A DNA stretch of 24,000 nt from Bacillota bacterium. Its GTDB lineage: Bacteria > Bacillota > Clostridia > Acetivibrionales > DSM-1351. The position numbers and the translations under genes were made by a program. Under the pieces are notes generated by a model. The model saw only the letters and a program-made list of their open reading frames with translations, did no database searches and was not told the origin of the DNA. The stretch's first letter is position 1, and every line of letters starts with the position of its first letter. Positions 1 through 24,000 of this stretch are shown here, one piece after another. The DNA lies in NCBI GenBank assembly GCA_023390335.1, contig JAEWCZ010000073.1, forward strand, positions 55,094 to 79,093, given 5' to 3'.

Positions 1-59
1 AAACTGCATTTGTAAACTACACAAAATAATCTTTACTATAGATGTATTTCCCTTTTTAT

Positions 60-1838
60 TCATTGATACCACCTCCTCTGAGCTTCAAACATTGTAAAAT
101 ACTGCCCTTTTTGTTTTATTAACTCTTGATGGGTTCCTTGCTCAACAATTCGTCCATCTCCTAATACCATAATTTCATCTGCTAACTTAGTTGAACTTAA
201 TCGGTGACTAATGAATATTGTGGTTTTACCATCCATTAATTTTTCAAATTCATAATAGATCTGACTTTCTGATATAGGATCAAGAGCGGATGTAGGCTCG
301 TCCAGTATTTTTACTGGTGATCTACTTATTAAAGCTCTCGCAATCGCAATACGCTGCCATTGTCCTCCTGATACTTCTTGTCCCGATTCATGAATTTTTC
401 CTAACGGAGTATCTAATCCATTATTAAGCGTAGATATTAATTCATCTATACCTACCTTATTAAAGACATTAAGAATTTCTTCATCCGAATAATCCATCGA
501 AATATCTCCAAGAGCTACGTTTTCCTTTATTGATATGTAGTATTTAGCAAAATCCTGATATACCGTAGTAAATAATGCTTTAAGGTCTGGATGATTGTAT
601 TGTCTAAGCTCCACTCCATTTACATATATATTTCCTTCATAATTCGTATATAAGCCTGTCAATAACTTTGTAATTGTAGTTTTTCCAACACCATTGCTAC
701 CAACAAATGCATAATGTTTTCCCTTCTGCAAGCGAAACGACAATCCATCTAAAATATATTTATCGCTACCTGGATATTTAAAACGAACATTTAAAAATTC
801 CAATGTTTCAAACTTGATAGAATCTTTGCAAGGACACTCTAGAACCTCTTCATTTGTTCCCCAGCTCTGATATTGTTCGAAGTCTCTTAGGTATTCTCTT
901 GTATTAGCTAACGTTTCAACAGACCAAGACATATCCCATCCTATTTGATGTGTAACAGACAGCACGGTTCCAACGATACCCATATACATACCTGCTGATA
1001 TATAACCTGATATAACAGATGGAATTAGTGTAATAGCCACTAAAATAGCTACTAAACTAAGTGCTATAGTTGCACCTTTTGTTAAAAGCATATATTTCAA
1101 CTGTACTTTTACCCTAATCCTACGTCCCTGATCTTTTATATTGAACCATTGATTACTTAAATTCTGTCCATAACCGAATAATGAACGTTCTTGCATATTA
1201 CTTCTTTCAGTCAAAATATTTTCTAAATAATCTGTACGTCTATTTAACTTCTCAGTATCTTTTCCAATCTGATAGCTTTTTCTTCCCGATTTTATAGAAA
1301 AAGCTATCATCGGTATTGAAAAAAGTACAATCAAAATTGTAGCCCACCATACATGAAAAAGAATAATACTCAAAACTGATATAATATAAACTATGGTTGT
1401 CAGAACATTCATATCTGCACTAAATCCATTGATCAGTACATTCTGAGGATTAGTCGATATTCTTCTAATAATTTCCCATGTTTTATTATCTTCAATGTAT
1501 CGATAATCCATTGCTGCTTGTGTCTTGATTAATTGTGGCTTAAACTGTTCTTCTATTTGAAGTGTTAGCTTTCTTTTTATTAATTCCATAATTGTACCTA
1601 TTGTATTAACAAATAATAATACCAATAGCAATAATATCAACGGTAACCAAATACACTGATAGTCTCGCTTTGCATGTAAAATATCATCAGCCATGTCAAT
1701 AAAATTAGCTGTTGTGATTGTTGTTACCAATGTTGCCATTACTGCTTTTATAATTGTTAATACTATAAAGAGTACAGAATAGAATGGTGATATTTTATAA
1801 ATCATCCCTATTACATTGTACTTTTTATCTTTATTCAT
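60..1838 (-). CDS. ABC transporter, fused permease/ATP-binding protein (MsbA/MdlB-like exporter); no N-terminal C39 peptidase domain
   Basis: 592-aa ORF. The N-terminal half is hydrophobic with multiple TM segments. The C-terminal NBD has Walker A GSNGVGKTT, ABC signature VSGGQWQRIAIARA, Walker B ILDEPTSALD and H-loop ISHRL. It is the last gene of the co-directional operon. Confidence 0.9.
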   Translation of the reverse strand: MNKDKKYNVIGMIYKISPFYSVLFIVLTIIKAVMATLVTTITTANFIDMADDILHAKRDYQCIWLPLILLLLVLLFVNTIGTIMELIKRKLTLQIEEQFKPQLIKTQAAMDYRYIEDNKTWEIIRRISTNPQNVLINGFSADMNVLTTIVYIISVLSIILFHVWWATILIVLFSIPMIAFSIKSGRKSYQIGKDTEKLNRRTDYLENILTERSNMQERSLFGYGQNLSNQWFNIKDQGRRIRVKVQLKYMLLTKGATIALSLVAILVAITLIPSVISGYISAGMYMGIVGTVLSVTHQIGWDMSWSVETLANTREYLRDFEQYQSWGTNEEVLECPCKDSIKFETLEFLNVRFKYPGSDKYILDGLSFRLQKGKHYAFVGSNGVGKTTITKLLTGLYTNYEGNIYVNGVELRQYNHPDLKALFTTVYQDFAKYYISIKENVALGDISMDYSDEEILNVFNKVGIDELISTLNNGLDTPLGKIHESGQEVSGGQWQRIAIARALISRSPVKILDEPTSALDPISESQIYYEFEKLMDGKTTIFISHRLSSTKLADEIMVLGDGRIVEQGTHQELIKQKGQYFTMFEAQRRWYQ

Positions 1839-1858
1839 TCTTGCACCATCCCTAGCAC

Positions 1859-3118
1859 TTATTGGTAAAGTTCATTAATGTATTGCTCCTCTGTTTTTTG
1901 TTTATAAAGGAGATCCACCTTATCCTTATCAACAATAAAGAACTCACAAGTCATTGGATACATATAATTCTGAACACAAGAAAATGAATAGCTTCCACAA
2001 TTCAATGCTACAATGTAATCTTCTACATTCTGCTGTTCAATTTGGGCATTCCTCTTGATTATCCCAGCGAAAGAAGAAGTTCGATCACCAATCTGTACCG
2101 TAACCATGTCTCTACCATGTCTCTTTATTGGAAGTACATCGTACTCTCTTCCAAAAAAAGGCATTAAAATATTGGTGCCCATATCTGTAATCCACCAGAT
2201 CTCAGAACCGCACTCTTTTTCACATAGAATCTTTCCAATACATATCGCTGCATCATCTACTAAATATCTTCCAGGTTCAAGAATAAGCTTAGGCTGATAT
2301 TTCAATTCTTTTATTATCGGACACATTGCTTCTGCAAAATCATCAATTGTATTTCCAGCGCTCTTCATATGATTCCGACTTCCAAAGCCTCCACCTGGAG
2401 ATATGTAATCTAACTCTATACCTAAATTGTTATACAATTTTTCTGCAAAAGCTACCAATCCCTTTAGAGCTTTTACATGATTTGTTGGAGTGGTGTTCTC
2501 TACTGAAATATGACAGTGCAAACCAGCTAGTCTCACATTAGACATCTTTTTGATTTCCTGACATACAAGATAAGCCTGTCCAGATGCCACATCTACACCT
2601 AATTTACCGCCAGCTTCAATTTTTGAATGCAAATCACTAATATCCGGATTTATTCTAATTCCTATGTCTATGCATCTGTCATGTGCTTTTGCAAGATTGT
2701 TAATACGGATTGCTTCCTCTAATGAATCAACATTCCAATTTATTTTATTCTCCAGCAAATTTTTCATTTCGTCTTCCGTTTTTCCAGGGCTGTTCCACAC
2801 AACATTATTGCTAAGCCCATTCTTCTTTGCCATCTCAAACTCATATGAAGAACATACCTCTGCCGCAATTTGATTTTCCTTTATAATACGTAGGATTCCA
2901 GGAATATAACATGCTTTATATGCAAAATGAATACTACAATTTGGATATCTCTGATAAAAGGCATTTCTGATAGACTCTATATTATTAACTAGCCTCTGTT
3001 TCGAATATATAAACGCAGGACCGTTATAATTTTTTACTAAATCTTCTATACAAATGTTTTCCATATAAAGTTTGTCATCTAAATAATAAACAATTCCATC
3101 GTATATAGAGTTTTGCAT
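1859..3118 (-). CDS. PLP-dependent decarboxylase, Orn/DAP/Arg decarboxylase family (alanine-racemase fold, fold type III)
   Basis: 419-aa ORF with SD AAGGAGGAG upstream of the ATG at 3118. Family-like motifs: FAYKA (PLP-lysine context), GLHCHIS, PGGGFG (phosphate-binding Gly loop), EPGRYLV and a C-terminal NCGSYSFS (GAY-like). Confidence 0.8.
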   Translation of the reverse strand: MQNSIYDGIVYYLDDKLYMENICIEDLVKNYNGPAFIYSKQRLVNNIESIRNAFYQRYPNCSIHFAYKACYIPGILRIIKENQIAAEVCSSYEFEMAKKNGLSNNVVWNSPGKTEDEMKNLLENKINWNVDSLEEAIRINNLAKAHDRCIDIGIRINPDISDLHSKIEAGGKLGVDVASGQAYLVCQEIKKMSNVRLAGLHCHISVENTTPTNHVKALKGLVAFAEKLYNNLGIELDYISPGGGFGSRNHMKSAGNTIDDFAEAMCPIIKELKYQPKLILEPGRYLVDDAAICIGKILCEKECGSEIWWITDMGTNILMPFFGREYDVLPIKRHGRDMVTVQIGDRTSSFAGIIKRNAQIEQQNVEDYIVALNCGSYSFSCVQNYMYPMTCEFFIVDKDKVDLLYKQKTEEQYINELYQ

Positions 3119-3132
3119 TAAACTCCTCCTTA

Positions 3133-3411
3133 TTATTTAACCTCTTTGATGGTACCCAATTCTAACATTCTGATAATAAATGGTTCCACATCCTCATATA
3201 TTTCTTCTTTGGGCGCAGCATAATCTGTACATAATTTTTCAAGAAGCTTGTCAATTTCTAATTCTTGTTTCAGTAGATTAAAAATCTCTTCGCCAACTTC
3301 ATTCAACTCATACATGTCACCTGTTTCAGGATTATATGCCATAGTTGTTTTTCCAATATTTCTAATTAAAATGTTTTGATTAAATTCATATTTTAATTCT
3401 TCGATTTTCAT
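3133..3411 (-). CDS. PqqD-family protein (RiPP recognition element, stand-alone)
   Basis: 92-aa ORF with SD GGAGGG 8 nt upstream. Size and pattern (...YNPETGDMYELNEVGEEIFNLL...) are typical of PqqD/RRE winged-helix proteins. It sits in a radical SAM operon. Confidence 0.7.
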   Translation of the reverse strand: MKIEELKYEFNQNILIRNIGKTTMAYNPETGDMYELNEVGEEIFNLLKQELEIDKLLEKLCTDYAAPKEEIYEDVEPFIIRMLELGTIKEVK

Positions 3412-4177
3412 AATCTTTTCCCTCCAATAATTTACTGATTAATTTCGATACTTGTAATGCTATATCAATATTTTTTCTTGAATCCTCACATTGAAACTGA
3501 TTCACAGCCTCGACAATTTTACAATTTAAAATTCTATAATTAGGACTGCTGTATCTTTTTCCATTTATCTCAATCCCAACTTCCTTTGACCGTATAAAAC
3601 GAATTACTAATTCTTTTCCATTAATAACTCCTTTTAAGTCATCCCCATCTTGCTCTAGCTCAATATCATTGCCTATTTCAATCATCAGCCAGCTTAATAA
3701 ATGAGGAAGCATATGAATTATACTTGATATTAGTTCATTATTAATGGAAAACCATTTAATCTTATAACGTTCATCTTTTTCAATAGAGTAATGCTCAATA
3801 TCAAAATTCCGCTGGCATACAATTGCACATTTTTCGACATTGTACAGTATTTCCCTATATTTTTCTATTTCATCTTCTAAAATACTTAGCGGCTTCTCTA
3901 TGATAATAGCATTCTTATACTCTAAATCATTTATTAATCTTGATATGACTTCATACTTCTTTTCAAGAGACAAACAAATAATTATCATACCATATTTATC
4001 TATTTGCTCTTTGTCCAATGATGTTACAGGATAATAGCATAATCCAAACTCCTCGGCCAATTTCCTTGAAGCTCCAACTACTCCAATTCCTGAAACATCA
4101 ATTTCATGTTGTGTCCAAAGTAATGGTTCAACGTACCTTCTGGCAGCAATTCCTCCGCCTATCACTAAGATTCTCAT
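3386..4177 (-). CDS. NAD(P)-binding oxidoreductase, Gfo/Idh/MocA-like
   Basis: 263-aa ORF. N-terminal Rossmann signature MRILVIGGGIAA plus the EKP motif (IIIEKPLS) characteristic of Gfo/Idh/MocA dehydrogenases. Its start overlaps the stop of the upstream gene by 4 nt. Confidence 0.6.
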   Translation of the reverse strand: MRILVIGGGIAARRYVEPLLWTQHEIDVSGIGVVGASRKLAEEFGLCYYPVTSLDKEQIDKYGMIIICLSLEKKYEVISRLINDLEYKNAIIIEKPLSILEDEIEKYREILYNVEKCAIVCQRNFDIEHYSIEKDERYKIKWFSINNELISSIIHMLPHLLSWLMIEIGNDIELEQDGDDLKGVINGKELVIRFIRSKEVGIEINGKRYSSPNYRILNCKIVEAVNQFQCEDSRKNIDIALQVSKLISKLLEGKDYENRRIKI

Positions 4178-5457
4178 ATATTAATAAACTCAAAAAGACA
4201 TTTCCTGCTCCATTTTTCAAGGGTATCTGCAGATAAATCTTTCGTTGAAACGATAACCTTATTGGACCAGGTATCCTTTTCGTACCAATATTCATCATCA
4301 AGGATAATTCCATACTTTTCTGGATTTGCATACATATCAATTCCAGGGTAGCATTTTAGTAAGTTAAATGTTACAAGAGTAGGATTTATTCTTTTTACTA
4401 ACTCAACCATAGCCTGAAGATCTTCTTCTGTATCACCAGGATTACCTAAAATGAATGATGCATGAAATTCCATACCATATTTATGTAAAATATCTGTTTT
4501 TACTATTACTTCTTCATTACCAAGATTCTTTCCAATCACCTTAGAAGTTTTTGCATTGGAAGTCTCTACTCCAACAAATACCCTATATGCACCAATCTCT
4601 TTCATAAGTTTAATCTTATAATCATTAATGTCTTTGATTCTAATATTTGAAGTCCATTTAAACTTCAAATTTCTCCTTTTCACCTCATTTGCAAATTGAG
4701 TTAGCCTTTCATCGGAAAATGCAAAGGTATCATCAGAAAAGAAGAAACTCTTAAAACCATAAGATAAAAGTTCTTCAATTTCATCACAAAATCTTTCTAC
4801 TGAGAACAAAGAGAATTTGGCAAATTTGGATTTAATGCAAAAAAGACAATTGCTTGGACATCCTCTGGACGAACGAACTATTGTTTCAGAATCACGTCGT
4901 AAATATTTACTAATATCATATATTTCTCTATCCGGCATAGGTAAACTGTCTAATGGATAGTCGTTAAACTTTCGTTCTGTTATATTAAACTCACCATCTT
5001 TTGAAGTTCTGTATCCAATATTATTAATATTCTCAAAGGAACCCTTACCTTGTCTTGCCTCAAGAATTTTTAACAATGCATAGTCATCATCATGGCGAAT
5101 AACATAATCAAGTTCTGGATTACGTTCCAATACTTTTTCTGGAACGAAAGTCGCAATCTCACCTCTCATTGCAATTCCTACTTGTTCACCATATATTTCT
5201 CTCACCAATGGAATGATTTTTACTGCATTACTATGTGTTCTAGGATCATCATCAATAACTACAATATCTGGGCAATACTGACGTAACATCCCCTTCAATG
5301 TTTCAATATCTATATTATCAATTTTCATATCAATCAGATCTACTTCATGACCATTTTCTTTTAGCACTGCTGACCATATATAAACGTCTAGTGATGGTAA
5401 AATCAAATATTCTTTCACTCTATTCGGATATGGAGGTACAACAAATAGAACCTTCAC
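4174..5457 (-). CDS. B12-binding-domain radical SAM protein (class B rSAM; methyltransferase or other chemistry)
   Basis: 427-aa ORF. GTG start at 5457 with SD GAAGGGG about 9 nt upstream. The N-terminal ~130 aa look like a cobalamin-binding Rossmann domain (MKVLFVVPP..., DIVVIDDD). Radical SAM motif RGCPSNCLFC (CxxxCxxC). Confidence 0.85.
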   Translation of the reverse strand: MKVLFVVPPYPNRVKEYLILPSLDVYIWSAVLKENGHEVDLIDMKIDNIDIETLKGMLRQYCPDIVVIDDDPRTHSNAVKIIPLVREIYGEQVGIAMRGEIATFVPEKVLERNPELDYVIRHDDDYALLKILEARQGKGSFENINNIGYRTSKDGEFNITERKFNDYPLDSLPMPDREIYDISKYLRRDSETIVRSSRGCPSNCLFCIKSKFAKFSLFSVERFCDEIEELLSYGFKSFFFSDDTFAFSDERLTQFANEVKRRNLKFKWTSNIRIKDINDYKIKLMKEIGAYRVFVGVETSNAKTSKVIGKNLGNEEVIVKTDILHKYGMEFHASFILGNPGDTEEDLQAMVELVKRINPTLVTFNLLKCYPGIDMYANPEKYGIILDDEYWYEKDTWSNKVIVSTKDLSADTLEKWSRKCLFEFINI

Positions 5458-6319
5458 AATTATCTACCCCTTCCCCAATTATCTCTTTTAATGATGTTTC
5501 AAGCATTTTCCCTATTATGTCATTTCTTAAATTGCATCTTCCTACTTCTCCACTAGGTTCAATGCTCAGTGTATACTGGCTGTGACAACAATTCATTTCA
5601 AAGTAACGCTCATATACAGAATCATTAATTTCCCCGGATTCTTTTAATCTTCGAAGTGTAGGTAACAGCCTCATATCATGAAACAGTGTTTGGACTCCTT
5701 CTGATTTCATCGCCATTTTTTCAAAGAATCTGATATACTCTTCTTCTTTTTCCAATTCTAGAAGATATCCATCTTTTCTTTCCCTAAGAAAACTAATGAA
5801 TTCTATATTTAATTCTTCACCCAAATGATAAATATCTTCTAAACAAGATACATTGTTATCATTTACCGTAACACTCATTTCCGTATGTATTCCGTGATCC
5901 AAAAGTAATTTAATCGCATTTAATGCCTTAACATAGGCACCTTTATGGTTCCGATTCATATCATGCATTTCGGATTCACTATGGTCAATGCTTATGCACA
6001 CCTTTTGTATGTGGTTTTTCTTCAATATTGCTATCTTTCCTTCATCTATTAAGTAACCATTTGTCATTAATATCTGAACCATACCCTTTTTGTTGGCATA
6101 TGTAGACACTTTATCAAATAATTCACTTAATAATGGTTCTCCAAATGTATAATAGATTATAAACAGACCTTCTTCAAACAATGTATCTATTATTCTGTAA
6201 TAATCTTCTTCCACTAGTTTGTCCTTTTTTTTGGTAACAAAGCAATGCTTACAAGCCATGTTACATCTATATGATAAACCTAAATGCAATACATTTATCA
6301 TTCTTATTTTTCTCTCCAT
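5420..6319 (-). CDS. Radical SAM peptide-modifying enzyme with C-terminal auxiliary-cluster (twitch/partial SPASM) region
   Basis: 299-aa ORF. CxxxCxxC at YRCNMACKHCF. C-terminal Cys-rich region CCHSQYTLSIEPSGEVGRC (GxxxxC) followed by CEGSICC. The alternative start at 6301 (MINVLHL) has a better SD (GGAGAG). Confidence 0.85.
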   Translation of the reverse strand: MERKIRMINVLHLGLSYRCNMACKHCFVTKKKDKLVEEDYYRIIDTLFEEGLFIIYYTFGEPLLSELFDKVSTYANKKGMVQILMTNGYLIDEGKIAILKKNHIQKVCISIDHSESEMHDMNRNHKGAYVKALNAIKLLLDHGIHTEMSVTVNDNNVSCLEDIYHLGEELNIEFISFLRERKDGYLLELEKEEEYIRFFEKMAMKSEGVQTLFHDMRLLPTLRRLKESGEINDSVYERYFEMNCCHSQYTLSIEPSGEVGRCNLRNDIIGKMLETSLKEIIGEGVDNCEGSICCTSISE

Positions 6320-6326
6320 TGTTTCC

Positions 6327-6361
6327 CGAAAAAGTCACTGGTAAATCCAGTGACTTTTTCG
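6327..6361 (-). terminator. Intrinsic terminator/attenuator-like hairpin between precursor ORF and modifying enzymes
   Basis: Perfect 15-bp inverted repeat cgaaaaagtcactgg / ccagtgactttttcg with a 5-nt loop. On the minus-strand RNA, the GC-rich core stem GUCACUGG/CCAGUGAC is followed by UUUUUCG. Confidence 0.6.
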
Positions 6362-6401
6362 TAAGCAAGCTTAATTTTTAACTTTTCATGTCAAATTGTA
6401 A

Positions 6402-6458
6402 TTAGCAGTCAGCATAGATTACTCTAACACGTACAACAGGTTTATTCCATTGTTTCAT
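6402..6458 (-). CDS. Candidate precursor peptide, 18 aa: MKQWNKPVVRVRVIYADC
   Basis: Hand translation of the minus strand: GGAGGGG-ATAAAT-ATG AAA CAA TGG AAT AAA CCT GTT GTA CGT GTT AGA GTA ATC TAT GCT GAC TGC TAA. Strong SD at ideal spacing. It lies directly upstream of the rSAM/PqqD genes and is followed by a hairpin. It is too short for the ORF track. Confidence 0.55.
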   Translation of the reverse strand: MKQWNKPVVRVRVIYADC

Positions 6459-6589
6459 ATTTATCCCCTCCGTTCTATTTTATTTGGAGACAAAAATACA
6501 AAAACACTTCTGACTCCCATTTATAAAATACCTTTTAAATATGTAAGGTAATTTTATCTTTTTTATCACCGACCTCTTATATCAGTTTT

Positions 6590-7186
6590 GATTAAGAACA
6601 TTTAGTAATAGTTTTTTGGAAAAGCGAACCAGGTGTCAAAGAGAAGATATTTGGCGGATAAACGCTTAACAGAATCAAGAATTTTCAACATTACTTCTGT
6701 CGAATTTGCTTACTCTGGGTATTATCCGCAGGACATATAAGTTTCTTTTCATATCTGCTGCTCAAAAGTGAAAATTCAACTGGCAGAAATGTGGTGCCAT
6801 CAGACCAGCCAACTGTAAGCATTTTAAAACCTTTTATAAACTTATGGGTTGTATGGTCAAAAAACTCTTGAAAGCAGCTCTACTTTTTTACTTCTTCCTC
6901 GATTATACAAAGAATCATCAACACTCAGCACACTTGCTCTATCATCTGATCTTAGTTTGTTTATTTCATGTATAATTGCTGTAACAAGTAATAATAGCAA
7001 CCGAGACCAATTGTAACTACTAGAGTTGAGAAACCTGTAAGCCGTATTTTTCTTAAAAGATATATCTCCAGAACTCATATCCAAAGTCCTGTACAGGTTT
7101 TTGCCAGAGAAAATCAACCCAAATAATTGCTTCAGTAATTCTACGGGTTGAATGCCACTTTCTTTATAAAAATTGGAGCTCTCCAT
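6590..7186 (-). pseudogene. IS4/IS1634-like DDE transposase remnant, frameshifted and 3'-truncated
   Basis: The 109-aa ORF 6857..7186 ends at a TGA inside a T-run. The reading continues in another frame (FDHTTHKFIKGFKMLTVGWSDGTTFLPVEFSLLSS...), then stops again and resumes (MLKILDSVKRLSAKYLLFDTWFAFP) before ending near 6600. No catalytic C-terminal half is present. Confidence 0.7.
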
Positions 7187-8119
7187 ATGCTTATATATTG
7201 TAAACGTTGAAAAGAAATTATCAATTTTGGATTAAATAGCATTTTCATTGTTTGATTTATTTGTTATAATTGCATTCATAAATTCTGATCTTTTCATTGG
7301 TATTAGTTGTTTCTGGACAATTCTATCATCCAAAAATCTAGGAGTTTTTATATAATTATTAACATACCTGTATTAATTTATCAAAGAGCAAACCCATTTT
7401 TTAGGTGTAAAAATTGAGTTTATTAGTAATATATTACCTTTTTTGTTTATAAAATGCAACATGCTTTATTTACAAAATGCAACCTTTTTTTGATTGAGTC
7501 AATTAACTATAGGGAATTGAAAAACAGATATCACCCTAGGATTATGCAGTGTCTCCAGAGTCACGCTCTTGACAACAAGCATCTCCCATATGATTTTGTC
7601 AGCTAGGTGCAGCATCCTTCATAAGCGGGTATTCAAAGCAAGACAGCTGCCACTTTTTTAGTATATCATATGGATCCCTCTTATTGTAAAGGAGTTCGCT
7701 TCGCCGTTCTTTACTCTCCATTTGTTTTAAAAACTGCTTAAACATCTCAGACTATTATGCAGTGCAGTTTTATGACCTTTTTCAAGTATCGTTATATTAC
7801 TATTCCATGAGTTGAAATATCTATTGCTATTTGTCTTTTTTAGTTCCTCGATTATTTCATACTGGAATGTTTAAAGAAACAGCCAATAACAGCCGAAGAA
7901 CTTGTATTTGAAAAGATACAGGTAAGAAAACCAAAACTAATACCATAGAAAATAAATATTATAGTTTACCTTTTAGAACTGAATGAGTCCCCCTAGTTTG
8001 ACTATTACTTGTTATAAGTATATAATTAAATTATTGTAATTTTTTGACTAGATGCTCAACAACATCAATGAAAATGAGGTGATTATATAAACACACCTAA
8101 AACAACCGCTATTCTTCCC

Positions 8120-9142
8120 ATGAAATATCCAGAGATAAACTGTTATCCATTTCATGCAAATTTGTTATCCGTTATTTCGAATAATGATTTATATAAAGAA
8201 TGGTTTTATAATTTTTATATTCAATTAGTATGCCCTAAAAATTATCAACAAAGAGGGATGAGAATTGACTATTACACAACACTTTTATGGAAGTCATGTC
8301 CTTTTATCTATTATCAAAGGCTTAGTAGAGATTTGGTTAATGTAAAATGGAATTCTATAATTGAGTTTATTATTGATTGTATTTCCCTTGGATATTACGT
8401 ATATTTTACCATTAATACGTATTTTGTTTCTAATTATGATTCATTTCTAAACGAGCACATGATTCATGATATTTTTATTTTTGGATATGATACTGAAAAA
8501 GAAATTTTCAAAGTTGCAGATAATTTTAAAAATGGTAAATATGCCTATGAAGAGGCAACATTTAAAGAAATTTATGAAGGTTATACTAATATAAGCCTAA
8601 CTAATCGAACTGAGTGGCTTGATGGCATAGAACTTATCAATTATAGAAAAAAAACCAATTATTTTGATGAAGCAACTCACGAATATACATTTGATATGTC
8701 GCTTTTTAAAGATTCTTTACAAGATTATTTAAACTCAATAAATACGGTAACAAGATATAGAATTCCTAGTGAACAATGGCGTTCTGGAGGTGATTGGGTA
8801 TACGGGCTAGACATATATGATTTCATACACAATTATTTTGATGATTTGTTAGCTGATAAAACTTTTTATGATATTAGACCTTTTCATGTTTTGTGGGAAC
8901 ATAAGAAAATAATGTTAAATAGGCTTAAGTATTTAAAAGATAGTGGATACTTGTCTGATTTGGATTCCGTCTATAATAAATATTCAGACATAGAAAATGA
9001 TATGCTACTCATTAAAAGTCTATGGATTAAATATTCTTTGATAAAAGAAGAAGATACAATAATTAAAATATTAAAAAAGCTAGAAGAAGTAAAAGCAAAG
9101 GAACAGAAAATACTTGAAAGACTTATAAGTATGCTCCCATGA
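8120..9142 (+). CDS. Hypothetical protein (340 aa); possible papain-like Cys/His fold (BtrH_N/C39-like), uncertain
   Basis: A long uninterrupted ORF in very AT-rich DNA. There is no SD upstream of the ATG at 8120. Pattern: N-terminal Cys (EINCYPFHANLL) and a later HDIFIFGYDTEKEIFKVADNF block resembling the His strand of papain-like peptidases/acyltransferases. Confidence 0.55.
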   Translation: MKYPEINCYPFHANLLSVISNNDLYKEWFYNFYIQLVCPKNYQQRGMRIDYYTTLLWKSCPFIYYQRLSRDLVNVKWNSIIEFIIDCISLGYYVYFTINTYFVSNYDSFLNEHMIHDIFIFGYDTEKEIFKVADNFKNGKYAYEEATFKEIYEGYTNISLTNRTEWLDGIELINYRKKTNYFDEATHEYTFDMSLFKDSLQDYLNSINTVTRYRIPSEQWRSGGDWVYGLDIYDFIHNYFDDLLADKTFYDIRPFHVLWEHKKIMLNRLKYLKDSGYLSDLDSVYNKYSDIENDMLLIKSLWIKYSLIKEEDTIIKILKKLEEVKAKEQKILERLISMLP

Positions 9143-9159
9143 AGGGAAATATTCAATTT

Positions 9160-9735
9160 TTAGCTTTTAACAGATAGTCTATCAATTTTGTGTAAACTAA
9201 GGGATAATATAGTAAGTGATTCGATATATAGCATAGTAAATAAATCTTCTAAGCCTTTCATCATTTGAATTCCACACCTTCCTGCCAAATGTATTATCGC
9301 AACAGCCACATATAACTTTCCCTGCAAACGGGTTATTGTTATTAGCATAATCATACTTATACAGTCCATGCTTTTTTGCAAATATCTTTCAAACTGTACT
9401 GCCTCCCATGTTTCCTTATCAATAATTGCAGGATGGCTTTCTTCCACATAATATTGCGGAACAGCTCCGTTATTCTCAACCCTTTTTTTAGTGAGGAAAT
9501 CAATGGTATATGTTTTTTGAAGTTACTCAGCATTTTCCTGATACTGCCCTCATACCATTTTTGCTTTTCCATTCCAATTGAATACTCCATCCCTCTCAAG
9601 CTCCTGCGCTATCCTGTTCGGACCTTTTCTTTCAAGATAATCGGTAAATATTCTTCAGTACTTCACCCTTTGAATCCATCGTTCGTATATTTTCTTTTTC
9701 AAATATTATCTCTATACCAAGCTCCAAATTAAAAA
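9160..9735 (-). pseudogene. Large serine recombinase remnant (recombinase/zinc-ribbon region only), multiple frameshifts
   Basis: Fragments in three frames: ...ELERDGVFNWNGKAKMV..., ...[15 protein letters not shown]..., ...[18 protein letters not shown].... These are typical of the central domain of large serine recombinases. The N-terminal resolvase catalytic domain is absent. Confidence 0.7.
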
Positions 9736-9754
9736 AGACGCACTGCAGGATTGA

Positions 9755-10148
9755 TTAAAACCCTGTGCAGAGAGAGTCATCACTCATAACAGCACCCATT
9801 GCCACACCGATTCCCTTTAAAACACCGCCTAGCTTTTCAAAACGAGTGCCTGCACTATCTGCCGTATTTGCCGACTCCTTAACTTCCCTGTCAAACTCAC
9901 TGACTTTGTTCTCCGCTTCATCAAAGCCGCTTCCCGTGGTATTCAGAGCCTCGTCGTTGTTTGCCAGCTCCTTTTACCATATTGTTAAGGTCTGCATTTG
10001 CATTGTTAAGCTGAATTTGCCATGCCCGAGCTCGCTTATCATTCTCGCCAAAGGAGGTGGCTGCATTCAGCAATGCTTTTTCAAGAGTAGATACCTTTTC
10101 CTTCTGAGTATCTATCTCCTTGTTAAGCACCTGATTTCTTGCAGTGTT
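9755..10148 (-). pseudogene. Phage tail tape measure protein fragment (N-proximal part), frameshifted near 9970 and truncated at both ends
   Basis: The minus strand reads ...KEIDTQKEKVSTLEKALLNAATSFGENDKRARAWQIQLNNANADLNNMVK. After a 1-nt frame change it reads ELANNDEALNTTGSGFDEAENKVSEFDREVKESANTADSAGTRFEKLGGVLKGIGVAMGAVM...*. This coiled-coil plus GIGVAMG pattern is typical of Firmicute phage TMPs. Confidence 0.65.
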
Positions 10149-10703
10149 ATATTCCTTTGCTAAAATGCCATACATAGCACTGTCACATATCCCTTGATTA
10201 TTCCAGTCTGCTTCCCTAAGTGTCCCCTCGTACTTTAAACCACATTTCACCATTACTTTTCCAGAATTAGGATTTATTGGGTCATGGCGTGATTCAATGC
10301 GATTTACTCCTACTTCTTCAAAAAGAAATTCAACTAATGCGGCTAAAGCTTCAGAAGTAATTCCTTGCTTCCACCATCTTTTTCCTATGCAATACCCAAT
10401 ATGTACCATTTTTACAACATCGTCTTTTCGAACAACGGCAATACTGCCAATTGGTTCATCGCCGTTTTCTTTTAATATAATAGCCCATTGGTAATAGTCA
10501 TCTTTAGCATATTGATTGGTCCAATCAGACAACACATTACGGCTGATTTCAACCGATTTATGAAATGGCCACATTAAGTATTTTGTAACTTCTGAGTCGT
10601 TTGCCCAGTTATTAAACATTGCATCAGCATCTTCTATGACAAACCTACGAAGTACCAATCTATTCGTCTCAAGCCTTTTTGTACCTAAATGTTTCATCTG
10701 CAC
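9921..10703 (-). CDS. GNAT family N-acetyltransferase (RimJ/RimL-like), open frame running on into tape-measure-derived sequence
   Basis: SD GGAGGTG upstream of the ATG at 10703. The first ~185 aa are GNAT-like (RLETNRLVLRRFVIEDADAMFNNWANDSEVTKYLMWP; IGYCIGKRWWKQGITSEA). The last ~75 aa are TMP-like coiled coil. Confidence 0.8.
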   Translation of the reverse strand: MQMKHLGTKRLETNRLVLRRFVIEDADAMFNNWANDSEVTKYLMWPFHKSVEISRNVLSDWTNQYAKDDYYQWAIILKENGDEPIGSIAVVRKDDVVKMVHIGYCIGKRWWKQGITSEALAALVEFLFEEVGVNRIESRHDPINPNSGKVMVKCGLKYEGTLREADWNNQGICDSAMYGILAKEYNTARNQVLNKEIDTQKEKVSTLEKALLNAATSFGENDKRARAWQIQLNNANADLNNMVKGAGKQRRGSEYHGKRL

Positions 10704-10866
10704 ACCTCCACTAATCTAAATAATCTGTACTCGAACTTTTCTTACACGAATTCAGCAAGCAGAAGCCGTTGTTAGTGCGTCCTTTACTACTTATCTTCGC
10801 TACCTTTAACTCACGTTATTAATTTACTAAAATCTGATAAAAGGCAGAACTTTGATTTTATTATCA

Positions 10867-11346
10867 TTAAAACGGGATACTGTTAGTTTGGTTATAAACA
10901 TCGACTCTTTTTATAACTAGGTATTGCTTCGCCCACTCTCGGATTTGGCTAATCTCTTCTTCTGATAAATCAAAAACTAATGTTTCATCTCCATAATGTC
11001 CACTTGAAAACAATAGCTTTTTATCATGGTATAAGTTAAGAGTAAACCATTTAATATACCCTTCTCTAGATGTGAAATTTTTCTGTACTTCAATTTCAAA
11101 ATCATTTGTAACTTTCCCTTGAAAAACAATTTCTTCAGTTTCTTCATTATTTATTTCCATACCATACTTCAATCCCGATTCTATGGCTTCCACATCGTCA
11201 GGCCACAACCTCATTTCGAATGTATCTGCCTTCTTAAGAGATTTTTTTATAATACTAATCCACCATGAATAATCTTCAAAAATATGAGCCATGCAGTTGC
11301 TTGCAAATACTCCGCTATTAATTATAAACATTACATAATGTGACAT
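10867..11346 (-). CDS. Hypothetical protein (159 aa)
   Basis: ORF only; I recognise no motifs. Confidence 0.45.
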   Translation of the reverse strand: MSHYVMFIINSGVFASNCMAHIFEDYSWWISIIKKSLKKADTFEMRLWPDDVEAIESGLKYGMEINNEETEEIVFQGKVTNDFEIEVQKNFTSREGYIKWFTLNLYHDKKLLFSSGHYGDETLVFDLSEEEISQIREWAKQYLVIKRVDVYNQTNSIPF

Positions 11347-11424
11347 TAAATCACCTCACAAAAACATAAATAATCTTTGTTGCATATTATAAAAGCAAAC
11401 ATGAATTAAAAATAACATAAGGGG

Positions 11425-11943
11425 TTAACTATCTTTTTGCAGAAGAACATTTTTACTTGTCAAGTTTTCAAAAACGTCGTACATTTTGTTCCATGTTTTA
11501 GGGTACTGATTGCTCCCGCTTATTTCCTTTTTGGTTGAATCAGAAAACATGATAGTAATTCCCCACTGATGGCCATCTAAAATATTATTATTCTTATAAG
11601 TATCTTTCCAATTTGTAAATCCATATCTTGAAGATTCAAGAATAAATGTTTCAATCTTGTCTTCTCTCAGATCGCAAACAAAGGTAAACCCTTCATTTTT
11701 AGCAGAAGAATCACGAGCAACGAAATTCTCGTAACTGTTAGATGTAAATTCCCAGAACTGCTTATTTTTAAGATCTATTTTATATTCAGGAAATCTTTGT
11801 CCAAAAGCCTCATGGTAAACATATACTAAATCAATCGGTTTTTGGTAAGTTTTTACATCCTTTGGGGTTTGATAAGTTGTTTGGCAAGCATGTACACAAA
11901 TACAAATCAATAATACTAGGGAAATAGCTATTATCCTTTTCAT
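11425..11943 (-). CDS. Putative lipoprotein (172 aa)
   Basis: N-terminal signal peptide MKRIIAISLVLLICICVHAC with a lipobox-like VHAC. The rest is hydrophilic. Confidence 0.6.
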   Translation of the reverse strand: MKRIIAISLVLLICICVHACQTTYQTPKDVKTYQKPIDLVYVYHEAFGQRFPEYKIDLKNKQFWEFTSNSYENFVARDSSAKNEGFTFVCDLREDKIETFILESSRYGFTNWKDTYKNNNILDGHQWGITIMFSDSTKKEISGSNQYPKTWNKMYDVFENLTSKNVLLQKDS

Positions 11944-12037
11944 AGCCTAACCTCTCAAAATATAAAAAATCTCCAATTCGCACTTAAAACCAACATGTAT
12001 TAAATATAACATATTTGTTAAAATCCTACTGCACATG

Positions 12038-12077
12038 CTAAACACCAATAGGAATCACATCATCAATAAACAGCTCT
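12038..12077. repeat. 40-bp direct repeat, copy 1 (37/40 identical to 13515..13554)
   Basis: ctaaacaccaataggaatcacatcatcaataaacagctct versus ctaaataccaaaaggaatcacaacatcaataaacagctct. On the minus strand each copy encodes ELFID(D/V)VIP(I/F)G(V/I)-stop. Confidence 0.85.
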
Positions 12078-12124
12078 TATAAAGAATGCTATTTGCTCAT
12101 TGCAGATAATGTTTATTATGACAA

Positions 12125-12892
12125 TTATGGTTTCGTTCCGAGATACAAATCCATAGTATCATGTATATCAATCTTTCCGCCAAATTTCTTGATTACATCT
12201 GAAATATCGTTTTCTAATCCTGTTTTAGCGTCATTATCCATAGCTCTGTGGTCTGAATATGTATTTAACAACGAAATATACTCATTAACTTTTAAAATAC
12301 GAGTTTGGTGGTATAACTTTGATGTGACATTCACAAAACCATATTTACTTAGTAAATCTGTATATTTTTTGCAGAAATTTTCATCAAATTCTAGTTTCGG
12401 ATTATCAGAAGAAGGTCTATATTTACCGTATGCTTTTTGAATTTCAACATGCATCGCATCGTTTTCACGATGAGGATGATTCCAAAACAATGCAATAACA
12501 CCTTTGGACTTCAACAAATCAAAAACTTTTGTAAATCCAATATGTTCCGGTATCCAATGAAAAGCCGTCGCCGAATATATCAAGTTAAACCGGTTTGTAA
12601 CGGATGAATAGCTTTCAAAATCAATATTGACTACATTAAAATTATCAAATAAAGCAAATTTATTTTTGGAATACGCTGCTAAATTTTCTCCAAGCTCAAT
12701 TGCAGTCAAATTACATCCTGTTTTAAGGATAGGCATTGTGGCCTGCCCGGTACCAATACCTATTTCGAGTACATTTTTTGTATTATCTAATTTTGAATAG
12801 TTTATAATATCCATAAACAATTCATTGACATAGGTTGGACGGTATTTATCATAATTTGTTACATCTTCGTTGAATTTAAGACGCAAATCCAT
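12125..12892 (-). CDS. Class I SAM-dependent methyltransferase
   Basis: Motif I VLEIGIGTGQAT. The likely start is ATG 12892 (MDLRLKF), with SD GAGGGGG 6 nt upstream, rather than the track start at 12943. Confidence 0.85.
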   Translation of the reverse strand: MDLRLKFNEDVTNYDKYRPTYVNELFMDIINYSKLDNTKNVLEIGIGTGQATMPILKTGCNLTAIELGENLAAYSKNKFALFDNFNVVNIDFESYSSVTNRFNLIYSATAFHWIPEHIGFTKVFDLLKSKGVIALFWNHPHRENDAMHVEIQKAYGKYRPSSDNPKLEFDENFCKKYTDLLSKYGFVNVTSKLYHQTRILKVNEYISLLNTYSDHRAMDNDAKTGLENDISDVIKKFGGKIDIHDTMDLYLGTKP

Positions 12893-12967
12893 TTGAGTCC
12901 CCCTCTTATATCTATACATGTAGTAAAAAATAACCTGATGCATTAATACTATATTTGGAATATGCTG

Positions 12968-13405
12968 TTAAAGCCATTGAATAAATGCTGTTTTGTCATT
13001 TGAACTATATCCTGCTTTTCTGTAAAAATTCATTGTGCTCTCTTTTTTACTTCCTGTCATAAGCATGATTTTATAGCAATTATTGTCTATGGCTATTTGT
13101 TTTGCGTAATTAAGAATTGCTGTTGCGTAACCTTTGTTTCGATAAGATGTATCAGTAATTACATTTTCAATAAATGCATATGGTTGTTGATTATGGGTTA
13201 GATTAGGTACAATTAGTAGCACACAAGATGAAATGATAGTATCATCTATTTTTCCAATAATAACGTAATGATTCTTATCATTTAATATTTTTTCCCATAA
13301 TAAAAGTATTTCCTCATCAATTTCTGGCATGTGGTTATCATGAAGCTGAGTGTAAATCTTCAATAATCCGTTCAAATCATCTGCTTTTGCTTCATAAATT
13401 TTCAT
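12968..13405 (-). CDS. GNAT family N-acetyltransferase
   Basis: 145-aa ORF with acetyl-CoA motif A-like YRNKGYATAILNYA and SD GGGAGGG upstream. Confidence 0.85.
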   Translation of the reverse strand: MKIYEAKADDLNGLLKIYTQLHDNHMPEIDEEILLLWEKILNDKNHYVIIGKIDDTIISSCVLLIVPNLTHNQQPYAFIENVITDTSYRNKGYATAILNYAKQIAIDNNCYKIMLMTGSKKESTMNFYRKAGYSSNDKTAFIQWL

Positions 13406-13485
13406 AAAGGTACCCTCCCAAAATATAAAGATTACAAATGAAGTAAAATCCAGACCTTTTCATACATTAAAAGAAAGATGAACTA

Positions 13486-13494
13486 ATTATATCA
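13486..13494 (-). promoter_or_regulatory. Putative extended -10 promoter element (TGATATAAT) for the GNAT/methyltransferase cassette
   Basis: The minus strand reads TGATATAAT about 80 nt upstream of the ATG at 13405. I identified no convincing -35. Confidence 0.35.
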
Positions 13495-13514
13495 CGTAGA
13501 GAAACCTCATGAAA

Positions 13515-13554
13515 CTAAATACCAAAAGGAATCACAACATCAATAAACAGCTCT
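13515..13554. repeat. 40-bp direct repeat, copy 2 (3' end of the chaperone -1 frame extension)
   Basis: See copy 1. This copy is the genuine 3' end of an open reading frame; copy 1 is preceded by an in-frame TAA. Confidence 0.85.
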
Positions 13555-13724
13555 CTTTTCGGTTTAGCCAAACCATTAAACTGCTTGTGAATTTCCCATT
13601 GGTCCAGAAGCCCTCCAATGGGCATTAGCCAGACCTCCGCTTCATTTCTTCTTAGCTGTGTTACACCATAATAAATAGGCCGGGCAAACAATTCTTCATC
13701 GCTTACCCGACTGGCATGTTTTTT
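13515..13724 (-). CDS. -1 frame extension of the tail assembly chaperone (GT-like product), joined to ORF 13703..14143 at the slippery site
   Basis: The -1 frame is open from just upstream of the slippery heptamer. It reads ...KKHASRVSDEELFARPIYYGVTQLRRNEAEVWLMPIGGLLDQWEIHKQFNGLAKPKRELFIDVVIPFGI*. Confidence 0.5.
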   Translation of the reverse strand, partial: KKHASRVSDEELFARPIYYGVTQLRRNEAEVWLMPIGGLLDQWEIHKQFNGLAKPKRELFIDVVIPFGI

Positions 13725-14143
13725 GTGCTACTCTCCTCCGATTCAATGTATCTCTTTGTTCCCCTGTACATTGCTTCCATAATCACTTCTTTATATGTTG
13801 CAAGCTCAAAAGGCGAGGTCAAAAGTTCTACTTCTTCCTCAGTCAGAAGCTCTCTTCTGTCATTTTTGTTCTGTAAATTGTGTATAAGCACACCTTGATT
13901 TGCCAATAGTGTAATAAGCCATACTATTTTATCCAATGCCATTTCAAAGCTTTCTAATTTCATAGCCTTATCGCCTAATTTTTCAATTCCTCCATACCTC
14001 TTGGCTATTTCCTTTGTTGCCTTGGTAGTCAGAATTAGTTGATACTCCATACCGCCTATTTCTATTATATCTAATTGTTGTATAGGGGATTTTTCTATAA
14101 CAAAATGGCCTCTTGACTGTGTTGCTTTAATAAAGAGAATCAA
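13703..14143 (-). CDS. Phage tail assembly chaperone-like protein (G-like product)
   Basis: 146-aa acidic ORF. Its -1 frameshift architecture and TMP-related sequence elsewhere in the region support the call. The N-terminal start is uncertain. Confidence 0.5.
   Translation of the reverse strand: MILFIKATQSRGHFVIEKSPIQQLDIIEIGGMEYQLILTTKATKEIAKRYGGIEKLGDKAMKLESFEMALDKIVWLITLLANQGVLIHNLQNKNDRRELLTEEEVELLTSPFELATYKEVIMEAMYRGTKRYIESEESSTKNMPVG
13718..13724 (-). promoter_or_regulatory. Putative programmed -1 ribosomal frameshift slippery heptamer A_AAA_AAC
   Basis: The zero frame reads ACA AAA AAC ATG CCA GTC GGG TAA. The X_XXY_YYZ heptamer lies 5 codons before the zero-frame stop, and the -1 frame stays open for ~65 more codons. 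Confidence 0.5.
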
Positions 14144-14219
14144 GGGCGAGAATCGATTATCACTTCAGATAAGCACAGTCAGGGATGTAAGCGACAAGTT
14201 TGATGCTGTATCCCGGTAT

Positions 14220-14939
14220 GTGAAAGAAGAAAACCTGTATCAGATAATTATAAACAGGGATAAAATCCGGTATCCCTTTCAGGATTCCAGAGACAGAAGA
14301 CTTAATTTTACAATAGCCCATGAGCTGGGCCATATCCTACTTGACCATCTTTCCATTCCAGACATTCTTAAGACCGATGAAGAAAGAGACATTGAAGACC
14401 TGGAAGCAAATGAGTTTGCAGGCAAGCTTCTCATACCCGAAAAAACTTTATTACATTGTAACTTTGTATCCATACCTGCAGTAGCAGAATTTTTCAATGT
14501 ATCAAACACGGCTCTCTGGATAAGGCTTAACAATCTGCAAAGGCTTGATTTGCTTGAGTCCAAAATAACCCGGGTATGTAACAAATGCGGAAACACTCAA
14601 TTTCACGGGGCCGCAAGGTATTGCCGAATTTGCGGTAATCATCTAAAAAATAACCTTAACGGCGTTGAAAGAAAATCGTATTATGAAACTGTATCCTTTG
14701 ATGACTACTTCGACCAAACTGAATGCCCATACTGCGGTCAAAAACATTTTTACTGGCCGGAGGGCATTTACCCCAGTTGTAACATGCGACTGTATGACTA
14801 CTGCCACAAAGGGCTATATCTTGACAAAGGCAGCTGTTCTCATACAAAACCGGATTATACAAGGTTTTGTGAAATGTGCGGGCGTGAAACATATTTTAGT
14901 AGTATGGGGTTTTTGAAACTTTCAGAGTCAGTAAGGTAA
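14220..14939 (+). CDS. ImmA/IrrE-family (DUF955) zinc metallopeptidase fused to C-terminal zinc-ribbon repeats; possibly 5'-truncated
   Basis: HExxH motif in NFTIAHELGHILLDH. C-terminal CxxC pairs: CNKCG...CRICG, CPYCG...C, CEMCG. GTG start without SD. The frame stays open far upstream without a start codon, overlapping the chaperone gene on the other strand. Confidence 0.65.
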   Translation: MKEENLYQIIINRDKIRYPFQDSRDRRLNFTIAHELGHILLDHLSIPDILKTDEERDIEDLEANEFAGKLLIPEKTLLHCNFVSIPAVAEFFNVSNTALWIRLNNLQRLDLLESKITRVCNKCGNTQFHGAARYCRICGNHLKNNLNGVERKSYYETVSFDDYFDQTECPYCGQKHFYWPEGIYPSCNMRLYDYCHKGLYLDKGSCSHTKPDYTRFCEMCGRETYFSSMGFLKLSESVR

Positions 14940-14999
14940 AATATCTAAACAATTTATTTGAATTTATACACAAAAATCGTTAATATATCGCACTGTATC

Positions 15000-15024
15000 A
15001 GAGGCAGGCAAAATCCATGCCTCT
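15000..15024. terminator. Hairpin between convergent genes (possible terminator)
   Basis: agaggca-(11 nt loop)-tgcctct followed by tatattctc. It lies between the ImmA-like stop (14939) and the ARH stop (15032). Confidence 0.3.
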
Positions 15025-15031
15025 TATATTC

Positions 15032-16801
15032 TCAATAATTAAGCAGTATTTGTATAATTCTCTTAATATTCTGTAAGGTTAAGTTATATTTTCTCCACCG
15101 ATTTCTTAACATATTAAAAGTAGTTTCATCAAGTTCTCCAGTACTAGCTCGATCCACTTCAATCATTATGTCAGAAATTATAAAGAGATACTGATCTATT
15201 GGTATATTTTCTGGTAAAACATTTGCAAAACTCCTGAGCTTATTAGCAGTAATCATTACTTGTTTTCTTGCAGGTATAGATTTTTTTTGAATACCTTCAT
15301 TAAGGACCTGTGGTGTTTTTCTATAAACGGCTTCTCTATTTGTAAGTACGTCCTTGCTTTCATCCAAATTATTGTTTACGGATTGTCTGTTCTTATATCC
15401 TGTCATTTTTTCAGTAATATCGTTTTCAGGTACCATAACCATCTGAGATGTTACCTTCTCACAAGTTTTTATAAAAATTGTCTGTCCTTCTTCCGATCTG
15501 AGTTTTATTGTATAAACTGAAATCCCTTTTGCTATAGGTTTGTTAAGTCTCTTCTCTATTACTGTCAACAAATTAAAAGGATGAGTAATAATTCTATCTC
15601 CCACTTTGGCATCTTTTAGTTTACTTTTAAAGCCTGAATTTGAAATGTCAAACGGTATTAATTGAGTAAACGAATATACCTCTTTACTAGGGTCTACAGG
15701 TGAATACTGTACCAATTTCTTTATAAATTGATAGTCTTGAACATCAAACCATTTCGCTGACAGCCATTCAGTTCCATGGAGCATACCAAGTAGACCACCA
15801 ACCATAGATGCTAGGGTATCTGTGTCGGCATTGTTCAAATTAGCTGCTTCTACCAATCCAATGTATGGATTGGAAGCATATTTTGATGCTAAATATATTG
15901 AAGCTACTGCAGTCACTGTTCCAGAGCCATTTACTTTTGGGTCGAAGCATCCAAGCTTCACCAAAACATCATTTCCCATATCCAGTGCTCCTTGATTAAG
16001 GCCATTCTTTGCTATACTTAGTAAATTTATAGCTTCAGTTACAACACCGTCCCATAAATCTATATATTGCGATCCTATTACCACATCGGCATTTTCTATC
16101 CAATCCTCAAGTTTTTGAATTCTCGGAAATTGTGCCCATTTTTCATGATTCTCTATCAACATATTTACAAGCTCGCCATAACCTAATATTCCTTTATAAA
16201 CCGAAAGACATACCAAGGCATAGGCATATAAAGTTGCACCAAGCAATGCTCTTGGATGCCCATGTGTATATATACCGTTCAAGACAACTTGATGCATAAT
16301 CTCTTCAACCATATCTTCATTTCTAAATACATGAGGGAGTATCCTCATTGCTACTCCGTTACCTCCTGCATCGAAATATTTCCTGACGTCACTTATATTC
16401 TCAGTTTCTAATTTCCAAGGCTTTCTACCTCTTTTCCAAACCTCTGCTGCTCTCTTGGTAGCTCCTCCACCACCTCTTTCATATGAAAGCCAAGCTGGAA
16501 TTTCGTATTTTGTAAAATAACGATTCCAATTAGCCCCATAACGCAAACTTCTTGCAGTCGCAATTATCAATTGAGTATCATCACTATACTCTCCAGGATT
16601 AATTTCTTCTTCATGGTTCCAAAATTTACCACCACATCGTCTTTTCCAACTTTGAAAAAGCTCCACATTTGTAGGTTTAGAATTGCCTATCTTCTTACTA
16701 TTTTGTTCATTTGGCCAGCCCAAAGCATCTCCGACAGCCACACCTAAAAGAGCCCCCTGATATTTCTCAATTCTAAGATTGTCCACTTTGCACTCCAGCA
16801 T
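15032..16801 (-). CDS. ADP-ribosylglycohydrolase (ARH/DraG fold) with ~220-aa C-terminal extension of unknown function; candidate antitoxin
   Basis: N-terminal ARH signature YQGALLGVAVGDALGWPNE and C-terminal ARH signature NNADTDTLASMVGGLLGMLHG. The preferred start is ATG 16801 (MLECKV), with SD GGAGGTG 4-5 nt upstream. The track start at 16843 lacks an SD. Confidence 0.85.
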   Translation of the reverse strand: MLECKVDNLRIEKYQGALLGVAVGDALGWPNEQNSKKIGNSKPTNVELFQSWKRRCGGKFWNHEEEINPGEYSDDTQLIIATARSLRYGANWNRYFTKYEIPAWLSYERGGGGATKRAAEVWKRGRKPWKLETENISDVRKYFDAGGNGVAMRILPHVFRNEDMVEEIMHQVVLNGIYTHGHPRALLGATLYAYALVCLSVYKGILGYGELVNMLIENHEKWAQFPRIQKLEDWIENADVVIGSQYIDLWDGVVTEAINLLSIAKNGLNQGALDMGNDVLVKLGCFDPKVNGSGTVTAVASIYLASKYASNPYIGLVEAANLNNADTDTLASMVGGLLGMLHGTEWLSAKWFDVQDYQFIKKLVQYSPVDPSKEVYSFTQLIPFDISNSGFKSKLKDAKVGDRIITHPFNLLTVIEKRLNKPIAKGISVYTIKLRSEEGQTIFIKTCEKVTSQMVMVPENDITEKMTGYKNRQSVNNNLDESKDVLTNREAVYRKTPQVLNEGIQKKSIPARKQVMITANKLRSFANVLPENIPIDQYLFIISDIMIEVDRASTGELDETTFNMLRNRWRKYNLTLQNIKRIIQILLNY

Positions 16802-17495
16802 TACACACCTCCATAAACTTATCTTCCTGAGGAATGATTCCATTTCTTATTTTTTCACTACAAGAACTACTAAACAAATCTGGTGCAATAATTATATCAA
16901 TTTCCGGAATGTTTTTTAAGCAAGACCACCTAGTTTTCTCTCTGTGCGCTTGTTCTTTGGTCTCAACTGCCACTCCAATAATATCTTTTCTAGAAATATT
17001 CTTATAGACTAACACTTCTGCCTGATCATCTGTAGGGCAACAGGGTAACATTTTTTCCGTTCTTGTACGTGGCCATTTTCCATTCACGCTATGTGCAAAC
17101 ATTCCTTTAAAGGCCTCGGCTCCTTTTTCTATATATGCTCCACTTCTAAACGCAGCATTCGTAAAACAGAACTCCGTACTATCGAGCAATATTATTTCCG
17201 GTTTTATAAACAATACAACCCAATCTTTAAAAAGTGGTTCCTTATCTTTTACATTTTTAAAGTACCAATAATTAGGATACTGAACAGAACAGTTTATATA
17301 TTCCCTTTTTCCATCCAATCGTAACTTATCATTGGCATCATATATACTTTCATCTAAAAAGTCAACTGCTATAACTCCAGATTCACTACCTAATATATGT
17401 AAAGCTTTACTAGACCTTGTAAAATGGCACAGTCTTATAATACCTCTATCTTTTATTTCTTGTTCAATCATATCCCAAAATTTATCCTTCTTCAA
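16773..17495 (-). CDS. DarT-like ADP-ribosyltransferase (DUF4433-type); candidate toxin/effector
   Basis: 240-aa ORF. It carries the motif triad recalled from DarT: LCHFT (His, compare IYHITH), QYPNYWYF (Tyr, compare VPFYF) and DDQAEVLVYKNISRKDIIGV (catalytic Glu, compare KQAEFLVY...EEIGV). The TTG start at 17495 overlaps the helicase stop (TTGA). An alternative ATG lies at 17471. Confidence 0.65.
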   Translation of the reverse strand: MKKDKFWDMIEQEIKDRGIIRLCHFTRSSKALHILGSESGVIAVDFLDESIYDANDKLRLDGKREYINCSVQYPNYWYFKNVKDKEPLFKDWVVLFIKPEIILLDSTEFCFTNAAFRSGAYIEKGAEAFKGMFAHSVNGKWPRTRTEKMLPCCPTDDQAEVLVYKNISRKDIIGVAVETKEQAHREKTRWSCLKNIPEIDIIIAPDLFSSSCSEKIRNGIIPQEDKFMEVCNAGVQSGQS

Positions 17496-18907
17496 ATTAT
17501 TTTTGTTTTATGGTAAAGCGTTTCATCTTCAGGAATCAACTCAGTTGGTTCACCCGCATACGTTAATATCAAAGTACGTTTTGCCCTTGTAACAGCAACA
17601 TATACAAGTTTAACTTCCTCACTCATGGCTTCATCTCTATCCTCTAAAGCTAATATTTTTTCTTTATCTGGAAGCCTTTCGGAATTGAAGTATGGTAATA
17701 TTACCGCGTAAAACTCAAGTCCTTTCGCCGAATGGTAAGTACCTACAGATATTCCTGGTGAACTATCCCACCGGCTCATTTCTCCATTAAGCTCTTGACA
17801 TTTCAAGCCTTTTCTTAGGAGCTTTAACTTAATATCATTGACTGCTCCCCTATCTCTGACAAGAATTGCAACTGTTTGTGTTTTTGATATTGTTTCAGCG
17901 TTATTTATGATCCAATTAGTTTCTTTTGTTGCATCATCAAATTCAGCCAATACTGGAAGTGGAGCTGATGCAGTAGGTGATTTAGGTGTGACAAGATCAA
18001 CATTACTTTTAAAACAAGGGAGTTTAGAAATAGCAATTGCGAGTTCAGCAATTTCCTTACTATTTCTAAAATTCTGATCAAATTTCCAAATTTCATCTTT
18101 AGTAACATTGATACCTGCGTCCCTCCATGAAATCCTTCCTCCATATATCTGCTGTGCAACATCCCCAAAGAAAGTAAGACTTCCATCCTCAGGAATAGCT
18201 AAAACCAAAGATTGCAGCATAATCGGAGATAAATCCTGCCCCTCATCAATGATTATATGTTTATACATTCTATTAGTTTTATCTTTTCTAAATTCTTCCT
18301 TTGCAAAACGTGCTATATCATCCCAATCATATTTAAAACCCTTCTGTGCTCTAATTTCAAGATATCTTTCGTATACTCTAAAAAAGTATTCTCGCCTGTC
18401 TCTGGTAATTCTAGTTCCTGCCCTACCTATTCTTTCAGCGCCTATGTAATCTTGAAGCACAGTTATACCCATCTTCTCAATCCAGTTAATTTCTTCATTA
18501 AATACTTCAGGAGCCCTAGATAAAGTTGAGTTTTTCCCTATTTCCAAAATAACCTCAGCCATAGCCTCCTTAATTATGGATAGTTTTAAATCGGTGTCAA
18601 CAATATCATTCCATCCTATCATATCTCTATATGATAAATATCCTCGTGCAAATTTATGATAATTTTGAACAACAACCTTTTGTAGTGTCTTATCAGAAAT
18701 CGAATTCAAATATGTAACAAGAGATTTGTTGAAAGTTACTAACAAAACCTTTTGGTCACCTAAAGTATTTAACTTGGCTAAATAGGATGCCCTATGAATT
18801 GCAAGTGTAGTTTTTCCGCTTCCAGCTGTTCCAAGGACTATATAATGCCCTTTTTCAGGTAAGCATAATACTTCTTTCTGTTTTCCTTCCGGGGTAGGTA
18901 ATGACAT
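17492..18907 (-). CDS. SF1 UvrD/Rep-like helicase (short form, ~470 aa)
   Basis: Walker A GTAGSGKTT, motif II IIIDEGQDL, motif III FFGDVAQQIY, motif VI YVAVTRAKRTLIL. The preferred start is ATG 18907 (MSLPTP), with SD GGAAGGAGAGG. The track start at 18925 is a TTG inside that SD. Confidence 0.85.
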   Translation of the reverse strand: MSLPTPEGKQKEVLCLPEKGHYIVLGTAGSGKTTLAIHRASYLAKLNTLGDQKVLLVTFNKSLVTYLNSISDKTLQKVVVQNYHKFARGYLSYRDMIGWNDIVDTDLKLSIIKEAMAEVILEIGKNSTLSRAPEVFNEEINWIEKMGITVLQDYIGAERIGRAGTRITRDRREYFFRVYERYLEIRAQKGFKYDWDDIARFAKEEFRKDKTNRMYKHIIIDEGQDLSPIMLQSLVLAIPEDGSLTFFGDVAQQIYGGRISWRDAGINVTKDEIWKFDQNFRNSKEIAELAIAISKLPCFKSNVDLVTPKSPTASAPLPVLAEFDDATKETNWIINNAETISKTQTVAILVRDRGAVNDIKLKLLRKGLKCQELNGEMSRWDSSPGISVGTYHSAKGLEFYAVILPYFNSERLPDKEKILALEDRDEAMSEEVKLVYVAVTRAKRTLILTYAGEPTELIPEDETLYHKTKII

Positions 18908-18972
18908 TAAAACCTCTCCTTCCAAAATACACCACTAATTTTAGTTTAAATTGTAAAAATTTCTCATATACT

Positions 18973-18978
18973 ATTATA
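18973..18978 (-). promoter_or_regulatory. Possible -10 box (TATAAT) for the helicase/DarT-like/ARH operon
   Basis: The minus strand reads aaatgTATAATagt about 65 nt upstream of the ATG at 18907. There is no clear -35. Confidence 0.25.
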
Positions 18979-19769
18979 CATTTAAATATTACACAAGTAT
19001 ACATTAGTGGGATATTTTGGTTTACTAATATACCTGATTTTTTTACATATTTATGAAATTACATAATTAATAGGTATTTGGGGAGAGAATTATACGTGCC
19101 CTGCTATGAATGAAAATATTAGTTCAAAAACGACATACATTTTTATTGAGATGCGAAGAGTGTAAGATGTAAGTATAAATGAACCTGCAAGCAGGATTTT
19201 AAGTAAAAACACAAAATTTGACCTATGCAAAAAGGACCCTTAGGTCTTAAGATTTATAGCTAAATCTCAATTTGACCCGAAAGTCCTCTCAATGATAGTC
19301 TTCACTATTCTCTTTGTATATCCATAAATTTAAAATTACTAATAGCTTTATTGGCATAATCCTTATTTACTACTTCACATATCCACATGTTCATTTCCTT
19401 TTATGTACCTAAAATTATACTGTGATTAGAAGTATCATCTGCCAACATCCCAAACACCTTATGTCCCAATGCAAGTACAAAAATTCAGATGTTATCTATG
19501 AATTCATCCATTAAATAACTTTCCCTTCTGAGATTGAAGACTTCCTTAGTGGCTTGGAGTTCATTGATAAATACTTATTTACCTCAATAGCTACTTGGCA
19601 GAGAGCTTTCTCGCTAAGTTCAGACCTCGTAGCCTCGTCTTCACTAAGCTTTCAATGCCTCTATCAACGCAACCGCCTCAGCAGTAGCCCGTTTCCATTC
19701 AGCCTTCGACCTTGTCTCGGCTTCTTGGACGTGCTTTGCATGGGTGGTACATCAGCTTCTTCAGTCGTT

Positions 19770-21146
19770 TCACTTCTTCACAAGCTGTGTTACCGCCTCA
19801 ACATGCCCCGTCCACGGAAACATATCCACCGGTTGCACTTCCTTCACCTCAAACCCATGCTCCGTCAGGTACTTCAAATCCCTTGCCAGCGTGGACGGGT
19901 TACAGCTTACGTAAACAATCCGCTTTGGCTGCATTTCCACCAAAGTATTGAGCAACAACTGATCACAGCCTTTTCTTGGCGGGTCAACCACCACCACATC
20001 CGCCGTTACGCCCTGTTTATACAACTCAGGGATAACCTTCTCTGCCTCTCCCACCAAGAATTCCACATTTGAGACACCATTTAGTTCGGCATTTCTTTTA
20101 GCATCCCTGATAGCATCAGCAACAACCTCTACCCCTACAACACGCTTTGCCTTTTGCGAAAGAAAAAGCGAAATAGTTCCTATACCGCAGTAAAGGTCAA
20201 AAACAGTTTCATTCCCGGAAAGACCTGCATATTCCAAAGCCTTTTCATACAACACTTCCGTTTGAATCGGGTTAACCTGAAAGAAAGACAAAGGAGAAAT
20301 CTCAAATTTGAAGCTTCCAATATAGTCAGTTATGTACTTCTGCCCGTAAATACATATATTTTTATCCCCAAGAATAATATTTGTGTTTCTGATATTTACA
20401 TTTAAAATAATACTCTTAATATCAGGAAATCCTTCAAGCAGCTTATTAACCAGCTCATCGGATTTTATCAGCTTATCGCCGTTAATAACCAGAACCACCA
20501 TAAGTTCACCGGTCTTAAAACCCTTTCTCACCATTACATGGCGAAGAAGTCCCTTGCCGGTTTTCTCATTATAAATGGCTATACCCGCAGCCTTGCAAAA
20601 ATTTCTTACAACGTCTCTTATTTCATTGCTCTCATCAGGTTGTATTTCGCACAAATTGCTGTCAATAATATTGTGAGACCTTGTCTCATAGAAGCCAATA
20701 CTGATTTCACCATTGTTAGAACCCACCGGGTATTGAACCTTGTTCCTGTACTTATATGGATTTTCCATTCCAATTGTGGCATTTACTGTAACATCTTGAA
20801 GGCCACCAATTCTTCTGATATTTTGAAGAACCGTATCCTTTTTAAAATCCAGTTGTGCCTGATAGGTCATGTGTTGAACTGCACAACCACCGCATTTATC
20901 ATAGACGGGACAAAAAGGTTTTACTCTGTCCTCTGAAGATTTGTTTACTTTAACAAGCTGTCCCACCGCATAGCTCTTGGTTTGTTTTACTATTTTAATA
21001 TCAACATTTTCTCCGGGAAGAACCCCGTCAACAAAAACCACAAAGCCCTCAATTTTGCCTACACCCTGTCCTTCATGAGTTAAACCCGTTATATCAATTT
21101 TAAATGTTTTTTTCTGAGATAATGTCTTTTGAGAAGGCTGTTTCAT
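19770..21146 (-). CDS. rlmD: 23S rRNA (uracil-C5)-methyltransferase, RumA/RlmD family (TRAM + 4Fe-4S + MTase)
   Basis: 458 aa. N-terminal TRAM-like domain. Cys cluster CPVYDKCGGCAVQH. SAM motif DLYCGIGTISL. DPPRKG. C-terminal DMFPWTGHVEAV. Confidence 0.9.
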   Translation of the reverse strand: MKQPSQKTLSQKKTFKIDITGLTHEGQGVGKIEGFVVFVDGVLPGENVDIKIVKQTKSYAVGQLVKVNKSSEDRVKPFCPVYDKCGGCAVQHMTYQAQLDFKKDTVLQNIRRIGGLQDVTVNATIGMENPYKYRNKVQYPVGSNNGEISIGFYETRSHNIIDSNLCEIQPDESNEIRDVVRNFCKAAGIAIYNEKTGKGLLRHVMVRKGFKTGELMVVLVINGDKLIKSDELVNKLLEGFPDIKSIILNVNIRNTNIILGDKNICIYGQKYITDYIGSFKFEISPLSFFQVNPIQTEVLYEKALEYAGLSGNETVFDLYCGIGTISLFLSQKAKRVVGVEVVADAIRDAKRNAELNGVSNVEFLVGEAEKVIPELYKQGVTADVVVVDPPRKGCDQLLLNTLVEMQPKRIVYVSCNPSTLARDLKYLTEHGFEVKEVQPVDMFPWTGHVEAVTQLVKK

Positions 21147-21325
21147 TGGTCAACCACCGTTTCCTTAATTTATAACCAATATAATACCATATTTAGAGGA
21201 ATTGATAAACATGGGTAGAACCCACAATCAAAACAAAATCTTTGGCATGGCAATCCAAAGTCACATTAGCCACGCCAAAGTTTCATATAATTTTGTCTAT
21301 CTTGCAATTGTGAATAAACTCGTTT

Positions 21326-21532
21326 TTACTGTCTTTTGTAATCCAACAGGATATCACGAAGCTTACTGGCATGCATTCCTTCGTCCTCTGCAAAATCTTT
21401 GAACACCTGCTTAATCTTTTCATCTTCAATCCTTTTTGAGTACATTTCGTAGTCCCTTACCAACTCCTTGGAATTTTCCCATGCTCTTAAAAGCCTGTCG
21501 TACGTGGTAAGTTCAATCTCATTTTCGTTCAT
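21326..21532 (-). CDS. Small helical protein, ferritin/rubrerythrin-like ExxH motif (68 aa)
   Basis: ORF with FAEDEGMHASKL (ExxH). The functional call is weak. Confidence 0.4.
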   Translation of the reverse strand: MNENEIELTTYDRLLRAWENSKELVRDYEMYSKRIEDEKIKQVFKDFAEDEGMHASKLRDILLDYKRQ

Positions 21533-21544
21533 AGAATCCCTCCG

Positions 21545-22099
21545 TTACCCAATAGAATCCAAAAGTTCTTTTAAATCAGCAAAGCACTTACATTGTTCGG
21601 CAAAAGGAACTGTATTCAGCCCACTTGTACTGTAGCAAACAAAATCCAAGGTAGCTTCCAGTATATTTGCAGCTTGAAGGCCTGGCTTAACATTAATTCC
21701 TGATGCAGGCACCTTCAAAATGCTTGAGGCATATGCACGGTACACTCCAATTCCCACATAACAAGCAATTCGAGGTTTAAAGGTATCCAAAAGCCTGTAA
21801 AGGTTTGCAGAACCTTCAATAACTTCATCGGTGCCAATTTCATTAGCGGCTTTAGTCTGCCTGTCAACAATATTTGTGGAGCCATATCCCAGTTCAAGTA
21901 TTTTCCTGTCATCCTCCGGCTCAAATCTGACAGGTGTTAGACCTGATTCATACAAAAATCTCCAGAACCTGTTGCTTTTATGTGAATAATGGTGCCTGTT
22001 TTTGGCAGAAAGCAAACCCGGATTATACCCAATAAAAACAACTTTAAGTCCCGGCGCAAGGATGTCCGGCAGCGGCTTTTCATTATAAAAATTATCCAT
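21545..22099 (-). CDS. mug: G/U mismatch-specific DNA glycosylase (family 2 UDG, Mug)
   Basis: DILAPGLKVVFIGYNPGLLSA...SNRFWRFLYESGL closely parallels E. coli Mug ([21 protein letters not shown]...ANRFWKVIYQAGF). A later STSGLN matches the PNPSGL-type motif. Confidence 0.85.
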   Translation of the reverse strand: MDNFYNEKPLPDILAPGLKVVFIGYNPGLLSAKNRHHYSHKSNRFWRFLYESGLTPVRFEPEDDRKILELGYGSTNIVDRQTKAANEIGTDEVIEGSANLYRLLDTFKPRIACYVGIGVYRAYASSILKVPASGINVKPGLQAANILEATLDFVCYSTSGLNTVPFAEQCKCFADLKELLDSIG

Positions 22100-22249
22100 A
22101 GTATTCCTCCAAAAGGTAAAAACTACGGAGTGCTTTTCTTTATATTTAGCATTTTGTAGTTTTTTTATGTAAATATTGATAGAATAAAACTTTTTATCAG
22201 GGTAAATCTATAAAATTGTAAACAAACTTTATATTGGAGGTCATTTTAA

Positions 22250-22792
22250 TTGGCATTAATTATAGTTTCTCTAATAGTTTCAGTAATTATTGCAATATTG
22301 GCAATTTTAATTATATTACTGTTTGTTGTACCGTTAAAGACTGATTTTGTATTAGATACAGATAATTCAATAGTACAAGCAACCGCTTTATGGCTTCACC
22401 CATTCCTAATGGCGCGGGTTACATTAGAAAACAACAACCCGGTTTTAAATCTCCATGTTTTTGGGAAGCATTTATTGAAAAAGACAATAAAGAAAAAAGC
22501 GGGTAAAGGTCACAGTATGGACTATTTAAAAGCTATAAACCCTGAGGACTTACAGATCAGCACTCATTACGGTTTTTGTAATCCCTTTAATACTGGTATT
22601 ACTTGCGGAGCTATAAACATGGTTTCGCAATTAATAAATATAAGTACTTTTGAAAACGAGCCGGACTTTGTTTCAGATAAAGATTATGTATATTTGAACG
22701 CTTCTGCCAAAATATACATTGGTCCGGCTATAATGAAAATATTAAAAATACGACGACTTTACAGGAGGGACTTACAATGGATACAAACATGA
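22250..22792 (+). CDS. ytfI: DUF2953/YtfI-like sporulation membrane protein
   Basis: TTG start with SD GGAGGT 8 nt upstream. N-terminal TM helix. Positioned immediately upstream of, and overlapping, a GerW/YtfJ homologue, as in Bacillus ytfIJ. Confidence 0.5.
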   Translation: MALIIVSLIVSVIIAILAILIILLFVVPLKTDFVLDTDNSIVQATALWLHPFLMARVTLENNNPVLNLHVFGKHLLKKTIKKKAGKGHSMDYLKAINPEDLQISTHYGFCNPFNTGITCGAINMVSQLINISTFENEPDFVSDKDYVYLNASAKIYIGPAIMKILKIRRLYRRDLQWIQT

Positions 22793-23226
22793 ATCAGAAT
22801 GTAACCTCGCTATTTTCAAACCTTGAAGACTTTACTCAGAACGAAGGCTTAATAGGAAAGCCGGTTACACATGGGGATAAAACCTTTATTCCTGTAGTCT
22901 CAGTAACTCTTGGCTATGGAACAGGTAATACAGCAAGCAAAAACCATGGCACAAGTACAAAAGAACAAGCAGGAGGCACTACTTCCGGTATGGCTAATAA
23001 TATGGCCGGAGGAGCTTTAGGACTTGGAGCAAAACTTTGTACTGATGCAATTATAATCGTGGACAAGGACAATGTTTCAATGCTGCAGGTCGGCCCCACT
23101 GCTACAAGCCAGTTTATGGACAAAATACCTCAGATAATCTCTGGTATGGGTTCTATGGGAAAGCAACAGCAACAGGGTCAACAACAACAGGGACAGCAAT
23201 CCCAAGGCAGTCAGAGTCAGCAATAA
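22777..23226 (+). CDS. ytfJ: GerW/YtfJ-family sporulation protein with Gln-rich C-terminal tail
   Basis: LIGKPVTHGDKTFIPVVSVTLGYGTG...DAIIIVDKDNVSMLQV matches the GerW/YtfJ pattern. SD GGAGGG upstream. Confidence 0.75.
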   Translation: MDTNMNQNVTSLFSNLEDFTQNEGLIGKPVTHGDKTFIPVVSVTLGYGTGNTASKNHGTSTKEQAGGTTSGMANNMAGGALGLGAKLCTDAIIIVDKDNVSMLQVGPTATSQFMDKIPQIISGMGSMGKQQQQGQQQQGQQSQGSQSQQ

Positions 23227-23300
23227 TTTAAGACCATTATTTTACTGAATATGTACTGAATAAACGTGTAACACTATTATAGCAAGTAATATCTTTTAAC

Positions 23301-23678
23301 ATGAAAGGACAATATACCATGGATAAAGTAGAAAACAGACAAGGTTTTGGCCTAGGACACCTCGTATTACGTGTAGTAATAGGAGCTGTCATTCTGGCAA
23401 TCACAGCATTTTTAACACCAGGTTTTTCGATTTCATCATGGTTTTCATTATTGCTTGCAGCAGTAGTACTGGCAGTATTGGACTGGGCAGTAAACAAGAT
23501 AACAGGTGTAAATGCAACTCCATTCGGCCGTGGAATTTCCGGCTTTATAGTTGCAGCCATTATCATCTATGCTATCAAGTTTATAGTACCGGGATATAAT
23601 ATATCTCTCATAGCTGCTGTTATTGCTGCACTGGTATATGGTGTAGTCGATGCAATTATTCCAGGACGTGGTATGTAG
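23301..23678 (+). CDS. Phage holin family 4 (YvlD/DUF360-like) membrane protein
   Basis: 125 aa with 3-4 TM helices; GHLVLRVVIGAVILAITAFLTPGF is typical of the family. The start could instead be the ATG at 23319. Confidence 0.65.
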   Translation: MKGQYTMDKVENRQGFGLGHLVLRVVIGAVILAITAFLTPGFSISSWFSLLLAAVVLAVLDWAVNKITGVNATPFGRGISGFIVAAIIIYAIKFIVPGYNISLIAAVIAALVYGVVDAIIPGRGM

Positions 23679-23711
23679 ATACCATAGAGGAATACCTGCA
23701 AAAATGACGTT

Positions 23712-23742
23712 TAGGAGCGGCTGTTTTACAAGGCCGCTCCTA
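23712..23742. terminator. GC-rich hairpin, probable terminator (orientation ambiguous)
   Basis: taggagcggc-(11 nt)-gccgctccta. It is followed by an A-run on the plus strand, so the U-run on the minus strand precedes the stem. It lies between the holin-like stop and a convergent partial ORF. Confidence 0.4.
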
Positions 23743-23856
23743 ATAAAAAAAAATCCCTCTCACAAGGGAAAGATAAGATTATTATTGAATCAGTATGCCG
23801 TTATATAGATTATTCCATATTATATAGTGTTTATACCTTTATTTTCCACACATTTC

Positions 23857-24000
23857 CTACACTTTAACTCTTTCAGATATGCTCAAAAGATCTGTAGATG
23901 CATCATTTAGAAGCATAGAAATTTCATCCAAATCACTAAGAGTTTTTGCTTGTATCTGAATAATGGAATTAAAATCCGGGTAATCTGAGGAGTTATCAGA
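23857..24000 (-). CDS. Partial ORF (C-terminal 47 codons of a protein continuing beyond the window)
   Basis: The minus strand is open from the window edge: ...DYPDFNSIIQIQAKTLSDLDEISMLLNDASTDLLSISERVKV*. I recognise no motif. Confidence 0.3.
   Translation of the reverse strand, partial: SDNSSDYPDFNSIIQIQAKTLSDLDEISMLLNDASTDLLSISERVKV

Follow-up and report, generated by a model that had tools for sequence, protein, structure and literature searches.

The locus analysed here has described counterparts in microcin C and the tiarins. For the latter, the specificity of the synthetase encoded in the cluster corresponds to the residue that precedes the invariant modified one; the producers were checked for a second, housekeeping synthetase copy, and a tRNA-dependent biosynthetic role for the cluster synthetases was also raised (bioRxiv 10.64898/2025.12.02.691738). 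MccF and the B. anthracis MccF-like orthologue (4E5S) cleave aminoacyl-adenylates (PMC8323819). Processed microcin C is detoxified by S51 enzymes of the MccG type, which cleave the amide between Asp and the nucleotide; PepE cuts Asp-X dipeptides (PMC9239234). GNATs confer immunity in both microcin C and tiarins.

The window, a 24,000-nt stretch of a Bacillota contig, carries a radical-SAM operon whose relatives share short precursors ending in X-Cys. These X-Cys clusters mirror microcin C and the tiarins, yet the defining enzymes of both families are absent here. It is fairly probable that the window locus, as the Asp-specific representative of a so far undescribed radical-SAM RiPP family, encodes a leader-retaining Trojan-horse pro-drug against AspRS. 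The sequences of the related clusters suggest an undescribed "Trojan-horse" antibiotic family, in which the synthetase that is hit would be set by the residue preceding the final Cys. No description of the family was found in the searchable literature. The operon contains the following features:

6465..6471, minus strand: Shine-Dalgarno site (GGAGGGG) preceding the precursor ATG by 6 nt, visible in the sequence itself
6402..6458, minus strand: precursor gene, 18 aa, MKQWNKPVVRVRVIYADC
6327..6361, minus strand: hairpin between the precursor and enzyme genes, perfect 15-bp stem and 5-nt loop
5420..6319, minus strand: first radical SAM enzyme, 299 aa as an ORF, CNMACKHC, Pfam Radical_SAM
4174..5457, minus strand: B12-binding radical SAM enzyme, 427 aa, CPSNCLFC, Pfam B12-binding and Radical_SAM
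3386..4177, minus strand: GFO/IDH/MocA-like protein, 263 aa, GGGIAA and EKP, Pfam GFO_IDH_MocA (9e-7)
3133..3411, minus strand: stand-alone PqqD-family peptide-binding (RRE) protein, 92 aa, Pfam PqqD (9e-14), below all NCBIfam cutoffs
1859..3118, minus strand: fold-type III PLP decarboxylase of the DAP/Orn decarboxylase family, 419 aa, Pfam Orn_Arg_deC_N (1.6e-32)
60..1838, minus strand: ABC exporter half-transporter (TMD-NBD), 592 aa, Pfam ABC_tran
1..63, minus strand: 5' end of the gene for a second ABC exporter (601 aa), truncated at the window edge

The preliminary description had read this region as a precursor, PqqD and radical-SAM peptide-modification operon of no known class, and the analysis supports this. 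The short ORF, the hairpin and the six co-directional ORFs have the coordinates given there, with overlaps of 38, 4 and 26 nt and gaps of 14 and 20 nt. All the motifs it listed, including the Cys-rich tail, were found, and Pfam agrees with its domain calls. None of the six proteins reached any NCBIfam cutoff, the scores lying far below; the locus matched no characterised family, and neither radical SAM enzyme profiled confidently as a non-peptide enzyme. The operon does not, however, end at position 60 as had been proposed, but extends out of the window. The source contig (locus L066, ENA contig NODE_14, 252,950 bp) shows the second ABC gene followed by genes for an S51 peptidase (255 aa), two adenylating enzymes (an AMP-ligase of 509 aa and a PaaK-like ligase of 398 aa) and a carrier protein (77 aa), and next by an IS240 transposase. 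The reported lack of peptidase and immunity genes was thus an artefact of the window edge.

The N-terminal part of the precursor has a PqqA-like W-x-K-P motif, followed by an R-V-R core and, at the C-terminus, Asp-Cys. No ORF of at least 20 aa overlies it (6402-6458). Its homologues in about 16 related clusters all have GGAGG-type Shine-Dalgarno sites at an equal distance upstream, and their codon changes are mostly synonymous, with an invariant C-terminal Cys. The window and L058 precursors differ by eight synonymous and one non-synonymous codon changes, those of L063 and L148 by six and none. The 18-aa ORF is beyond chance, because it recurs in every related cluster, always has a strong Shine-Dalgarno site and changes mostly synonymously. 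Computation shows that it is translated, and the short precursors of the related clusters are evidently under purifying selection. The question raised earlier was whether the enzymes co-occur with a short ORF of YADC-like ending; they and a conserved short ORF do stand together in every related locus, but the informative part of the tail is X-Cys rather than YADC.

The hairpin folds with −28.2 kcal/mol (z = −5.7), and none of 200 shuffled sequences was equally stable. It was not called by a simple terminator scan, as no T-run or clean T-tract follows the stem. It is probably an attenuator or an mRNA-stabilising element that sets the ratio of precursor to enzymes.

For the first radical SAM gene, the second ATG (6301) is the probable start, giving 293 aa, since the family consensus opens with MINVLHLG. 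Its product has one auxiliary-cluster domain, a twitch-like, truncated SPASM, and the Cys-rich tail is, as previously stated, shorter than a 7-Cys SPASM domain. Conserved among 63 homologues are C19/C23/C26 together with C245, C262 and one of C293/C294. With only three conserved auxiliary Cys, the twitch enzyme would have an open iron site, which could bind the substrate thiolate. The best NCBIfam matches reach 93 bits against cutoffs of 400–500. The folds nearest to its AF2 model (pLDDT 91.8) are SkfB, BlsE, SuiB, anSME, MoaA and viperin.

Two of these relatives, SkfB, which forms thioethers, and SuiB, which cross-links peptides, would fit a cross-linked product of the sacti-, ranthi- or NxxC type, in which the C-terminal Cys is joined by a thioether to Tyr-15 or a neighbour and the B12 enzyme performs C-methylation. 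Such a RiPP would be a membrane or envelope bacteriocin or a signal, and the synthetases of related clusters would be incidental or regulatory. The NCBIfam matches to StsB, AlbA and WgkB, the Y/F-x-x-C spacing of most precursors and the agr-type genes flanking several clusters agree with it. This product is nevertheless unlikely: scores for the named maturases are all far under their cutoffs, and the aromatic residue is variable (FLAADC, PISLNC, DNTNC, TKTMSC), leaving the terminal Cys as the sole invariant core position. Moreover, it explains neither the perfect pairing of His with HisRS and of Asn with AsnRS across independently recruited lineages nor the MccF-like and S51 peptidases.

The B12-radical SAM enzyme shares 41–59% identity with its counterparts in all related clusters. 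Its top NCBIfam models (HpnJ, ApyD, BchE and PhpK) are all far under cutoff, and its PDB relatives are AprD4 and OxsB. A precedent is SinC of sinefungin biosynthesis, likewise a B12-radical SAM enzyme, which assembles a conjugate of an amino acid and a nucleoside. The GFO-like protein is a family-specific core component, found at an equal position in 14 clusters with EK, W, LP and PN kept; the L063 and L065 versions are fusions with PqqD. A canonical glycine-rich loop is confined to the Asp-type clusters and L060, and the loss of the canonical dinucleotide-binding loop in most members is a point against a synthetase inhibitor. The PLP decarboxylase (210 bits against the NCBIfam lysA cutoff of 298) is an accessory tailoring enzyme restricted to clusters of the Asp type, namely the window, L058/59 and L062. 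Pfam and NCBIfam searches found no C39 peptidase domain in the 60-1838 exporter, which aligns to peptidase-containing bacteriocin exporters only past their peptidase domain.

A PQQ- or mycofactocin-like small molecule excised from the peptide, one of the outcomes proposed earlier, would have the modified C-terminal dipeptide serve the producer itself, for instance as the redox cofactor of the GFO-like oxidoreductase. The operon does encode PqqD, a radical SAM enzyme and an oxidoreductase of the NAD(P) type, the precursor resembles PqqA at its N-terminus, and the S51 enzyme could act as the excising peptidase. A cofactor is nonetheless highly improbable: most members have a degenerate oxidoreductase motif, and the PqqE and MftC models give 51 bits (cutoff 381) and 63 bits (cutoff 265). 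A secreted product is favoured by the two dedicated exporters or, in the minimal clusters, the MFS pump, and strain-variable clusters on mobile elements with links to quorum sensing are unlike a cofactor pathway. The synthetase pairing would also be left unexplained; X-Cys paired with synthetases and MccF/MccG-type peptidases points instead to a pro-drug resembling microcin C or the tiarins.

The family of the first radical SAM enzyme comprises about 64 protein clusters, almost all metagenomic. Contexts were examined for about 16 distinct clusters picked on contig size, a small sample in which related clusters are non-independent. All of them encode a short precursor ending in X-Cys, and the conserved core set consists of this precursor with the twitch-type radical SAM enzyme, the B12-radical SAM enzyme, the GFO-like protein and PqqD. 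Computation shows that the residue before the terminal Cys (Asp, His or Asn) co-varies with the HisRS or AsnRS genes of the cluster or with the Asp-type S51 peptidase. HisRS genes occur in five of five His-Cys clusters (L060/61, L063, L148, L149 and L150; 311–409 bits against the hisS equivalog cutoff of 287). Four of these (L063, L148–L150) also encode an S66 peptidase with 52% identity, gapless over 314 aa, to the MccF-like protein 4E5S; matches to LdcA are weaker (1e-9 to 1e-18). In all four Asn-Cys clusters with an R-x-R core (L064/68, L067, L069 and L147), asnS lies directly upstream of the precursor (570–579 bits, cutoff 414). The Asp-Cys clusters have the S51 (PepE/MccG-type) peptidase, 56–67% identical among them with the GGGDT, SAGA and PH motifs kept, which co-evolves with the radical SAM enzyme.

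No synthetase of mismatched specificity was found inside the operons of the examined clusters. For L147–L150, the genes present served to forecast the penultimate residue prior to any reading of the precursors, and the four pairings matched. In the radical SAM tree, L060 sits with the Asp clade, apart from the other His clade; the His-type clusters contain three HisRS lineages with about 24% mutual identity, and flanking genes vary from locus to locus, all of which indicates that the synthetases were recruited independently. The X residues observed are D, N and H, with S and G tentatively; the synthetases for all five are class II. Agr-like quorum-sensing genes lie beside several clusters, and minimal clusters have an MFS pump as the exporter.

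In the proposed route to a synthetase inhibitor, PqqD would bind the N-terminal W-x-K-P...R-x-R part and give both radical SAM enzymes and the GFO-like protein access to the Asp-Cys at the C-terminus. These enzymes would modify the Cys so that it and the residue before it together resemble an aminoacyl-adenylate; the B12 enzyme could add a methyl group or, as SinC does, an adenosyl group. In the Asp-type clusters, the PLP decarboxylase, the two adenylating enzymes and the carrier protein may attach a further decoration, comparable to the aminopropyl group of microcin C (MccD and decarboxylation by MccE1). The two ABC proteins would export the peptide with its leader still on, and target cells would import it, aminopeptidases trimming it to Asp-Cys* and AspRS being blocked. 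A leader peptidase would be unnecessary for such a pro-drug; profile searches found no leader protease in the cluster and no C39 domain in the exporters, which counts in its favour. The producer would be protected by export and by the S51 peptidase cutting the Asp-X amide, and the His- and Asn-type relatives instead by resistant synthetase copies and/or the MccF-like S66 peptidase.

Several observations stand against this inhibitor. No AspRS gene lies within reach of the Asp-type clusters, the window included, so the AspRS target is drawn from the S51 peptidase and analogy. No AsnRS gene was found within 10 kb in two divergent Asn-Cys subfamilies (L065; L072–L080). Two His-type clusters have other synthetase genes just beyond their ends, TrpRS in L063 and TyrRS with a class I synthetase in L150, and these fit no rule. 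The core gene set contains no nucleotidyl- or adenylyl-transferase, and the route to an adenylate mimic is therefore speculative.

Each of four L063-type clusters has two HisRS genes, where one is enough for immunity, and this surplus would suit synthetases that are biosynthetic rather than protective. The cluster's own HisRS or AsnRS would then supply aminoacyl-tRNA or aminoacyl-AMP for adding a residue to the peptide or the Cys thiol, in the manner of pearlins or valanimycin. Cluster synthetases can serve tRNA-dependent steps, as considered for tiarins; sinefungin PEARLs use Ala-tRNA. The two adenylating enzymes and carrier protein stand in the synthetase's place in the Asp-type clusters, possibly as a functional substitution. 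However, aminoacyl-tRNA normally comes from housekeeping synthetases, the precursor already encodes the matching residue, and the His- and Asn-type clusters were found to contain no known aminoacyl-tRNA transferase, whether of PEARL/LanB, Fem or other type. In known systems, the peptidases that accompany the synthetases or precursors here, MccF-like S66 and PepE/MccG-like S51, serve detoxification. A biosynthetic role is quite unlikely.

The surroundings of the cluster include two further features:

6602..7186, minus strand: DDE transposase remnant, truncated and frameshifted, flanking the cluster, no Pfam hit
9921..10703, minus strand: Acetyltransf_3 (RimJ/RimL-type) GNAT, 260 aa, Pfam 8.7e-35

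The ORF at 6857-7186 is an N-terminal piece of the transposase, with 41–50% identity to annotated plasmid transposases. The GC-content of the operon is 32.4% against 40.7% for the rlmD-like core gene, which bears out the earlier picture of an AT-rich region abutting an IS remnant. The cluster is real and horizontally acquired, a low-GC accessory region beside mobile-element debris. The GNAT is a putative member of the system and possibly an accessory immunity gene. GNAT-like ORFs adjoin the clusters in L081, L070 and L149 as well.

The operon lies on the minus strand and opens with a very short precursor gene, followed by a hairpin and the two radical SAM genes.

6402-6458, minus strand: precursor ORF of 18 codons, MKQWNKPVVRVRVIYADC, with a GGAGGGG ribosome-binding site upstream
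6327-6361, minus strand: hairpin with a perfect 15-bp stem, after the precursor ORF
5420-6319, minus strand: first radical SAM gene (twitch radical SAM)
4174-5457, minus strand: second radical SAM gene (B12-radical SAM)

No longer ORF was found over the precursor at 6402-6458. The hairpin at 6327-6361 folds with −28.2 kcal/mol (z = −5.7), and none of 200 shuffled sequences folded equally well; it has no T-tract, and the terminator scan called no canonical intrinsic terminator past the precursor. The six ORFs after the hairpin overlap by 38, 4 and 26 nt or are separated by 14 and 20 nt, as the preliminary description stated, and Pfam bore out its domain assignments: Radical_SAM, B12-binding with Radical_SAM, GFO_IDH_MocA, PqqD, Orn_Arg_deC_N and an ABC exporter lacking a peptidase domain. 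The first radical SAM ORF is listed with a start at 6319 (MERKIRM...) on the minus strand; a second ATG at 6301 (MINVLHLG...), with its own GGAGAG site upstream, is the start used in the family consensus and in sister database entries (293 aa). In the window and six related loci, Rfam gave no match at the gathering score that would indicate riboswitch or T-box control, whether of the operon or of synthetase genes in related clusters, and no regulator is visible near the window cluster.

On the source contig (ENA ERZ24910797 NODE_14, 252,950 bp) the operon runs past the window edge, with the following genes in order.

Beyond the window edge: second ABC gene, overlapping the first ABC gene by 4 nt
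After the second ABC gene: S51 peptidase, 255 aa
After the S51 peptidase: AMP-ligase, 509 aa
After the AMP-ligase: PaaK-like ligase, 398 aa
After the PaaK-like ligase: carrier protein, 77 aa
After the carrier protein: IS240 transposase

The earlier claim that the operon contains no peptidase or immunity gene has to be withdrawn in view of the S51 peptidase just past the window edge; it was an artefact of that edge, since the operon continues beyond it.

The first radical SAM enzyme belongs to a family of about 64 protein clusters at 37–63% identity, each 290–300 aa long, after which the next matches fall sharply to 28%. Almost all members are metagenomic proteins. No close relatives were found in GTDB species-representative genomes (none above 32% identity), on plasmids (none above 26%) or in IMG/VR. 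The cysteines conserved in 63 sequences are those of the CX3CX2C motif, C245, C262 and one member of the terminal CC pair (C293/294). The three auxiliary ones point to a single auxiliary cluster that has three ligands from the protein, as in a SPASM domain truncated to a twitch-like form; the full 7-Cys SPASM domain with two auxiliary [4Fe-4S] clusters is absent from the 63 sequences, and Pfam detects SPASM in one of 64 members. The AlphaFold model (pLDDT 91.8) has its nearest folds in SkfB, BlsE, SuiB, DesII, anSME, MoaA and viperin, at 14–20% identity. A PDB sequence search returned the same set of relatives, SkfB being the best match in both sequence and fold. None of the six window proteins reached the NCBIfam cutoff of any model (bits/cutoff: AhbD 93/500, HpnJ 138/578, lysA 210/298), and release 20 (June 2026) has no model for this family. 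The PqqD protein matches Pfam PqqD at 9e-14 and scores 25.5 with the PQQ-specific PqqD model, the cutoff being 46.

About 16 distinct neighbourhoods, 10 kb either side of each cluster, were compared on metagenomic contigs; the sample is small and the loci (handles L058 to L150; L066 is the source-contig copy of the window cluster) were picked for long contigs. The core set comprises the precursor, the twitch radical SAM, the second radical SAM and the GFO-like protein, with the exception of L071, a distant relative without the B12-radical SAM gene. The second radical SAM is 41–59% identical across clusters and usually recognisable as B12-binding. PqqD also belongs to the core set and is fused to the GFO-like protein in some clusters. 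An exporter is usual where the contig reaches, of the ABC type in the window, L058–L061 and L066 and of the MFS type in L065 and L072–L080.

Every compared locus contains a short precursor with a strong Shine–Dalgarno site, usually of the form M-K-x-W-x-K-P-[VT]-x-R-[VA]-R-h-h-[YF]-x-X-C (h, hydrophobic; X, the residue before the C-terminal Cys, by which the clusters are named Asp-, His- or Asn-type). The codon differences between the window and L058 precursor genes are 8 synonymous against 1 non-synonymous, and among His-type genes 6 against 0, 5 against 0 and 7 against 0. Such a predominance of synonymous changes indicates purifying selection on the precursor. The C-terminal Cys is the sole invariant core position, and in most precursors it is the single Cys. 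A Tyr-Cys cross-link as the family-defining modification was dropped, as the aromatic residue is not conserved. The GFO-like protein keeps its EK, W, LP and PN positions; outside the Asp-type clusters and L060 its glycine-rich dinucleotide loop departs from the canonical form, being degenerate in 10 of 14 members, for which reason its assignment as a definite NAD(P) oxidoreductase was also abandoned.

Several loci show peculiarities of gene content. L072–L080 (e.g., L076 9891-14025) form a minimal system, near-identical in nine human-gut metagenome contigs, of a precursor MKKEWTSPMLLTRDDNTNC, radical SAM, B12-radical SAM, a 242-aa protein and an MFS pump; with serine recombinase and relaxase genes alongside, it is probably carried on a mobilisable element. 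At L071 (9060-11386) the radical SAM enzyme is 34% identical to that of the window, the precursor is MKKTWKKPIAARKTKTMSC and an adenosine-deaminase-family gene abuts the radical SAM gene. Genes resembling the agr quorum-sensing system (LytTR regulator, histidine kinase, AgrB and a small peptide ORF) flank several clusters (L060/L061 5727-8057, L062 2200-5109, L067 2124-4186). Asn-type operons (L064/L068, L067, L147, L065) encode HPr-like and Sel1-repeat proteins, joined in three cases by a PEP-utilising (enzyme I-like) protein; these genes suggest PEP-dependent phosphotransfer as a step absent from Asp- and His-type clusters.

Besides the conserved core, the translated precursor and its invariant terminal Cys, the computations reveal a pairing of X with a synthetase or a peptidase. 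All five His-type clusters (L060/61, ...YCHC; L063, L148, L149 and L150, ...YAHC) carry genes above the hisS equivalog cutoff (311–409 bits against 287). L063 and L148–L150 have two HisRS genes each in a block of HisRS, carbamoyltransferase, HisRS and S66 peptidase; L060/61 has one HisRS, together with a second gene of class II synthetase-like type that the end of the locus truncates. The Asn-type clusters with an R-x-R core (L064/68, ...YANC; L067, ...FGNC; L069, ...YANC; L147, ...YTNC) have asnS genes directly upstream of the precursor in 4/4 cases (570–579 bits against 414). The Asp-type clusters (window, L058/59 and L062, ending ...[YF]ADC) contain no synthetase gene. They share an S51 peptidase, whose 56–67% identity parallels the 55–62% of their radical SAM enzymes, and all three also have the PLP decarboxylase, AMP-ligase, PaaK-like ligase and carrier protein. 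Inside the operons of the compared clusters, no synthetase mismatches X. For L147–L150, X was deduced from gene content before the precursors were read, and proved as expected in four cases out of four.

With 13 clusters (4 Asp, 5 His, 4 Asn), the chance of a perfect split is 1/1287 for HisRS and 1/715 for AsnRS, both values ignoring relatedness. Relatedness among the clusters does not account for the pairing. The radical SAM tree places L060 with the Asp clade, apart from the other His clade. The HisRS of L060 is PRK12420-type, and the pair in L063 and L148–L150 consists of an archaeal/eukaryote-like (best PDB 1WU7) and a bacterial-like enzyme (best PDB 1QE0), the three lineages being about 24% identical to one another. 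The archaeal/eukaryote-like copy (HisRS-a) has canonical motifs; the bacterial-like copy (HisRS-b) of each of the four clusters reads RGIDYQ, not RGLDYY, at the histidine-binding motif. Flanking genes vary among loci. Mere housekeeping synteny of HisRS beside RelA was considered and rejected, because the HisRS-carbamoyltransferase-HisRS-S66 block, with overlapping start and stop codons, recurs in L148 among unrelated neighbours.

The divergent Asn-Cys subfamilies L065 and L072–L080 are exceptions to the pairing, with no AsnRS within 10 kb. L070 (...AADC) lies on a short contig and stands outside the pairing count. The distant relatives L071 and L095, on uninformative contigs, end in Ser-Cys and Gly-Cys. 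X is seen as D, N, H and, tentatively, S and G. These five are amino acids of class II synthetases, and by our arithmetic the chance of five distinct residues all being class II is about 0.016. That the cluster synthetases are biosynthetic rather than protective would account for a part of the gene set; this is, however, quite unlikely and does not explain the independent recruitment of specificity-matched synthetases in combination with MccF/MccG-type peptidases.

Other translation-related genes were seen around His-type clusters. A short RelA/SpoT-family gene (HD, RelA_SpoT and TGS domains, 479 aa) lies directly upstream of the precursor in three of them (L063 8399-9838; L149 3999-5457, split; L150 8400-9839); past the L063 cluster there is also a TGS fragment of 77 aa. 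Insertion into a rel locus could lie behind this arrangement, as could a functional tie to signalling by uncharged tRNA. A TrpRS gene (L063 18887-19987) and a TyrRS gene with a class I synthetase fragment (L150 18740-19996, 20480-20885) lie just outside the respective clusters and obey no residue rule, being perhaps housekeeping genes of the neighbourhood or members of a locus rich in synthetases.

The S66 peptidase of the four His-type clusters L063 and L148–L150 is 52% identical, gapless over 314 aa, to 4E5S, the MccF-like protein of B. anthracis, while LdcA-type enzymes match S66 only at 1e-9 to 1e-18. The window S51 peptidase keeps the GGGDT, SAGA and PH motifs. Peptidases of MccG type (S51) occur in the Asp-type clusters including the source contig and those of MccF type (S66) in four of five His-type clusters; GNATs, as no more than possible members, are found nearby. 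The B. anthracis MccF orthologue 4E5S hydrolyses peptidyl-adenylates (PMC8323819). Microcin C is a short ribosomal peptide converted at its C-terminus to an aspartyl-adenylate mimic, and immunity to it comes from MccF (S66), MccE2 (GNAT), MccH and MccG (S51) (PMC9239234, PMC8323819). MccG cuts the Asp-nucleotide amide of processed microcin C, and PepE, the type enzyme of S51, cuts Asp-X dipeptides (PMC9239234).

The window cluster resembles microcin C in its very short precursor (18 aa here, 7 aa in E. coli McC) with a warhead, predicted here, at the very C-terminus, in the absence of a leader protease, in its dedicated exporter and in what would be a Trojan-horse route to AspRS. The S66, S51 and GNAT enzymes are a further likeness, with a predicted immunity role here. 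The accessory aminopropyl group of microcin C requires decarboxylation by MccE1 (PMC8323819), which may serve as a loose precedent for the PLP decarboxylase, present only in Asp-type clusters. However, the ThiF-like MccB is absent: Pfam found a ThiF/MoeB-type domain in no gene of the window, of the 10 kb beyond it or of the related clusters. All precursors end in Cys instead of the strictly conserved Asn of microcin C, Asn being only penultimate and only in some clusters, and the machinery consists of two radical SAM enzymes, a GFO-like protein and PqqD. For known McC compounds AspRS is the sole target (PMC9239234), whereas Asp, His and Asn, perhaps also Ser and Gly, seem to be covered by the radical SAM family.

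In tiarins, the specificity of the cluster synthetase corresponds to the residue before a conserved modified Gln, and immunity is provided by GNAT or resistant synthetases; trifolitoxin is a Trojan-horse ArgRS inhibitor imported via YejABEF and trimmed by PepN (bioRxiv 10.64898/2025.12.02.691738). The same relation of the residue before the invariant one to the cluster synthetase is found here in 5/5 His-type and 4/4 R-x-R Asn-type clusters. As in tiarins, some clusters lack a synthetase and would depend on another immunity enzyme instead, and the retained leader would act as an uptake "bait". The shared residue rule is analogous and does not make the radical SAM family a tiarin. Tiarins employ the TfxB/TfxC FMN-dependent dehydrogenase pair with RRE domains, carry a Gln-derived fluorophore, come mainly from Actinomycetota and Pseudomonadota and mostly have class I targets; the preprint makes no mention of radical SAM, PqqD or B12 (bioRxiv 10.64898/2025.12.02.691738). 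In contrast, TfxB/TfxC are absent here, no nitroreductase or FMN-dehydrogenase domain occurs in the compared clusters, no precursor has Gln in its C-terminal half and the invariant residue is the terminal Cys. The sources of the radical SAM family are gut and environmental metagenomes of low GC, and every specificity seen falls in class II. Unlike pearlins, none of the compared clusters has a LanB/PEARL-type peptide aminoacyl-tRNA ligase domain.

Like SkfB, AlbA, CteB, SuiB and NxxcB, the first enzyme couples a radical SAM core to an Fe-S domain at the C-terminus, and sacti- and ranthipeptide maturases share with it the PqqD/RRE-guided action on a short peptide with Cys as the likely reactive residue. 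An ordinary cross-linked bacteriocin would explain this portion of the gene set, but would leave the matched synthetases and the peptidases without a reason, and we consider it unlikely. The enzyme differs from these maturases in its low identity (14–20%), in having one three-Cys auxiliary cluster instead of the 7-Cys SPASM, in an RRE that is a separate protein and in the obligatory partnership with a B12-radical SAM and a GFO-like protein. By NCBIfam it falls outside the curated maturase families (bits/cutoff: AlbA 72.5/850, SkfB 52.4/300, StsB 75.5/625, PapB 54.9/340, WgkB 69.5/650).

The PQQ and mycofactocin pathways likewise combine a tiny precursor with PqqD and a radical SAM/SPASM-type enzyme, and the N-terminus of the window precursor is what we take to be PqqA-like. 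An excised cofactor-like product would account for these genes; it is nevertheless very unlikely and does not explain why matched synthetases were independently recruited along with MccF/MccG-type peptidases. The scores with the PqqE (51.4 bits, cutoff 381) and MftC (63.4, cutoff 265) equivalogs are far below the cutoffs, the partner enzymes are different, the product would be exported and the clusters occupy mobile, strain-variable loci. As far as sequence features go, the family lacks what defines microcin C, tiarins, sacti- and ranthipeptide maturases, PQQ, mycofactocin and pearlins alike.

On what we consider the most likely reading, the product is a Trojan-horse synthetase inhibitor that retains its leader and would be made as follows. 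PqqD would present the peptide to the modifying enzymes. The twitch enzyme, whose three-Cys auxiliary cluster would leave an iron site open, would act on the C-terminal Cys. The B12 enzyme and the GFO-like protein would join in the Cys modification to yield X-Cys*, a mimic of X-AMP. The modified peptide would then be exported with its leader still attached, which would explain the absence of a leader protease and of a C39 domain. Target cells would import the peptide, aminopeptidases would trim it and the X-specific synthetase would be inhibited. With Asp as X in the window, the predicted target by analogy is AspRS; this assignment leans on the S51 peptidase and on the analogy, because the Asp-type clusters have no AspRS. 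Self-protection in the window would combine export with S51 cleavage of the Asp-Cys* amide.

One route to the adenylate surrogate might be adenosyl transfer by the B12-radical SAM enzyme. SinC of sinefungin biosynthesis is a B12-binding radical SAM adenosylase that makes an amino acid-nucleoside conjugate from free L-arginine and has a corrinoid adenosyltransferase gene in its cluster (bioRxiv 10.64898/2026.05.21.726688). The window cluster differs in being peptide-directed and in that no corrinoid adenosyltransferase gene was seen in it. By mechanistic analogy only, chemistry like that of SinC could make X-Cys resemble an aminoacyl-adenylate. An adenosine linked through carbon at a distance of two atoms from the Cys carboxylate would, as we infer, be roughly isosteric with acyl-phosphate-adenosine. 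NodU/TobZ-type carbamoyltransferases are present in many clusters and, together with the MccF-like peptidase and the adenosine-deaminase-family gene of L071, give circumstantial hints of a sugar- or nucleoside-like moiety. The core gene set contains no nucleotidyl-transferase. We tentatively put forward, as a possibility, that the clusters form a second programmable synthetase-inhibitor family and the first built by radical SAM enzymes, in which Cys would become a nucleoside-bearing non-hydrolysable aminoacyl-AMP mimic, X would aim it at a class II synthetase and one codon would retarget it.

A full-text literature search, with most subscription-journal papers outside its reach, returned no description of the cluster gene set. 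The clusters form a candidate new RiPP family, RRE-guided and radical SAM-dependent, with a probable Trojan-horse synthetase-inhibitor logic. Natural inhibitors directed at multiple synthetases from one scaffold were first reported in late 2025 for tiarins, and the property was called unique (bioRxiv 10.64898/2025.12.02.691738). If a second family is real, the strategy evolved more than once, here with unrelated radical chemistry. Its hosts are low-GC bacteria, including common human-gut mobile elements, and its apparent targets are class II (AspRS, AsnRS, HisRS). To our knowledge, there is no natural HisRS inhibitor. The family offers a simple testable sequence rule, that the penultimate residue predicts the target, and is a source of candidates for resistant synthetase genes and for detoxifying peptidases. 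A three-Cys twitch radical SAM, a B12-radical SAM and a degenerate GFO-fold protein that would act on a C-terminal Cys are of enzymological interest. Even apart from the synthetase hypothesis, this is a conserved, uncharacterised RiPP family with an 18-residue precursor.

The part of the window adjoining the cluster contains the following features.

6602-7186, 9160-9600 and 13703-14939: mobile-element debris, separating the cluster from core genes
8120-9142, plus strand: 340-aa ORF without a Pfam match, in the most AT-rich part of the window (GC about 27–28%)
9921-10703, minus strand: Acetyltransf_3 (RimJ/RimL-type) GNAT, 3.5 kb upstream of the precursor and on the same strand
15032-18925, minus strand: co-directional genes for a UvrD-like helicase (477 aa), a DarT-family protein and an ADP-ribosylglycohydrolase

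The low GC and the mobile-element neighbour noted in the preliminary description were both confirmed: GC is 32.4% for the operon and 40.7% for the rlmD-like core gene, and the operon adjoins a truncated DDE transposase and recombinase fragments. Besides these, the debris includes an M78/ImmA-like peptidase with zinc ribbons beside a small divergent ORF. The debris and the GC step from 32% to 41% mark positions 1 to about 19000 as an accessory island. GNAT-like ORFs also lie beside related clusters (L081 751-1092, L070 815-1213, L149 16272-16874), but the window GNAT was dropped as a firm cluster member, since those beside the related clusters share at most about 30% identity with it and are not its orthologues, nor are these GNATs clearly orthologous among themselves. 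Among the fetched loci, the 340-aa ORF is present only on the source contig. The DarT-family ssDNA ADP-ribosyltransferase (240 aa) matches PF14487 at 6e-18 and the ADP-ribosylglycohydrolase (603 aa) PF03747 at 7e-38. The segment 15032-18925 looks like a DarTG-type toxin-antitoxin or defence module with an ARH-domain protein in place of the usual macrodomain antitoxin.

Follow-up and report, generated by a model that had tools for sequence, protein, structure and literature searches.

The precursor ORF and its operon

The window analysed here, a 24,000-nucleotide stretch of contig JAEWCZ010000073.1 from a Bacillota bacterium, carries on its minus strand an 18-codon open reading frame (ORF) upstream of genes for two radical SAM (rSAM) enzymes, an oxidoreductase, a PqqD-family protein, a decarboxylase and an exporter. 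From the 5' end of this strand, the features are as follows.

6465..6471, minus strand: Shine-Dalgarno sequence GGAGGGG, with a 6-nt spacer before the ATG at 6458
6402..6458, minus strand: 18-aa precursor peptide ORF, MKQWNKPVVRVRVIYADC followed by a stop codon, by translation
6327..6361, minus strand: 15-bp hairpin (A5-stem-U5) separating the peptide ORF from the rSAM gene
5420..6319, minus strand: radical SAM enzyme (PF04055) whose C-terminal domain is twitch-like (truncated SPASM)
4174..5457, minus strand: B12-binding radical SAM enzyme (PF02310 and PF04055)
3386..4177, minus strand: Gfo/Idh/MocA-fold NAD(P) oxidoreductase (PF01408)
3133..3411, minus strand: stand-alone PqqD-family RiPP recognition element, or peptide chaperone (PF05402, 9e-14)
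1859..3118, minus strand: LysA-like type III PLP-dependent decarboxylase (PF02784)
60..1838, minus strand: ABC exporter, fused permease and ATPase (PF00005 and PF00664)

An earlier note on this DNA had singled out the short ORF as a candidate precursor. Minus-strand translation recovered the peptide as described, the consensus Shine-Dalgarno sequence was read at 6471-6465 as claimed, and public gene predictions for this contig leave the position empty, in agreement with its description as unannotated. The ORF and the rSAM gene do share a strand, but the 83-nt gap given between them is 82 nt when measured to the longest-ORF start at 6319. The true start of the rSAM gene is likely M7 at 6301, because the family alignment begins there and other gene calls of the same protein (293 aa) start there, and this places the peptide ORF 100 nt upstream.

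The strong hairpin reported 3' of the peptide ORF was also evident, with a fold of -26 kcal/mol at 6361-6327 (z = -5.6) that none of 200 shuffled sequences equalled, and it was not listed by a simple terminator scan. All 20 loci checked have a strong hairpin 3' of the peptide ORF, with no conservation of its sequence. Only the tRNA of L028 turned up when the window and seven loci were scanned for T-boxes and further Rfam elements. The hairpin is probably a partial terminator or an mRNA-stabilising element that sets the precursor-to-enzyme ratio.

Conservation of the precursor across related clusters

Since 18 codons and a Shine-Dalgarno sequence are little proof by themselves, the case against a chance ORF is comparative. 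Four related loci came from scans of genome contigs and 10 from scans of metagenome contigs, with most of the context taken from contigs encoding homologues. The equivalent position in related clusters was where the earlier note had expected a test of its candidate, and a homologous short ORF of 18-22 aa adjoins the rSAM gene, together with PqqD and B12-rSAM genes, in 22 of the 25 distinct clusters. No peptide was obtained from L003 (contig end), L004 (partial match) and L005 (truncated upstream region), and L030 has just an atypical 39-aa ORF in place of the canonical peptide. The homologues follow the consensus (M)KK-W-x-K-P-x-x-R-x-R-x-x-[Y/F]-x-X-C-stop, in which none of the 22 clusters departs from W, K, P, the second Arg (R9) or the terminal Cys, and W and Cys are always 15 residues apart. 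None of the NCBIfam peptide models matched the 20-22-aa homologues.

Pairwise differences by codon position (565/301/891) reveal a third-position bias, the Arg codons alternate between the AGA and CGN families, and the precursor core is 63% identical at the nucleotide level versus 27-33% for its flanks. The possibility that the frame is open by chance within an intergenic leader, with the RNA hairpin and not the peptide as the conserved element, could appeal to the brevity of an ORF missed by gene callers and to the conserved hairpin beside it, but we give it almost no credence: amino acids are kept while codons vary, with TAA, TAG and TGA all occurring directly after the Cys; an AGGAGG-like Shine-Dalgarno sequence stands at equal distance before every homologous ORF; in L002, L011 and L024 the ORF keeps its sequence at a changed position with respect to the enzymes; and the hairpins share neither sequence nor an Rfam match. 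On this comparative evidence, the 18-codon ORF is a real precursor peptide gene of the rSAM/PqqD operon.

The same alignment bears on the modification sites. The emphasis placed earlier on the C-terminal Cys is well supported, this residue being invariant and always immediately followed by the stop codon. The idea of two aromatic-X-X crosslink sites, typical of triceptides, found no support. W4-N5-K6 belongs to the invariant, leader-type W-x-K-P, which is more simply explained as a PqqD recognition element; the supposed second aromatic residue, Y15 of Y15-A16-D17, occupies a position (-3) where Y, F, A or S is found; and no maturase model was matched at cutoff. A W-x-K-P motif also occurs at the N-terminus of PqqA. 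A W-x-K crosslink of the tryglysin kind is the less simple, still conceivable reading of this site. The likeness to short PqqA/MftA-style scaffolds holds, in that there is no sign of leader cleavage: the core lacks a protease and the ABC exporter lacks a peptidase domain. We propose that the N-terminal part of the precursor (KxW-x-K-P..R-x-R) serves recognition and that the C-terminal D-C is the site of modification and specificity.

Core enzymes and accessory genes

A twitch-type rSAM enzyme, a B12-rSAM enzyme, a Gfo/Idh/MocA oxidoreductase and PqqD form a conserved core that always accompanies the peptide, and no curated NCBIfam or Pfam model, searched with all operon proteins, covers this system. 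The rSAM family comprises ~45 clusters at 50% identity. The window enzyme reached no NCBIfam model at cutoff, scoring 52-75 bits on the StsB, AlbA, PapB and SkfB models (cutoffs 300-850), 51 bits on the PqqE model TIGR02109 (cutoff 381) and 63 bits on the MftC model TIGR03962 (cutoff 265); its nearest solved structure is SkfB. Its cysteines are arranged as CX3CX2C, C245-X11-G-X4-C262 and a C-terminal CC. Because the CX2CX5CX3C block is missing, the C-terminal domain is twitch-like and not a full SPASM domain.

At its start, the B12-rSAM gene shares 38 nt with the rSAM gene; every related cluster has a B12-rSAM gene. The best sub-threshold models of its product are HpnJ, ApyD, BchE and PhpK, and its nearest matches in the PDB are AprD4 and OxsB. 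Its nearest characterised relatives are HpnJ, ApyD, AprD4 and OxsB and not PoyC-type enzymes; the Val/Ile C-methylation suggested in the earlier note would be a putative activity of this enzyme. The oxidoreductase has invariant GGGxAA and EKP motifs. Its sequence search against the PDB was uninformative; its AF2 model (pLDDT 91) gave inositol, UDP-GlcNAc and aminoglycoside sugar dehydrogenases as top Foldseek matches. Because it is fused to PqqD in L022 and L024, the oxidoreductase probably acts on the peptide. The stand-alone PqqD-family protein has sub-threshold matches to the lasso-PqqD, WgkC and PqqD models. As a side observation, AprD4 and OxsB rearrange sugars and nucleosides, and the oxidoreductase fold matches that of sugar secondary-alcohol dehydrogenases.

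The decarboxylase scores 210 bits on the lysA model, below the cutoff of 298, and is homologous to the N-terminal domain of MccE (tblastn to MccE of a canonical mcc operon, 25% identity, E = 3e-10). It recurs in L016, L018 and L029, never alongside a cluster AspRS, and marks a decarboxylase subtype that makes up four of the eight Asp-type clusters. The membrane domain of the exporter begins at residue 25, and the MsbA and bacteriocin-exporter models score below cutoff. Elsewhere in the family there are MccF-like S66 peptidases (L022 and L030) and PepE-like S51 peptidases (L016, L018, L027 and L032); a search of the window for an S51 remnant found a transposase remnant only. Several clusters adjoin agr-like or LytTR regulators, and genes for an NRPS A-PCP, a PaaK-like ligase, a TrpD-like protein, a carbamoyltransferase and PTS-like phosphotransfer proteins also occur in related clusters.

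The penultimate residue, the matching synthetase and the proposed product

Many related clusters carry aminoacyl-tRNA synthetase (aaRS) genes, whose identities were assigned by curated models above cutoff. The penultimate residue X of the precursor equals the specificity of the cluster aaRS in 14 of 14 aaRS-bearing clusters (D/AspRS, N/AsnRS, H/HisRS, A/AlaRS), a tally that overstates the number of independent observations because the clusters are related; the residue types are dispersed over the rSAM tree, which gives ~7 independent residue/aaRS associations. HisRS accompanies peptides ending in HC (L001, L008, L020 and L022), AsnRS those ending in NC (L007, L009, L011, L013 and L026), AspRS those ending in DC (L014, L027 and L028) and AlaRS a peptide ending in AAC (L006). 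When X was predicted blind from gene content, five of six predictions held (L026, L027, L028, L029 and L032), and the sixth cluster lacked a canonical peptide. No matching aaRS was present in the examined DNA of L024 (...LNC) and L002 (...MFC); under the rule, PheRS would be the expected partner of peptides ending in FC.

Bona fide cluster aaRS copies retain their anticodon-binding domains and pass equivalog cutoffs. The AsnRS genes of the N-type clusters form a lineage of their own (68-76% identical), 46-342 nt from the peptide. An AsnRS gene near the His-type L008 was considered as a counter-example and rejected, as it is 1.8 kb off, beyond another gene, and 45-48% identical to the cluster-linked lineage. 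Two HisRS genes are found in each of L001, L008 and L022. The Asp-type clusters L027 and L032 share a conserved AspRS-like paralog, which is divergent, keeps the motif 2/3 arginines and lies inside the biosynthetic operon; L027 has it in addition to an AspRS. In L028, a tRNA-Asp gene is next to the AspRS. A search of the window itself for an AspRS or tRNA gene found neither, and the window has no obvious immunity gene; a GNAT gene at 9921-10703 is a possible candidate for such a role. By sequence, the window cluster is of the Asp type (X = D17), and D17 is the informative residue, in that the residue at this position varies together with the aaRS type of related clusters. The match between residue and aaRS suggests a one-codon-programmable antibiotic aimed at tRNA synthetases.

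Our leading interpretation, which we hold to be somewhat better than evenly probable, is a family of Trojan-horse aaRS inhibitors that would resemble microcin C and the tiarins in action and be made by unrelated radical-SAM enzymes. PqqD would bind the invariant N-terminal W-x-K-P/R-x-R part and offer the C-terminus to the three enzymes, which would rework the invariant Cys, probably along with X, to give a non-hydrolysable moiety; linked to X, this would act as a mimic of an aminoacyl-adenylate. The ABC pump would export the whole modified peptide without leader cleavage. Competitors would import it as a peptide, and trimming by their own peptidases would free an X-Cys* warhead that blocks the cognate synthetase, AspRS in the case of the window. 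The producer would be protected by the cluster aaRS copies and by the MccF-like (S66) or PepE-like (S51) peptidases. In the window subtype, which has no AspRS, the MccE-like PLP decarboxylase may decarboxylate an amino-acid-like appendage, comparable to the aminopropylation of microcin C.

Several features recall the microcin C system (MccA-F), including a ribosomal peptide that is very short (7-19 aa) and undergoes no leader cleavage, a C-terminal residue that bears the warhead and a Trojan-horse route to inhibition of AspRS (both putative here), a homologue of the type III PLP decarboxylase of the window, an S66 (MccF-type) peptidase, GNAT immunity and a dedicated exporter (PMC12250964). The roles of MccE and MccF and the GNAT immunity are described in the same work (PMC12250964). 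In contrast to microcin C, the present clusters have no MccB/ThiF adenylyltransferase, a ThiF-family gene being absent from the window and from every related cluster, and no MccD; their core consists of two radical SAM enzymes, the Gfo/Idh/MocA oxidoreductase and PqqD. At the C-terminus there is Cys in place of Asn, the target is apparently set by the penultimate residue, with Asn, His and Ala types included, and the hosts are anaerobic Firmicutes-type MAGs.

The tiarins (trifolitoxin family) provide a second parallel, since the aaRS of their gene clusters matches the residue just before an invariant modified residue; they are read as programmable Trojan-horse aaRS inhibitors, with the aaRS copy as immunity (10.64898/2025.12.02.691738). 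[quoted passage not shown] Unlike these, the clusters studied here have no nitroreductase-type genes and their precursors no conserved Gln; tiarin precursors are 23-65 aa long with a leader and come mainly from Actinomycetota and Pseudomonadota. The shared residue/aaRS rule indicates functional analogy only, not membership.

Some observations count against a Trojan-horse inhibitor. The window has neither an AspRS nor an obvious immunity gene; L024 and L002 show no matching aaRS in the DNA examined; a lone Cys would offer little to build an AMP mimic on, short of the addition of a large group; and the aaRS is doubled in some clusters, with a divergent paralog inside the operon in L027 and L032. 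The tRNA-Asp of L028 also fits a biosynthetic, tRNA-dependent role. As to the chemistry, it is a long shot that the C-terminal Cys serves the three universal enzymes as the foundation for an AMP mimic resembling a sugar or nucleoside, with no MccB-type adenylyltransferase involved. One option would be radical addition of the SAM-derived 5'-deoxyadenosyl group to the Cys followed by remodelling, which would yield a ribosomally templated aminoacyl-adenylate analogue, X-NH-CH(COO-)-CH2-S-(nucleoside), whose target could be changed by one codon (so far Asp, Asn, His or Ala, and perhaps Phe). Albomycin offers a precedent of a kind, being a seryl-thionucleoside SerRS inhibitor with Trojan-horse delivery and a warhead of the form aminoacyl-NH-CH(COOH)-(thio-sugar nucleoside). 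Besides a resistant SerRS copy, the albomycin cluster encodes a carbamoyltransferase, a methyltransferase and radical SAM enzymes. The compound itself is made without a ribosomal template and is carried by a siderophore. A nucleoside-like moiety in the family of the window peptide, as in albomycin, is purely hypothetical.

A different role for the peptide, as a carrier in the logic of PQQ, mycofactocin and the pearlins, is unlikely on balance. The C-terminal residues would become a small molecule cut off by a peptidase, and the aaRS and tRNA-Asp would be biosynthetic; aminoacyl-tRNA supply or an adenylating ligase are examples of the roles, other than immunity, that the aaRS could then have. 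The very short peptide with its PqqA-like W-x-K-P, the stand-alone PqqD-family chaperone and an auxiliary-cluster rSAM that would act near the C-terminus all resemble PQQ and mycofactocin, whose precursors have ~20-30 aa. The S51 or S66 peptidases could free a C-terminal fragment; the in-operon AspRS-like paralog with its motif 2/3 arginines and the tRNA-Asp beside AspRS are also consistent with this role; and the NRPS A-PCP, PaaK-like, TrpD-like, carbamoyltransferase and PTS-like genes suggest stepwise small-molecule assembly. However, a carrier role leaves unexplained why the encoded penultimate residue equals the aaRS type, and the anticodon-binding domains and equivalog scores point to working synthetases and not repurposed ligases. 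The exporters and quorum-sensing regulators suit a secreted antibiotic better than a cofactor, and the window cluster has no peptidase. Exporters and aaRS genes likewise set these clusters apart from the two cofactor pathways. The peptide lacks the E-x3-Y of PqqA, the operon lacks PqqB/C, and the rSAM falls under the PqqE cutoff. The peptide terminates in X-Cys and not in the ...GVY of MftA, MftD/E/F homologues are absent, and the rSAM stays under the MftC cutoff. A carrier role also overlaps in part with the inhibitor that we favour, as a released X-Cys* antimetabolite would still target an aaRS.

Approximately as the earlier note had proposed, the product could be a crosslinked radical-SAM RiPP of an ordinary kind that acts as a signal or as a bacteriocin, a reading that we regard as rather improbable. 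The aaRS genes would then be unconnected to the target of the product. The chemistry envisaged would be a Cys18 thioether (NxxC-like, to -3), a tryglysin-like W-x-K crosslink or both, with C-methylation by the B12-rSAM. The nearest solved or curated relatives of the rSAM are the thioether maturases SkfB, StsB, AlbA and PapB together with WgkB, and Cys, W and K are invariant. There are precedents in NxxcB, which joins Cys to residue -3 and tolerates Ala or Asp there, and in WgkB, which crosslinks W-G-K (PMC9389541), as well as in ApyD, a B12-rSAM that methylates a penultimate residue (PMC10635010). The agr-like or LytTR regulators beside several clusters would suit a signal or bacteriocin. The invariant Cys as candidate donor, the W-x-K motif and the PqqD/WgkC-like partner (PMC9389541) are shared with these thioether and crosslink systems, and sactipeptide, ranthipeptide, NxxC and tryglysin enzymes are the closest sequence relatives of the rSAM. 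All these similarities, however, are far under the family cutoffs. The rSAM has a twitch-like domain without CX2CX5CX3C, position -3 is variable, so that candidate acceptor positions are unconserved, and the middle residue of W-x-K is never Gly. The known systems lack the B12-rSAM, the sugar-dehydrogenase-fold enzyme and the aaRS genes found here. Such a product would leave unexplained the match of residue and aaRS, the MccF-like, PepE-like and MccE-like genes and the sugar-dehydrogenase-fold enzyme of the core. A thioether or crosslink could also be one step on the way to the Trojan-horse inhibitor.

Literature searches on the WxKP motif and on rSAM/B12/PqqD/aaRS combinations turned up no account of this family, nor do the rSAM-RiPP surveys consulted mention it, and from sequence comparison the precursor is a member of an undescribed radical-SAM RiPP family. 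Because its core enzymes lie outside all curated families, new radical chemistry on the C-terminal Cys is likely, whatever the function of the product. If the Trojan-horse interpretation is true, bacteria would have a third enzymatically independent route to aaRS inhibitors delivered as peptides, in addition to those of microcin C and the tiarins; no earlier one would rely on radical SAM chemistry or come from anaerobic gut-type Firmicutes. The correspondence between the penultimate codon and the target synthetase is directly testable and, if true, would give a one-codon handle for inhibitor design. An 18-codon gene overlooked by gene callers carries the key information of a 6.4-kb operon.

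The short ORF and its operon

The 18-codon ORF at 6402-6458 (minus strand) of the window translates as MKQWNKPVVRVRVIYADC, followed by a stop, at a place where the public record of the contig has no gene called. The sequence GGAGGGG (6471-6465, minus) stands six bases ahead of its ATG, and a compact operon lies on the same strand:

6319-5420, minus: radical SAM (rSAM) enzyme
5457-4174, minus: B12-binding radical SAM enzyme (B12-rSAM)
4177-3386, minus: Gfo/Idh/MocA-like protein
3411-3133, minus: PqqD
3118-1859, minus: LysA-like PLP decarboxylase
1838-60, minus: ABC exporter

The earlier note had described this ORF accurately save for one base, the gap to the rSAM gene being 82 nt, not 83, for the longest ORF; it is 100 nt with a start at M7 (6301), which is the first position of the family alignment and the start in other gene calls of the same protein. 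A 15-bp hairpin (6361-6327; -26 kcal/mol, z = -5.6) separates the two genes.

The rSAM family was small and tight, with ~64 clusters at 90% identity by word search and, among 1.84 billion proteins, ~45 representatives at 50% identity above ~220 bits. We compared the window with 32 loci (L001-L032), 31 around rSAM family members and one, L031, an E. coli mcc plasmid included for comparison; together with the window they represent 25 distinct clusters. The conserved short ORF near homologous rSAM genes that the earlier note had proposed looking for was found in 22 of these, with the form (M)KK-W-x-K-P-[VTI]-[VIL]-R-[VAT]-R-x-x-[Y/F/A/S]-x-X-C-stop, in which W, K, P, the second Arg and the C-terminal Cys are invariant and the W-to-Cys spacing is a constant 15 residues. 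The clusters without it are L005 (cut upstream), L003 (ending just past the enzymes) and L030 (an atypical 39-aa ORF alone). The sequence is kept even where the ORF has been relocated: in L002 and L011 it lies 0.9 kb and 2.9 kb upstream, respectively, and in L024 it follows the enzymes. Across homologous ORFs, pairwise differences number 565/301/891 at the three codon positions, Arg is encoded by either AGA or CGT/CGC, and TAA, TAG and TGA all occur after the Cys. Nucleotide identity is 63% within the ORF compared with 27-33% in the flanks, an AGGAGG-type SD is present at every peptide locus, and a stable 3' hairpin with no common sequence was found in 20 of 20 loci tested. Together, these comparisons indicate that the ORF is a translated gene, and it is almost certainly the real precursor of this operon.

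The 39-aa ORF of L030 (8825-8944; MKIDVLTDEEKSEIIKYGQERLRVRAVHVEQCFLHRNLS), located ahead of the rSAM gene, has an R-x-R-V-R stretch and a Cys that is not C-terminal, and is without W-x-K-P; it may belong to a divergent class of precursors or have decayed.

The core enzymes

The rSAM, B12-rSAM, Gfo/Idh/MocA-like protein and PqqD were found in all clusters, and no NCBIfam model reached its cutoff for these four proteins or for the 20-22-aa homologous peptides. The rSAM, labelled SPASM in the earlier reading, has just the first half of that motif and a C-terminal CC, and is better described as twitch-like. Its nearest relatives are the thioether-forming maturases SkfB, StsB, AlbA and PapB, together with WgkB, AhbD/NirJ and the nucleoside decarboxylase BlsE, the similarity to all of them being confined to the common core. 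The B12-rSAM is nearest to HpnJ, ApyD, BchE and PhpK and, within the PDB, to AprD4 and OxsB; ApyD methylates its own precursor at Cβ of the penultimate residue (PMC10635010). The oxidoreductase retains the GGGxAA and EKP motifs, and its model (pLDDT 91) best matches inositol, UDP-GlcNAc, TDP-sugar and aminoglycoside dehydrogenases; since it is fused to PqqD in L022 and L024, it presumably acts on the peptide. Sugar- or nucleoside-acting relatives exist for all three core enzymes. Tests for PQQ, mycofactocin and known thioether maturase families were negative, and a literature search found no description of this rSAM peptide family.

The penultimate residue and the accessory genes

The accessory genes vary in step with the penultimate peptide residue (X), and the clusters are named here by that residue (His-type, Asp-type and so on).

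Peptide endings and cluster aminoacyl-tRNA synthetase (aaRS) genes
...HC; L001, L008, L022, L020; HisRS above the hisS cutoff, two copies in L001, L008 and L022
...NC; L007, L009, L011, L013, L026; AsnRS, 46-342 nt upstream of the peptide
...DC; L014, L027, L028; AspRS, 422-437 bits (cutoff 353)
...DC; L027, L032; divergent, conserved AspRS-like paralog
...DC; L028; tRNA-Asp(GTC) gene adjoining AspRS
...AAC; L006; AlaRS

AsnRS was called at 570-580 bits (cutoff 414) in L013 and L026 and by homology grouping in L007, L009 and L011. Residue X corresponded to the aaRS type in 14 of 14 aaRS-bearing clusters, covering four amino acids, and blind prediction of the ending from gene content at six new loci was right in five, the sixth being without a canonical peptide. 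The types are scattered over the rSAM protein tree, with two His and two or three Asn occurrences and with Ala inside a His clade, giving ~7 independent residue/aaRS associations; label permutation gave 1/630 for seven groups and 1/1.26 million for 14 clusters. Genes beyond AsnRS differ between loci, so the synthetase travels with the cluster rather than with the chromosome around it. The AsnRS genes linked to clusters share 68-76% identity among themselves. The one apparent mismatch, an AsnRS lying 1.8 kb away from the His-type cluster of L008, was set aside as a different lineage (45-48% identical to them). The C-terminal X-Cys is probably the functional end of the peptide.

Anticodon-binding domains are retained in the bona fide cluster synthetases, which also score above equivalog cutoffs; a working, presumably resistant aaRS fits this better than a repurposed ligase. 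The aaRS paralogs and the tRNA-Asp leave room for a biosynthetic role. The paralog (388-389 aa; L027:6953-8122, L032:6575-7741) lies inside the operon and still has the motif 2/3 arginines; its identity is 49% between the two loci and 26% to the bona fide L027 AspRS. Its role may be that of a biosynthetic ligase and not immunity. The tRNA-Asp(GTC) (L028:13011-13085, plus) has the last biosynthetic gene on one side and the cluster AspRS on the other, in a cluster whose peptide ends in ...ADC; it could have a function, in immunity or in a tRNA-dependent step, or be a site of integration.

Asp-type clusters take two mutually exclusive forms, AspRS-bearing (L014, L027, L028) or decarboxylase-bearing (the window, L016, L018, L029); L032 has the AspRS-like paralog alone, the decarboxylase being likewise absent. 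The window decarboxylase shares homology with the MccE N-terminal domain from a canonical mcc operon (25% identity, E = 3e-10), a domain that in microcin C decarboxylates the SAM-derived 3-amino-3-carboxypropyl group (PMC12250964). PepE-like S51 peptidases occur in L016, L018, L027 and L032. Their position in L016 and L018 is taken in the window by a frameshifted DDE-transposase remnant directly upstream of the peptide ORF (6694-7231, minus), with no S51 remnant left there. His-type clusters have an extra NodU-like carbamoyltransferase and an S66 (MccF/LdcA-type) peptidase, Asn-type clusters an extra Sel1/TPR protein and HPr-like protein, and several clusters a TrpD-fold (glycosyl transferase family 3) protein. 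The HPr-family protein, accompanied in some of these clusters by a PEP-utilising enzyme resembling PTS enzyme I (L007:11972-13767; L011, L026, L030), implies that the product undergoes a phosphoryl-transfer step.

A RelA/SpoT-homologue of ~480 aa (HD_4/HD/RelA_SpoT/TGS) stands immediately upstream of the peptide in L001, L006, L008 and L022 and at L032:13170-14615, adjoining clusters of two rSAM clades, with an extra TGS fragment past the cluster in L022; it may tie the clusters to the stringent response that uncharged tRNA triggers, or mark an insertion site. Genes for agr-like or LytTR response regulators and histidine kinases upstream of L007, L018, L020, L029 and L030, with AgrB and a 50-aa ORF in L018, suggest production under quorum-sensing control.

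A putative synthetase inhibitor

We propose that PqqD would bind the invariant N-terminal motif, whose W-x-K-P also opens PqqA, and that the three core enzymes would modify the C-terminal Cys, perhaps with X. Candidate modifications are a thioether joining the Cys to a carbon close by, at NxxC-like -3 spacing (PMC9389541), an MftC-like oxidative decarboxylation and an ApyD-like C-methylation of the penultimate residue; more speculatively, a sugar- or nucleoside-like unit would be attached and remodelled. A tryglysin-type W-x-K crosslink is also possible. No leader peptidase is present and the window exporter is without a peptidase domain, so that export would be full-length. A competitor would import the product and trim it down, the X-Cys* remnant would inhibit the synthetase for X, and the cluster aaRS copies and S66 or S51 peptidases would protect the producer. 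We lean slightly towards this model as a whole.

Immunity to microcin C is given by MccF and GNATs (PMC12250964). In the window a RimL/RimJ-like GNAT acetyltransferase gene (9921-10703, minus) lies 3.5 kb upstream of the peptide and shares its strand. Since such GNATs protect against processed microcin C and trifolitoxin, it is a candidate for immunity in this cluster, which has no AspRS; the determinant is perhaps the exporter alone, or this GNAT. Further off, a 603-aa protein (DraG-like ADP-ribosylhydrolase N-domain), a 240-aa ORF without matches and a UvrD/GajB-like helicase lie together (15032-18925, minus) and may form a defence island with no relation to the peptide.

Tiarins were defined by an argument of this kind, proven experimentally for ArgRS (10.64898/2025.12.02.691738), and unlike the present family have unrelated FMN enzymes and a conserved Gln. 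By analogy, the family would work like microcin C and tiarins, but falls outside both as defined, MccB being absent in the one comparison and TfxB/TfxC and the conserved Gln in the other. For the window peptide the predicted target is AspRS, and the family would, on a modest balance of the evidence, represent Trojan-horse RiPPs that inhibit aaRS and are made with a new set of enzymes.

Follow-up and report, generated by a model that had tools for sequence, protein, structure and literature searches.

DarHTG, also designated Liu-DS3, groups a helicase without a 2B domain (DarH), a DarT, and an ARH-fold DarG3 (Liu et al., Nucleic Acids Res 2026, April, PMC13069673). In E. coli the system confers protection from T4, T5, and T7, the phenotype resembling abortive infection, and this defence requires both the active site of DarT and the ATP-binding residues of the helicase, while its DarG3 could not be inactivated, as would be predicted for an antitoxin (PMC13069673). 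In DarTG1, from E. coli C7 and Geobacter, DarT1 is associated with a NADAR antitoxin (Schuller et al., Mol Cell 2023, PMC11543638), and in DarTG2, from Thermus, EPEC, and M. tuberculosis, DarT2 is associated with the macrodomain protein DarG. [quoted passage not shown] Besides, the C-terminal region of DarG2 binds the toxin (PMC11257639).

The locus considered here lies in a window of 24,000 nucleotides, the whole stretch of DNA analysed, from a Bacillota bacterium (GCA_023390335.1 JAEWCZ010000073.1:55094-79093). Reading of its ORFs gives, on the minus strand between positions 15032 and 18907, three tightly packed and co-directional genes in the order helicase, DarT, and ARH. The order and spacing are those of DarHTG, and so is the composition, namely a UvrD-like helicase without 2B domain, a DarT-family transferase, and an ARH hydrolase where DarTG1 and DarTG2 have a NADAR or macrodomain antitoxin. 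The operon is a divergent member of this known system and not a new one, and the locus is very likely to be a complete, apparently functional DarHTG-type toxin-antitoxin or abortive-infection anti-phage system. The initial annotation of this DNA had read here a DarTG-like module with an SF1 helicase hard-wired upstream and an ARH hydrolase replacing the macrodomain as antitoxin, both of which agree with the protein families, with the ARH-like model, and with the conserved synteny. Its suggestion that no described system has such an architecture does not hold, the operon matching a named defence system, DarHTG, whose architecture is exactly the same (PMC13069673).

For comparison, a helicase-DarT-ARH operon was retrieved from E. 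coli and Salmonella (WP_000699006.1, WP_000151475.1, and WP_001087212.1), whose proteins of 465, 221, and 561 aa are all homologous to the 471-, 232-, and 589-aa proteins of the window (E=1e-25, 7e-10, and 2e-41, respectively). Since its composition is the same and since it occurs in 21/5426 complete E. coli genomes, i.e. 0.39% against the '<0.5%' given for Liu-DS3 (PMC13069673), we infer that it is the published system. However, the window proteins are only 24-32% identical to those of this E. coli operon and therefore belong to a separate clade, known from sequence only, which counts against the assignment. In addition, with 35% identity to DarT1 the window DarT is nearer to that toxin than to its E. 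coli trio counterpart (26%), only the Bacillota/Thermosipho lineage has the four-helix tail at the C terminus of DarG3, and the DarG3 C-terminal region aligns with the E. coli protein at a short GQT strand only, non-significantly (hhalign E=0.03). What the locus adds to DarHTG is a DarT1-like toxin, a conserved and nearly family-exclusive beta domain in DarG3, and a site beside prophage remnants in a low-GC spore-former.

Like DarTG1, the locus would be a TA-type anti-phage system based on reversible ADP-ribosylation of DNA bases; however, its antitoxin is ARH-fold and a helicase gene is added. DarTG1 membership was rejected, no NADAR domain being found in the window and the gene downstream of the toxin being ARH-fold. 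With DarTG2 the locus has in common the general logic of a predicted ssDNA ADP-ribosyltransferase toxin, an enzymatic de-ADP-ribosylating antitoxin, and an extra C-terminal region of the latter, but canonical DarTG2 encodes no helicase. Here too membership was rejected, in view of the lack of a macrodomain in the three proteins, of any DarT2 match at E<=10, and in view of the Asn that stands in place of His119.

Operon boundaries and genomic surroundings

The features of the locus are collected in Table 1. The start of darH was placed at an ATG behind GGAGAGG and that of darG3 at an ATG behind GGAGG, the longest ORFs beginning at TTG 18925 and at 16843, respectively, while the darT start is the choice of public gene calls. 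From the helicase stop to this start there are 20 nt, or an overlap if the alternative TTG is used, since the latter overlaps the helicase stop codon; the 3' end of darT and darG3 overlap by 29 nt. As read from these boundaries and from the synteny described below, darH, darT, and darG3 appear to be translationally coupled and co-inherited across phyla.

Table 1. Features of the operon and its immediate surroundings (window coordinates)
Feature	Position	Strand	Description
darH	17492..18907	-	471-aa SF1A UvrD-like helicase without 2B domain
darT	16773..17471	-	232-aa DarT1-like ADP-ribosyltransferase toxin; alternative TTG start 17495
darG3	15032..16801	-	589-aa ADP-ribosylglycohydrolase-fold antitoxin with C-terminal extension
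ARH catalytic domain of DarG3, aa 1-365	15707..16801	-	invariant metal-site motifs; pLDDT mostly >90
Small beta-rich domain of DarG3, aa ~380-450	15452..15664	-	confidently modelled
Predicted disordered linker of DarG3, aa 453-512	15266..15445	-	pLDDT <50, no secondary structure
Four-helix C-terminal tail of DarG3, aa 519-588	15038..15247	-	pLDDT 80-97
Presumed promoter region upstream of operon	18908..19769	-	AT-rich, intergenic; promoter role inferred only
Terminator-like hairpin between convergent darG3 and M78 genes	15006..15022	.	consensus match only
M78 metallopeptidase gene, ImmA/IrrE-type	14220..14939	+	N-terminally truncated, zinc ribbons; prophage immunity remnant
Isolated phage tail protein gene	13703..14143	-	prophage remnant; phrog_2115 E=3.9e-24

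Neither an ORF with a family match nor an Rfam family was found in the upstream intergenic region, whose promoter-like hexamers (19116-19089 and 18967-18938) are not enriched over shuffles. On the other side, the terminator-like site AGGCAAAATCCATGCCT is followed by a T-rich tail on the plus strand, the number of such sites not being above shuffled expectation.

The operon lies on the chromosome, where rlmD, a uracil-DNA glycosylase gene, and sporulation genes surround it, darH being flanked by darT and rlmD. No other recognised defence system or gene was found in the window, which counts against the anti-phage assignment. The M78 gene matches Pfam Peptidase_M78 at profile positions 39-122 only (E=1.4e-11) and phrog_19315 at positions 83-320 of 348 (E=2e-35); in a Thermosipho (L003) and in a Clostridia MAG (L010), the convergent neighbour of the trio at this place is a full-length 435-aa M78 protein with an Xre-type HTH. 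The tail gene is the only phage structural gene found in the window. A decayed transposase-like region was also seen at 6330-8100. The operon was probably brought in by a prophage which has since decayed.

Given that the adjacent phage genes are clearly remnants and that the transposase-like region is decayed as well, one could consider the operon itself as decaying, non-functional prophage cargo, whose inactive genes would persist like the truncated protease and the isolated tail gene. Such a reading is most improbable, as all three ORFs are full length compared to their homologues (DarH has 471 aa where the family median is 468, DarT has 232 aa, and DarG3 has 589 aa at 98-100% coverage), the catalytic motifs of all three proteins are intact, and the same operon is present, identical, on independent assemblies; moreover, selection would act against an unopposed DarT or a lost antitoxin.

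At this level the observations of the initial annotation are confirmed. The three co-directional genes do have overlapping boundaries, provided for the first pair that the TTG start of darT is used, and the accessory region does adjoin prophage debris. The motifs listed for gene 1 (GSGKT, DEGQD, FGDVAQQIY, and VAVTRAK), the LCHFT, YPNYWYF, and QAEVLVY triad of gene 2, and the GVAVGDALGWP and ADTDTLASMVGGLLG signatures of gene 3 are all found in the translations. Gene 2 is a DarT-family ORF as stated, but its length of 240 aa becomes 232 aa with the public gene-call start. The proposed PADLOC run on the locus retrieved a GajB-type helicase model, the DarT model being matched weakly.

The helicase, the toxin, and the antitoxin

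The darH product is predicted to be an SF1A UvrD-like ATPase/helicase, with Pfam matches to UvrD-helicase (E=2e-19) and UvrD_C (E=8e-21). Its residues 7-63, 213-295, and 374-455 align with residues 11-66, 212-298, and 544-618 of E. coli UvrD, so that only 78 aa stand here against the 245 aa of UvrD residues 299-543, with room for 2A only. Since the aligned blocks leave no space for it, the 2B domain is taken as absent from the sequence, with ~165 aa missing relative to UvrD. The Q motif, Walker A, DEGQD, FGDxxQQIYG, NYRN, GTxHxxKGLEF, and YVxxTR are conserved among the 67 members of the family (median 468 aa), and the E. coli trio helicase is collinear over its full length at 24% identity (E=1e-25). 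In PADLOC, DarH is most similar to GajB-type UvrD helicase models (E=7e-30), and Gabija resembles the locus in that a UvrD-like ATPase is the essential partner of the effector in both systems. However, the window effector is an ADP-ribosyltransferase with a dedicated reversing enzyme, and not GajA, the OLD-family ATPase/TOPRIM nuclease; Gabija was rejected, no GajA match being obtained in the five proteins scanned (the trio and two downstream neighbours).

The DarT-like nature of the second protein, already suspected, is supported by its match to Pfam PF14487 (E=6.4e-18, profile positions 1-198 of 201), a family to which all 481 homologues belong. When a profile of 17 homologues was compared to the PDB, the sole match was the E. 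coli C7 DarT1 (8BAQ, E=7e-38), the closest solved relative of the toxin, and no DarT2 structure was retrieved even at E<=10. By sequence, the toxin thus resembles DarT1, which is guanine-specific, far more than DarT2, which is thymidine-specific. Its match to the DarT model of PADLOC reaches only E=0.011, which counts against the assignment to DarHTG.

Residues H16, R51, D53, Y65, N105, Q150, and E152 are invariant in the DarT clade of the window, and H16, R51, N105, and Q150 remain so once DarT1 and the trio DarTs of Streptomyces and of the E. coli type are included, the catalytic Glu being aligned and conserved in these as well. Outside the clade, Y65 is not kept, being a Glu in the E. coli-type trio, and the Asp matching DarT1 D54, conserved within the clade, is likewise a Glu there. 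R51, D53, N105, Q150, and E152 align with the catalytic R52, D54, N104, Q150, and E152 of DarT1, E152 also corresponding to the catalytic Glu position of the E. coli-type trio DarT. The crystallised form of DarT1 carries E152A. Because the window protein is 35% identical to DarT1 and keeps the guanine-coordinating Asn, invariant in its family at the position aligned to DarT2 His119, its target is probably the guanine-N2 of ssDNA. Nevertheless, DarT1 M71, K74, and Y75 are replaced by Y70, N73, and V74, and guanine specificity is therefore not assured.

The third protein belongs to Pfam ADP_ribosyl_GH (PF03747, E=6.8e-38); in the three operon proteins, Pfam matched neither a macro nor a NADAR domain. 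Its AlphaFold model (mean pLDDT 84.7) finds by Foldseek, as top PDB matches, MJ1187, Tri1 (6DRE), ARH3, Lmo0067, DraG, and ARH1, with E from 1e-8 to 1e-5, and the E. coli trio ARH is 32% identical (E=2e-41). The metal site, composed of GDALG...E (D25, E32), SDD (S73, D74, D75), and DxDT (D326, D328, T329), is invariant among 35 homologues, and DarG3 is accordingly predicted to be an ARH hydrolase with an intact metal site, next to a DarT predicted to be an H-Y-E ADP-ribosyltransferase. The beta domain, made of one helix and four strands with the motif PF...EGQT[IL]x[IV]K, matches no PDB structure significantly (best E=0.045) and weakly resembles the CarD-N and eIF5A SH3-like barrels. An iterated HMM found it in 70 DarG3 ORFs across phyla, and in a scan of 1.84 billion representative proteins nearly all proteins carrying it were of DarG3 size and had it at this position. 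The linker is poorly conserved in the homologue alignment, and the helical tail, without significant fold match, is detectable by sequence in 12 loci only, all from Bacillota or Thermosipho relatives.

An ARH hydrolase adjacent to the ART whose mark it reverses is also found in DraT/DraG, Tre1/Tri1, and Listeria Lmo0066/Lmo0067, which differ in that their ARTs belong to other clades and modify protein arginine, in that they have no helicase, and in that they act in nitrogenase regulation or interbacterial effector-immunity rather than phage defence. On the model of these pairs, the ART could target RNA or protein, the mark removed by the ARH would be on RNA or on protein Arg/Ser, and the helicase would be a HelD-type RNA-polymerase or RNA motor. 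To our knowledge, the characterised ARH-fold enzymes all act on protein or small-molecule ADP-ribose and none has been shown to cleave base-linked ADP-ribose on DNA, which counts against a DNA target; in the same line, the immunity proteins Tri1 and Lmo0067, together with DraG, are among the closest structural matches of DarG3, and DarH weakly matches the HelD/HelR RNA-polymerase recycling motors. An RNA or protein target is nonetheless improbable, given that the HelD/HelR scores are far under the family cut-offs and that the toxin is an unambiguous DarT sharing the DNA-base catalytic set of DarT1, base-coordinating Asn included, within a family whose two characterised types both modify ssDNA bases (PMC11543638).

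In the preferred, DarHTG-type reading, DarT would in all likelihood modify ssDNA, with guanine-N2, as for DarT1, slightly favoured over thymine as the marked base. In uninfected cells, DarG3 would then remove this mark, and hydrolysis of the ADP-ribose-base bond is its likely activity; more speculatively, its conserved beta domain and helical tail might serve to bind DarT or DarH. Upon phage infection, one possible course, advanced with reserve, is that DarH would load on phage DNA ends or forks and supply or sense the ssDNA marked by DarT, that marking would outrun DarG3, and that phage replication would thereby be blocked.

Distribution of the trio

Synteny was counted in the best 80 of 209 species-level loci, considering only those with room for the gene(s). 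Among them, a helicase stands upstream of DarT in 71/72 loci and an ARH downstream in 70/71, and all three genes occur in the same order in 64/65, so that the co-occurrence of the three families, which the initial annotation had proposed to check, is borne out. The trio is spread patchily and horizontally over more than 12 phyla, plasmids included, with representatives in Thermosipho, Bacillus velezensis, Ralstonia, and Shinella. Elsewhere its neighbours are of the defence-island kind, often pAgo, BREX, or restriction-modification (type I and IIG) genes, with SIR2-APAZ, PglX, and Schlafen-AlbA2 among them.

This distribution bears on whether the locus could be a housekeeping or regulatory module of reversible DNA ADP-ribosylation, serving replication or growth control or lesion marking with a UvrD-like repair motor, rather than phage defence. 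The chromosomal position near rlmD, sporulation genes, and a uracil-DNA glycosylase gene, in a window where no further defence gene was recognised, would fit such a role, as would the status of UvrD-family helicases as classical repair enzymes; M. tuberculosis DarTG regulates replication, at oriC, and adjoins dnaB (PMC12170906, PMC11543638). This role is nevertheless unlikely in the light of the patchy horizontal spread, of the rarity of the trio in E. coli, where it sits in an integrase- and IS-rich island, of the pAgo, BREX, and restriction-modification genes found as immediate neighbours elsewhere and the prophage remnants found here, and of the protection against phages conferred by the E. 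coli homologue (PMC13069673). As for phages themselves, and counting against the anti-phage reading, no relative was found in GenBank phages, and phage contigs seldom carry one, with 3 loci in IMG/VR.

The operon and its kinship with DarHTG

Three co-directional genes at 15032-18907 of the window had been read in the initial annotation as a helicase / DarT / ARH module, and this functional reading proves essentially right: all the motifs listed there were found again, and the Pfam families agree. The darT start is the one called publicly in two assemblies with an identical locus, an alternative being the TTG at 17495, which overlaps the helicase stop, while darG3 and darT overlap by 29 nt. In PADLOC 2.0.0, the helicase matched GajB-type UvrD models (E=7e-30), DarT gave a weak match (E=0.011) and the ARH protein matched none of the models, thereby indicating that this version holds no ARH model, and matches DarT only weakly, for this system.

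Features of the trio, of the DarG3 AlphaFold model and of the adjacent phage-like genes
Feature	Position	Strand	Description	Profile match	Match to E. coli trio
darH, helicase gene	18907-17492	minus	471 aa; ATG 18907 the most plausible start, preceded by GGAGAGG	UvrD-helicase, E=2e-19; UvrD_C, E=8e-21 (Pfam)	24% over 481 collinear residues, E=1e-25
darT, DarT-like gene	17471-16773	minus	232 aa; start as in independent public gene calls	DarT (Pfam PF14487), E=6.4e-18, nearly whole profile length	26%, E=7e-10
darG3, ARH gene	16801-15032	minus	589 aa; ATG 16801, preceded by GGAGG	ADP_ribosyl_GH (Pfam PF03747), E=6.8e-38	32% over 369 residues, E=2e-41
DarG3, ARH domain	aa 1-365
DarG3, small (beta) domain	aa ~380-450		one helix and four strands
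DarG3, linker	aa 453-512		disordered
DarG3, tail	aa 519-588		four helices
M78 protease gene	14220-14939		downstream of darG3, convergent; ImmA/IrrE-type, N-terminally truncated, zinc ribbons	phrog_19315, E=2e-35, positions 83-320 of 348
Isolated phage tail gene	13703-14143		next after the M78 gene	phrog_2115, E=4e-24

The initial annotation knew of no described system with this architecture; the claim to novelty is void, since the same architecture was named and validated in 2026. In the sole paper with this architecture found by full-text search, Liu et al. [quoted passage not shown] DarHTG protects E. coli from T4, T5, T7 and SSL_2009a with an abortive-infection-like behaviour, for which DarT catalysis is required as well as ATP binding by DarH, and a DarG3 mutant could not be made. 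The system occurs in less than 0.5% of E. coli genomes and reaches its highest frequency in Thermodesulfobacteriota and Bacteroidota; base specificity and the couplings proposed below are not addressed in that description (PMC13069673). The other searchable literature, including DefensePredictor, the phage AdfN paper and Aravind's NAD-ADPr survey, does not describe the trio. The locus itself brings no new biology; its value is that it represents a large clade in well-preserved form, with at least 209 species-level genomes matching the search patterns.

A tblastn search of plasmids with the window ARH protein retrieved a Salmonella plasmid encoding a helicase (465 aa), a DUF4433 protein (221 aa) and an ARH protein (561 aa). 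By blastn, this trio is at least 99.9% identical in DNA to a chromosomal operon of 21 of the 5426 complete E. coli genomes (0.39%); the window trio, a Ralstonia trio and a gammaproteobacterial MAG trio gave no blastn match in 5426 E. coli genomes. The E. coli operon, annotated by PGAP as '3'-5' exonuclease', 'DarT family' and 'ADP-ribosylglycohydrolase family', adjoins ychF in strain AR_0128, within an integrase- and IS-rich island, and we infer that it is Liu-DS3 because its composition and prevalence fit. With 24-32% identity to the E. coli proteins, the window operon is, as judged by sequence, a divergent DarHTG member from a distant clade of the same system family. By analogy with the E. 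coli homologue, from which these properties are taken, it would act against phages, depend on DarT catalysis and DarH ATP binding, and use DarG3 as an antitoxin.

Predicted activities of the three enzymes

The window DarT has 481 detectable homologues, all of them PF14487 members. Among 17 diverse homologues, H16, R51, D53, Y65-P-N, N105-A-A and Q150-A-E152 are invariant, and the profile built from them had a single match among solved structures, the guanine-specific E. coli C7 DarT1 (8BAQ; E=7e-38), whereas no DarT2 structure was matched, even at E<=10. At 35% identity, DarT1 is a closer relative of the window protein than the DarT of the E. coli trio. In DarT1, R52, D54, M71, N104, Q150 and E152 are essential, N104 contacting guanine N2/N3 and being the counterpart of His119 of the thymine-specific DarT2 (PMC11543638). 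This set aligns with R51, D53, Y70, N105, Q150 and E152 of the window protein, the only difference being M71 to Tyr; K74 and Y75, the guanine O6/N7 contacts of DarT1, are not conserved in the window DarT. The base-coordinating Asn recurs, together with the catalytic His, Arg, Gln and Glu, in DarT1, in the window clade, in one Streptomyces trio and in that of E. coli, and the Asp equivalent to DarT1 D54 is a Glu in the E. coli trio. In the light of this DarT1-like active site, guanine-N2 modification of ssDNA, erased by an ARH-fold enzyme, is predicted. Regarding such pairings, Schuller et al. 2023 (PMC11543638) reported no more than a linkage of DarT genes with 'different hydrolases'.

The DarG3 AlphaFold model (mean pLDDT 84.7) consists of four parts. 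With Foldseek, the ARH domain resembles MJ1187, Tri1, ARH3, Lmo0067, DraG and ARH1 (E from 1e-8 to 1e-5), and the metal-site motifs GD...E, S-D-D and D-x-D-T are invariant in 35 homologues. An ART/ARH pair directed at protein or RNA, which would share this hydrolase fold, is an unlikely reading of a trio whose toxin profile retrieves DarT1 alone. Modelled separately, the C-terminal region had no significant match in the PDB (best E=0.045), with a faint, non-significant likeness to CarD-N and eIF5A SH3-like barrels, and its hhalign alignment to the E. coli DarG3 C-terminus covered 16 columns and was likewise non-significant (E=0.03). In iterated HMM searches, 70 ARH proteins belonging to trios of various phyla had the beta domain, and the helical tail was detected at 12 loci only, from Bacillota or Thermosipho. 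Among 1.84 billion representative proteins, the beta-domain profile had 36 matches, almost all to DarG3-like proteins or fragments and almost only in DarG3-sized proteins at the same position; a few very long repetitive proteins look like low-complexity matches, and the scan gave no functional clue from other protein contexts.

As for the helicase, DarH residues 7-63, 213-295 and 374-455 align with residues 11-66, 212-298 and 544-618 of E. coli UvrD, and 78 residues stand in place of UvrD's 245. With the UvrD domain boundaries reported by Lee and Yang in 2006, this gap would fit the first half of 2A and leave no room for 2B. The family alignment (67 members, median 468 aa) conserves the Q motif, Walker A, DEGQD, FGDxxQQIYG, NYRN, GTxHxxKGLEF and YVxxTR. 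Deletion of 2B lifts autoinhibition in the related Rep helicase, and it is thus plausible that the 2B-less DarH is a constitutively competent translocase. According to Cheng et al., as cited by Liu et al. (PMC13069673), 2B is dispensable. Besides, DarH is named '3'-5' exonuclease' by the NCBI pipeline at the loci of E. coli AR_0128 (L097, 12001-13398) and of a Streptomyces plasmid (L096, 1915-3258). DarH has SF1 helicase motifs only and no nuclease domain was seen in the homologous window protein, so this product name is probably misleading.

In the mechanism that we infer, DarT would ADP-ribosylate bases in ssDNA, probably at guanine N2, and DarG3 would strip the mark in uninfected cells. The family-specific beta domain of DarG3 may in addition serve to tether DarT or DarH, and the 2B-less helicase, working on phage DNA, would expose or sense ssDNA such that modification outpaces erasure; the obligatory DarH might act as a sensor, as a source of ssDNA or as a regulator. 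For DarHTG, this clade included, we tentatively propose, with somewhat less than even confidence in the whole, that DNA ADP-ribosylation is helicase-coupled and guanine-N2-specific, that DarG3 is the first ARH-fold eraser of base-linked DNA ADP-ribose, and that the beta domain couples the hydrolase to DarT or DarH, the balance of writing and erasing thus being set by what the helicase does on phage DNA. If a guanine-N2 mark is indeed erased by an ARH fold, the ARH superfamily would gain nucleic-acid substrates, and light would be shed on why DarT toxins pair with three unrelated eraser folds (macrodomain, NADAR and ARH). The remaining points, namely guanine specificity, the ARH-fold DNA-ADPr eraser and the roles of the beta domain and of the helicase, are incremental.

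Recurrence and company of the trio

A pattern scan with one genome per species found a DarT relative in 209 genomes, and the proteobacterial profile alone matched more than 2000 DarT protein clusters (2282 matches, of which none bore an E. coli name). The best 80 of the 209 loci, fetched with flanks, come from Bacillota, Cyanobacteriota, Chloroflexota, Acidobacteriota, Latescibacterota, Planctomycetota, Spirochaetota, Kiritimatiellia, Gemmatimonadota, Rhodothermales, Actinomycetota, alpha-, beta-, gamma- and delta-proteobacteria, and one Heimdallarchaeota MAG. Where these 80 had enough flank, the helicase lies directly upstream on the same strand at 71 of 72 loci, the ARH gene directly downstream at 70 of 71, and all three genes are present at 64 of 65. 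The trio also occurs in Thermosipho, Bacillus velezensis, a Ralstonia megaplasmid and Shinella, and no conserved fourth gene accompanies it among related loci. Three intact enzymes, coupled genes and strict co-inheritance can be read from the sequences; that the operon is a dead remnant, although its phage-like neighbours have decayed, is unlikely.

The 119 immediate neighbours include pAgo (5), SIR2-APAZ (5), PglX (4), Schlafen-AlbA2 (4) and NADAR (2), as well as type I and IIG restriction enzymes, which is defence-island company. A housekeeping regulator of replication or repair, as a UvrD-type helicase might bring to mind, is unlikely in such surroundings. No DarT relative was found in phage GenBank records and IMG/VR holds them at 3 loci only, so that DarHTG is not typically phage-encoded; in the closest relatives, the trio nonetheless stands beside prophage immunity modules.

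Some individual loci deserve mention. The Candidatus Heimdallarchaeota contig (L053, 4.9 kb), binned as an Asgard archaeon, carries a complete helicase-DarT-ARH trio at 305-3968, which may be due to horizontal transfer or to faulty binning. A Bryobacterales locus (L075, 6893-10088) has DarT and an 806-aa ARH protein with no DarH match upstream and counts, with L023, L035, L037 and L089, among the trio variants; at several Chloroflexota and Acidobacteriota loci the ARH protein is much longer (733-933 aa), which suggests extra C-terminal domains. A different DarT-ARH arrangement lies in the BREX-1 locus of the Nostoc sp. C052 plasmid pC052_C (L008, 1278-8026), between pglX and pglZ: it encodes a 1246-aa AAA-domain protein, a 531-aa DarT-family protein with a long N-terminal extension and a 505-aa ARH protein, and has no DarH-type helicase match. 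Finally, the small Lactococcus lactis plasmid pIL105 (L093, 703-2068) bears a DarT-family gene and, next after it, a hypothetical gene of 247 aa, with no annotated partner domain and no helicase, and may represent another DarT pairing.

Surroundings in the window

The operon lies in a low-GC (~33%) chromosome, flanked on one side by a sporulation gene (YtfJ), rlmD and a uracil-DNA glycosylase gene, and on the other by GNAT acetyltransferases, methyltransferases and a radical-SAM/PqqD cluster. The host would be a spore-forming member of the Bacillota, probably of the Clostridia. In the two closest relatives with context, Thermosipho (L003, 8406-10108) and a Clostridia MAG (L010, 2517-4627), a full-length 435-aa M78 protein with zinc ribbons occupies the same convergent position, and beside it are found an Xre-type repressor and a Cro-like gene in divergent orientation. 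Given this full immunity module, and the truncated M78 gene and lone tail gene here, the trio looks like cargo beside a prophage or ICE immunity switch, the element having since decayed in the window. The M78 peptidase was also considered as a fourth component or CapP-like regulator and rejected, being adjacent in only 3 related loci, in which it is part of an ImmA/ImmR-Cro prophage switch. Rfam and tRNA scans of the window gave nothing, a search for direct repeats or att sites around 12900-19900 gave only short chance-level repeats, and promoter and terminator counts did not exceed shuffled expectation.

Elsewhere in the window, a RiPP-like cluster (60-6319, minus strand) encodes an ABC transporter (592 aa), a PLP-dependent Orn/DAP-type decarboxylase (419 aa), a PqqD-like peptide chaperone (92 aa), a GFO/IDH/MocA oxidoreductase (263 aa) and two radical SAM enzymes, one B12-binding (427 aa) and a second of 299 aa; no precursor peptide was identified in it. 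Between this cluster and the next genes, 6330-8100 holds many short broken ORFs and may be a decayed insertion sequence; its 109-aa ORF (6857-7186), with no Pfam or PHROG match, looks like a transposase fragment. Directly past the rlmD stop, a relatively GC-rich stretch of ~230 nt (19540-19770) matches no Rfam family and, read in the rlmD frame beyond the stop codons, gives ...WKRATAEAVALIEALKA followed by two stops, an echo of the RlmD C-terminus ...HVEAVTQLVKK; it may be a remnant alternative rlmD 3' end from an old integration event.
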